This document shows positions 1-64,000 of a DNA stretch of 64,000 nucleotides, piece by piece. Below the pieces are notes generated by a model that was given only the letters and a program-made list of their open reading frames with translations, ran no database searches and was not told where the DNA came from. Numbering within the stretch: the stretch's first letter is position 1; every line of letters starts with the position of its first letter. Position numbers and translations under genes: made by a program. The DNA comes from Callorhinchus milii (lineage: Eukaryota), in assembly GCF_018977255.1 (NCBI RefSeq), contig NW_024704742.1:21702001-21766000 (forward strand). The letters run 5' to 3'.

Positions 1-59
1 CAAATCTGGGGAAGTGTTTTAGCATTTGGAGAAGATGAACTAGGTAATGAACTCTATAT

Positions 60-176
60 TTTGTCAGAGGTGCCGTCCTTCGGATGAGACGTTAAACCGA
101 GGTCCCGTCTGCCTGTTCACGTAGACGTTAAAGATCCCATGTTACTACTCGAAAAGAGAAGTGAGTTTCTCCCGGT
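60..176 (+). mobile_element. Deu-domain SINE fragment (SacSINE1/AmnSINE1-like)
   Basis: GCCGTCCTTCGGATGAGACGTTAAACCGAGGTCCC...TTAAAGATCCCATG core; many related copies in the window. Confidence 0.75.
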
Positions 177-1859
177 ATATATTGTATTGATTGTATATTA
201 AACAAATACTCATTATGTGATGGAAGATCACATGTGGGTTCAGTTTGCTAACAAAGCACTCAAATTTCTCTCGCATGGTTTATGATCTTGTTTGAACCTT
301 GTTACATTGCTGCATTGTAATCCAGTGTCATCTGTCCAGTGTCCAATATATTTACTCTATATATAACCAACCATATTAATTTTCAACAGTGCTGTTGCTG
401 TGTAACATAAATATGATTTACAATGTCACGAAGAGTGTTTCTAAAGAAGGCAAACAAAATCAGGAAAATATATATTGATGCCAAATATGGCTTCTGGATT
501 TTTAAGGTTTCATTTGCAACTACAAGGTGATTCAAATGATTTGTTCTTAGACAATTTTACTGACTGTTTCCAAAACAATTTACACTTAACAATCACTGCT
601 CCTGTAATTAGCTGCAAGAAGAGTATGGCAACATTGCAATTCATTATACAAATGTGGCAATTAAAGAAAATACTTTTTAAAAAGTATATACTGTATAAAG
701 CTTTAATATTATTCATTGTACATATAAATAAAAATAGAACAAAATACCGACATTGGTACTTTGGCAATAACTCCCCAGAGAAAATTGGTCATTCACTTCA
801 CGACTGTTTGTGGAACGTTGCTGTGTACAAATTGGCTGCCGCTTTTGTCTAGAAATACACTGTCAAATACATTGTACAGTAAATTCTGTGAAGCCCTTTG
901 AGACATTTTGACGACATAAGGTGCTATATCAAATGCAGAGATTATTATTATTGTTTCAAGAACAGAATAATCAGCGTTGCTGTTGTCCATCAATACAACG
1001 TAATCTGATGGTCTTTGACGCAGCAACATTATTTTGGGCTGCCATCAGCCCCATCTGCAACAATGTTGTATCTTTTTGTGCATCTGCCAAACAGTCTCAA
1101 AAAGTGAGTTTACTGTATTTTGGTAACTTCAAATTAATTTACGAATATTCTAAGAAAATATGAGGGAGGATCACATATAAGCAATTCTGATACACAACAA
1201 AAATGAAGTGTTAATGTAGCCTGACAAGTGTTTGGCAAGATCTTTTTAAAGAAAACTTTTATGAAGTAGTGAATCATCACATCTGTATCTATTGAAAAGA
1301 ATTGGCCACTGTGCTGAGATTTCACAGATTACTCCTATTGAAACAGCTGTGAGTGTGGTTTTCTTTAATGGACTGACCTCACTGAATAATTATGGACATG
1401 CAAAGCTTTAGTTCCAAGGAGTAGCATTCATGTGACAAGCAGAAACATTTCGTGGGTAACTGTACCAATGTAAATATAGACCTATTTAAAATAACATTTT
1501 CTCAAAAATACCTTATAAGTTTTATGCAAACCTTTATCTGGTGACTCACATTTTTTTTAAAACAAGGTACACTATATATATAAATATATATTCAGTCTTG
1601 TCCATTAGTAAAAAATTACCTTGTAATTAATCAATGCTAAAATAAACTTTTGGTCAATACAGGATTCAGTATTTTAGCTTATAGAAAGGTAAACTTTTTG
1701 AAAGGAAATGAGAGAATCTCTAAGCATGTACTTAGATCTTATCTGAAAGTTTTTTTAAAAAGTGTTTTTTGGAAAGGGTTTTGTGTAATCCATCGCCAAA
1801 TGGTAATGTTTTGCATTGAATGGAGGTAATGTTTGAAATCCTTTCATTTGTCTCTACAG

Positions 1860-1941
1860 GTGAGGTCTACATATTGGCGAGCATTAAGAGCAGGACTCAA
1901 TCACCCAGTGGGAAGCTCTACAAACTGATTGACCCCAAAAG
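1860..1941 (+). CDS. HHIP: Hedgehog-interacting protein, internal exon (end of beta-propeller)
   Basis: Acceptor ctacag|, donor AG|gtacag. Encodes (G)EVYILASIKSRTQSPSGKLYKLIDPK(R), matching human HHIP GEVYILSSSKSMTQTHNGKLYKIVDPKR. Phase 1 to phase 2. Confidence 0.95.
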
Positions 1942-4017
1942 GTACAGCCGTAGCAAAATGCTCAGGGAGCGCATAGTTGTTCGCTTTAGGCAACACATGG
2001 TATCAATCTGCGTCATTATGTCTGCTTGGCAGCTGATATAAAGAGCGAGTGAAAACAATACAGACAGCACCATCAAACGCGTCAGTCACGATGGTAAAAA
2101 GATCATCTCGCATGTGTATTCAGTTAGCAGCTCTACAATAGGCCCAGGTACTCCAGATGTTGTGGTACATGAATCAAGTTAGTTAGGCCCAGGAATGTGA
2201 AAGTGACAGGTAAACTGTGATCTTTGGTGATTAAGAAATCATTTTTCAATCTTAAAAGGTACATTTATGAAACACCAACATTGTGAGGGCTATTCTCTGC
2301 TTATCAGGAAATTTACTGACTCCAGAATAAGAGTGTGTTGCAAAATTGGGAACTTTACTGGCAAGGAAATATCTTTATTTTTTATTAAAGAAGCCATCAA
2401 AAATACATCATCTTAGTCAGTTATCTTTGCCATTGGGAGAAATTAATATAGCAATTTAGAACGTCCAAACTTGGCAAATTCTTAAATAAGGCCTTCATTT
2501 TAAAGCTTATTTTTTTGTAAGAAATACAGAATACCTACGTAAAAGTTAAGTCTGAATTCAACAATTTGCCAATTTCTGGATCTCTAAAATGCTATGTTAA
2601 TAGAGTCAATCTATTAAACCAGGTAGAATTTCATCCCGAGGATTTATTACATATGTATTAATGATAGCTGAAATCAGTCTCTGTTTTCATAACTTTAGTT
2701 CATAATGTTCAATCATGTTACCAGTTAACAGCTCTTGTCTCACCAGTCATTCAAACTACACTGAATTCAGGGTCAGTGATAATTCTGGCGACTCCTTAAA
2801 ACTATATTCAGGCCCTCAGTAATTTTCATGCTGCCATACACAATGTGGGCAATGGCATTCCCGGCAGTAAGGCTACTTTGGTGGTATGAATGCTTATGTC
2901 ATCTCATTTTAGAAATCTGAGGAGGTATTGTCTCCCTCTCAACTGCGGTAGTTACTACACTTCTGCAGTTTAAAAAGGGTTTTTTTAAGGGGAGAGTCTC
3001 TTTGGCTATTACATTCAACTTTCTCCTTTTACACCAATTTGCCACCCTTAATTCATTTATGACAATTCTATATGGAATTTTAGAAACTTTTGCTGACTTT
3101 ATACTTCCCTAATCCAAGCCTCCTTGTGTGGTTCTGAGGTAGAAAGAGGAGACTTTGTGCCAACAATGATCTTTATGCTTGATGACAAGAATAAACAATT
3201 CAGTTTCAAAAGAAATTTGGCTTTCACTCCCTTTTCCACCTTTTCCCACCACCAACATGCGTCACATTAACTGGCAAATGTGTTTACTGCTCTTGAGGTA
3301 GTAAATTTGAACAACGTCAAGCAACATCTTTAGATTTTCATTTACCCATTGGCATTGCATTAAGATTCGATGTATTAGAAGATGCATTGTTGACAGTCAG
3401 ATGGCGATGTACTTAATTAACACTGCTTATTACCTAAATACATCAACAGCTAATTCTCTGAAAATTGTAACTTTTTTTCTCCCCCTCCAATATTTTGCAA
3501 ATTTGGCAGTGAATCTCACAATTTCAGTCCAAAACCAGAAGTCGCTGCAGTATTGGTGCAGCAATTTCCAATTTGCCTGAGAAGGTAAACTCCACAGCTC
3601 ACTGAAATCGGGGACTTGTTCTTTTAGGACTAGCTGTGTTGAGTTGGGCGTCTTGTGCAACGTGTGTGGCCAATAACGGCAAATGACAAGCGGTTGACTC
3701 ATCTCACATTTATGGGACACACAAGTTATATTCCATGTTTGTGAGATCACAGGCCAACCGAAACTACTTTGCCAAGAGGTTCCAGCAGATGGAATACAAT
3801 CTACTGACAGCTATGTGCTGGCAATCTTTAGCAGCGACACATAGCATTAACCGTAGCAATTCATACCTAATAACTGCACATTCTAATGTTTTCCCCTTCT
3901 TCTGTCCAAAATGTACTACTTCATACTGGGGTTTAGTTCCATGAGTGTCAATTGTCTTCCAGTACCATGTAAAAATGATCTTCCTTTGGTTGTGACTATC
4001 TGCAGACTATTCTGTTA

Positions 4018-4026
4018 TGGGTGGTC
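4018..4026. promoter_or_regulatory. Perfect GLI consensus site (TGGGTGGTC) in an HHIP intron
   Basis: Exact match to the reverse complement of GACCACCCA; function not shown. Confidence 0.35.
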
Positions 4027-6269
4027 CCCCCTCCAATCCTGCCATTCATATACCTTTCCAAGAGGGAACACTACATAGTGTTCAGAAGCAGGGTGTTGAC
4101 TAATGTTTTGCACTCTCCCTAGTCAAGGAGTAGTCAAGGAAGCTGTGGCCAATTGTAGTGCTTCCACCACTAGTAAAGTCAACAAACCTCAGATACAGGC
4201 AATTAGAATGAAGCACCTTCCTGGTGCATATGACTCAAGTCCACACAAGGCAGAAATTGTACCATGAGAACAGATCTGCCACTTAGGGTATTGTGCCACA
4301 AAAAAAGCTTCCTTAGTAGGCATGACCTATCTTTCCTACCAAGTTTTTAAGCATGCAGAAATGACCCTATGACAAGCATAGTGCTGTATTATTATTTTTT
4401 CTGCCTGTTCAGGTGAATGCTGAAAATCCCATGACACTATTGGGGAAAAAAAAGCCATTTCACCCAGTGTCCTGGCCAGATTAAAAACTGGTCATTTTTT
4501 TCTGTTTGCAGGGACATTGCCGTGCATAAATCGGTTGCAGTGTTTGCTTTCACACTCACACACTACACCCAACCGAAAACTCTGTGAAGGACTTTGAGAT
4601 GTGTTGGTGTTAAGGCGCTGAATTAAATGCAAGGATTATTATCATTAATTAAATTTAGGATTATTAATTGATAAATTAGTCAAACAAAAACATGTGAAAG
4701 ATAAAATAAATGTACAGTCCAAATTGAAGGGCTTTGAACACTACGCTTATTCCATTCATAAAGGAAATTAGGTAAAATAAATTCTTAAGTTTGTAATTCA
4801 CAAATTCTGGCGTCTCCTTCACTACTGAAAGATGCAAAATGTTCTACTTAGCAGTACCTTTCCTGAAACATTTCCTCTCCATTGTCCGGATGAAGTGAGG
4901 CAGCCTTTTGCCCAAGAGAATTCTGGTGAAGAAGACGCCCTTCCTTCACCTTTAATGCTGACATGTTGTGACAAGACTATAGGCTGGTACATAGACAAGA
5001 CTGACACATAAGTAATTTGGGACATATGTGCATGCTACCGCCAGGAAGATGGAAGGCAAACTAGACGAACCTTGGTCTTTTTTCATCTAGGATTTCTTAT
5101 AGAAAGTACACAGTGGTACAAATATATAAATCAAATGCCATCATTACTGTCACTTGCAGTGCTGTTTCATTCATTTTTCTTATTGAGCTCTGTTACCTTG
5201 AATGGAGAAGACTGAGACAGATTTGATGGAAGTACTGTATTTAAGATTGTGAAAGGTTTAGAAAAATCTGAATTCCGATAAGCATGTCTGCTGTGTTCAA
5301 AATTCGCAAATAAAGTGCTGTACCTACCTCAAAATTAGGACCACTAAAGAGAGTATGGGAAATACAGGATTTTTTTTGAGTAAAAGGGCAATAGATATGT
5401 GGAACAAGCCAGCAGTACAGATGGAGGAACAAGGCAAACTACAAAAGGTTTTGAAGACAATTTCCTATCAACCAAAAAGGTTATTTAATTTGAAGATAGA
5501 TGCCACACAGGATTCCATATTTTTGGAATTTTCATGGCTAGTTAGGTGGTCTAGTCTCTGAAATTGTTACTTGCTGTATGTTACTACATATTACACTCAA
5601 ATGTAGAAAATGCTCAACTGCAGCCTTATCTACACTGAGGGATACTCTTGACTCCTCCTTTGCCTAGAGATTGAGATTCATTAGATAGTTAAAAATTGTA
5701 AACTCTAATCCTATGACTTACATGCCCCCAAGGGACAGGTGGTAACATCAGCTAAAATCATCAGTGAAGACATCTGTAATGAACTAGAAGTTCCACCTCT
5801 TCCTTGAGGGTCATTTTTGCGGATTTTTTACAGACTCATTGAAATAGTTCTTGGTTCGTACATACTTCAAATTCCCCGAATGACTCCAACTCTGTCAACT
5901 TCCATTTGGGAGTTTCTGACAGGATATTCTGCAATAAGTCAACCTAGCTAACACTAACAACTCTGCTTTCTATCAGTCATTAGACTTTGGAGGTAATTTT
6001 AAAACACAGGCAGAACACAGTGCACACTGTGTACTAGACTGATATTATTGTGAGCTTTTTTTTATTGCAAATTAACACATTTTGACCCTATTCAAAAAAA
6101 GGAGATTTCTCCTGGTGTCCTGACCAACAATCCTCAAGGTAAATTGCTAGTTCACTTCATGGGATTTTGCTGTACGCAAATTGACTGCCACGTTGTCTAC
6201 CAATGCAGTGACTGAATTTAACAGCAATACCCTGAGTTGTTTTGACGTTATAAGCATTATATCAATTCT

Positions 6270-6830
6270 AACGATGATCAAGTTCCATCAGTTTCACCTT
6301 CTGCAGTTTTATGTCGCCAATCCCATTCGTAACTTTCATGTACTAGATTTTTGTTACCTCGGGGTTGATTGGGAAAACCACGGGATAAATCTTGTTGTAA
6401 AGTGGGTAAATGACTCAAGACGCAGAGTGGATCTCCTGCAAGGAATCATGTGTGTGTCATACCAAACCGCAAGAACTCAGTTCCACCCTGGCTTAGAGCC
6501 AGGTTTCTATGGGTCGTCAAGATGAACATGAGGTTTCCTGGAGGAAACACATTTTACACCCTGAAATGCCTTTTCTGAAGCACCATTTATGCTGCTGTTT
6601 TCCATTCAAGTGTTTTTCCAACCACCCAAAGTATCATGTAATTTCTCATACAAATCAGCATGTTTTTTTCAATACAGTGATAGCCAACAGTTATGCACTC
6701 AATTCCTGGTTCATTAATCCTGGTCATGCTCTCAGTCCACAGTTTCTTAATACGGTGTCATTGGTCTGTAATTTCCATCCGACAGTTGGATTTCTGGCCC
6801 TAGTTCTTCACTAGTGTTCCTTGATGGTTT
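6270..6830 (-). pseudogene. Degenerate fragment of an unclassified transposase-like protein
   Basis: Minus frame HVHLDDP...CRRSTLRLESFTHFTTRFIP...GLAT*NCRR resembles the HCIQDP...CARGSTSLESFHLHLNRFIP...GLxRWN motif series I recall from uncharacterised fish TE-like proteins. Confidence 0.5.
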
Positions 6831-7894
6831 GAATAGTAATGCGTATTTGCGTTCAGTAATGAATGCATTCAATAATGAATGCAAATAGCATAAACAGAGG
6901 CCATGACATTTAGCAAGAAATGGAGCCAGCAGAACCAGATTGCTAGGGACAAGAATAGTCAATAAATCACAATCACAACCAGTGGGAAGTCACAGGCCAG
7001 GACGAACAAGAATGTGGGAATGGAGAATTATCCACACAGGAATGTTCACAAGAAAATCCCAGATGGGAGCGCAAATGGTAGTGAAAAATCAAGGTCCGGG
7101 AGTGATCAGTGTGGATCGGCAGCAGGAAACTGTACAACTCACAAGACAACAACAGCAACTTGCATTTATCTTCCCAGAGACTGGAAGTGAGAGCATGTGG
7201 AAAAAGCACAGTAACAAGGACCCTCAGGATGAGGGTGAAAGGTAGTAATAAGAAATGATGGTTGCATATTGGCGAAGAGTGCAATACACAGCTTGAAAGG
7301 TTCATGTTTAACACCCAAAACAAAAACCATCCTGAGGCCTGAAATTCCTCATGGTCTTCAAGCCTTTCACCCTGCTGTCTTAAAATGTAGGATCCTTGCA
7401 GAATTTGGGGAAAATTCTTAAAGTCAACCTCCATTTGTGGTTTTCCACATTTCTTTTTAAGAAACCTGAGATTCAAATTTTAACCTCACAAATACTCACA
7501 AGATTAGGAGAGGTTCTGATGAGGAACGCTCTTTCAGCCATTTTAATCACATGCTTCCAGAATTACAGCTCTACCATGTTCCCAATACAACAACAAGTTG
7601 TGTCTTAAGTAAGTCCAATGTCCTGGTCTCCTCCATCCTTCCTAATAACCATTCCAGCTGTTGATTGTAAGGGAAGCGTCCCGAAGCCTCTGTGATCAAC
7701 CTTAGAGATAGGTTTCAGGTGTTTATGCCTTTTGGTAAATTGGAATGGGAAGATAAACCTGCCTCAAGTTGTGTATCATTACATTCTCTTCTGACCAGTG
7801 AACGAGGCTCGTCTCCATACCTGGCTCGATCACCCCTGACAGCACAGATGATAGCAGAGTTATAGNAAAAAAAGGAATTTGCATTTTTATAACA

Positions 7895-8215
7895 TCCTAC
7901 TAAATTTCCGCCCTTTGGATGAGACATTAAACCAAGGATCCCTCTGCCTGTTCAAAGTGGACGTTCAAGATCCTCTGGCACTATTCAAAAAGTGATGGGA
8001 GTTTCTCTCTTCCAGCGTCCTGGCGGACAATCCCCAACTAAAATTGGTCACTCACTCCATAGCTGTTTGTGGGACATTTGTTGTGCTCAAACTGGATTCC
8101 TCGTTTCACCCACAAAACACACAGTCAAACCACTTTACAGTATATCCTGTGAAGCGCTTTGAGACATCTTGACAACATGATAATGTACTATATCAAATGC
8201 AACGATTATTATTAT
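7895..8215 (+). mobile_element. Deu-domain SINE, 5'-truncated
   Basis: Core CCTTTGGATGAGACATTAAACCAAGG, then GTGAAGCGCTTTGAGAC and an (ATT)n tail. Confidence 0.75.
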
Positions 8216-11200
8216 TACTTTTATGTATAAATCTATGTGTGTATATATATTATATATATATGTATATACATAGGTCGTAAATTTCAACTAGTGCTATGGG
8301 ATTGGTTTAACATCTCTTCCGAAGGACAGCACCTCAAACAATGCAGCTCACTTCCAGCACCCTATTGCAGCATTAGCCTAGACCAGGATGGCCCAACCTT
8401 TTTGCTGCCAAGGGCCAGATTCCCTACAGGGGAAAGGTTTGTGGGCCGCAAAAACAATATTTGTGTTTGCCTTCCAGAAACATAACATAACATTTAACGG
8501 TTAAAGAGCGAGTGGGTAGGCCAGACGAAGTGGGATGTGGGTGGAACCGGATGTGGGACCTGAATCTACAACCTTCTTACTCAAAGGCGAGAGTGCTATC
8601 AGCCAAGCCAGGCTGACATCCAAATGCCAATTACATTTTCAGCTGTCTGATAGAGTTTGATCACCCAACTACAGGTGCACCTTCTTTCCCTCCTAATATT
8701 CTGTCTTCCTTGTCCGAAGACACTCTTATTTCTCCTGCTGGGGTGCAAGGCAATGACCATTATCCAGTACCTTCATGTGTGATCCCAGCCGGTGAGTGTT
8801 GACAGGCTGTGGGGGTGGGGAGCGTCACAGCTGAACCTGCTCCTGTCCTCCCTGAACTTCTACACACATTCCCAGCAGGAATCTGGTGATAACGATCAGG
8901 AGTGGGAAAGCTGACTGATTTTATTTCCACTTCTTGCTCCAGGACTCACAGAGCAATTGAAATCTCTGGGTCTGATAAGGATTGTCTGCTCTGTGCCAGA
9001 CTCCCAACTATTCCAAGCTTTGCAGAAATCTGGCTAAGATTACTACTGGAGGATAACCACAAATTACTAGAGCATAAACTAGATTTCCACATCCTCTTCA
9101 GCAACACAAGAGCCGCACTGAATGCTTTTTAAGCTGTACGAGACCCCACCCGAGGTTAAAGGTGCTATATAGATGCAAGTTGTTGTTTTTGCTACACTCC
9201 AGATGTCTACACAGAATACCAGGCTAATAATAATAATAATACTTGCATTTGATATAGTGTTTCAAAGTGCTTCACAGGATATACTGTAAAGTGAATTGAC
9301 TGTATATTTTGTGAGCGAAGCTGTCTCTAGTACCAGGGCAATCTCTCTCAAGCGTAGTGGAAGCATTATCAGGTAGTTCTCTAACTGTAGCAAACATTTT
9401 GTTGTTACAAGATCTCCCACCATAAACGCAGGACACGGTATTTGCCACAGATAGATAGGAAGCGCGGAATTAAAGATCCCAGTGTCATCAAGTACAAGTG
9501 CAGAATTAACCACCACTCTGGAGCACTATGTAACTAAGGAGCCTATTATGGAAAGACAATTTTCTGTGTGATTTTATTAATAAGGGTATCATAAAAAAGA
9601 CACATATCAGTGATCGTGCTGTATCAAAAAGTGCTGAAATCCATGACTTGAACCTTACATAAAGATGAAAGTATTTTAATCCATGTTTATCATCTGGAGA
9701 AATCTGAACACAGTTTAATTTTATACACATATATTTTAAAAAGCCCTCTTTTGGGACATTGTCTTAAAGAGTTAAAGGCAAAAACCTCTTCAGCTATTTG
9801 GGGAATGACAGTACTACATTTGTCCTGTCTCAGTTGTCAAGCAGTCGAGAGGTTTTCATGGTTCCAAGGGCAAAATCTTTATGTACCAGAACTGGCTCAC
9901 AGTCAGGCTTACAAGGTTTTTAAACTTGTTATCGTGGTACACTACTAACAAATCTTTGCACATTAGATTAAATAGTTCTTTTTTTTTGGTCTGTTTGAGT
10001 TATTTTGCACATCGTATCTGTTACAGTATTTGTATCTGATTTCAAGACACTGGCTCAATTGACCTTGGTTTTGTGTTCATGTTGCCCAAACCACCGGGGT
10101 GGTCTTGAACTGAAATATCTGGAAGGTTACACTGGGACCTCACATCGCATTGAGCTAAGCTTGATGGGTTGTAGTGGTGATGTGATGAATGTAACGTGCT
10201 GTATTGGCTGAATAAAAATGGCTCCTGTATGTTGGCAATTTACAGAGTCTGTTTCCCCAGTGGCTGGCTGGCTGGACTAATCCCAATGGTGTCTGCTTTT
10301 AAACTGTTACTTACGTGTACTCTTCTGACAGTGATGCTTAAAAAACATATTTTAACTTTTATGTAACATTTGCCAGAGCATTTTCCAGCATGAATTAAAA
10401 CAATTCTGTGTATGGAATAACACACTAAAATTAGCACCATGCTGTGTTTAATTAGCCAGTGAGCATAACATCACCACAGATTGCTTATCTCAATTACCCA
10501 GCCACACGCAGAAACCATTCCCTTAAGAGCTTTAATAATAATTTGTGTGCATTTCAACTTTCCAAGCACTTAAACTAACAAAAAGTGAAGGGAATTTTAG
10601 GCAATGGTAGTACATTCCCCATGCCCTCTCCCGCAATAGATCTTGCATTGATAAATTCCCACAGTGACTGTTGACCCAGCTGTTTTGTCAAGTGCTCATG
10701 CAGCAGGTGTTGTTTTCATGACCACCCCGATTGTAATACAAACTGTTTAGTGGTTGTGCTGACCTCTGAGCTATTGCTATCAATACAAACCAGGCTGGGT
10801 ATCGTTTTTCAAACATGTCATAGCTGTTAAGGGCTGTGCGCCATCAGATACCAGTAATAGTCCTATATTAGTTCCAATCACAAAGCTCTATTGCTAAAAG
10901 TCATGCACTAATGCAATATTGTTTTAATTTCCGCTTAACTCGGAAAAAACAACAGAGCCAGCTAATCTAATTTTTTTCAAAAAATCTTTTCCACTGCCTT
11001 ATCTAAACAAAACTGGTGTTAGTGTAATTCTTGAAATTACTCACAATGACTTCCTTCTGCTGATATTGGGCATCCGTTCAATATTTTTTCATTAAATAGG
11101 GGATGATTGATGTGGCTCCCCCAGTTCATGAATTGAGAAGAAATGGACCACAAACCAGTTGATGCAATGATTATTTATTGTACTTTGTAACTCTGCTAAA

Positions 11201-12484
11201 TTTCCACCTGAGTACCGATGCCATATATTTATACATATATTTATAGACAACAGTAATAACAATACTTGCATTTGATATACTATCTTATCATGTTGTCAAA
11301 ACGTCTCAAAGCGCTTCACAAGATATACTGTAAAGTAGTATGACTGTGTATTTTGTGGGCGAAACATGGCAGCCGGTTGTGTCTCACAAAGAGTGAGTGA
11401 CCAATTTTATCTGGCGTTTGATGGCCAGGACACTGTGAGAAACTCCCTTCTCTTTTTGAATAGTGTTATGGGATCTTTAACATCCACCTGAAATACCTCA
11501 AATGCTTGTTATTTTACTCGAGATGAAATCACTTTGAACTTTAGGACGAGGCAACATTGTAGCTCTGTCTGCAAATTCTGTGTGTTGTTTAATCATTTAT
11601 GGGACACAGAATATAATTCAGAGGGGTTACGATTACTTTCTATTCCAAGTTATCAACAGCATTGTCAAAAGAAGGAATATTTGGAGAAATTTGGATAGAT
11701 TGGGCCGGACGAATCCTAGTCTACGACTGCCTGAAACTGCTACAGTGTTCCATCCCAAAGACAAATGTGCTTTTTGAAATATTTGTTTAACGTACGTGGC
11801 TTGCTTCTCTCTCACAGTCATTCATAACTTAGTTAAGTCAAATATATGGTCTAGATTGTGCACAGTGCCAGCATTAAATGCAGTATAGCTTTACTCCCCT
11901 TGCATCTCTCCCACCCCCCTCCCTCACCTGCATGGGCCAGCCCCCGATGCTACCATCTATTGTGTAACATATGTTTCGGATTCATTTTGTGCTCAGCAAG
12001 TTGAGGGGTGTCAACAGTAGGAAACAAAACAGATTTTGTTCCATTTTCAGACTCATATCAAACACTGTTTAGTCCGTTATAGAAGGCACCAGATGTGAAG
12101 CATATATTCTCGCCTCTGCCTCATCAAAACGTCTTAACCTGAATCTCAAATAAGCACCCCAGCTGCACCAGTGTGACATTTTCCTTCCACTAAAGGAAGG
12201 GTTTCTACAACCCTACTGTCCACACCGTCAATTTACTGGCCATTGTGTAAAAAATTGTTTTCACACTCTGAGAAATTGTTCCAGAGTTTTTGCTCTGATA
12301 TGATATGGTAGAATAAAATAATAATCATATTATTTTTCCATTACTAATGCTGGAAACTGGCAGCACTTATACTAGTCATCAATGAAATTACAGTCTTCTT
12401 TAACATTCAAGGCACTTGCCCTTAATTTGCCCTTCCTTTAAAGCAAACAGTTCTACTTTGCAACAATACCGCCAAATCTTAAAA

Positions 12485-12915
12485 AATAATAATATGGTTT
12501 GGTTTAGTGCTTCATTGCATTGGGAGGATGTCCCAAAGCACGTCAGAGGATTTATTGTGAAGTAGAGCGATTGTGTATTTGTAAGTGAATGTGATAGCCC
12601 AATTTCACACATCAGTGTCCCAAAACAGCCATGAAACAAATGACCAATTTTATTTGGGGGATTGTTGGCCAGAACACTGGGAGAAACTCCCTTCTCTTTT
12701 CAAATAGTGCCAATGGATCTTTATGCCATCTAAATAGGTTGATGGGACATCAGTTTCTTTAACATCTCATTCGAAGGACAGCATCTCTGACAATGAAACA
12801 CACCCTCATTGGTGTCAACTTAAACTATGTGGGTTCAAGTTCTGACATGGGGGCTTGTACCCTCAAGCTTCTGTCTCAGCAGCGAAAGTGCTACCAACTT
12901 TAGCCAGGCTGATAC
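12485..12915 (-). mobile_element. Deu-domain SINE, near full length with tRNA-like head
   Basis: Minus strand reads TCAGCCTGGCT..GTTGGTAGCACTTTCGCTGCTGAGACAGAAG head, Deu core, L2-like tail. Confidence 0.75.
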
Positions 12916-14583
12916 ACAAGTACAAAAACAAGTGCAATACTAAAAATGCTAAAGGGGAGGGAGGCATGAGGGGGTGAATGAGTGTGGGAGAACATGAAAG
13001 AGCATGTTAGAAACAACCAAAACAACTGTCCTGAAACTGACTTGGTACCCTAATGTACTGGAGTGATACAGCCTGTTGGCTGAAATTTTAAACACCTTCT
13101 TCTACAATCTAAACATTTCCATTAGGTGGTACATCAGTTTACATACTGGTTTATGGTCTCCAAATGGATACATCAGTAACCGCTGCTTTCTATCAGCTTT
13201 CCCACACAATTGTACATGATTATTATTATTGTTATTGCTTTTCGCTTTGCCATTCAATGCTTCAGTACATGTAATTTTTACAACGCATCCATTTAAATCT
13301 TCACATCTGCTTATGAAACATTTTGAACAGATATTTGTTTGTGGAAGGAGACAAGGCGGAAGGCCCATACATGATTATGATGATAATGTTGTTATGCACC
13401 AAGATGTGAATTGATGCCAAGTGGCCTTCCTTATCCAAACCTCTCTTGTGATCCTTCGATATCATTGTTCTTTGTGGCTGTAAACAAATGAGGCAACATT
13501 TTTCATTTTTTTTCATTGACAAAGGCTTCCTTTTAAAGCATAATGTTCTTTTACAACAAAGAATCGAAAACATTATGAAGTTTACTAGTGATTTGGTATT
13601 TTAATGTTCTACTTGCTTGTTGAAACTTCACAACTCCTCCCTGTCCCTTCCATCCATCAATTCCCATTTCACATAATAGGAAAGACTGGGTTAAAGGTTA
13701 AACCCAAATGCCTGTGATTGACTTTTAGGGATTATCAAACAAGGGCTGCCAAATGTGTCTATAAATGCTGATAATTCAAAGGGAAAATGGCCCTACTTCT
13801 ACTGTTTGATGCAGTATAAAACACCATTCATAGATTAATCTGAATGTTTCTATATGTGTAGAATTTTGCAGTACTCCTGGAGCAAATGCATTGAATCTGA
13901 ACCACTACATTTTGAAAATTTTAGATGCAATCGTACTGATTTGCTTCCTTTCGACAAAAGTAACTCACGATCAACAGTACAAGGCACATCCCAGTTTCAG
14001 TAGGGTGAGCATTGCAGCCATTTGAAATAGAATTTGCAAATTTCATCTCAGTGTTAAAGGTGGAAAAAAGTGATTTTCCAAAAACTTAATTGAAGACTTC
14101 TATTTAGGGCATTTAATTGTTGCCAAGAGCTAATTAAGTCAGGAGAGCTACATGTTTCCTTTGCCTCTGAGGCTTATGGAGGATGGGGGTATTTAATTAT
14201 GGGCTGTGTAGGGAGGCAGTCTGTTCATATAGTGCTCCTGCAGCTGCAGACAAGTGTCTGTATTAAGAAATGCTGTAATTGTAGCTTCCATTGTATTTTT
14301 CCTATTATCCATGATCTTAAAGACCAACGTAAAGACATTTCTCCCTGGGTGCTTTTGTATTTTAATAAACAACCGTTATCGAAAGTTTATTTTTTTCTTT
14401 TTCAAAAAAAAGGACTTTAAAAGTCCTTTAAAAAATAATGAACAAATCATTCTTTTGATTTTACTGATTGAATCAGTTCCATTTCTAAACTCTGGCAAAT
14501 TGCAGAGGTTTGACATAACACACTTCTCAGCCAAACAACATAAACATTTGCTAAACATTTGGTATTTCTTTATTTTTAAACAG

Positions 14584-14732
14584 ACCTTTATTCCCAGAAG
14601 AATGTAAGAGACCAGTGCAGCCTCCACAGCCAGTATCATCAGACTGCTCACGCCAATGTAGGAATGGGCATTGCACTCCTACAGGAAAATGTTGCTGTAC
14701 TCCAGGCTGGGAAGGAGAGTTCTGTAGAGTGG
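14584..14732 (+). CDS. HHIP: HHIP exon encoding EGF repeat 1
   Basis: Acceptor tttttaaacag|, donor G|gtcagt; 149 nt, phase 2 to 1. Encodes (R)PLFPEECKRPVQPPQPVSSDCSRQCRNGHCTPTGKCCCTPGWEGEFCRV, matching human RPLMPEECRATVQPAQTLTSECSRLCRNGYCTPTGKCCCSPGWEGDFCRT. Not in the ORF track. Confidence 0.95.
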
Positions 14733-16183
14733 GTCAGTAGTTTTTTTTTTGTTCTGCGCTTCAATAAAGTTTTTTAAAAATTGCAGATCAATTGCTTTGG
14801 ATTTTACTGTTGTAAAATTCACTTTTTTTGGCATCAAAACTTGTACGTGAGATTGAGTTATGCCTGTTATTTGATGTTTTATCACTTATTCTCCCAACGT
14901 CTCAAGTCTCTCTTCATAACTGAAGCTCCTCATCCCTCATAGCATCATAGTGAATCTTGTCTGCATGTTTTTCATTATTTTTCTTTTCTTCCTGTAACTT
15001 GGAGAAGTGGTGGGTATAGGACATATAATCCTATATTAAGTATTACATTAGTGAAACTAAAGGTACATTGAGGGTGTATTTCTAGTGTTAACTGGGATCC
15101 ACTGTTAAATTTTCTCAACAATTTGCATATATATATGTATATATAACACTTGTTCACATAAAACTAAACATCACCAAGCACTTCACAAAAATATGATTGA
15201 TAAGAAATGAAGTCAATGTTATATAGTCAAAGATACATAAGTTTTTCCATACACATTCCGAACAGAATCCATACAAAAAATGCTCTCTTTCTTGTCAATC
15301 GTCCTTTTGACCAAGTTGATAAAAAAAACAAGTTGTTTTTACAAATTGTGTGTTTCTGGCTTTAAAAATGAGTAAAGTGGAATTCCACTCTGATGTCCTC
15401 ACCTGACCATCTGCTCTCTCCCTTCTCTGGTCAAAAAGACCTCAGGATAGCCACGTGGGTGGTGCACAGGAAAGGGAAGTCATGCAGTGCTAGATGAATA
15501 TCTGTAGAAGGGACAGGTGTCCTACGCAAAACATCTATTAGTTTGCCTGACTTGCTCATGGCATCTGAAGGGCAATTCTAGCTTTTAAAAAAATGATAAG
15601 CGTCAACAAGTCCCTGTGTTTATGCTGTTTACTCGTAAATCAAAATCCTACATGGCCGATGTTTAAGATTTGGGATTCATTAATTGAACTGAACATTAAA
15701 AGTAAAACCAGTATTAAGGTAGTGAGAAGTTAAACCTTTTCTTTAATCCCAACCCGCAGCCATGTACCTCCCACTGCTGAAAGGGCAAGAGTAGCTTGCT
15801 CCCAGGCCACTACTCATGTACTTATAGACAGCTGTCAGGATGCATGCAAGGAGCCTGATGGAGATATCCTTTCAATTTCCCTCCCCCACCACAGAAACCT
15901 GTCTGGCCCATGCCCAGCCTTCCACACAGTGTAGATGAGATCAGGAGATTCGGGGTTTGAAAACAACTCCCTTCACTCCAAATTAAAATGTGTCTATTAA
16001 GTTAACATCTATGTCCAACACAACACTGCAGTTTCCACACAAAAGTAAATCCTTCCAGAAGCAATGCTTTGTTATGTTGTTTAATTAATGCACATGCAGT
16101 AAATAAATTGTACAGAGTATCAAAACGCTCTGAGATAATAATATTTCTTCGATGTACTTAATGATTGTTCATTTCTTCAATAG

Positions 16184-16312
16184 CAAAGTGTGACCCTGTA
16201 TGCCGGCACGGAGGTGTGTGCGTGAGACCCAACAAATGTTTGTGTAAAGAAAGCTACACAGGAGCGCAGTGTGAGCAAGTTGATAGAAACATTCGAAGAG
16301 TGCCAAGGGCAG
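16184..16312 (+). CDS. HHIP: HHIP exon encoding EGF repeat 2 (ends at internal donor 16312, or reads through to TAG at 16365)
   Basis: Acceptor ttcttcaatag|. Encodes (A)KCDPVCRHGGVCVRPNKCLCKESYTGAQCEQVDRNIRRVPRA, matching human AKCEPACRHGGVCVRPNKCLCKKGYLGPQCEQVDRNIRRVTRA. CAG|gtattc donor at 16312/16313. Confidence 0.95.
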
Positions 16313-17926
16313 GTATTCAAACAAATATATTATTATACTTTTCAGCTTCCACTACTTGGTTTTAGCCTTTCTTGAGGCTATTTAACAAAGATGATGAAAT
16401 AATGCTAATAATTAAAAATAATTATCCATGATATTAATTATTTTGTTGCTCTCGTGGCCAGCATTTTGCTTTTAGGCTGTTTCTTGGCTAAGAAAAGGCT
16501 GAAAAATTTGACAAGCTCAGAAAGAAAAACGCCCTTTCCTGTCCTTCGGATCATGTTTTTTTTTCCAATTAATTTGGGAGTGAATTTCAGGCACAATAAG
16601 TGTGGAGACTTCCAGTTTGCAATCATTGAATTTTCACCTCCAATTTCAAGAAAAGACAGGCTAAGAGTGAAGCCAATTGAAAATAACGGGTTGAAGAAAA
16701 TGCATGTTTTAGGAATTGAAAGAGAAAAGATCATCACTGTCATGGATGATGCAGCTAAACAAGTGTAAATTATTTACACTGAGCAATCTGAAGAAACATG
16801 AAGAATTTAGAGTTTAATCACCAGCAAAGAAGTTGATAGAGTCAGACAATGATTGGAGAATGTCATTGATGTGGTTGACTAAGCTGGATGAGAGAAAAGA
16901 GCACTGAGGGATGTAGTGAGTTGATGGGAAAAGGAGACAAAGGTATAGGCTACAACTACAGTTCAAGATAGACCATTTTCAAAGGAAACTGAATATAACT
17001 TTGAAAGGTGGCTATAAAATGGTACCTTATCTAGGAGGGCATTGTGCCAAACCTTGTCAACAACAACAACAAAATGCATTTATATAGTCAACGGCTTTGG
17101 AGATATTCGATGAAATAACAAATAAGGAACTCAGAGAATGCAAGGACTGTGCAAGGAGAAAACTTGTGCAAATTTAGAAAGACTCTGCTCAAACATTCAC
17201 AACTGAGCATATATACATAAACATTTATTTTGTGTTGAACCATCACTCACTCCAGCAACATGAATGCTCTTCAGCAGTAAATATTTTCCATGTCTTCCAT
17301 ATGTATTTGTTTGCAAATGTAAATTCAGTATAACATTGCTCCTGGATCAAGAACTTCACTCTCTATTGAAATGTTAGTGAATGATTAGTTTTAGGCCCAA
17401 ACTTGGCTAAAAAATATACAAGTCAACTGCAGAGACATTGAATTGAGCTTTCCCATCTTTTCTTTTATTGTAACAAAGTAGACCTTACATACAGCAAAAA
17501 TGTAATTAAAAGACACCCCAAGCAAACCACAGTCATAATATCAGAGGATGTCACATTTGCTGGGAAAAGCCATCAGGGTAGCAAGAAAGGAAAATAAACG
17601 ATCATGATCTTCATCGCAGAGACGAACACATCACATTTCACCCGCAGAATATACAGTAAATTCACTTTACAGTATATTCTGTGCAGGGCTTTGAGGTGTC
17701 TCAAAAACGTGATAAGGCACTATATCTAATGCAGAGATCATTATTATTATGACTATTAACAGATAAAGGAATCATTCTTTCAAAGGTGCTGAGTGCCGAT
17801 ATAAACTTTATTTTAAATCATGTATTGGTCATATTTCATTTGTCCTGGTCATACATGATGATGGGTTTTTTTTCTTTTTCGCCTTGTCTTTAATCAGAAC
17901 ACATTTTTAATTTCTTTACTTGACAG

Positions 17927-18135
17927 CAGTCTGCCAGCAGCCCAGAAAGAATGGGAACTGCAACTCTCCTACATGGCAATGGTTCTTTAATGCGGAGGGC
18001 AGACAGTGTGAACAGTTTCTCTATAGTGGCTGCCAGGGGAACAAGAACAGATTCAACACGCGAGAGGAGTGTGAGCAGACATGCTTACCAAGAAGCAAAG
18101 AAGCCACAGAACTGATGCAGCAGGTGGATAAATGA
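17927..18135 (+). CDS. HHIP: Terminal exon encoding a Kunitz/BPTI domain, in frame with HHIP
   Basis: Pyrimidine tract plus tgacag| acceptor. (A)VCQQPRKNGNCNSPTWQWFFNAEGRQCEQFLYSGCQGNKNRFNTREECEQTCLPRSKEATELMQQVDK* has Kunitz spacing C-x8-C-x15-C-x7-C-x12-C-x3-C and the F-x-Y-x-GC-x-GN-x-N-x-F motif. Phase 1 matches the HHIP donor. The domain call is near certain; linkage to HHIP is inferred. Confidence 0.8.
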
Positions 18136-19160
18136 ACTCTCGAGAAGCCACGTTTCAGTTTGTTCCACACTGAGGAACAGAACAAATACCCTTCAAGATA
18201 ATTTTTACTTTTTGATGTATATTTTACATGAGACTAAAAGATTTTTTTTTAAAAAACTCAAAGATGGGAAAACAGGTTATTTCAGGTTTTTATAGTCTAA
18301 CCTTAAATTTATTTTTAAATGATGTGTAATATCTGAAATGAGATTTTTAGAAACTGGCAATATCTAAGGAAAAATGCTCAGAAAAAAAGCATGAAGTCAA
18401 TACTGGTCTGTCATTCATCGGATTCTAATTGGTGTACGTAGATTACAAAAAAGACATTTAAATGTATAATTTCTTTTAAAATTTAATATATTGTTTATGT
18501 AAATGCATGCGTAAGGCCCTCAAGAATGCAGTATTATACTGTGACCATTGAGCTGATAAATTGTATTTTTAAACATAACCTGTTATGTACTGTATCACAT
18601 CTGTTATTACACTATATGTAAACGGCAGCAAATATGCTAAAGTATATTTTTATTACAATAACTGCAAAAATGCTTGACCACTGACAGTGCTCTTGAACGT
18701 TTATGGCTCATTTTATGGGGCGTTAAGTAGACGTTCATTCAGCTGTAATCTTGTGATGGGGCTGGGGTTGGCGTGGGGGGTGGGAGGAGGAGGGATAGGT
18801 ATTTTGAATATACATTTGACAAAGGAACCATTGGTGCCTAGTAATGCTAAACTTTTGTCAGGACCACCAGTCAACAGGTTATTACAACCATTTCTTGAAT
18901 GCTTGAAATCTCATACTGCTGCTGGAAAGATAAATTTTGTTGTGTTTTTTTTTCTGTCCCTCTCCTCATCCATTTCAGCAAACCTCAGCTAAACCAATCT
19001 GCTAAGAAAAGAAAATCCTTTCCCCTGTGCAAACATACGGCCATGTAATAGATATGACCTTTACCCGTGCAGTATTCCATCTCCCATGCCTCTCTGAAGC
19101 CTCTTTGAATTTATTGTGTATAATTCAGCACTTAAATACAACAATTTAAATGTGAAGTTG

Positions 19161-19166
19161 AATAAA
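19161..19166 (+). terminator. Candidate polyadenylation signal for the HHIP-Kunitz transcript
   Basis: AATAAA about 1 kb after the Kunitz stop, in an AT-rich, repeat-poor 3'UTR-like stretch; ATTAAA also at 19236. Confidence 0.35.
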
Positions 19167-20249
19167 GGACAGAAAAAGAAACAAGTTATGTACGGTTAGG
19201 TGAGACATTTGTTTGATATAGTTATGCGAAGAACTATTAAATGTTTTGTGTCAGATTTGTTTCCACACATCATCGGTATCCTCTTTGCCAGTATTCCCTT
19301 TGTCAGTTTCAGGTCAGGTCGAGCACCTCTGTAGAGATGGATTGACTGGTACTGTATTGTAGACAATTACTAAAGCAGGTTTATTACTGCATTAAAATAC
19401 ACTTTACTTTAAATAACAAGTGGTCATGAGAAAATTGTTTTTATTTGGGAAAAGAAACCTACAGTAATTCTAAAGGAAGATTAAATTATAGAAATGTTTA
19501 ACAGCAGAGGACAACCAAAAATAACCTCCATAACTTCAATGTGTAAATCTTCAATGTTACGGATGCTGTTGACTATTGCTAATGGCACAACATAAAGAAA
19601 GTTCAATAGAAGGTGAAAGATTTGGAGTCTGTTTGGAATTCAGCTTCTTATTCTTAATTTCACTTGTTAAGTATTATACAGAGAGTTGTTAGGATGTGGA
19701 TTGAACTACCTGATGCAATAGTCAAGGTAGGATGTATGTTAGCTTTTCAAGAGGGAACTGTATAGATAAAATGTAGTAATGGGAAAAGAGGTAAAGGAGA
19801 CTGAATGAAAAGAGCCAGCACTGACACAACAGGATCAATGGAGTTCCTCGGTGCTGTGAATTTCAATGGTTCTACTCGAAGTCTGTTACCATTTAGACCA
19901 GTAGTTAAGGAATTGCAGGTGAATGTTAAGCACTAGCAAAGTATAGAACAGTTCCAGTAATCAAAATGGATTGGAAAAGTTTATTTTTTAAAATAACAAC
20001 TTACCGCTGATCACATTGAATTAAATTTTTTATTATAAGCAAACAAGTGAATCCAGCCATTTGTGCTGACTTTTTTCTCACAGTAATTATTTTAGTCACA
20101 GAAGACATTAAGTAAGGGGAAAGTGCTCTCCTAGTAAATGCTGTTCTCAAGTAACAGCGGTCTTGAAAATATGGTATAAAAAGTCGTACTTGAATAATGT
20201 GGAGGCCTACGTGAAGGCCGTTATATAAATGCAAGTTGTTGTTATTGTA

Positions 20250-20860
20250 ATAACATAAGAACATAAGAAATGCTACATGAAAAAAGACCAAGGTCCATCT
20301 AGTTCATCTTCCACCTTCCTGGCAGTTGCATGCACATATGTCCCAACTACCTATGTACCATATATCCCACCATGTTATTTCCTAAAAGAAAACTGTCTAA
20401 TCTGTGTTTGAAAGAATCAACAATTCCTTCTTCAACAGTCTCCCTATTCACTCACTGAAATAGTATTTGCGTAGATTCGTTTTGAATTTACCCCTCTTCA
20501 GTCACAGGTTTTACTATTTTACTATTCTGGACAAGTTGAAACAGTCTGTCATGATCTATATTGTTTTGCCCCTTTAGAATCTTAAAGACAGCAGTCATGT
20601 CACCTCTCAATCTTCTCTTTTCCAGTGTGAAAATGCCCAATTTACTTAGTCGCTTCTCATAGTCCAGTCCTTCCATTCCCTCAATCATTTTGGTTGCCCT
20701 CCTTTGTATCTTCTCCATTTCTCCAATATCCTTTTTTTACTGTGGCAGCGACCAGAACTGTACACAGTACTCAAAGTATGGTCTCACCAATGATTTATAC
20801 AGCGGCAGGAATACCTCACTATTTCGGCTTGTTATTGATCTTTTGATACATCCCAACATC
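20250..20860 (-). mobile_element. CR1 LINE 3' fragment
   Basis: MEKIQRRATKMIEGMEGLDYEKRLSKLGIFTLEKRRLRGDMTAVFKILKG, with a TTCTTATG-repeat tail. Confidence 0.95.
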
Positions 20861-21099
20861 TATTGTAGGGATGTATCAACTGACTATTGTAGTCAGTTAT
20901 TATTGGCACAAAGTATTCATGAACAAAATCTAAACTTATCCAACCTCTGGATTATCATACTCAGACCATGACAGGAGGAGTTAATGGTCCTACCTCGCAA
21001 AAGGTGTCAAAGACAATGATCTAAGTAATGATGTGAGACAAAAATTCACAGCGGTGAGCAAGATGCAGTTACGAGCTTGTGGATCAAACACCATAAACA

Positions 21100-21334
21100 A
21101 TAATAATAATCCTAATTATTATTAATAATTAATAATTTGATATAGCACCTTACCACGTCATTGATACGCCTCAAAGCACTTCATAGAATATATTGTAAAG
21201 TGTGTATTTTTTGGGCAAAACGTGGTAGCCAATTACGCACAGCAGTGTCCCACAAACAGTCGTGGATTGAGGTTTCATCCTGTCCGGGAATCAAACCCAG
21301 GACCTCTCGCTTGCGAGGTGAGTGCTCTAACCAC
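21100..21334 (-). mobile_element. tRNA-derived SINE, internally deleted
   Basis: Head AGTGGTTAGAGCACTCACCTCGCAAGCGAGAGG on minus strand joined directly to the 3' body. Confidence 0.75.
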
Positions 21335-24300
21335 TCTTTCGTTTCAGTATCACCTCCCACCCGCTGTGTTTGCCTCACTGCCATTAGATTCAGCAGCAAA
21401 CTGAGAGGCAATGGAAAAGTGTGCCTATAATGATCACCAATGGGTGCCTCAACAAGCTCAATATTCCATTTGCTCCACAGCTATGGAGTGATGAATTTTG
21501 ATCTGGTCGTGGAAGAAAAGCAAAGTTGTAAAATTCCCATTGATGGTTGGTAATTCTGGCAAAACAAGGAGATTTTTCAAGGGGAGCTGACAAGTTCCCA
21601 AGGATGCACTTGAGAAAAAAAATCTCCAAAAAAATTATGAGGACAGGGAATTCTTTATGCAAAACATGGCGCAGATTTAAGGAAGTCCAGAAGAAGTAAT
21701 ACATTCTTGAGGATTGCTAATGGATGAGTTGAAAGTTTTTTTTTAATAAACACGGCGATAACCTATTTGAAATGCCAAATGTTTATAATTGATGGCAAAC
21801 GTCTGCAAAATCACCACACATTTGGAAGCCTTAAACATACCCACACCTTGATGCTCAAAACCTCAACATCCCCATGCAGCCTATGCAGAAGATAAAGGTT
21901 TTTATCTGCCTTTATCTGGCAGAGAAAACAAAACATGGACCATATATATTAGGAGCAGACTGTCAATATTCACATTTTAATAGCTCCCAAAATAATGATG
22001 TTGCCCTATTATTCCCCTATTTTAACATGCTGTGGATTCTCAGAATTATTGCGTGCTTTCATATCTTTCGTACAGTGAATGCTAAATCCATGGCCAACAT
22101 GTACCCGATGGATATAAAGGCCCCCAGATCTATAGAACTGTAGGTAAGCAGTGAACACTGAACTAATCAGTGTGCATTGCAATGGTGGCACACTTCCAAA
22201 ATGATGTAAGGAATTAAATTAAATTAAATTGGCACAGCATGACTGCCATTTTCATTTATGCATTCATGTTTCCATTGCACTAACGTAGCTGTTATTTTCT
22301 TTGGCAAGCTAAATTAGCGTATAATAACCCCAGCGGAAGACGTACAGAAGGATGCCCACTCTCCCCATTTAAAAGTGTTGACAGCTCACAGGGAAAGCTT
22401 GCCCCTTCCTCTGCTTTAACGAAGAGAGCTTCGAGGGAAAGCAGAGTTAAGATAGGTGAGGGGATCCAACGTTCGGTGCATGATGCTAACGTGAATGAGA
22501 GGAGCATTAAAATTAAGAATTGTGATAAGGAGCTAAGTGCCCAGTCAGTGGAATTTCCTCCACAGGTTGATTTGCAAACGAACTGAACATTGCATGAAAT
22601 CATTCACAACAAATGGGTATCCCCACACTCCACTGGATGAAATAATCTAACAGACTGAAATTGAAAACCTGAAAGGAAACTAAAGCTCCAGGCTCTGCTT
22701 TCTGTGTTTTCCAGAATAAGTAACGCATGCATGCACCTGAATCATTGACGTATGTAACTACAATAGGTCAATCACCTCCCCACAGAGAGTGAGAAAACTG
22801 GCCTGCTAGTCAATTCTTGCATGCCTCCTGGTGGCTGATTCAGGAATAACTTTGTCGTACGTGTGGCTGAGAAATGGTTGATTCTACAAGGGGTAGAAAG
22901 AGAGAATTAAATGAAAAGCATTTTTTTTACAATGGAACACAAGAAAGCTATTAATGCAGGAACTCCCTGCGAGCCCTTTGGTATACAATACAGCTCGGCG
23001 TGAAATTCGTAAGACTCTTAATAATCCTCATGGGGTGTACAGTAAAGTGCAGTGACTGCGTATTTGTCGGCAAACACGGAAGCAAATTTACACACAGGAA
23101 TATCTCACAAACAGCCATGAATTGAATGACTAATTTTATGTTGAGGATTGTTGGCCAGGACACTGGGAGAAACACTCCTCTCTTTTCGAATAATAATAAC
23201 AATCCTTCATTTGCTACAGTGCCTTTCACTTCGGGAGGACGTCCCAAAAGTGCTTCACAGGATTTACTGGGCTTTGTGGATGAATGTGGCAGCCAATTTG
23301 CACATAGCAATCTCCCACAAACAGCGGTGAAGCAAAAGACCAATTTTATTATATGGGGGGAAATTGTTAGACAAGATCTTAAATGTTTCCAAGTACTGAC
23401 TTACCAGCCAGTGGAATTCTGAAATCTGCAAGTATTTCTCTGCTGTGAGCAGTCAGAGATATTATTACTGTATTCAAATGTTCAGGTAGCTTGGTAACAT
23501 CAGACAAATTTAGATTCCCAGAATTGCTCACCACTAAGTGCTTTATGAACAGTATGAACAGCAAGAGACTCAGAATCAATTTCTGGAGAACTCCATTGGT
23601 CCCTGCTCCAGACTGAGCTGTTTCCATTCCTCATTGCACTTCATTGCCTACCACAGAGCCATTATTTCAATGTAACCAATTAATTTGATATTAATTCCCT
23701 GTTTCAATCAACTTTGAAATGAGGAACGCTATCAAATGCTTTGTGCACTCTATGTAAATTTAAACAGTTTAGATTGGGAATAATGATCCCTGCATTTACA
23801 TTTTAAGGAGTGCCCTGTTTGCCCAGCTAAAGTGAAAACTTGGGTCGTCAGGTTAACAGCGAACATTATGTATTTTGTTTTAAGGACAGGAATGAACTAT
23901 GCACTGAAATTTTGCAAGTGCACTTTGGGAGGTTTAGTGAGACCATAAAAACATCTGTGACTTGTAACTTGGGCTACTGTGATACAACATTTTAAAAGAA
24001 AATAATTGCATGAATGTTATCAGAGGTCCACCTCTGCATCCATAACATCGATTTCACCAAATAATATTTTGAAACCTAGCAGCAGTGTTCCTGTATATAG
24101 AACGCATACAAATTGTATAAGGTTTGGATTTGCATTCTGAATTAATGTGCATTATTCTGGGGATGTATCCTCTTAGACTTAAATCGTGGTGGACTGTAAT
24201 TCGTGGTTGAATTACAGGCCTAATTGGGAACACATAAAGATGTTGAGTTAGCTTCTGCTGCAGCCAATTACCATACCTATTCAGTGCATCCCAATGAGAG

Positions 24301-26079
24301 TCGCTCTTAAATCTCCTTAATCGGATGCTACAACAGCCCATTGATTCTGAAACCTCCAGTCTGTTACACTACAGCTGAGATTAACTGTAGTGCTGCACTG
24401 CAGCAACCTCTTTGTTCCCAGCTCTGATTTATTTGGCTCTGTGATGGTGCAGCCACAGTCTGCTCTCCACCACAGTCGATAAATTCCCGAGGCTTGACTT
24501 TATTATCTGCCGGCATACACATATACCTCCAGCGCAAGCCACAAGTGCCCAGCATAAGAGGCACTCAAATCTTTAGGGCAAATATTTAGTATTAAAATAT
24601 TGCCTGAGGCGCCTGCAGTCCATCACACCACTGTGGTCCTAACTTTATCCGTGTGGGAGGCGTCGGGAGGCAGCAATAGGCTTCTACACATGGGCAAGGA
24701 AAATCAATGGGAAAGTCTTGAGCAGACACTTTTTACGTGGCAATATAGTCAACAACTGGATAAAAGGAGGCAGTTGTGGAGGACACAGAGAACGTGATGA
24801 GGCATTAGCTGCTTATTTCGTAACTTCTCGCCAATTATTTTGATTTTGTTTCTTCCTCTTCTGCCGTTTCCCATTCTGTTCGAGACTCTTAATGACATGC
24901 AAGGCACTATATAAGTTCAAGTCGTTGATTGTTCCTTTGTTTCTCTGCTTCTCATCTCCACTTCATTCTTTATCTTCTATTTCATTACTTACTCCTGAGT
25001 CCCCACTGCCTTGGACCCTGAGAATAAACAGCGCAATTTTCACAATGCAACAAATAGCTGGTTAACCAGCTGGTCTTAGAAAATATAATTATCTTTAAAA
25101 TCATTGAGAATCTTAGTGAGTTTTCTGCTCTACAATAGGAATCTCGCAGACATGGCAATGTTGGCAAGTCATGGCTAAATTAAAAATTTTCAATGATGAT
25201 CCTGTCAAAACTGGAAACCACCATAGAAAACAGAGACATGACAATGGGTTATGGGTCAATGGGACATGATAATGCATGAGTTGGAGTGCAACTATTAGAG
25301 GAAATAAAGAGATATGCACAGTTAATAGAGAAATCTGGATGAAGAAGGCACCTTCATCCCATTTGAGCTACTATTTTGGATTTGTTTTCTGAAAGGATTA
25401 ATGCAGCTTATTTGTGAAATTTGGGTGCAAAGTTTGACATGNTTTTTTAAGTCACCAACGCAAAACTTCTATCCTGCGAATGAGTGAAGTCCACATTTTT
25501 ACTTATCTCCCAACCAAAAGCTGATAAGAATCTCTTTGGAACTGAACTCACATAGACAAACAATCAGACTCACAAAGCAGTTCAAAGAGAGATCTTTTAC
25601 AGCTTTATCACTAACCAGTGCGTGTTAGGCAAAATTCTCCGCATAGTGGAGACCTAATGGTCCTTGGGGGGAGGCACAAACATGGAGCGCAGACAATAAA
25701 GGTAACTATAAAGAATTGCAGAGGCTCCTCTGCTTAAATAGTGCTGTGAAAATGCTTCTCGCAGTCATGCACACAAGCTTCCATAAAACCTATTCAGGAC
25801 TCCTTAATGGTGAAGGTGCAGTGTTCTCATACAATTCATTCCCCACTCTTCATGTTCTAAGGTTATAAAAAGTTTTCACTGTAATAAATAGCCCTCCTGA
25901 ATCTCAGCTCCTGCGCCTGATTGCTTTGATAAAAATAGTGCAACATTGATCAGTCTGCCTGAAGACAGTGATGGGTCTGAGAGATAGATTCTGGTATGGG
26001 CAAAGGAATCCTGTGTCCTATTGTCCTCAATTTATTTCTCACCCCACAGAGCTACAACAATGCAGCACATCTCCAACCT

Positions 26080-26570
26080 ACCCTGCCAATAGGGGAGGCA
26101 GTGAGAAGGGCATTAGAAAGGTCAAGTCTGAAGGTAATGAAGACGTGGGTAAGGATTTCAGCTGTGTGGCCGTGAGATAGGTACGGAAACAGGTGATGTG
26201 GCAACAATGAAGTAAAGGCACTCTTGGTCCGTAGCCGAAAACGAGGGAGGAAAGAGAGTTGCAGGATCAAATAGGATGCCAAGTTTCTGCACTGGCTCAA
26301 TGACATGGAGAGAATAACTAGGAAGGTTATGTAATTGGAAGAAGAGGTGAGGAGGTGTTGGCAAGAGTGGAGGAGGCTGGCTTCTGTTTCCTCCGATGCT
26401 TTGTGAAGCTAATGGAACTTGAGGCTCATCCAGAACCTGAGATCTGACAGACAACTGAACAGAACATCAGTAGACCTGGAATCGAGCAGGGCGACAGCTG
26501 ATTGTCATTGGCATATATGTGGAATTTACCCATTTCTATAAACAACGTCAGCAAAGGGGAGCATGTAAAT
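26080..26570 (-). mobile_element. L2 LINE fragment, degenerate
   Basis: Minus-strand peptides VQKLGILFDP and TAEILTHVFITFRLDLSNALL. Confidence 0.85.
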
Positions 26571-26669
26571 CAGAGGTGGCCAGGTTGGCCAGCAAAATAA
26601 ATGTTTCTTGATTGAATATTTCTTGATTTATGCCATAAATATTCAATCAAGAAAGGTTGGCCACTGTTG
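26571..26669. mobile_element. Small hAT-like MITE with an internal 18-bp inverted repeat
   Basis: Ends CAGAGGTGGCCA...TGGCCACTGTTG; degenerate 8-bp flanks ATGTAAAT/ACGTAGAA. Confidence 0.5.
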
Positions 26670-27136
26670 ACGTAGAAAAAGAAAAAGAATGATTCTATAG
26701 TACAGTCCAATGTTTAAGTTAACACCATCAGGATGGACTCTGCTCCCCACACCTTCAAAGTTCTCTCCCCCAAATAGTTTAGCAATTTGTTCCTGTCTGT
26801 TGTCAAATAGTTACAAAGGATGGTGGCGGGGGGGACGGGGACCTTAAACTACCAGTGTTGCTCTGTGCTCTGCTGTTATTGGACATTTTAGCTAAATAAT
26901 GTTTGGAACATTATTGCACAAGGCGCATTTTGGTGTTTGGAATATTAATCACACATATCAAATTGGGCACGGTTTAAGTGCTAAGTCACCCATTCAGCAG
27001 CAGTCAACACAAAACGACTGTCACAGAACACATTTAACAATACGTTTCATTGTTACTCCTGACACAGTTAACGTTCTCTGTGCAATGAAATTCTTGTTCA
27101 CACGAATATATCAATCATGTTTATGTGCCTTACCTT

Positions 27137-27360
27137 AGCATTACGCTTCAATTCATTCAGTTTCTTCTTGACCTCCCAGGGAGGTCCTCTGTGAGTCTCT
27201 GACACAGGGTTGACCCAGGAGGTCACCGCTTGCCAGGCGTGCCTCCTCAACATAATGGTAAGCCTCCCTCCCACCCCACCCCCTGCTGAATGGGTCCTGT
27301 CTATGCTCCTGGACAGCCTGCGCCAGAGTTTGCTGTGCACCATGCTGAACTGGGCATCGT
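27137..27360 (-). pseudogene. Degenerate Harbinger-associated Myb/SANT-like (NAIF1-like) coding fragment
   Basis: LAQAVQEHRQDPF / LRRHAWQAVTSWVNPVSETHR...EVKKKLNELKRNAK, followed by AAG|gtaagg; frameshifted and truncated by the SINE at 27361. Confidence 0.75.
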
Positions 27361-27746
27361 GGAGTCCTGTAACGTGTTGGTTGGAGCACTCGCCACACAA
27401 GCGAGAGGACCCAGTTTCAATTCCCAGGCAGGGCGAAACCTAGGCAAGTTTCCTTAATCCAGACGTCTCTGTTTACCCAGCAGTAAGTAGGAACCCGGTT
27501 GATAGTCCATTGGCAGATCGCTCCTGGTGGGTAATAATCCCTTCAAAAAAAAGAAATAATTAATTAACTAAATAAAATAATAATAATTTGTTCACTCAAT
27601 CCACGACTGTTGCATAATTGGCTGCCGCGTTTTGCCCACGAAATATAGTCAATTCACTTTACAGTATATTCTGTGAAGACCTTTGAGACGTGTCAACAAT
27701 GTGATAAAGCGTTATATCAAATGCAAGGATTCTTATTATTATTATT
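27361..27746 (+). mobile_element. tRNA-derived SINE, long subfamily
   Basis: GGAGTCCTGTA... tRNA-like head with B-box-like motif, internal CAGTAAGTAGGAACC block, (ATT)n tail. Confidence 0.85.
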
Positions 27747-28188
27747 AAAAATATTGCTGTTCAATTCCTCCGCACTCTACAACTCCACTACCCTCTTTCA
27801 CATAAGTTTACTATTAAAAAGCCGGTTGAGATACTTAAAAGCACTTTTCCATTAAATAATCTACTACGTGGCTGGTTGCTACAGCATACATTTTGACACC
27901 CTTCCAGTTGGCACATCACAAAACCCACATCAGCCACAGCCACACACCCAACAGCAGACGCAAACGTACTCGCAATGGGAATGAAAAAGGGCTCTTCTGG
28001 AAAACAGCAATATCAATGTAGCCTCGCACCTCCTTCAGATGAATTTTAAACCAAGGTCCCACCTGTCTATTAAGATGGACGTTAAAGATCCCATGATACT
28101 ATTCGAAAAGAGAAGGGAATTTTTCCCAGTATCTTGGCCAACATTCCCCCAGGTAAAATTGTTTTTTCACTTCATGACCGTTTGGAGC

Positions 28189-28572
28189 GGAGTCCTGTAG
28201 CACAGTGATTAGAGCACTTGCCTCGCAAGTGAGAGGACTTGGGTTCGATTCCCGGGCTGGGCGAAACCTTGGGCAAGTGTCTTATTCCGCACACATGCCT
28301 CTGTTTACCTAGCAGTAAGTAGGAACCCACTCGTTATTCGATTAGGGGATCGCTTTCTGGGAGTAAAATTCCATCCAGAAAACAATAATAATAATGTGAT
28401 CACTTCAATCCACGACTGTTTGTGGGACACTGCTGTGTGCAATTGACTGCCACGTTTTGCCCACAAAATACACAGTATACTTTAAAGTATATCCTGTGAA
28501 GCGCTTTGAGACGTCTCAAAGACATGATAAGGCACTATCTCAAATGCAAGGATTATTATTATTATTATTATA
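28189..28572 (+). mobile_element. tRNA-derived SINE, long subfamily, nested in an older Deu-SINE
   Basis: A-box-like TAGCACAGTGATTAG, B box GGTTCGATTCC, (ATT)n tail; the host Deu-SINE resumes on both sides (about 28030-28690). Confidence 0.88.
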
Positions 28573-31500
28573 TTTGTGGGAAATTGCTGTGGATAAATTG
28601 TGTGCCACATCAAAATAATTATCTGTGAAGCACTTTAAGACATTTAGATGATATAGACGTTATATGAAAAGCAAGAATTATTATTATTAAACATGCCTTA
28701 GGACATGAAGTACATCTCCTTGGGGTAGTCCATGAAGCTGAGGAGCTGAGTTCTTACATGTCAGGATGATTTACATGGGGTTCCCTGCAGGAAACCAACT
28801 TTATATCTTTTTCCAATGCCAGTGAGGCATTTTCTCAACAGTCTCTCTTTTCAGTCCATTGTGCTTAACATATATCATTTCTCATCAGTGCAGAATAATG
28901 TCCATTCTGTTGCGGGATATACTGCTGTGGACTTGAACAATATCCTGCCAATCTTCAACTTTTGATGTTCCTTTCACAATTTACATTGAAAAGATGCATC
29001 ATTTTCTGAGACACAGTGACACACTTGTTTCTCTTAAAATTAAGCTAACAATATAGTGAACTATACTGCTCTTTGCAGCCAGTCATTGTAAAATGTGATT
29101 ATGAAAGTTCATTATTATTATTAATAATAATCCTTGTATTTGGTACAGCACCCTATCACATCATTAAGACGTTTCAAAGTGTTCACGGGATTTTACGGTA
29201 AAATGTAGTGATTGTGTATTTTGTAGACAAACACGGCAGCCAATTACTGCACAGCAATGTCAAACAAACAGTCATGATCAATTTTCTCGGGGGGATTGTT
29301 GGCCAAGACACCAGGAGAAACTTCCATCTCTTTTTGAATAGTGCCATGGGATCTTTAATGTCCACCTGAACAGGCAGACAAAACATTGGTTTAATGTCTC
29401 GTCTGATGGATGCATCTCTGACAGTGTAGTGCTCCCCTTCCACTACTACAACAAGAATAACAACAACAACTTGCATTTATATAGCGCCTTTCATGAGGGT
29501 TGCGTCCCAGAACACTTGACAGTGGCGGAGCACGATGCTGAGCTGGGGGAGGGGGATGTGACCATAGGCACGGTCAAAGAGGAAGGTCTTCAGGTGCTAC
29601 CTGAAGATGGGGAAGGAGCATTGCCTCGGAGTATTGCGGACTTGCTTGACTCTGGGATCAGGCAAAGACCCCCTTAGAAGGTCAACTCAATTCTGATAAT
29701 CCTTTTGCAGGCAAATGATCTTGAAGCATCTCAACTCTGAAGAAGATCCCATTAACTTCCCACCCATCCCCCCAGTGAGATACACATTAACAGGGAGGCT
29801 ATGGGAGGCTATGGGAGGAGAGGAGGGTTGATGACCAAGGCACCGTAGAATAGATTATTTTCAAGAGGCTTTAAAGGCAGACAGGGTTTGGTGAGGCAGA
29901 GGAACTTAGAGAGGGAGTTACAGAGCATAGCATCTGAAGGCTCAGTGAGGCCAATGGAGAGATCCAGTCTGGAGATGATAAAGGCATGGGTAAAAGGTTT
30001 TGGCTGTGTTGGTAGTCAGATAGGGACAGAGGTGGGCGATGTGGCAAAGGTGAAGAAAAGAAGATTTGGTCAGAGACTGAATATAAAGAGGGAAAGCGAG
30101 CTGTCAGGCGACCAGAAAGCCAAGGTTAAACACAGGCTCAGTGAGATGGAGAAAGCAACAAGTTGTAATTTTCACCTTAACATTCTGATCTTCTCTTACA
30201 AGTACAGGTTGAGGCAAGTCACCTGTTGTAATTTTGTCCTTCATATCTCCATCCACTTCATTTCATTAGTTGTTTGTGTATTCGCGTCTTGGTAAATTCA
30301 GCTTTCTTTGCACTCTGAAATTGACAGGAAAACAGGAAGGAAAAGCTGAGGTCATTGGTGTGGTCATAAACCACATGTTTGTGAAACTGACTTCTGCTGT
30401 GAAAACATCAACGTCTTAAAAAGATTCCTTCTTTCAGAGGCAAGCTTCTCAGCCCTTGCCTGCACATTGGAACAAAATATATAAAAAATCCAAGTAATAA
30501 TCCTTGCATTTGATATAGTTCACATAAAGTCATCACATAGAGTTTCATAGGATTTTACCTTGAAGCATGGAGACTGTGTATTGCCCCGCAAACCACTGTG
30601 AAACAAATGAGAAATTTTATTTGGGGAATTCTTAGCCAGGACACCAAAAGAAACTCCTTTCTTTTTCCAAATAGTGCCATAGAGCTCCGGGCCACTACCC
30701 CGCGTGAAGGGCGCTGTATTAATGCAAGTTGTTGTTGTTGCATAGGATATTTAATGTCCACCTTAACAAGGAGACAGGATCTCAGATTAACATCTCATCT
30801 GAAGGACAGCACCTTGAACAATGCAATGCTCTCCCAGCACTGGACTGGAGAGTCTGCCTGGACTGTGAATTCAAAGTCCTGACATGGGATTTAAACCAAA
30901 AACTTTCTGACTCAGCAAGAATTCTACCAACTGAGCCAAGCTGACACCTAATCTAGAATCTATCACAGCTTATTGTGCACACAGATGTTTCCCTGAACAT
31001 CCATTCAATATTGACACTGGTCGCTTTATCATCAATCAAAGTATACTCTCCAGAATGTCTGACCTAAATCTGAAAGAGCTGGAATTTTGACTCCTCACTC
31101 AGTTAAGGAAAAGCACAGTGAACCATAAAGTGTTGTAATTCTGCACTCGATTTCCCCATCCAGCTCTTCACAAAGTTGTCAGAAGATGGCACCACATTCA
31201 CACAATGACTGCTGACCACTGACTCCGAGCATAGATTAATAAAGCAGGTGTCAAGTCAAGTAGCTGTGTTTTGAATGGTCAGGATGTCAACACCAGTGGT
31301 GTGTTTCAGAATACACTTACTTCAATGTCTCAACTAAGCCATCTGAGGAAAGTGGCCATCATTTACAACAACGACAACAGCTTGCATTTATATCGCGCCC
31401 CTCACGCAGGGTAGCGTCCCAGAGCGCTTGACAGTGGGGGAGAATGACTGCGTGCTCCAGATCTGAGGCTGATAAATTATGCATTTTTGCTTTGATTATA

Positions 31501-32199
31501 AACTCGGGGATCTGTATTTTGAGTCGTCGTGTTGTTGCCTCCCCCAATGCCAATCTCACAAGCCTTTCTGTACCATTTGGAATAGACTGTAAAATAGATT
31601 TCTCTACAACTGTTTGTAGCTGTCACAACTGTTTGCATAACTGTAACGGCAACCACTGTAGCTATCCAAAAGGTAGTCAGTAAATCAAAGAGAAGATAGA
31701 TAATGACCACGTTTGACCATTATTAAATTAACATATACCAGTTACAACGTCCAGTCACTACACTTGACAAAACATCCTGTGAAATGCTTTGAGATGTCTC
31801 AATGATGTGATAAGGTTCGCTATCAAATGTAAAGATTATAATATTGGACCACCTATTCTTTACAAGTCACTTTTGATGGTTTTCTTAATATGATTTGATG
31901 AGGCAGCATGGTATCCCAGGTGTAAAATAAAAATGGTAAATGTCAGATAAATGCAAAACCTCAGGCAAGTTTCCTTCCTCCTTATGCCTCTGTTTATTTA
32001 GCAGTAAGTAGGAAGCCAGTTTTTAGTCGATTGGCGGATAGCTTTCCTGGGGTAATAATCACTCACAAAAAAAATGTGGTCACTCAATCCACAACTGTTT
32101 GTGGGTCATTGCTGTGTGCAATTGGCTGCCATATTTCACCCACAAAATACACAGTCAATCCACTTTAAAATGTATTCTGCAAAGCGCTTTGAGACATCA

Positions 32200-32712
32200 G
32201 TTCTAGGCACCACACTTTAGGAAGGATGTCAAAGCATCGGAGATTTACCAGGATGGTACCAGGAATGAGAAACTTCAATTATCAGGAGAGGCTGGAGAAG
32301 CTAGGATTATTCTCCTTGGAGCAAAGATGGTTAAGAGGAGACTTAATAGAAGTTCTCAAAATTATGAGGGGATTTGATAGGGTGAACAAGGAGAATTTAT
32401 TTCCACTGGTGGGTGGGTCAGCAACTCGAGGACACCAATTTAAAATAGTTGTTAAAAGAAACAGAGGGGAGGTGAGGAGAAATTTTTTCACACAGCAAGT
32501 CTGAATCTGGAATGCATGCTTGAAAGGATGGTGGAAGCTGATTCAATAACAACTTTTAAGAGAGAAGTAGATAATTATTTGGGGAGGACAAGTTTGCAGG
32601 GCTATGGGGAGAGCGCGGGGGAGTGGGATTGAATTGGATAGTTCTTTTCAAAGAGGCGGCATAGACACGATGCGCAGAATGGCCTCCTTCTGTGCTATAT
32701 GATTCTATGATC
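32200..32712 (+). mobile_element. CR1 LINE 3' fragment
   Basis: RRFTRMVPGMRNFNYQERLEKLGLFSLEQRWLRGDLIEVLKIMRGFD...TRGHQFK...RRNFFTQ, plus the 3'UTR ending TATGATTCTATGA. Confidence 0.95.
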
Positions 32713-33159
32713 TCAACTACGACTACTATAGTATGCCTCTTCCCATTGCAATGCTATGCAAAACACAATTAGCATTTTGGCCACCTTCCGTGGGGCGAAT
32801 CAAAAGCAATCTAGACACCCGAAGCCAGAAATTCTCCTTAGTTTTAGTTTGTAATACATTGTAATACATTATTTTTTAAGCCGGTTTTCAGTAATTATTA
32901 AAAAAAATTATTAATCAAAAAATGGAATCACTGTTAAGAATTTCCACATTTCTGCTTGGAATTTCTACGAAATTTCAGGAATCTGAGGATTGATTTTCTA
33001 CTGGAATTGGCTGTTGCGAGCTTGCAATGTGTTTTTCTAATGTAATTTTCCTTGGTTATAATCTTAAATTAACAAATTTACTATCAAGAGAATGACTCTC
33101 TGTCTATCTCCCGTCTGCCTGCTTGTAACTTATCTTACCCTGTTTATGAGGGTAATCAA

Positions 33160-33992
33160 AGCCAGTCAGGAACCTCGGCGTTTTGTTCGACCCTGAGCTG
33201 TCCTTTCTCCCTCACATCCGCACCACAACTGGCACCGCCTTCCATCACCTCCGGAATATCGCCAGATTACGGCACTACCTCACCCCTCACGCCGCTGAAA
33301 CCCTGGTTCACGCCTTTGTCACCTCAAGGCTGGACTATGGGAACTCTCTCCTCGCCGGCCTTCCCGCCACCTCCCTCCACAAGCTGCAGGTCATTCAGAA
33401 CTCTGCAGCTCGTGTAGTGTCCCGAACCAGGCTTCGGGACCACATCACTCCCACCCTCGCTCGCCTCCACTGGCTCCCCATCCCCCAGAGGATTGATTTC
33501 AAGATCCTCATCCTCACCTACAAGGCCATTCACGGCCTTGCTCCCTCCTACCTCTCCAACCTACTATCCCCCTACCTACCTACCTACCCATACCCTCCGT
33601 TCCTCTGGCTCCGGTCTGCTCCACGTCCCCCGCCCCAACCGCCCTACTATCGGTGGTCGGGCCTTCAGCCTCTCAGCCCCCAGGCTCTGGAACTCCATCC
33701 CCCAGTGCCTTCGCCGCTTCCTCCCTTTCCTCCTTCAAGGCCGGTCTCAAAACCTTTCTCTTTGGCCGTGCCTTCAGCTCCCCTCTCGACTCTCTTCCTC
33801 CTCCTCGCTCCCTCCCTTCCCTCCCCTCACCCTGACCATTTCCCCCCTCCTCTCTCCCTCCCTTCCCTCCCCTCACCCTGACCATTTCCCCCCTGCTCGG
33901 GTCATGACCCAACTGTGCAGCGCCTTGGGACGTCCTCCTGACGTGAAAGGCGCTCTATAAATGGAATCTTGTTGTTGTTGTTGTTGTTGTTG
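33160..33992 (+). mobile_element. L2 LINE 3' fragment (ORF2 C-terminus, 3'UTR, (GTT)n tail)
   Basis: RNLGVLFDPELSF...HLRNIARLRHYL...LVHAFVTSRLDYGNSLLAGLP...LQVIQNSAAR...LHWLPI is typical L2 ORF2; frameshift near 33585. Confidence 0.95.
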
Positions 33993-33994
33993 AG

Positions 33995-34520
33995 GTGTGT
34001 AAGGTGTCATTGGCCTTGAGTGGCTTTAGCTCGTGCACTCTGGGAGCCAACAGTCTGTCTGTTCTTCTGTTCTGAACAGCTGTGGGTCACTTGGTATCTT
34101 CAAGATAAAGGAATCATGTATTCCTCCAGGGAACTGTGCATTTACATGGACAATGTTTCACAAGAATGATTAAATTTGATGCCTGCAACTGAGGAATGCC
34201 ATTGAGTTCAGTGCAGCTGCCTGAATAACTACACGAGTGCAGTCATTGATTCCCTACACGTTTAGGATGCTATCTGGTTCTGTTTAAACAATGCAACCTC
34301 TGCACTCTTCTACTGTTCTGCGGGGGAGAGGAGAAGGAGTCTTTCTAAGAGCGCTTCTGTCAACTCCCTTATGCAGTGCAACATGTCAAAATGGCTGACT
34401 CTCTGATGTCTCCTGAAGATGTCAGAAGGTGAAAGTCCTGGATTAAAGAGGTAGAGACCAATGGTGACCTTTACTACCACCGCCAAGCAAGCCCATTCCT
34501 TCCACAATTAAAGAAAGGAT
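33995..34520 (-). pseudogene. Degenerate PIF/Harbinger transposase (HARBI1-like)
   Basis: Minus-strand peptides in shifting frames: LAVVVKVTIGLYLF...HCIRELTEALLER; NV*GINDCTRVVIQA; IVHVNAQFPGGIHDSFILK...CWL. These match Harbinger motifs GxIDCTH and PGSxHDSFIL. Abuts the L2 tail at 33992. Confidence 0.85.
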
Positions 34521-36396
34521 CGTATTCGGTCCATATTGCATCTCAGTGTGCTCTATGATTGATGCTCCAGTGGTGGCAATGACATGTTTGCCTTGCTCTC
34601 AGTGCAGTTGCACCTTTTTTTGTTTAAAGATCCAGGAAATCCCATTTTTCTGTTCTGCCCCTGGATAATGTTGTATGCTTATGTTCAACAGATGTTGTGA
34701 TTTAGGTTGCAACAAACGAGGAGGAACTGTCTCAAAGACCCTGGGCATGTTCAATCTGGATGGTATCATTCCTTCTGCAGCTGAATGCTTAGGTACTGAG
34801 AGTGGCAGGAACTACAAGAGAAGATAGATCCAGAGATGGAAAGAATCCCTTCACCATAGGTCTTTCAGAGGCGATATTAAACCAAGGATCCACCTGTCCA
34901 TTTCTGGGTGGACATTAAAATTTCCATGGAATTTTTTTAAAAAGTACTGTAGACCATGGCCACTGATGGTGGAACCGGGCGAACGAGGGATATGCAGGAG
35001 GCTGGAGCCAGTCTAGCGAAGGCAGCGGGTAGTGGGTTCAGGAGTAACCAGGTCGGAGAGGTAGGGAGGTGCCAGGGTCTGAAGGGCTTTGAATTCTGGA
35101 CCATGCTGAGTTTGCTGCTCTCGGCAAGGGCTGCGTTAAAATCAGTCAGGTTTATAAGTCTTGGTTTCCCTAGTGGCAGTCTGCATGTGCAGCAGCCAGG
35201 GAGAGGCGCAGCTCGGATGTGGTGCCCTCCACAGTTGAATGGCCAGCCATGGTTCACACATGAAGAGTGGTCAATAGGATGTGGTACTGGAGGGCAATCA
35301 TTGCTCAGGGAGCCACATCCTTGTGGCCAGAAGCGATCTGGGGTTTATTAATTCGTTCCCCTTGAAATCACGTTGTGGTTTTCTGAGCACAGCAATAACT
35401 GGGTGTTTGCGGTTGAACATTGTAGGTAGTTTTGTACGTAACAATATCCCACAAACAGCCTTGCAGTGAATGCTCAATTTTATGTGCGGGGGTTGTTGGT
35501 CAAGACACCGGGAGAAACTCCTTTCTCATTTTGGATAGTGTCATGGGATCTTTAAGGTCCAAATGAACATTTCGACCTGATGAGGTGGGCTATCAACCGC
35601 AAATATTATTGCTAGACTTTTCATTGCATCTCAGTGGAAGACAACAGATTAATTCTCACTTTCACTGAAAAAAAGCAAGGAGAGCTTTATCCTAGCGTTT
35701 ATCTTTTACTCGTTGCCAACCGAATTCTGTGTGTAGACAAACATCCTTTATTTTGAATTTCCAGATTGTTAGTACTGTACTGAGCAAAGTGACATTGCCC
35801 TGCACTTGTGATCTCTCTCTCCCATGCCCTGCACCTCACAAGCCTGTCGCTGGCGTTGCCTAGCTCACCGATGACCGAAAAGGTATGTCCTTAAATACAT
35901 GTCAATGATCAGGAAGAGAGATGACCAAAGGAGGACCTGAACTCAACAGTAATTTGTCCCAAGCCCCAGACTGGGCGAAACAGTGTGAGGAAGCTCCACA
36001 ATTGTTACTTTCCTGAGAAAACCCAAGTGCATTGAGACTTTAAGGAGGTGACTGTGCAAAGATTGCCTTGAGCATCTGGGTTTAAAGGACACCCCACAGG
36101 CGAATTAACTCCTCACCCCCTCTCTCTAATCTTAAACCTACTCTCAGCCCTAACTCACCCTAACAGCTGCTGAGGATCCAGAGTCAAAGCAAAGTGATCC
36201 GCAGCCAGAGAGCGATCTGGGGTGTTTCTTGTTGTTTTTTTATTGATTTGTTCCCCTTGAAATCAGTTTATGATTGTCTGAGGCAGCAAATAACTTTTGA
36301 ACTGAGCCTTTCTGCACATCAGCCAAGGGCAGCTGAGCTGAGCTGAGCAGATCAGATCAGAGGCTTCCCTCCTACCTTTACCCACCACACACAGTG

Positions 36397-36473
36397 ATGG
36401 CTCAACCCAAGACAGTCTTGTTTCTACTCATCCTCAACTCTCCTCTGAATTCAGACATGCACAGGCAGATCAG
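36397..36473 (+). CDS. Nephronectin/EGFL6-like gene exon 1 (putative signal peptide)
   Basis: gtgATGG start; MAQPKTVLFLLILNSPLNSDMHRQI(R) with a short hydrophobic core; CAG|gtaggt donor, phase 2 matching the next exon. Confidence 0.7.
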
Positions 36474-36686
36474 GTAGGTGTTGGCTGGTATTGATCTCAT
36501 TATTATTATTAATATTATTATTATTATACGTCACCTTATTGTTTTGCAACACAATAATCAATTGATACAAAGATCTGAAGGAGACCAACTGCTTCTCCTT
36601 TTTTTGTTTTTGCAAACCCATGTCTGTAATTGTCTGATTTCTCTCTCTTTTTTTACACACACATGCACACACTCTCTCCTTTGCAG

Positions 36687-36808
36687 AGACGAGCAGGGAT
36701 TGGAGTTTGCCCGTGTTCCCAGGGCACAGTGGCCAGGTGCTGTGTGTGCTTTTGGCCAGGCTCTCTCTTGCTGCTATGGGTGGAAGAATTTCAGTGGAAT
36801 CTGTCAAC
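36687..36808 (+). CDS. Nephronectin/EGFL6-like gene exon 2 (N-terminal Cys module)
   Basis: ctcctttgcag| ... C|gtaagt. DEQGLEFARVPRAQWPGAVCAFGQALSCCYGWKNFSGICQ(P) resembles NPNT GLCRYGGRIDCCWGWARQSWGQCQP. Confidence 0.9.
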
Positions 36809-38014
36809 GTAAGTGGCTGCAACATCTGGAAAGTCTCACGACTCTTTCAGCCTCCTTCTATTTGTCTCTCTCCTCTCTCTCCCTTTCTCTCTCTCTGTCT
36901 ACAGATCTGCTTAAATTGTTCTCGTTTGCACATAGCCCAGATCTTACCTTCTGCACCTTGTGTGGAGTTAGCTCGAAGCAGCTAAAGCAGCTCTCTGCAA
37001 ACCTGTACTGTACAAGCGTATGCGTTATTTGTTCAACCTTACTTCCTTAATGTATATCTATGATCCTGCAGGCTGACAATATTCCTAAAAAAAAGCATTA
37101 GGAATAACCGTGCAAAGGTGCAATGGGACTTTTACGAGCTAACGAAATGCAAAACCTTCCGTTTTTGAATTAATGCTGTGCCCTTTATTAACACTCAAAC
37201 CTGCTTTAGTGCTTGGGAGTAACAGATTGTCTAAAACTGTCCATTGTCATATACAAGCAGATTTTTAAAAAATGTAATAATAATCCTTGAATTTGATATC
37301 GCGCCTTATAACATCGTTGAGACGTTTCAACGTGCTTCAAAGTGATTGTATATCTTGTGGGCAAAACACAGCAGCCGGGTGCGCACAGCAGTGTCTCACA
37401 CACAGTTGTGGATTGAGTGACCAAATTATTATCATTTTTTAAAAGGGATGTACTCAAAGGTTGAAGTAATAATAATCCCTCCAAGTAATAATAATCCCTC
37501 CAAAACCAAAAACAATAATAAAATTGGTCATTTTCAATCTACGACTGTTTGTGGGACATTGCTGTGCGCAATTGGCTGCCGCGTTCGCCCACAAATATAC
37601 GGTCAATTCACTTTACAGTGTGTTCTGTGAAGCGCTTTGGGACATCCTCCCGACGTGAAAAGCGCTATATCAAATGCAAGGATTATTATTATTATTATAA
37701 GGTTGAAAACTTTGATTAAAATACGGGGTTGGAAATGTTTACTACATTTCATTCAACATAATTAATAGTTATGATTTCCAACCTCCTTTTACAGTATTAC
37801 GATTGATATAAGATTAAGCAGCCTATATATCCAGAGTACATGCAAAAAAAAACACAATGGGTAGCAGGTCTGAATGACTCTTAAGCTAATTGTTGCCATA
37901 GACTCAAGCCTGAAAATAAAGAACTGAAGCTTCAATCTACATTTGAACTTCAGGGTAGTATTTTGTACCCACAAGTACTAAACTACCAGTGGAACTTTTA
38001 AAGCTAGAATCTAT

Positions 38015-38262
38015 GAGGGAGAAAATCTGCCTGAGTCTAGATTTTTTATTCTATTTTCTTAAAGATTTAGAGTCTCCAGAATTTGGCAAATTGTTGAATT
38101 CAGTCATAGCTTTGAAGACGGCTTTCTAGAATTTTTAAAAGAAACTTACAGAAACAATGGCTTCAAAATTCAGGCTGTGTTTAAGAACTTGCCAAATTCA
38201 GGATTCTCTGAAATGCCATTAAAACAGAATAAATGTAGATCTATGTGGAAGTTTTACCCCTT
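38015..38262. repeat. Palindromic MITE-like repeat; second copy in opposite orientation at about 2440-2640
   Basis: TTTAGAGTCTCCAGAATTTGGCAAATTGTTGAATTCAG here is the reverse complement of CTGAATTCAACAATTTGCCAATTTCTGGATCTCTAAA at about 2552; each copy is self-complementary. Confidence 0.7.
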
Positions 38263-40595
38263 ATGTTGTTGTGGGATGGAGAGTCCAGTATTTTTTTTAG
38301 CCATTATTGCACTAAATTAGGTTCACAATACTTTTTGGTTTTGTTCTATTATATAATTGTAGGAAGTTTACCACAAAGTGATTAACTACAGTAACAAAAG
38401 AGTATCTTAACAATAATAAACTGCTTTTTATGTAAAAACAAACGTCTTAAAGGACTTTACAATGTATAATTGATTAGAGGTGAATTGAATATTATACAAC
38501 AACAACAACAAAATTACATTTGTATAGTGCCTTTCACGTCGGGAGGATGTCCCAAGGTGCTGAAAAAAGAAGTCAGGGGTCACCCGGATATGAACTAAGG
38601 CCCTCTTGACACAGACAAATATGCGACACCTTTCTGGACCAGGAATGTCCCATAAACAACAATCAGTTGAGCGGCCAATTCATTTGAACATTTGAGGGTT
38701 ACATTTGAATTAGGAGGGGCATATAAACAATAAAAAATTACCGACATGGACAAGTTATGCCAAATAGCCTATTTCTATGGTGTATAATTCTATGAAAAAA
38801 TGGAAGCAAATCTCTGAGTTTCTTTTTAATAGCACTGATAGGGATGTCACTTGACTACCACTTGAATCATAGGATAGCGGAAATGAAAATTAATAACACA
38901 ATTAAATAATGCTGGATGATTATCTAGAATTAAAGAATAAAATTATACATAATATCATTATGCTTTTGAGTACTGCAGCATGAGTACTGCAGTACTCAAT
39001 GGCATAATAGAACTGCAAGTTCTTGTGGATCCCATAAAACCCATAAGGGTATAGGCAGGACCACCTGAATTATATGGCTACAGCTCAGGTCCTGCAGTTT
39101 CCTTCTGCTTTGCAAACGAACTCCATTTTCACTCTTTCACTGTCCACTAGTTAAGCCATTACTTTGTTACTTGGACAATTCTGCCTGGACATTGCCAAGT
39201 TGGAGCTTTACTCCTTTAAAAACAATTAGCTCTAAATGACAAGCTAAATGAAAAGCAAAGCTTGGAACATACAATGCTTCGTTCCGAAACATAATTATAA
39301 AGCTCAAGTTTGGTGCATAGCATTTAGTGCACATCTAAGCTGTAATAAGTTAAACCAGCCCAGTCTGAAGATGTAAGCAACTGCAAACTCATTATGTCCC
39401 AACATATCACTTGAGCAATGCATCCTCAGGTATGCCTTTAAGTAAAGAATTTTGAGTGAAGAAAGAAAATGCCAACAATAAAGAGCAGTACACCAACATC
39501 AAGGATCAAAGCCCACTTTCAAAGACACTTAGTATTTCATTGAAATCCTTTTGTTTCATTGTCTCAAACCCTTTCCATTCTTGGCTTAAACTCTCAAAGT
39601 AACAAATAGCATTCATCCTTATTGCTTTGTAAATGAGCCTAAACGTTCCTCTCATCAATACAAGTTTGTGTGGCGGAATCCTGGCAGTTTATAAGTAGTT
39701 TAAAATGTAAGGGAAAATAGGATCACAATGTTAATGGGCAATAGATGTGAGCATTATTTGGCTAAGTACAAATAGCTGCCGCATTTAACCACAAAACTCA
39801 AATTTGTAAAGCATTTTGAGAGGTTCCAATGTGATAGAATTGCAAATGCAAGAATTATTAGCACATCTCAGACTTTATATTTCAAACGAGGTGAAAAATG
39901 GGGGAGCTCTGTGCAGAGGCTAATAATAATAATCCTTTATTTTATATATTGCCTTATCACGTTGAATAGTTGAAATGTTTCAGGATTTCCAGTGAAGTAT
40001 ACTGTACATTTTTGTAAGCGAATGTGGAAGCCAATTTGCACACAGCATTGTCCAACAAAAAGACATGAAGTGAATGACCAATTTTTCATCTGGGGGACTG
40101 GTGGCCAGAACTAGGAGAAACTCCTTTATCTCAATCAAGTAGAGTAATCTTGTTATGGAGCTAGCGGGCAATATTTGGAATGGTCTAAGGCTTGAGGATA
40201 CATTGGTGCAGACGTGGTGCAGGCCTTTACTTTTGTAACAATCCCTGAGAAACACTCTGCTAACCGCAAAACCATCTGAACATTTAAATGAACATCAAGA
40301 CTTCCTTGTGACCTGCAAAGACCAACTGATTTTCACAACGCCCTCAAGCCATACCAATAAAACCCACTGCTCACCACCTGACTGAATAATACAACTACTT
40401 GCAGCAAAACCTTAGTATTCTACGCCCAGTGGAAAGCAACCATGAGGCCATTGGGCTGTAGATTTACACCTGCAAGAAAGTGATGTTTATTGAAACAATT
40501 TATTTAACTTACTGAGAAATAATTGGCACAAAATATCATGAAATTGGTGACTTTAAATATTTATACCAGCTGTATTGAAACTCTGCAGGTCCCTT

Positions 40596-40987
40596 GGAGC
40601 CCTGTAGCTTAGTGGATAGAGCACTTGCCTCGCAAGAGAGAGGATCTGGGTTTGATTGCCGGGCAGGGGGAAACGTTTGGCAAGTTTCCTTAATCCACAC
40701 GCTTCTCTTCACCTAGCAGTAAGTAGGAACCGGTTGTTAGTTAATTGGCGGATCACTTTTCCAGAGGTAACAATCCCTTAAAAAAAGTTTCAAAATAATA
40801 ATAATAATTTGGTCACTTAATCCACAACAGTTTGTGGGATACTGCTGTGCGCAATTAGTTACCACTTTTTACCCACAAAACATACAGTCAATTTCACTTT
40901 ACAGTATATTCTCTGAAGCATTTTGAGACATCTAGTAGATGTGATAAGGCACTATACCAAAAATTGCAAGGATTATTATTATTATTA
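40596..40987 (+). mobile_element. tRNA-derived SINE, long subfamily
   Basis: Same head, body and tail as the 28189 copy; ends about 45 nt before the exon 3 acceptor. Confidence 0.88.
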
Positions 40988-41033
40988 TGTGAGCCTTCAA
41001 TTCATTTCATATTGTTTTTTATTTAACTTGTAG

Positions 41034-41126
41034 CTCAATGTTATAAACCATGTAAACATGGAATATGCACTGGTCCGAATCTCTGCACATGCTTTAAAGG
41101 ATTCAAGGGAAAGTACTGCGACGCAG
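41034..41126 (+). CDS. Nephronectin/EGFL6-like gene exon 3 (EGF1)
   Basis: ttgtag| ... G|gtaaac; 93 nt, phase 1-1. (P)QCYKPCKHGICTGPNLCTCFKGFKGKYCDA resembles NPNT [31 protein letters not shown]. Confidence 0.92.
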
Positions 41127-41724
41127 GTAAACTATTTTACTAAATATCCCTTACTGTCTTTGTTTTATTTCCAAAGAGAAGGGGATTAGGAACAAGAAGA
41201 GACCATTCAGCCCATCAAAGCTGTTCAGACAGTTTATTAGATCATGACAGATCTTTTATTCCCACTTTTCCCACATATCCGTTAATACACTTAGTTCCCA
41301 TCACCACGCTCAATAGTATCCAAACCAGGCTGAGAGTTCCACATATGTATGCCACCTACACACAAACATTTCCCTGTGCCTGGAATGCGATGTGCACTCT
41401 CTCTCTGGAGGATCACATAATTCTGGAGAGTATTAGAGGTAGGTTGGCTAGAACAAAGATTGAAACCCCAGATTGTGCATTGGCTTCTGCCTTTTGCACA
41501 TCTCTCATCACCTCTGCTCAACCATCACTGGTCATGCTTTCAGCCAGAACACCCCAAAACTATGGAGCTCACTACCTCAAATCCGTCGTCGTTCCCCCCC
41601 TTTAATATTACTTTTAAATAAGATGGTGTTGTTGGTGGTACTAGATATGGAACACAATTATTTTTACAATTAAATAGTAAAGCAAATAATACTTGCATTT
41701 ATTGTTATATCACAACAGTGTTTT

Positions 41725-42041
41725 ATAATAATAATAATAATAATCCTTGCATTTGATATAGCGCTTTTCACGTCGGGAGGACATCCCAAAGCACTTCACA
41801 GAACACACTGTAAAGTGAATTGACTGTATATTTGTGGGCGAACGTGGCAGCCAATTGCGCACAGCAATGTCCCACAAACAATCATGGATTGAAAATGACC
41901 AATTTATTATTGTTTTTGGAGGGATTATTATTAGGCGTGTGGAGTAAGGAAACTTGCCCAAGGTTTCGCCCTCTGCCTGGAATTGAACTCAGGTCTCTCG
42001 CTTGCAAAGCGAGTGCTCTATCCACTGAGCTACAGGACTCC
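41725..42041 (-). mobile_element. tRNA-derived SINE, short (young) subfamily
   Basis: Very similar to the copies at 46705-47015 and 56032-56354. Confidence 0.9.
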
Positions 42042-42044
42042 ACA

Positions 42045-42630
42045 GCCATAGGACTCTTCATCTTTTGGATGAAGAAGGCCCTTTGGTCCATTTGACCTCA
42101 TCTTTCTAGAATTCCAACCCGACCATCCTTCCATCACACCATCAAGCTTTTTTTAAAATGAATCCAGCAATCCAACCTCAACCACCCTTCTTGGTAACCT
42201 GTTCCAGCTGTTAATTACCCTCCAGGTAAATAAATACTTCCTCATCCTCTGTCTTAAAATTGCCCTTTAAAATATTAAACCTCTGTTCTCTTGTTCTTCT
42301 GTCCTGGCAATGCCAAAAGGGTTGTTTTGAGTTTAATTTCTCATTCCCATTTAAAATCTTGTATACCTCTATAGAGAAGTCCTCTGCGATGTCTCTCTTC
42401 AAGACTAAAGAGCCCCAGTGTGTCTAATTGTTGCTCCTAGCTCATTCCTCTTAACACTGGCGATCATCCTCGTTGCTCTCCTCTGTACTGCCTTATGTTA
42501 AGGTGACTAGAACTGTGTACAACAACAACAAGATTACATTTGTATAGCGCCTTTCACGTCGGGAGGACGTCCCAAGGCGATGAAATACTCAATACTAAAA
42601 ATAAAAGTGTACAATACTCCAGGTGCAGCC
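42045..42630 (-). mobile_element. CR1 LINE fragment, degenerate
   Basis: Minus-strand IEVYKILNG...RTREQRFNILKGNFKT. Confidence 0.75.
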
Positions 42631-45235
42631 ACATCAAACTTTTCAAAGCATTTCAGGCAATATATTTGTCACAATATGAACTGGCAACCCTCAGGAAGTC
42701 CACTCAGTCTCCTACCAGTGCCAGAAACCTCCTTTGGCCACAATCCAATGTCATAGAAATCAAAATTGATATTGCCTTAAATTGTTGCACCACACCCACT
42801 CTACCCAGCCTGCCAATATTTCTGCATATTGAAAGCAATTCAAGGCCATGGGATAATTTTTTCCTGCTGAAAATCTTACGAAAAGTTTTCAACATAGCGT
42901 CTGCTGGTAGGGTGCTGTTGAAATATAATTGGGAAGAAGACAGTGGAAGGGGAAGAAGTTACACAGGATTCAGTGCTAAAGGTGTGACCTGCTTCAGAGG
43001 CAGAAATGCTATATACCAGTTCATGAAGGAAGTGTCACAAATGCAGATTTTATAACCTTTCCCTGGAATGTTATTTTCTTAGAGATAAATATCGGAAAAT
43101 GACATTGGGAAAAGGTAGGAGCATGGGTTAGTTAAATGGCTTGCTCTTTCTGAGAGCCAGCGCAGGCATAATGGGCCGAATGGCCTCCTTCTGTGCAATA
43201 AATATCTATAGTTCAATGCGTTCAATTTATTTTATATTTCAATGGTTTCCTAAGGAAAGTCCTAAGTATTCTGACCCATGAACTGTTCTGCCATGGCAAA
43301 AGCTGCAACATAACTTGGAACAAATGGTGAATTACAGTTTCCCTGTTGCCACTTGTAGCTCATTACATATAAAGTAGCATATCCGTGGCAACTCGTTTGC
43401 CTCGCAGCAATTATTTAACTATGCTCTCGGTCATGAAAGTGTTAACCGTCCTTGTGCAAGTACTCAAACACAAGTGGTCAAAATAAAGGTCACAGTATTC
43501 TTTAATTTGGAAAAGGGCAAAGTCTTTAGTGCAATTTATGATAGCATTGTTTAAAAATGATTTTGTAGATATAGTATTTATCTTCAATTGCTCTAAAGAG
43601 CCAAAGGTTTACAACAGAAGGGAACAGCATGATGAAAGGCTCCTTGATGTAGACACAGTGAATGTAGTTAATATGCAACTTATGCACATGTGTGAAAAGC
43701 CTGTGTTTGAGAAGACACCTCTAACTCCAGAATCACTGGGAGCAAGGATGCTTCCCACTGCAGGCAAAGTCGTAACAGGTAGCGTGGTTCCAACTGGACA
43801 AGTAGCTGGAGGTTTGTCAGAAAGCACTCTAGTGGCAAGCTATGTGGTTTAAGCTGGTTAAGATCCAGCAATATTCCAACACACATTTTGATGTCCCCAA
43901 ACCTTGGGTCTCACTAAACTGTACTTAATACTTTGAGGAATTAGGTTATCAGGATGTGTCCCTCCAGGGAGAGAGTGTATATTTCATTCCAAGCTTAGGG
44001 AGATTTATTTGTGCTATATTTAAGAAAATGTCAGTCTGGTTTGATTCCTCTCAAGCATGGTGATGGGTTTCCCTGTGTGACTGACCAAAAACAAATGCTA
44101 GAATTATTGCATAAAAGGGTGCCCAAAACCTCTCATTGGGGGGGGTGTCAAACAAAGCAATGTCCGAAGGGATTTCTTAAACAAGGAATCGTGAAGTGCA
44201 TCAGAACCAAATCATGGGAACTCCCTACAGTTCATTCCATTTTAGGAGTAGACATTCCAGGACCCAAAGTGAGATGCGTCTTATTGAGTGCAGGAATCCC
44301 CACTCGGATTCCTTGGTTGAGGAATCCCAATTAAAATCAGTGTGTTTTAGTCTCATATCACCCAATATCAAATAAACTTTGACTGTGTGACTGCAGTATT
44401 TATATACTGTATACATTAGAACTCTACTGTGAGGCACCCCCCTATAGAGCCAATTTACTTACAAAGCAAATGCTTTGCGGACCCGCAGTTTGTTTGGGTG
44501 CAGACCGACCAGCTAAAAAAGATGGTCGACTTCCAGCTCATCAGATCCCTGCCAACATCACTTCCTGCCACCTGTGCTTTTTTTTAAAAAAAGCAGGAAA
44601 CCTGCTGCGCATAGAGTAGAGTAAATGGTGTGATGTAGACTGTGACCTGGTGACCCGGAAATCAGCCATATTTAGTACAGGAAGATGCCCAGCGACTCTT
44701 GATCATGCCCCATCATAAGGCAGTTGGAATGTTATGGACCCCATTTACTGCCTAATAACAGGGTGTTACTGTATACCTATATATCGTGGACTTGAAATTA
44801 AGCAGTGGTAATATTTCAATAGTTGTAACAACGTGAAAAATGTTGGTTAAGTCTATGTCAGTTTTTTTCTGCCAATTTTTTTTACTCTTATTTTCTCTTC
44901 TCCTGAAGCAGTTTTGGCTCCAATTTCCATCACCCAAGTTGCCAATAATTCCGTGCGAGCCTTGACAGTGAGTGCTGACAGGCTACTTGGACCATAACAG
45001 GCATGAGAGCCAACATCATCCAGCCTGCTCAGCTTGCAAGCTGATTTTGAATATGGATGGCGTAACTAAACACATGGCTTTGTCTTTGGCGTCAATTGAA
45101 TTTTCCTTCATTAAATTGGGAACTTTTGCTTATGAAAACTATACAGAATACAGATAAAAGTAGACAGTGAACATAATACTTGTCCTTAAGAAGCTCTCCC
45201 AATATATTTTTAGGGAGTNAAAAAATACTCTTATA

Positions 45236-45412
45236 CAGTCAAACCTGTTAAGCAACCATCTCCATTCAGCCACCACCTCCTGTTAGCAACAACCCTAGAA
45301 CATTTCAGACAGCCCAGTTCGCACACCAAAGGACCCTTATTCAGAGGCCACCCTTATATAATGGCCACTTTGGCGCTATGCCCTGAATGGTTGTTGAAGG
45401 TTGGTTTGACTG
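45236..45412. mobile_element. Tc1/mariner (Tigger/pogo-like) MITE
   Basis: TA|CAGTCAAACC ... GGTTTGACTG|TA: 10-bp perfect terminal inverted repeats, TA target site, internal repeated CAACCA/GCCACC motifs. Confidence 0.8.
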
Positions 45413-46704
45413 TATAAGTATTTGTCTACAATTTACCTATAAAATACAGAAAATACTTTAAATCCCATGAAGCACTTGCAGATATTCCCCTGAGGTGAAA
45501 GTCACTCTATCAAATGCAAGAATTATTATTATTATTATTGTAGCTATGATATAGACACCACTTTAAAACAGTGCACAATTCGCCATTGCCATGATTGTGC
45601 ACACTGTCTGGGGAAAATAAAATTGGTGGCTCAGAGAACCCAGTGGATTTGCTTGTTACTACAACAACTTGCATTTATTCAGCGCTTTTCATGCGGGGAG
45701 GTGTTTAGCAGCGGTGGAGCCTGGCGCTGAGCTAGGGGGAGGTGATCGTAAGCACTTACTCTTTATCTACTCATCTGGGTCCACATTAGTTCCCCTTTCT
45801 CTTAGCAGCTGCCAGTTAAGCACTCCAAGACACTGTCTGGCATGAAAGGCGCTTGTTGTTGTTGAGAATTCTGCTTTTGGTTTCACCTTCTTTCCCAATC
45901 CTTTCCTGTGGGCGATCTTCTTCTTTGCCAACCACCAAGTCATTCAGATGATTCTTGCAGTTCTTTGGGCCCCTTTATGGTTTGTAAGATCCCAGTGCTT
46001 TTTAGGGCGATCAGTCCCAGTCTCCTGGCCAACAATCCTACTCGATAAATCAATCAATCACCTCTAAGATGTTTGTGGAATTTTTACTGTCTAGAAAATT
46101 GTTCCAGTGTTTGCCTACAAAAACAGTCCCTACACTTGACAGCAATCATTTTAAAGCTCTCTGAGACACTTCACACACGATAAGGCACTACAAAGAGGCA
46201 AGTTCGTTCTTGAACCTTTCTGGGCACACAAATGGAAGTTGACATGGATATTTGTTCAGTCCTTGATACATTCCTGCAAACAGTATGGAACAATGGGATT
46301 CAATTAGTCAGCTGTTCCCTGAAGCATAGAGCACTTTTGAACTGATAAAATAAGCAGGTAGTTTGTCAACATTAACCCTTAGTAACAGCTAGACATTCGT
46401 ATTTATAACTGAGTCACTAAAACCAAATGTAACGGTGTTTGTTTCCTGCCATTGCTCTCACTGGGTCTCTTTGTGCTTTTTCAGTATTATCCAGACCCTA
46501 AGGAGGAAGGAGATGATTTTGTCCTAATCTTCATGTAGCCAGTTTATAGAAGTGGTGTTAGACCAGAGAAGATCACCATCGGCCTAAATGCGTTAGTTTG
46601 AGCTGATTTTTTTGAGCTGACATTGATTTTTTCCTCTCGAGTGGAGAGGTACTTGGGCTTAGGTTCTGCTCAATGCCAACTTATGATACACATGTGAAAT
46701 CTAC

Positions 46705-47015
46705 AATAATAATAATAATAATCCTTGCATTTGACATAGCGCTTTTCACATCTTCTAGACGTCCCAAAGCGCTTCACAGAATATACTGTAAAGTGAATTA
46801 ACTGTATATTTGTGGGCGAACGCGGCAGTCAATTCCGCACAGCAGTGTCCCACAAACAGTCATGGATTGAAAATTACCAATTTATTATTTTTTTGGAAGG
46901 ATTATTATTAGGCGTGTGGAGTAAGGAAACTTGCCCAAGGTTTCGCCCTCTGCCTGGAATTGAACTCAGGTCTCTCACTTGCAAAGCAAGTGCTCTAACC
47001 ACTGAGCTACAGGAC
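46705..47015 (-). mobile_element. tRNA-derived SINE, short (young) subfamily
   Basis: Near-identical to the 41725-42041 copy. Confidence 0.9.
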
Positions 47016-47081
47016 AACTCTCCATCTGAAACTCTGTAGTTGTGTGGCACATCACACCTCTGTAATAGGGTCATACCAGAT

Positions 47082-47497
47082 CTTGCATTTGACACAGTAC
47101 CTTCATGTCAGAAGGACGTTTCAAAGCGCTACACAGGATTTACTGTAAAGTGTAATAACTGTGAAAGCAGCAAATAATTTACGCACAGCAAAGTCCACAA
47201 ACAGCCATGAAGTGACTGACTAATTTAATCTGGCCGATTGTTGGACAGGACACTGGGATAAATTCCCATCTCTTTTTAAATAGTGTCATGGGATCTCTAA
47301 CATGCACCTGAACAGGCAGATAGGACTTTGATTTAATGTTTCATCAGTTGGATGATACCTCTGATAATGCAGCACAGCCTCAAGTACTGCATTAGAGTGT
47401 TAGCTTAGACTGTGAATTCAAGTACTGACGTGCTGCTTGAATCCACAGCCTTCTGACTCAGAGACAAGCGTTCTACCAACTGAGCCAGGTTGACACG
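47082..47497 (-). mobile_element. Deu-domain SINE, near full length
   Basis: Head GTGTCAACCTGGCTCAGTTGGTAGAACGCTTGTCTCTGAGTCAGAAGG on minus strand, core and tail. Similar copies at about 47800-48243, 30495-30948, 29115-29435, 11255-11492 and 8300-8620. Confidence 0.8.
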
Positions 47498-47624
47498 TGG
47501 CATCTTTAAAAGGTGAAATTAAATAAAGACTCATTTTTCCTCTAAATGCTGGAGGTTGTAAAATGAAACAAATGCTCACTACGAGGTCCTGTATTAAAAA
47601 GTCATGTGATTGCTTTATTTTAAG

Positions 47625-47747
47625 ATATAAATGAATGTGGGCTGATTCCCAGACTCTGTTCCCAACGCTGCATGAACACACATGGAGCCTATCGCTGCTA
47701 TTGCCGTTATGGTTACCAGATGAGTCCTGATGGGAAGACCTGCTCCA
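47625..47747 (+). CDS. Nephronectin/EGFL6-like gene exon 4 (calcium-binding EGF2)
   Basis: ttattttaag| ... A|gtaagc; 123 nt. (D)[40 protein letters not shown] resembles NPNT [40 protein letters not shown]. Confidence 0.93.
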
Positions 47748-49411
47748 GTAAGCTGACATTTCTTTGGTTAATAGTTCCTATTTCTATGTAACAATAATAA
47801 AATAATCCTGATAATCTTTGCATTTAATACAGCAACTTTTACATCAGGAGGTCTCCTCAGAGCATTTTAAAGGATTCACTGTGAAGTGTAGTGACTGTGT
47901 ATTTTGTGGGTGAACGCAACAACCAATTTGCTCACAAAATATCCCACGAACAGCCATAAAGTTAATGACCAATTTTTAACTGGAGGAATGTTGGCCAGGA
48001 CACTGGAAGAAACTCCCCTCTCTTTTCAAGTAGTGCCATGGGATCTTTAACGTCAACTGGACAGGCAGACGGGAGCTTGGTTGAACGTTTTCATCCACAG
48101 AATAGTACCTCCAACAATGCAGTGCTCCCCCAGATCTGTGTTGGAATGTCAGCCAGAATTATGAGCTCAAAGACCTGAATTGGGTCTTGAACCCAAAACA
48201 TCTAATTCAGAGATGAGAGCACTGCCAACTGAGCCAGGTTGATAAATTTCCTCTTCCCAGCTTCAGTCTGCTGCCCTGGGGGCATCTGCTAGTGAAAGGG
48301 TGCAAAAGGGGGAAGAGACGGGAACTTCTTCCAGAAGAACATCAATGCCTTTTGCTGTAGATAACTATCAGGAGGGGCTGGGCACTGTCCAGACATTACT
48401 ACCCTCTGATTTTCCTAACCCCCTCAGCAAACCATTGCTTCACTCACACTCAGTGCAGCTCCAAACAAACCTACATTCATCCTTCACTTCGACCTGTTAA
48501 GTTAGTGTTCTATCGCCAAGTACAATCCCACGGTCCAGTGGACTGTCCGATGGAGCACTAAAACACCCTAGAATCTAAACTAAAACATCGTAGAATCTAT
48601 ATCAAATGCAAGGATTATCATTATTAATATAACTATGATGGCAACACTAAAGGGATGAGTGTAGGTTTGAGCAGAGTTGCACTGAGCGAAGAAATTATTT
48701 TTTACAGCTTTGGGAATTTTTTTTAATGAAAATGTTGATATTTGTTAAAAAAAAGTAGTCACAGAACATGTCGAGAGAACTGAAGCCTTGTGTTAAAAAC
48801 AGGCGTTGATTTTGACATCAGATCCAAGGGCCACAAAGTAGGAGACTTTAGTGACAGCATGTGCTTGTCACACTGTGCCCTGGAGTGCTGAGGATGGATT
48901 TAAACCCTGCATTCTCAAGGAGACCACCTAGGCTCAGCCAAGCCCTGATGAAAGCAAAGGGCAAAGCTAGCGACTCCGTGCCATTCTTACAGCTCTCTGA
49001 TTTGCAAAAGTCCTTTTAAGTACTTTGGAAACAAATATGCAACCACCATAGTTTTACATAAGAAAACTGGAACAACAGAAATTAAGCCCTTTGAGCCTAT
49101 TCTACCAACTGGCCTTTGAGAATCATATTGTCTCATCTAAACACAGGTGCAGCATGTGGCATTCCAGCATTCTGGACATTAGCAGTGTTTGCGGTTTCCT
49201 ATTCCAAAATTGTCCGAGATTCTACTGAAATATTGACGGTTGTGAATCGCTGATAGGTGGAGTGCAAAAGTAACAATATGCACAGTTCAAGTACATGGCT
49301 TTGCATGTGAGCTTGGCATCATACCAGATTTTTCAAAATACAAGTCTTTTAAGTCACACATGGATACGTTTGCGGGTGTGTTTTTTTAAGTGTGATACCC
49401 TTTCCTTGCAG

Positions 49412-49531
49412 AAACAAACTCATGTTCTCGAGCCTGGTGTCAGTACAGCTGCCGGCAGCTGGTGAATGGAGGAGCTCACTGCTTATGTCCCAGAGGTCTC
49501 CAGCTGGCTTCAGATGACAGAACATGTGAAG
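49412..49531 (+). CDS. Nephronectin/EGFL6-like gene exon 5 (EGF3)
   Basis: tttccttgcag| ... G|gtgagc; 120 nt. (K)TNSCSRAWCQYSCRQLVNGGAHCLCPRGLQLASDDRTCE resembles NPNT CSMANCQYGC...CQCPSPGLQLAPDGRTCV. Confidence 0.93.
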
Positions 49532-50289
49532 GTGAGCCTTGGACTAGTCTGTCAGCACAGTCAAGCCTAGTCAACTTCATCAAAAAAACTCCACATCCAG
49601 GAATCATCGCTGATTGTTTTCGCTAACATGAAATTTTATTCCTGGTAATCTGTTTTTACACCACAAGTTTGACTCCAGGGGCAAAACCTTAGGGAAGTTC
49701 CTTTACTCCACATGCCTGTTTACCTAGCCGTAAGTTGTTAGTCATTTGGTGGATCGCTTTTGGAGATAATAATCCCTTAATAAAAAAATAGTAATAATTT
49801 GGTCACTCAATCCATGACTGTTTGTGGGACACTGCTATGTGCAATTGACTGTGTTTCACCCACAAAAAAATATACAGTCAATTCACTTTACAGTATATTC
49901 TGTGAAGCACTTTGAGCTGTCTCTTTATCAAAGGCAAGGTTTATTATTATTATATTCTAAAATGGCCAGTTTCACCAAATTCAGATCTCTCAAAACCCCG
50001 CATTGTGCCTCATCTTCTGTTTCCTCCACACACAGGAGGTCCAACCGGGGTGTGAACAATTGCGGAGGTTGAGCAAGTTAACCTGATGATGTTCTTCATT
50101 TGCCACAGGCAATTTTCAGGAATACCAGCTCCTCTTCTGCCCAGACTTTGGGATTCCAGAACTGAAACGTACAAGTGGTTCTGTACAACCCAGTTATTGC
50201 ATACCCCAATATACTGAGCTAATATGCTTGGTGAGTAAGGATGTACAGGAAGGACAGAGAAATAGAATTAAAGAATGTTCCTATAGACT

Positions 50290-51010
50290 TAATGGCAGAG
50301 CTTGGATGCGCACCACCTCAGTGAGCCTTGGCATGTCATAACCCACTCTGCCTTCCCCCATCTCCGCAACACCGCCCGGCTCCGCCACTGCCTCTCCCCT
50401 CAGGGCACCAAAACCCTCATCCATGCATTTAACACATCTACGTTCGACCACGCCAACTCCCTGCTTATCGGCCTTCCAAACTCTTCCCTCCATGAGCTGC
50501 AGATCAGCCAGAACTCTGCAGCTTGTGTCCTCTCCCGCACCAGGCTCCATGACCCTATCACCCCCACCTCTGCCTGGCTCTACTGGTTCCCCATCCCCCA
50601 GAGGATAGTTCAAAATCCTTGTCCTCACCTTCAAAGCCCTCCACAGGCCTTGCTCCTTTCTAAGTCTGGGGCCTGCTAACCCCATATCAACTTGTCCGCT
50701 CCCTCCACTCAGCAGGCTCCAGCCTGCTCCATTCCCCTCCCCAGACCGTCCCCACCATCAGCAATTGGGCCTTCAGCCTCCCTTCCCCCACCCTTTGGAA
50801 CTCCATCCCACAGGCTCTTCGCCTTGCTCCATCCCTTGCCTCCTTCAAGGCACGGCTTAATATCCTCCTCTTCGACCGTGCCTTCGGCCATCCTCCTACC
50901 CTTCACCCCCCAAGATCCCAAACCCTGCTCAGGTCAAAATCCCTGACTGTCCAGCACCTTGGGATGTCCTTCTGACGTGAAAGACAATATACAAATGTAA
51001 ATTGTTGTTT
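50290..51010 (+). mobile_element. L2 LINE 3' fragment, degenerate
   Basis: HLRNTARLRHCLSPQGTKTLIHAF...LQISQNSAACVLSRTRLHDPITP, followed by an L2 tail. Confidence 0.9.
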
Positions 51011-51091
51011 CTGTTTTTGCCCAGTAGGCCAATAATCTCTGATTGTTCCTATGTTCAGCGCTTTACATTATTGCTTGCTTTTGTCTTTTAG

Positions 51092-51226
51092 ACATAAACG
51101 AATGTCGAAAAGGAATGGATATGTGTCCCCAAAGCAAAATCTGCAAAAATACTTTTGGAAGCTATTTGTGTGTCTGCAGGGATGGCTTTGTAATTGGAAA
51201 TGAAGATGAGAAAATCAAATGTAGAG
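51092..51226 (+). CDS. Nephronectin/EGFL6-like gene exon 6 (calcium-binding EGF4)
   Basis: gtcttttag| ... G|gtacaa; 135 nt. (D)INECRKGMDMCPQSKICKNTFGSYLCVCRDGFVIGNEDEKIKCR. Confidence 0.92.
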
Positions 51227-52180
51227 GTACAACAACAATAACTTGTATTTGTACAGCACTTTTCACATCACTTACCACATCAAAGCACTTCATAGAGTTT
51301 GCGTCAGACACGAAGGAAGATGAGTGGGGCAGGGAGGAAGAGGGGAGATGGCCGTAGTTCAAAGAGGTAGGTGTTTAGGAGGCTTTTAAGGGCAGATACA
51401 GAGGTGGTTAGGTGAAGGGATTTAGGGAATGGGTAGACGTATAAATGGTTGGGTTCCGTACAATAAAAGATTGGACCTGTAATTTTTTAGCCTGTGATCT
51501 GTTATCTATAACCTGTCACCTGTAATCTATGACCAGTAATCTATGACCTGTAGAGCTCATTTATTTATTTCTTGACTCATTGTGGATTGCAAAATGACAA
51601 GGTAACATCACAAAACAGTCTCTAATAAGTTTTATATATTTCCAAAAATCTGTATCACACAAGTCACTCTCCGAACATGCTGTTATGGACTCATCTTGAG
51701 CAGTCATGTGTTGTAAGGTGTCTTAAACTCCAATAATCCTTTGTGTAAAAAGATTTCCTTCAGCCATCCACTTTTGTCTTCTAATGATCATCCTCAATTT
51801 GCATCCACTTGCTACTGACTCACCAAACAGTGAAAATAGTCTCCCTTTTTTTATTACCACTATCAAAACCATTCCTGAGTTGGAAAAGCTATATATTACC
51901 ATCCCTTCGCTCGTTATCCTTCCCTTCTCCAGTGAAATCAGTCCCAATTTTTCGAACTAGAACCACTCTCGTCATAAAGATATTTATCGTTCCATGTGGT
52001 TGGTCATCACATATCCTCTGTTTGCCTCTACTGGATACATATCTCACCTCACGTGAAGCCAAGATAAAAAAAGAAAGTGCCTTAGGTTCCATTAATCCTC
52101 CACTGGAACTAGGAGTGCTGAGATGTCTGGTTTGAGTTTAAAATCTGCGCTGCTCATTTTTTGCCTGATTTGCTTTCCAG

Positions 52181-52386
52181 ATAAAGACGAGTGCCTCCTG
52201 GGAGCTCACAGCTGCAGCAGACACGGTCTCTGCATCAATACATATGGCTCATACACTTGCAGGTGCCAAGAAAACTTCCAAGGAGATGGATTTGTCTGTA
52301 AGAGCCAGCAAATGCCCCACACATTGCGAGCATCCCTTTTTCGCTACAGAATGTTAAAAAGAAAAAAGATTTCACGGGATCCATAA
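52181..52386 (+). CDS. Nephronectin/EGFL6-like gene exon 7 (calcium-binding EGF5, basic tail, stop)
   Basis: gctttccag|. (D)KDECLLGAHSCSRHGLCINTYGSYTCRCQENFQGDGFVCKSQQMPHTLRASLFRYRMLKRKKISRDP*. The seven exons sum to 876 nt = 291 aa plus stop, with no frameshift. Confidence 0.88.
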
Positions 52387-54009
52387 AACGTCAGTTTGAA
52401 GTCAAGTTGGAAGAGAAATTTAAAACAAATCAAACGAGGAATATTAATGGTGACAGAAAAGAATGCAAATCGCACGATCGCTGAAAGAGGTTAAGAGCGC
52501 AGTACGTATTACCCTGAAATATGCAAATCGAAATGATTATACCTTAGTGTAATAATACATTGTTTTCCAACAAAAACAACAGTTCAAACCTACTTTTTAT
52601 GGGTTACAAATGTGTTGAGTCATTCCTGTGCTGACTTGTACAGCTACATGCAGAAACTCCGTAGTTCTGTTTCTGGATATTGTGAAAACAGTGAGATTAG
52701 ATTGAGATTCACTGTTTGAGAAACACTGTATAATGGTATACATTATGTTGAAATGCATTAATCTCAAGGAATATACAGACTTGATTTGGAATGGCATTCC
52801 TCTGTGCAGAAAATGCTTATGTTTCCATCTTTGTTACAAAAATTACACGCAGGTCTTCAGGCTCTCATCTCGTCCCAAAGAAAGAGAAAAGTTTAGCCAA
52901 CATTTTATTCACTTTAGCTTCTCTAGCCAACCTGCACTTAATACTCTCCAGATTTAGATAATCAGAGTGCGCAATCCACTCCAGACACAGGGAGATTTTC
53001 TGGTGTAGGTGGCATACATATGGCAAACTCTCAGTTTGGTTTGGATACTCTTCACTACAGTGATGAGTTGATGCATTCTTCTGACCAAAGATAAATTCAC
53101 TTTAACCAGTCGTTTCCCAACACACCCTTTCTTGTCTGTTTCTGCTTTATTAGTGCTGTCATAATTAATGCTTGTTTGAATCTTGTGTTCTAATCCTTTC
53201 CAAGCTGCAAACATGCTGTCCCACATATGCTTTCTCTTGCAATGAAACCATGATTTCTCGTAGTGGAGCTTAATTTATGCCATTCACATACTTTACGGTG
53301 TAGCTTCTGTTTTGCTGTCTAATCTGCAACATTCGTAAAACAGCTAATTGCAGTTTGCAAAAGCTGTCAAAGTGAACGAAAGGCTGGAGAGTGAAAAAGC
53401 TATCACTGCATTTTGATCTCTGTCTTTTACTGTGCAGTTAGTACACTTAATAATAATAACATAATTACATTTGATATAGCTCCTTGTCACGTCGTTGAGA
53501 CTGCTCAAAGTGCTTCACCAGATATACTGTAAAGTGCAGTGACTGTATTTTGTGAGGCAATGAGGCAGCCAGTTGCGCACAGCAATGTCCCACCAACAGC
53601 CATGGAGTAAGAGACTAATTTCATGTTCACATCTAGACACTGCCTGGGGGGGCAGGAAGGGGGTCAGGCTGAGCTGTTGACAAATAGCCATTATTTTTGA
53701 ATATTGCAAAATAAAACAGGGGTGGGGGGATTAAAGGTGGCAATTGGCAATTCCTGTCCCTTTTCTGAATATCGCAAATTAGACCTCACTATCTCTTAAC
53801 TCTAATTATAATCCTCGTATTTGATCTAGGTCTTATCACATTTTCAAGACATCTCAAAGCACTTCACAGGATTTACTTTGTGTATTTTTTGTAGCTGAAC
53901 ATGTAAATGGATATAATTCATCCAGGACTGCAACGCTGTAGAACCTCTTACCTCCCCTCGTCTTACCATTCTCCCAAAGCCTACAGGATTTTTTAAAATT
54001 AATTTGAAA

Positions 54010-54335
54010 CGCCAGACAGTACTATCGATGGCAAGTTATGCGGTTTTAGCTGGTTAGACTCCAGCAGTACCTCAATGCACACTCTGGGGTCTCCAAGCTT
54101 TGCCTCTTGCCAACCTGTACCTAATACTTTTCGGAATTAGGTAAGCAGGATGCTTCCCTCCAGGGAGAGAGTCCATTCCAACAGTCTATCTCTGGGATTT
54201 CCGTGGTGGGCGGGATGCATGGAACTCTGTTCGGTTTGGATACTCTTAAGAATGGTGAAGGGCTTTCCGCATTTGTCAGACACCTGGCTGACCCCAAAAA
54301 AAGCAGCTTGGCATCAAATCATCACATATTAATGT
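54010..54335 (+). repeat. Unnamed interspersed repeat; other copies at about 43810-44110 (+), 52920-53065 (+), 41295-41485 (-), 56510-56795 (-)
   Basis: Shared blocks GCCAACCTG(T/C)AC(C/T)TAATACT, CTCCAGGGAGAGAGT and TTTGGATACTCTT...ATGGTGA(A/T)GGG. Confidence 0.8.
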
Positions 54336-54437
54336 TAATACTGGGATATGTGCATCTATTTGGAAACCTCAGTGAGAGGTGTAAACAAATGTAACATGTT
54401 TTTTATTCTGTTCCAGACTTTGTTAAAAACATTGGCC

Positions 54438-54601
54438 AATAAACTTCTGAGTAGGTACTAAAATGTCGTAATAAAAAAACTATTTTATGTATTTACAAAA
54501 TCTGTGAATAAACTTCTGCGACAAAAGAAAGCACTGAACGTAAAATGGATTTGGCCAATGTTGAGGTAAAAGGAAACTCTGAAAGAGGTTTGAAAAATAA
54601 A
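54438..54601 (+). terminator. Cluster of AATAAA signals; candidate 3' end of the EGF-repeat gene
   Basis: AATAAA at 54438, 54470, 54507 and 54596; the last is followed by a T/GT-rich tract. Confidence 0.4.
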
Positions 54602-56031
54602 CCTTTCTTCCTTGTGTCTGTTAATATTTTCTCTCTGAACAGTGAATGCCGGTGTTATCACCAAGGAAACATTTGGGGGGAACCATGTCCGATAATGTGA
54701 GGGAGTTTTAATTTTGGCTGCTTCAGCCCTGGGGTTGTTATCAATTCAATTGTAAAGGTCACAGTTATAGGATACTTATTGGTAATATATTACTAGCAAC
54801 ATTTGCTACTAAACACAGAGCTTAATATGAGAGATGCTTTGTATGGAAGCTTTAAAAATAGGGATCTAAATTAAATTGCTAGCTGAAATATGCCTTTGCA
54901 ATGGCTTGCATTAGCAACATAAATAATATTATTTTTAGCAAGCAGCGTAGATTTATATTTGATAATATCCATATTATAAGCCTGAGCAAGAACTTGGACA
55001 AAAAGTTATTTTTTGAAAAATGAAACATACTCAGGTGGAAGAAACATTATCTGCACTAGCCCTGGGCCAGAGAAGCACATCTCCTGTTGGGTAATCACAG
55101 ATAACAGCCAAAGCCAAGTTGCTCCACCCACAGTGAACGGCAGATTGGGGCCCAAAGGAGCAAAATGAGAGGGGAAGAAACTAAACACAACAAATGTTAC
55201 ATTTATTTCAGTCTGGTCATGAGGTTGAAGTATTTTGAGTGAATTTAGCCGACACCACGACAGCTGCTTATTAAGGAAAGCAGATCCTTTTTATTCACCT
55301 CATAAAAATTACACTGCAGTGTTCGATCTGAGTGTGACATGTTTGAGAGGATTGATTGTTGAGGCATTTTAGGAAGACGGACTGGTGTGGCATTGGGGAG
55401 GGGAATGATTCAAGTTATTATTTCTAGGGCTGTTATACAAAAGTAATTTGTTGCTGCTGTTGGTGTTATTGAGATGTGGCTATGCAAACTTGCAAATTAG
55501 AACAATGACCACCAGCATGAAGGACTCACTGCTTGGTTCATTGGGATATCAGGATTTCATAAGAAATTCCACTCAAATAAAGCTCAAAACATCTCTGCCT
55601 CAATCAATCTGTTCAATCCCCCTCCCTCCCCCCAAAAAAAATCACACTCTCCTCCTTAGAGGATTATGGTGTTCAGTTGTTTCTCAATACATCCCTTTGG
55701 GAATTTGGTACTGATTTGCACTTACACTTCTGTTATTTCAAACGGGCACGGTCATTTGGTTTAGACAGGCCACATGCTCACCACATGAGATTATATGGCA
55801 TAGAAATGTAAGAGCCACAGCAACCAGCCCTAGGCAGTACAGCGTAAATTACACAGGAGGCATTCAGATCATCAAGTAACATTTCACAAATATCAATATC
55901 AGTATTAAATTCAGAACAAATCTACGCAAACGCTATTTCAGTGAGCTAATAGTGAACCTGTGGAACAGGCTCCCTAGGGAGACGGTTGTAGCGGGAAGTG
56001 TTGATACTTGCCAACACTTACATCTAGTTGT

Positions 56032-56354
56032 GGAGTCCTGTAACTCAGTGGTTAGAGCACTCGCTTTGCAAGTGAGAGACCTGAGTTCAATCCCAGGCAG
56101 AGGGCGAAACCTTGGGCAAGTTTCTTTACTCCACACAGAGCCTAATAATAATCCCTCCAAAACCAAAAACAATAATAAATTGGTCATTTTCAATCTACGA
56201 CTGTTTGTGGGACATTGCTGTGTGCAATTGGCTGCCGCGTTCGCCTACAAACATACAGTCAATTCACTTTACAGTATATTCTGTGAAGCGCTTTGGGACG
56301 CCTAGAAGACGTGAAAAGCGCTATATCAAATGCAAGGATTATTATTATTATTAT
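56032..56354 (+). mobile_element. tRNA-derived SINE, short subfamily, inserted into a CR1 3' fragment
   Basis: GGAGTCCTGTAACTCAGTGGTTAGAGCACTCGCTTTGCAAG...GAGTTCAATCCC head and (ATT)n tail; CR1-like sequence on both flanks (about 55930-56432). Confidence 0.9.
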
Positions 56355-58726
56355 ACGTGCATGCGATTGCCAGGAAGGTGGAAGACGAACTAGATGGACT
56401 TTAGTCTTTTTTTCATCTAGCATTTCTTATGTTATATAATAAGTTCCTCTTTGGCAAGCCTCACCCTTCTCTGATGCTGTTCCTAAACACTGCAGTCAAG
56501 ATGCAGCAATCTTAGCCATTTTTTTGGACAGCCGGGTATCTGACACATGTGGAAACCCATCACCATGCTTAAAGAGTATCGAAACAAAGCTGAGAATTCC
56601 ATGCATCCCACCTACACATGGAAATTCCACCAATTTATTGCTGGAATGCAATGCGCACTCTCTCCCTGGAGGGACACATCCTTACACACCCAATTTCTGA
56701 AAGTATTAGGGCTCAGGTTGGCAAGAGCCAAGGCTTAGGGACCCCAGTGTGCGCGTTGGGGTACAGCTGGAGTCTAACCAACTAAAAGCACATAGGTTAA
56801 ATATAAAATCTTCCTCGGAATTCTGTCCCTGTATACCCACACCTCTCGTTCATTCATCCCCTTTCTCATCTGACAAGATGTTGGCGGCTACAAAGAGTAA
56901 GGATGATCCCAGTTCACTCAAGCTCCCCAGGGCTTTGTGGATTCTCCATCCAGTGAACATGAACCTTCAGTTGTATTTGACAGGCAAAGCATGTGCTGGC
57001 AGGGTCAGTGTGAGGAAATTTGGATTCAGCCAGCAATTAATGAGCACACTTGGAGTTTTGCTCACAGCCTTGGAAAAGGGATTTCAATCGCTGAAATCTA
57101 TGTAGGAAACTGAATGTGTGACAGCACTGGAAATAATAACTTGAATCATTTCCCTCTTCCCTCCCATATCACAGCACATTAGAAGCTCATTACAATGAGT
57201 GTTTATCAGATCTGAAGTTCAAAATATTCCAGTCAATGCCGCAATTAAATAGACCTGTAGACTCAACCCAGTAATTTAAAAGTATTTTTCTGGATCCAGT
57301 GTTCCCAAGATAGTCAGCCCATTTGCTCTGGTTAACATAATATTCCAATTACAGCTGGCGGTGACGGTATGTAATGTAATCTTCCGAGTGATTAGTACAA
57401 GGAAAGAAATGTGCNAAAAAAAAGGGATTTCAAAGCATTTCCCCCACATGAGCATTGAAAACCTGGCACACAAACCCAATCTGTGACATCTTGTCATCGC
57501 ACGGGGAGAAACCAGCCAGAAATTATAAAAGAATTGAAATGTTCGCAAAGCTTCTTTCATACTATACTCTAGGGGGGGAAACACTTCCCAATGAAAAGTG
57601 AAAGGGGTAGATGATCCATTGTTTTCCTATGAATTTGATATCACTTAATATAATGCTACAGGTAAATCTAGTGGACAAGCATCAGGAGTTTTTACACGTG
57701 TGTGTAAAAAAAAATCTATCAAAAGCACAGCCTCTCTTCTGTTGCATCTGTTATGTGAGATTGAACAAAGGGCATCACTTGGGAGTTCGGTGGCTCCAGC
57801 TGCTGTGTGAATGGTGTGAACACTGGTGTGTACCAATTCCCACTCTAATGTGGTGAACACCATATAATAACACCCTAATTGATTAATTAGGGCATGAAAC
57901 AATGCACTGAGCAAACCTAAACACCAGCAATCACCACTTGCCAAAATACCTCCAACTCACTATGCTTTGGGGATTGCAGAAGAATTTATGGTTTTGTGTG
58001 CTTGCCAAATTCTCTCTTTTCTACCTTACTTTCCCTGCTAAAGGCACTGAATCTGCTGGGCAGCGACTCAACATGGATCAGCAGCCTCCAGTACCTCCTG
58101 CAAATGGCCATCCTTCACCTGTGATCCTGGACAGTTGCTTTGGGCTGGCTATTTGACCACAGCTGGCGTGACACAAAGTGACACAGACACACTGAGCCCC
58201 AAAGTGACTGATATCACTCTAACACAAACGCTCTAAGGCTATGTCTAGTGCCAGGCAGATATCTACTAACGCAACACAAACTGGTGATTGAACTTGCGAC
58301 CTACTGGTCTATATAGCTTAATGCTTTACCAGACTATGTTTTAACCCTCTCCCCCCATATTTTCTCTACCCTAAATTGAACCGTGGGAAATTACAGAATA
58401 TATTTAATGTCAGAGTTTGTTAGTGCATTGGTACTGTGTGTGATATTGTGATGGAACACAGGCTCATATTTTATAGCTCCTGATCTCAGGTACTGGCTTC
58501 AATATGAAGCCAAGGCAACACAGAAAGGCATAGAGGGGGGGAAAAAAAATCACTCCCATCCATCTCAGAGGTAGCTCAAAAAATGAACTGATGTAGGCTT
58601 CAAGCAGGTTATCTGCCCAACCTTTTCTCCAGGAATGATTTAAAAGGGAGAAAGGAGATAAAATGATTCAGGAGAGCTTATGTATAATGCCCTGTCCAGT
58701 CAAATGACAAACCAGTAAATACTCAA

Positions 58727-58976
58727 GAGTTCCTGTAGCTTAGTGGTTAGAGCATTCGCCTCGCAAGCGAAAGGAGCTGGGTTTGATTCCTGGGCAAGAC
58801 AAAATGTTTGGTAAGTTTCTCTATTTATCTCTATTACCTAGCAGTAAGTAGGAATGGTTGTTAGTCAATTGGCAGATCAAAAAATTAGTAACTGAATTTT
58901 CAAAGTATATTCCGTGGAGGGCTTTGAGTTGTCCCAAAAAGATGTGATAAGGCACTATATTCAAAGATTATTATTA
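58727..58976 (+). mobile_element. tRNA-derived SINE, long subfamily, internally deleted
   Basis: Head GTAGCTTAGTGGTTAGAGCATTCGCCTCGCAAG; TACTCA on both flanks (possible target-site duplication). Confidence 0.75.
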
Positions 58977-61900
58977 CTCAGTCATACGAATAATTGCCAC
59001 TTGGGCAAGATACTAATGGCATGTGTGGACCATATCCTAGTGCAAGAAAAAAAAATCTAGCTCATTAGGAGAGAAAAATAATGGTGGTGGTGGGGAAATC
59101 TTAATTTTATAGCATCATTTCAAAAAAGCTAAAATGTCCTTTTTTAATGTAATGGTTAAGAATCCTACTGAACTCCATGATTTAATGGTAAAGACAACTG
59201 CCAAGGCTCCATCGTTATACAACAACTTCGATTTATATAGTGTCCTTCATGTGGGGTGGCGTCTCTGACCGTTTAAAGGGCAGAAAGTTTCAGGTTTGAA
59301 TCCTATGCTGGGTTGAGTTAGCTGATTTTTGCAGACACTAAATCAGAAAAGCTGCATTTTTTAATGAATTGCCAAAGAACCCTCAGTACTTGGAAACATA
59401 TGCTTGTGGCTAGGTAAGTATTAAAATAAGGAAACACTAGAACGCCAGTGAACTACGGAATTCATCTCTTCCCTTGCTTCTCCCAGTCATTAAATTCTGA
59501 AGATTGTTTCTCAAATGAAATAGGGCAGCTTTATTTGAGCAAAACCGTTAAAGTGAACAGCTAGTGATTTTTGAGTATGACGAGCTAGTGTATAAGTTGT
59601 CACTAAGGGTGTTTTGGGCCTGTCTTGTGCTAATTTTTTTTTGCTGTGGAGCCTCTTACCTACAGCGTATTATGATGTATAATTGTGTGTCGGCAACCAA
59701 AAGTAAACAATCAGTACACAAGAGGTTTGGATGAAAAAGGTTCTTCAGCCCATTTGATCTCATCCTTCCAGATCATCCATCATACTGTCCTCCCATGACA
59801 GCATCAAGCTGTTTCTTAAACAAGTCATTCAAGCACCCTTCCAGGTAACCTGTTCCAGTCATTATTTACCCACTAGGTAGAGGCGTCTTGTTCTGAAATT
59901 GCTCTTTGCAACCCTCAACATATGCCCTCTTGTTCTGCTGTATATCTGAAAGCTCCAGCATTATCACATTCAGTCAAGGAAATGCTTCATCCATTCTGTC
60001 TATAATTTCACTTGCCAATGTAGCAGACAATTACCACTTCCATGTCCCTTTCTTTCAATCAGATGAAGGTGTAGAAATGTATGACACAGTAGGAGGCAGT
60101 TCAGCCCTTATTTCATGTCAGTGTTTACTCCTCCAAGAAGCCACCTATCCTAATCCAAATTCCCCACTCGTTCCCCCTACCTTAAAAAGAGATGCAAGCT
60201 CTGCAGTACTTATTGTATTTTCTTTTGGTTACAAAGATCTTATAAATATAGCCAGATAAACATTTTTTGACATTCCGTTTATTCTGAAAAACAGTGCATT
60301 GTTTGTATCTCCAAAAATAAGGCAATAAATAACTGATTTAAAGGTCACAAGCAGTCAACATGTTTAAACTAAATTTGAATTCTGGGTCCACAAATTTCTG
60401 AGTTGAAGCTTAGGAAACTCTGTAAAGATGTAATCATTAAATCGAATGCAAATGTTACAGAGCAAGAGTTCAGGGGAGAAGAATCAAGTCTGGATGGAAC
60501 TACTGGATTCATTTTAAAGTTAGACATAGGCTTAGTGATGAGAGATGTGTAAGGAATATTAAGCAGAAAGTACCCTTATTAAGTTGGTAGTATCCTTGCC
60601 TCTGAATCAGAAGGTTGTGAGTTCAAAGCCCTTCATCAGAACTCTGAACTCCTAGTCATGGTGAGTGCAGTGGAACTTTCTCCTGGATTCCATGACGCTA
60701 TTCAAAATATTATTTTTTTTAAAAAGGCACCTTCATAGATGAAAGCAACAAAACTGTATGATTTTTTTCACATCAACAAAGGATATGCGATGCAATGTGC
60801 AATGTGGTGTGTGCACTCTAAAACCTGCACTGCTGGTTACAGGAATGCATGCATAACAACACACTGTAACAAGGTGGATTTCCAATACTCATCTGGAACA
60901 ATAATAATAAAAAATAAAACCAATAATAAATTGGTCATTTCAATCCACGATTGTTTGTGGGACACTGCTGTGCACAATTGGCTGCCGCATTTCGCCCACA
61001 AATATAGTCAATTAACTTTACAGTCTATTCTACGAAGCGCTTTAAGACATCTAGAAGATGTGAAAAGCGCTATATCAAATGCAAGGATTCTTACTCGCAA
61101 TGCACGCACCCCTCACTATCGCCAAATACACATTTGATATCTATAAATTAATTTAGCCCAAAAATATTTTTTTTACAGATGGATTTTTGCTTCGAACTGG
61201 TATTTATCTGTGAAAAAAGGTAGGAAACTATTTTGGGACCTTAGAAATGCACTACTATAAGGTCAGTATTTTAGCAATATAACCAGTTTACATTTATTGT
61301 CCATCCCATTTTGTGTTATTTTGGAGAACAAGGCTGGGGATATGAAAAGACAGAAAGCAAAATCTAACTAGAGGAAACCACAATTGAAATTGGCAGAGCT
61401 CATTTACAGTGTATGTGTTTAATATTAAAGAGGAATTTAAAGCAAGTTTTCAATTCATATGACAAGCCTCAAGCAGGAACATAAAAACATGAATACCCAG
61501 CCAAATAAGTCCGTTCTTTTTATTGGATCAAGGCATTCCATTTCCTTTAAGATCCTTACTTTTATCCATTTAAATATACTAATTACTTCTCTATCTTCAA
61601 TGGCATTGAATTCCACCTTTTCGTAGCCTGTTGTGTGAACATTTTACTGAGGTTTTAAATATATAGCTCTAGCTTAACAAGTGGTTTGGTTTTGAATCAA
61701 CCAAATTTTGATTTTGAATGACTGGTGCTATTTAGTTGTTGGGCTGAGTGGTATGAAAATGTCATGTATATGAACAGTGGGTGGAAGTTGGCAGAACTAT
61801 TTGAAATGAAAGGAGTATGACTGCATTGGGATAATTTGAGTCCAACAACATTCCTCTCAGAATGTCAAATGCAGTTTTGAGTCCTATAAATTGTGCATTT

Positions 61901-62744
61901 GTCAATACCTAGCCGAATTATTGGACATTGTGCACATATTCAGAAACCCCAAATGGAAGTTTAGTGGAGACATTTTGCATCAACTATTCCGTTCTGGGGT
62001 TTCTTTTCCAATTCGCATCTTTCATTTGCAACAACTTAATTCTGTGTTGTTTTTGTTAGTGATCATTGTGGCTGTTGTGGGGAAAATTCCCCTTGCAAAG
62101 CTGGATGCGTTTTCCTTTGAAATAGCTCACAAGACTAAATATAGGAGACACACATTAAAGGATTTCATTCACTGTAATCCTAAAACTCTTGGCAGGATCT
62201 ATCTACTGTAGTTATGATTTCCACTAACATTTGGAAATGAGAAGTTCAATGCTAACCAAACATTTTCTTAGCATTTGCTTTTATTGATATCATAATATCT
62301 CCCCCCAAAGTAGGTTTGTGTACCAAATTTGATTCAGGCTTACCTTATTTAGATGATACAAGACATCCCAGAAGAACTCTGGGGCTATCTAAAAACAGCA
62401 TAGTGGCAATGTGTGGCATTCCAATTTAAATTCTCTTTAACTTGCACAGCATTTATTCCATTAACCATGGCATTGATTGGTAATTATTATAATCAAGAGT
62501 AGTTTTATTTTTTTTAATAAAAACATCTGTATTTGCAGAAGGTTAACTCAATCTCCAAATTAGCGACCCCAGGTGCAATAATTCTGATCAGACATTAAAC
62601 CAATACATTATAAAAGATTTTATAGGTGTAACTAAACCATTTTCAAACTACGTGATATGTACACTAAAAAAATTCAAGCCACATTGAACAGCTTGTAACG
62701 TTTCAAAACAATGTACTGTCCAATGCATTCAATGTGATTTTCAG

Positions 62745-62975
62745 TCACCTAATGCAGCGGTACATCATGAAATCTATTGTGGTACATCTGGGAAATTTGC
62801 CGATTGAACTTTCTTCCACTGGAGTATAGACTTTAATTTGTCTCATGTGAGTGTCTCTTCCATTCTGATGATTGGCCAGCACAGCAATCTGTATCATAAA
62901 GGTGCGGATGGGCTTCTTGTTAACATCAGCAAGAGGAATGTGAATCCAGCCACTGGGCTCAACCAGTTCTAGTTG
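62745..62975 (-). CDS. ANAPC10: Anaphase-promoting complex subunit 10, last coding exon
   Basis: Minus strand tcttttaatttacag| QLELVEPSGWIHIPLADVNKKPIRTFMIQIAVLANHQNGRDTHMRQIKVYTPVEESSIGKFPRCTTIDFMMYRCIR*. Near-identical to the human APC10 C-terminus with its IR tail; convergent with HHIP as in human. Confidence 0.97.
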   Translation of the reverse strand, partial: QLELVEPSGWIHIPLADVNKKPIRTFMIQIAVLANHQNGRDTHMRQIKVYTPVEESSIGKFPRCTTIDFMMYRCIR

Positions 62976-64000
62976 CTGTAAATTAAAAGAAAATAAACTA
63001 TCAAAAATGTGTTGTCATTTGTTCTCAACATAAACCGCAATTTACTATAATAAGCCATAATACATTATCTGTAACAGCTTCTTGAAATAAGGGGAAATTA
63101 ATCTTTCAAATTATCTTTTTGATAGTTTCCACTCTCACACCTACTACATTTTTGGCAAGGTTTTGAGTCCACCTTTCAGATGAGTTGTGAAACCAAGGGC
63201 CCAGGCATTGCTCAAAAAGAAAAGGGAGCTTCTGCTAGTGTCCTGGGCAACAATTCCCCAGATAAAGAATACAATGGATTGGTCGCTTCATGGCCGTTTG
63301 TGGGGCACCGTTGTGCGCATTGGTTGCCGCATTCACCTACAAAATACAGTCTCACTGCATTCTACAGAAATGACTGAGGCGTTTTGAGAGGTTTTGATGT
63401 GATAAGATGCCATATCAATTGCAAGTAATATTACTACCATAAGAACAGTTACAATCTCATGCGCAATAAGAACACTGGATAGCTCTCTTTGTCCCGTAGA
63501 CAATAACACACAAATGATGAGTTGGAAATGATCTTTATAAATTTATTGCACATAGATTGCGTGATATAGCTCATGCTAAATCTTAGCAACTTGTTCTTCC
63601 ACTCAGTGCCCTGAAACACAATCAGAGGCTCCCCCATCCTCATTGAGTAAACAAGCAATCTAAGTGAAGCCAAACACAATACTTTGTGAAATGATGTATG
63701 GACACCACATGTAAACAAAATTGTATTATAGATGAAAAGCACCATAAATATAATACATCTGCCTTTAATTTATATAAATTTAACAACACAGTAAAACCAG
63801 GAGTTTGTTTCCAGAGTAAATTTAGTTGTTTTATTTGAAACTAATAGTTGACAAATTCACTTTGAGGAACAAGAGACACTATTAATCAATCGATAATCAA
63901 AAAAAATGTCTTTCGAGTTAATCTGAAGATCAGTTGCTACACTGCCAGGGCTGTCCTTAGCCTGATTTGTCTTTGTCCAACTGAAAATAGATGGTGCAAC

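Follow-up and report, generated by a model that had tools for sequence, protein, structure and literature searches.

The 64-kb window (the whole stretch of Callorhinchus milii DNA that was analyzed) carries a seven-exon gene between HHIP and ANAPC10, on the forward strand at 36397-52386 (Table 1). By sequence inspection AG acceptors and GT donors are present throughout, the exon phases run 2,1,1,1,1,1, and the 876-nt coding sequence translates into 291 amino acids containing 34 cysteines and no RGD. This reproduced the model of the first-pass annotation, which had drawn seven consistently phased GT-AG exons encoding 291 residues, and exon matches on both sides confirmed where it had placed the gene. 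Interspersed repeats dominated the placements of four sequencing runs, presumed to be RNA, over 35800-55700; none of the 15 read joints listed fell on an exon junction, and the placements are uninformative about expression. The accessible text of a chicken GWAS paper on the region names HHIP and ANAPC10 and contains no "EGF", too weak an observation to count (PMC12666803).

Table 1. Positions of the exons, candidate signals and neighboring genes in the window.
Feature	Position	Strand	Description
Last EGF exon of HHIP	16186..16296	+	About 56 bits to HHIP chains; upstream neighbor
Exon 1	36397..36473	+	ATG; signal-peptide-like N-terminus, aa 1-26; phase-2 donor
Exon 2	36687..36808	+	Four-Cys module (C46, C54-C55, C65) with G-W-K; like the fibrillin-1 FUN domain
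Exon 3	41034..41126	+	EGF1, not calcium-binding; paired with the FUN-like module
Exon 4	47625..47747	+	EGF2, calcium-binding type; EGF_CA 40.1 bits
Exon 5	49412..49531	+	EGF3, not calcium-binding
Exon 6	51092..51226	+	EGF4, calcium-binding type; EGF_CA 47.6 bits
Exon 7, part 1	52181..52299	+	EGF5, calcium-binding type; EGF_CA 42.4 bits
Exon 7, part 2	52300..52386	+	28-aa basic/aromatic tail, net +8, and stop; no intron before the tail
Possible cryptic phase-1 donor GTAAGA	52298..52303	+	Within the last Cys codon of EGF5
Polyadenylation-signal candidates	53710..53735	+	AATAAA at 53710, ATTAAA at 53730; first canonical ones 3' of the stop
Last coding exon of ANAPC10	62748..62972	-	E 1e-43; downstream neighbor, convergent

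Pfam places EGF families in exons 3 to 7 and EGF_CA above cut-off in exons 4, 6 and 7, in agreement with an earlier count of five EGFs of which the second, fourth and fifth are of the calcium-binding type; exons 1 and 2 match no Pfam family. The N-terminus resembles a signal peptide with a short, 7-residue hydrophobic core (mean Kyte-Doolittle hydropathy 3.8), and the putative peptide aligns with those of fish orthologues in length, position and the Arg that follows the core. From hydropathy and this alignment, a signal-like secretion sequence is predicted. Each of the 34 cysteines is retained by 90% or more of the 23 full-length orthologues from fish, and this conservation indicates that the gene pattern is more than chance. 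One C. milii database entry (UniRef A0A4W3HT97, an 87-aa fragment) is 100% identical to exons 3-4 over 71 aa.

A homologue search that covered proteins of up to 454 aa, and in which a longer MAM-bearing isoform therefore could not appear, placed the protein among a group of ~290-aa proteins of sturgeon, bowfin and teleosts, known in zebrafish as si:ch211-194g2.4 and referred to here as the short clade. Among the 120 matches listed, 70 score best on the short-clade profile (64 from named ray-finned fish, 5 unnamed and the C. milii fragment); P0097, a generic EGF row, was removed from this set by hand. Profile scores for the window protein were 320 versus 231 and 195. The closest of the matches listed is from the sturgeon Acipenser ruthenus (P0125, 62% identity over 258 aa; range 62-67%), and identity to the zebrafish model P0129 is 47.5% over 244 aa. 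The same sturgeon also carries a MAM-bearing NPNT (P0064), which is 48% identical to the window protein over 224 aa. At five columns diagnostic of short versus long rows, the window protein has the short residue at two, a third residue at three and the long residue at none. More remote searches returned generic EGF proteins: a metagenome scan gave 33 loci of 29-44% identity that we took to be generic EGF-repeat genes, a goby-protein query of the Atlas retrieved generic EGF clusters, and Foldseek with the whole model gave generic EGF arrays.

In the tree, the window protein falls within the short clade with support of 100/100, on a terminal branch of 0.38 (0.10 for sturgeon) and with a clade stem of 0.93. 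AU tests rejected its grouping with NPNT (p 1.45e-7) and with EGFL6 (p 2.4e-54), supporting the proposal made from the DNA that it is a third NPNT/EGFL6 family member; a topology with the window gene as the only NPNT or EGFL6 orthologue, named beforehand as the result that would count against this, did not appear. The same p values and separate clade rule out a truncated NPNT and a truncated EGFL6. As sister of the short clade, none of NPNT (p 0.26), EGFL6 (p 0.40) and the cyclostome rows (p 0.25) was rejected, and consequently the clade could be an NPNT tandem duplicate, a genome-duplication paralogue or an older lineage.

The half of NPNT and EGFL6 that follows the EGF repeats was not found in the window. 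The whole window, translated in six frames (3412 peptides), was scanned with profile HMMs for the MAM domain and the RGD linker, built from 6-15 NPNT/EGFL6 rows, and no match was stronger than E 0.2, whereas a control HMM of the EGF region of such rows recovered all six Cys-rich exons (E 6e-17 to 0.002). Tblastn found no MAM or linker match anywhere in the window, the 10.3 kb that separate the gene from ANAPC10 included, bearing out the absence of RGD and MAM exons reported at first pass. The LFEIFEIER-type (FEI) motif and mucin-like linker of NPNT are also absent from the window protein. Across the clade, RGD occurs in none of the 25 full-length orthologues checked and precomputed Pfam annotation lists a MAM family in 0 of the 70 short-clade rows. 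Three unbroken orthologues of 288-302 aa (P0008, P0158 and P0036) lie on Logan contigs of 1.06-1.27 kb; because these genes have introns, we infer that such contigs fit spliced mRNAs ending in the tail.

What follows EGF5 is a basic, aromatic tail, 26-43 residues long across the clade; every one of the 26 tails scored carries a net charge between +6 and +11, and the tail motif occurs in 51 of the 120 matches listed. In fixed register the window and sturgeon tails are identical at 9 of 28 positions, a score that no shuffle out of 5000 matched and that, among 29,847 28-mers of the window, the tail alone reached, and this shared register implies that the stop codon position is ancient. Segments after EGF5 in seven NPNT, EGFL6 and hagfish rows score below zero against the tail. 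Four of 14 single-row comparisons were weak, matched by 62 to 415 of their 5000 shuffles, and an HMM of 24 ray-finned tails found the window tail at the correct place with a non-significant score (0.6 bits, E 3.3). The sturgeon model has a weakly amphipathic helix in the tail (residues 273-285, pLDDT ~65-71, moment 0.30). The charge of the tail suggests that it may bind glycosaminoglycans.

At the other end, the module first described as CC-x-GW resembles, in sequence and in model, the FUN domain of fibrillin-1. The head of the sturgeon orthologue and the fibrillin-1 structure 2m74 share collinear cysteines, G-W-K and Pro (domain i-E 0.012), and the window protein has the same head residues, with the C1, C2-C3, C4 spacing and G-W-K before EGF1. 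Model residues 43-96 superpose on 2m74 residues 55-111 (Z 5.1, rmsd 2.3 A, 53 residues, 38% identity), a modest match given that a Jagged-1 EGF pair reaches Z 4.7 on the same stretch. Exon 2 alone gave two matches, both unrelated, among 1.84 billion representatives, no usable Atlas match and only chance PDB matches, and of two candidates in a further search neither passed. The paper on fibrillin FUN never mentions nephronectin or EGFL6, so the link is not drawn there. With a conserved tail and a FUN-like head flanking the repeats, the first-pass description of an EGF-only protein does not hold.

On sequence grounds, the gene is a real, old third NPNT/EGFL6-family member common to chimaera and many bony fishes. 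We consider it probable that it is a functional gnathostome paralogue, orthologous to zebrafish si:ch211-194g2.4, that works as follows. A duplication before the split of chimaeras and bony fishes would have produced the paralogue, which subsequently would have lost its mucin/RGD linker and MAM exons, with exon 7, as comparison across the clade shows, running beyond EGF5 into the tail and stop. The product would be a secreted, calcium-stiffened rod with a FUN-like/EGF1 head followed by EGF2-5. Its tail helix may bind heparan or chondroitin sulfate and thereby replace the anchoring that NPNT receives from its MAM domain, while the EGF surfaces of the rod would be available to partners in the matrix or to receptors, with no engagement of RGD integrins. 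The protein would then be a natural counterpart of an engineered Npnt from which RGD and MAM were removed and which kept its activity in dental epithelial cells.

A fuller version of this account is tentative, and we would sooner doubt than accept it as a whole. It describes an ancient vertebrate matrix protein, possibly predating the divergence of NPNT and EGFL6, with a new helix that binds glycosaminoglycans in place of the integrin/MAM half; cartilaginous and ray-finned fishes would have retained it for more than 400 million years, whereas the tetrapod line lost it, its role would lie in a fish-specific tissue (e.g. in fin, scale or skin matrix), and the whole NPNT/EGFL6 family would have a fibrillin-type FUN head. 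None of the 24 tetrapod matches falls in the short clade, a weak test that hints at loss on the tetrapod line, wider than the loss in mammals that had been proposed.

An unlikely if credible role for the same paralogue is that of a microfibril or elastic-fiber adaptor, whose FUN-like/EGF1 head and calcium-binding EGF array would bind fibrillin, LTBP or fibulin-type partners with no receptor signaling. Canonical EGFR ligands carry a G-x-R-C motif before the sixth Cys, and by eye this motif is absent from all five window EGFs, as such a role would have it. The likeness to FUN-EGF1 extends to a C1-C2 loop of seven residues, the same length as in fibrillin; LTBPs are reported to have four residues fewer there, and fibrillin FUN-EGF3 to bind heparin and the cbEGFs of the fibrillin C-terminus (PMC3794157). 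However, the heparin-binding Arg of fibrillin FUN is missing from the window protein's loop, and NPNT and EGFL6 have the same head yet are described as basement-membrane proteins (PMC7956348).

It is rather improbable that the protein is a decoy that binds the partners of the NPNT/EGFL6 EGF repeats, cannot engage integrin alpha8beta1 and so dampens NPNT/EGFL6 signaling. Five EGFs, the second, fourth and fifth of the calcium-binding type, also make up the layout described for NPNT, whose RGD region is reported to be required for alpha8beta1 binding (PMC2150762), and RGD is lacking throughout the orthologues checked. Against this, core identity to NPNT/EGFL6 of ~50% and the long stem branch suggest altered binding surfaces, and the engineered Npnt truncation behaved as an agonist, retaining proliferation and Sox2 effects in dental epithelial cells (PMC5366923).

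Very improbably, the 291-aa form is a short isoform of a main transcript that splices from 52298 to RGD/MAM exons missed or outside the window. The phase-1 GTAAGA donor sits at the end of EGF5, an intron is reported to follow the EGF region of NPNT (PMC2150762), and the length range of the homologue search kept longer forms from view; however, no downstream exon able to use this donor was found in the window, the MAM and linker searches were negative with a working control, conservation covers both the tail and the position of the stop, and the orthologous Logan contigs are short and unbroken. A decaying or unexpressed copy in C. milii, to which the partial UniRef model and the long terminal branch might point, is hardly to be expected of a gene with frame and splice sites intact over seven exons, 34 of 34 cysteines kept and such identity to sturgeon.

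The paralogue, a natural and long-conserved gene, isolates the integrin-independent half of nephronectin, the activity of which has been argued from deletion constructs, and the existence of a zebrafish orthologue makes the role of the EGF repeats alone directly testable. Many fish "nephronectin" entries, including zebrafish RefSeq models, are the short paralogue, not NPNT, and such mislabelling can mislead expression and orthology studies. Should the tetrapod loss be true, the gene would be a candidate among matrix genes that disappeared when vertebrates moved onto land or earlier. Searches of the openly accessible literature found no paper on the window gene or si:ch211-194g2.4 and nothing on nephronectin/EGFL6 paralogue phylogeny, and one supplement of an ohnolog database contained no match (PMC13450315). 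The gene is present in databases as automatic models, apparently uncharacterized rather than unseen, and as a paralogue of a known family its surprise is limited.

Among known systems, si:ch211-194g2.4 is the nearest, with the same clade, ~290-300 aa, five EGFs, no MAM and a basic tail; it is known from database models whose RefSeq names are often "nephronectin" or "nephronectin-like". The window gene extends this clade to cartilaginous fishes, where the 87-aa fragment was the sole record found. With fibrillin-1, one of the fibrillin/LTBP/VWCE proteins that carry FUN domains, the likeness stops at the head, where the four-Cys spacing, G-W-K and the prolines of EGF1 agree; TB, hybrid and VWC domains are absent from the window protein. 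Sea urchin Npnt is reported to have five EGFs, a weak MAM and no RGD (PMC12705340), which suggests that the MAM domain is the older state. EGFL6 (MAEG) has the same N-terminal layout and a core identity of 49-54%, but it has RGD and MAM, which the window protein lacks. NPNT/POEM shares the four-Cys module and five EGFs of the same calcium-binding pattern, begins with a signal peptide, as the window protein is predicted to, and has a core identity of 48-53%. The NPNT MAM domain is reported to bind heparan sulfate proteoglycans, and the EGF repeats of NPNT to bind CS-E (PMC7956348); where NPNT continues into a mucin linker, RGD, FEI motif and MAM, the window protein instead ends in a basic tail.

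Seven exons joined by GT-AG introns in phases 2,1,1,1,1,1 give an 876-nt frame encoding 291 amino acids, reproducing the gene model of the first-pass annotation, and the gene lies where that annotation placed it: HHIP precedes it in the same orientation, and ANAPC10 follows it on the other strand. EGF_CA passes the Pfam cut-off in exactly the three repeats that had been called calcium-binding (EGF2, 4 and 5). The claimed lack of RGD holds for the 291-aa sequence, from which KGD, LDV and FEI are absent too. Over 71 residues (exons 3-4) the protein is identical to an 87-aa Callorhinchus milii entry in UniRef, so the window most likely comes from elephant shark; the UniRef model lacks five of the seven exons.

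Exons (window nucleotides) and protein segments (amino acids) of the seven-exon gene
Feature	Position	Strand	Pfam
Exon 1	36397-36473	+	
Exon 2	36687-36808	+	
Exon 3	41034-41126	+	
Exon 4	47625-47747	+	
Exon 5	49412-49531	+	
Exon 6	51092-51226	+	
Exon 7	52181-52386	+	
Hydrophobic core	aa 6-14		
Four-Cys module	aa 46-65		
EGF1	aa 69-95		
EGF2	aa 98-137		EGF_CA above cut-off
EGF3	aa 143-177		
EGF4	aa 179-222		EGF_CA above cut-off
EGF5	aa 224-263		EGF_CA above cut-off
Tail	aa 264-291		

Directly past the signal-like segment, at the end of exon 1 (36463-36474), lies R-Q-I-R, which could be a candidate convertase site; an Arg is present at this position in most orthologues of the short clade described below. 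In fibrillin, a convertase site precedes the FUN domain. One or two short interspersed repeats occur in numerous copies in the introns of the gene and dominate the sequencing contigs aligned to the region. Three ORF fragments (32193-32501, 33156-33878 and 50342-50900) without a Pfam match resemble decayed LINE reverse-transcriptase ends. An exon at 17929-18135 (+) encodes a Kunitz/BPTI domain (PF00014 in Pfam, 68.7 bits). It sits 1.6 kb past the last HHIP EGF exon and matches its phase-1 splice sites, which makes it probable that a Kunitz domain closes HHIP here; a literature search on this pairing returned nothing related, judged by title.

Among the UniRef matches was also a goby protein of 259 aa, which has five EGFs but lacks a MAM domain. 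A profile of this protein and the C. milii fragment gave 181 matches (lengths up to 454 aa only), and profile sorting of the best 120 placed 71 in a short class. After P0097, a generic EGF protein, was removed by hand, 70 were left among the matches listed: 64 from named ray-finned fishes (teleosts, sturgeon, bowfin), five unnamed and the C. milii fragment. No MAM family match is recorded for any of these 70. RGD occurs in two of them, within EGF3 in one and at a doubtful exon junction in the other, and is absent from all 25 full-length short rows checked. They are named 'nephronectin', 'nephronectin-like', 'EGFL6', 'hypothetical' or 'Si:ch211-194g2.4'; orthologues of the gene are already in public databases as automatic models. 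RefSeq labels many short-clade proteins 'nephronectin' (zebrafish, sterlet, medaka, fugu and others; P0129, P0051, P0125) and a few are named 'EGFL6', while our tree puts the clade in neither.

This tree (218 columns from the four-Cys module to EGF5, run-off ends masked, 39 rows picked from the matches) joined the window protein to 15 ray-finned short rows with support of 100/100 (stem 0.93). EGFL6 formed a clade (97/97) and the NPNT rows did not form a single one; three teleost NPNT-like rows with an apparently degenerate EGF5 (P0088, P0094, P0096) stood apart from the others. AU tests rejected grouping the window protein with NPNT (p 1.45e-7) or EGFL6 (p 2.4e-54), bearing out the proposal of a third family member, and rejected none of NPNT, EGFL6 and the cyclostome rows as sister of the short clade (p 0.25-0.40). 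Acipenser ruthenus has a short protein as well as a MAM-bearing NPNT; the window protein is 62% identical to the former (over 258 aa) and 48% to the latter (over 224 aa). The gene is an architectural variant of the known NPNT/EGFL6 family, ancient and tractable in zebrafish.

In Eleginops, a short gene and an NPNT (P0014 and P0082) have locus tags 65 apart and contigs equal in size, hinting at one chromosome, as for human NPNT and HHIP. This favours, but does not show, local duplication of NPNT. None of 24 tetrapod rows (birds, mammals, reptiles, one frog) among the best 120 of 181 matches scored best on the short profile, a hint from sequence of possible tetrapod loss, with sensitivity limited because the search required exact words, covered those 120 and listed no shark, ray, gar, bichir, coelacanth or lungfish orthologue.

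The sturgeon four-Cys module and EGF1 are collinear with fibrillin-1 FUN-EGF1 (2m74, domain i-E 0.012), and retain G-W-K and the two EGF1 prolines reported to form the interface between FUN and EGF1 (PMC3794157). The sturgeon model fits 2m74 with Z 5.1 and rmsd 2.3 A over 53 residues (38% identity), compared with Z 4.7, 3.4 A and 24% for a Jagged-1 EGF pair. The NPNT and EGFL6 rows compared carry one or two first-loop Arg; the window protein and most short rows have none. A microfibril adaptor acting through this FUN-like head is conceivable, if unlikely. Canonical EGFR ligands share a characteristic motif, and because it is absent here direct EGFR binding appears doubtful. Action as a decoy is less probable than the adaptor.

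The first reading had also found no MAM exons before ANAPC10, and a wider search agrees. Three EGFL6 proteins (tblastn) matched only EGF exons in the window, and neither three MAM HMMs (6, 9 and 15 rows) nor two linker HMMs reached an E below 0.2 on any of 3412 six-frame window peptides. An HMM built from the EGF regions of NPNT/EGFL6, used as positive control, picked up every one of the six Cys-rich exons. A possible phase-1 donor at 52298 has no recognisable partner exon in the window, and we consider it very unlikely that the gene is longer and the 291-aa form one of its minor isoforms.

The 26 tails scored range from 26 to 43 aa, each with a net charge between +6 and +11, and [YF][YFL]x[YFC][KR]xx[KR] follows EGF5 in 51 of the best 120 of 181 matches. 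Window and sturgeon tails align ungapped with 9 of 28 positions matching, a score reached by none of 5000 shuffles and, among 29,847 window 28-mers, by the tail alone. Single-row comparisons with the window tail were weak in 4 of 14, and an HMM in which teleost tails predominate scores the window tail at only 0.6 bits. For the sturgeon orthologue, AlphaFold (32 sequences, mean pLDDT 78) predicts a tail helix at 273-285 (pLDDT about 65-71). Three unbroken orthologue ORFs (288-302 aa) on Logan contigs of 1.06-1.27 kb are as expected for spliced mRNA ending in the tail. Given this conservation and these ORFs, the truncation after EGF5 is, judged from sequence, old and fixed rather than an assembly artefact; a decaying copy is the least credible reading.

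We favour instead a protein that is very probably secreted, whose tail would tether it to sulfated glycosaminoglycans and whose EGF rod would act independently of RGD. Tethering is somewhat likely by analogy, because the NPNT MAM domain is reported to bind heparan sulfate and to retain the protein at the cell surface (PMC7956348) and a predicted polybasic helix here replaces MAM. As precedents, Npnt without RGD and MAM is described as still affecting proliferation and Sox2 (PMC5366923), migration on Npnt as blocked by EGFR inhibitors (PMC13284916), and NPNT as activating ERK in endothelial cells (PMC5080588). Zebrafish Npnt is reported to act in the heart with itga8 undetectable there (PMC3253110). 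In the literature searched, with most subscription papers and supplements outside its reach, we found no study of a short-clade gene. Among known systems, a sea urchin Npnt is described without RGD (PMC12705340), and mouse nephronectin is reported to have calcium-binding EGFs at positions 2, 4 and 5 (PMC2150762), as in the window protein.
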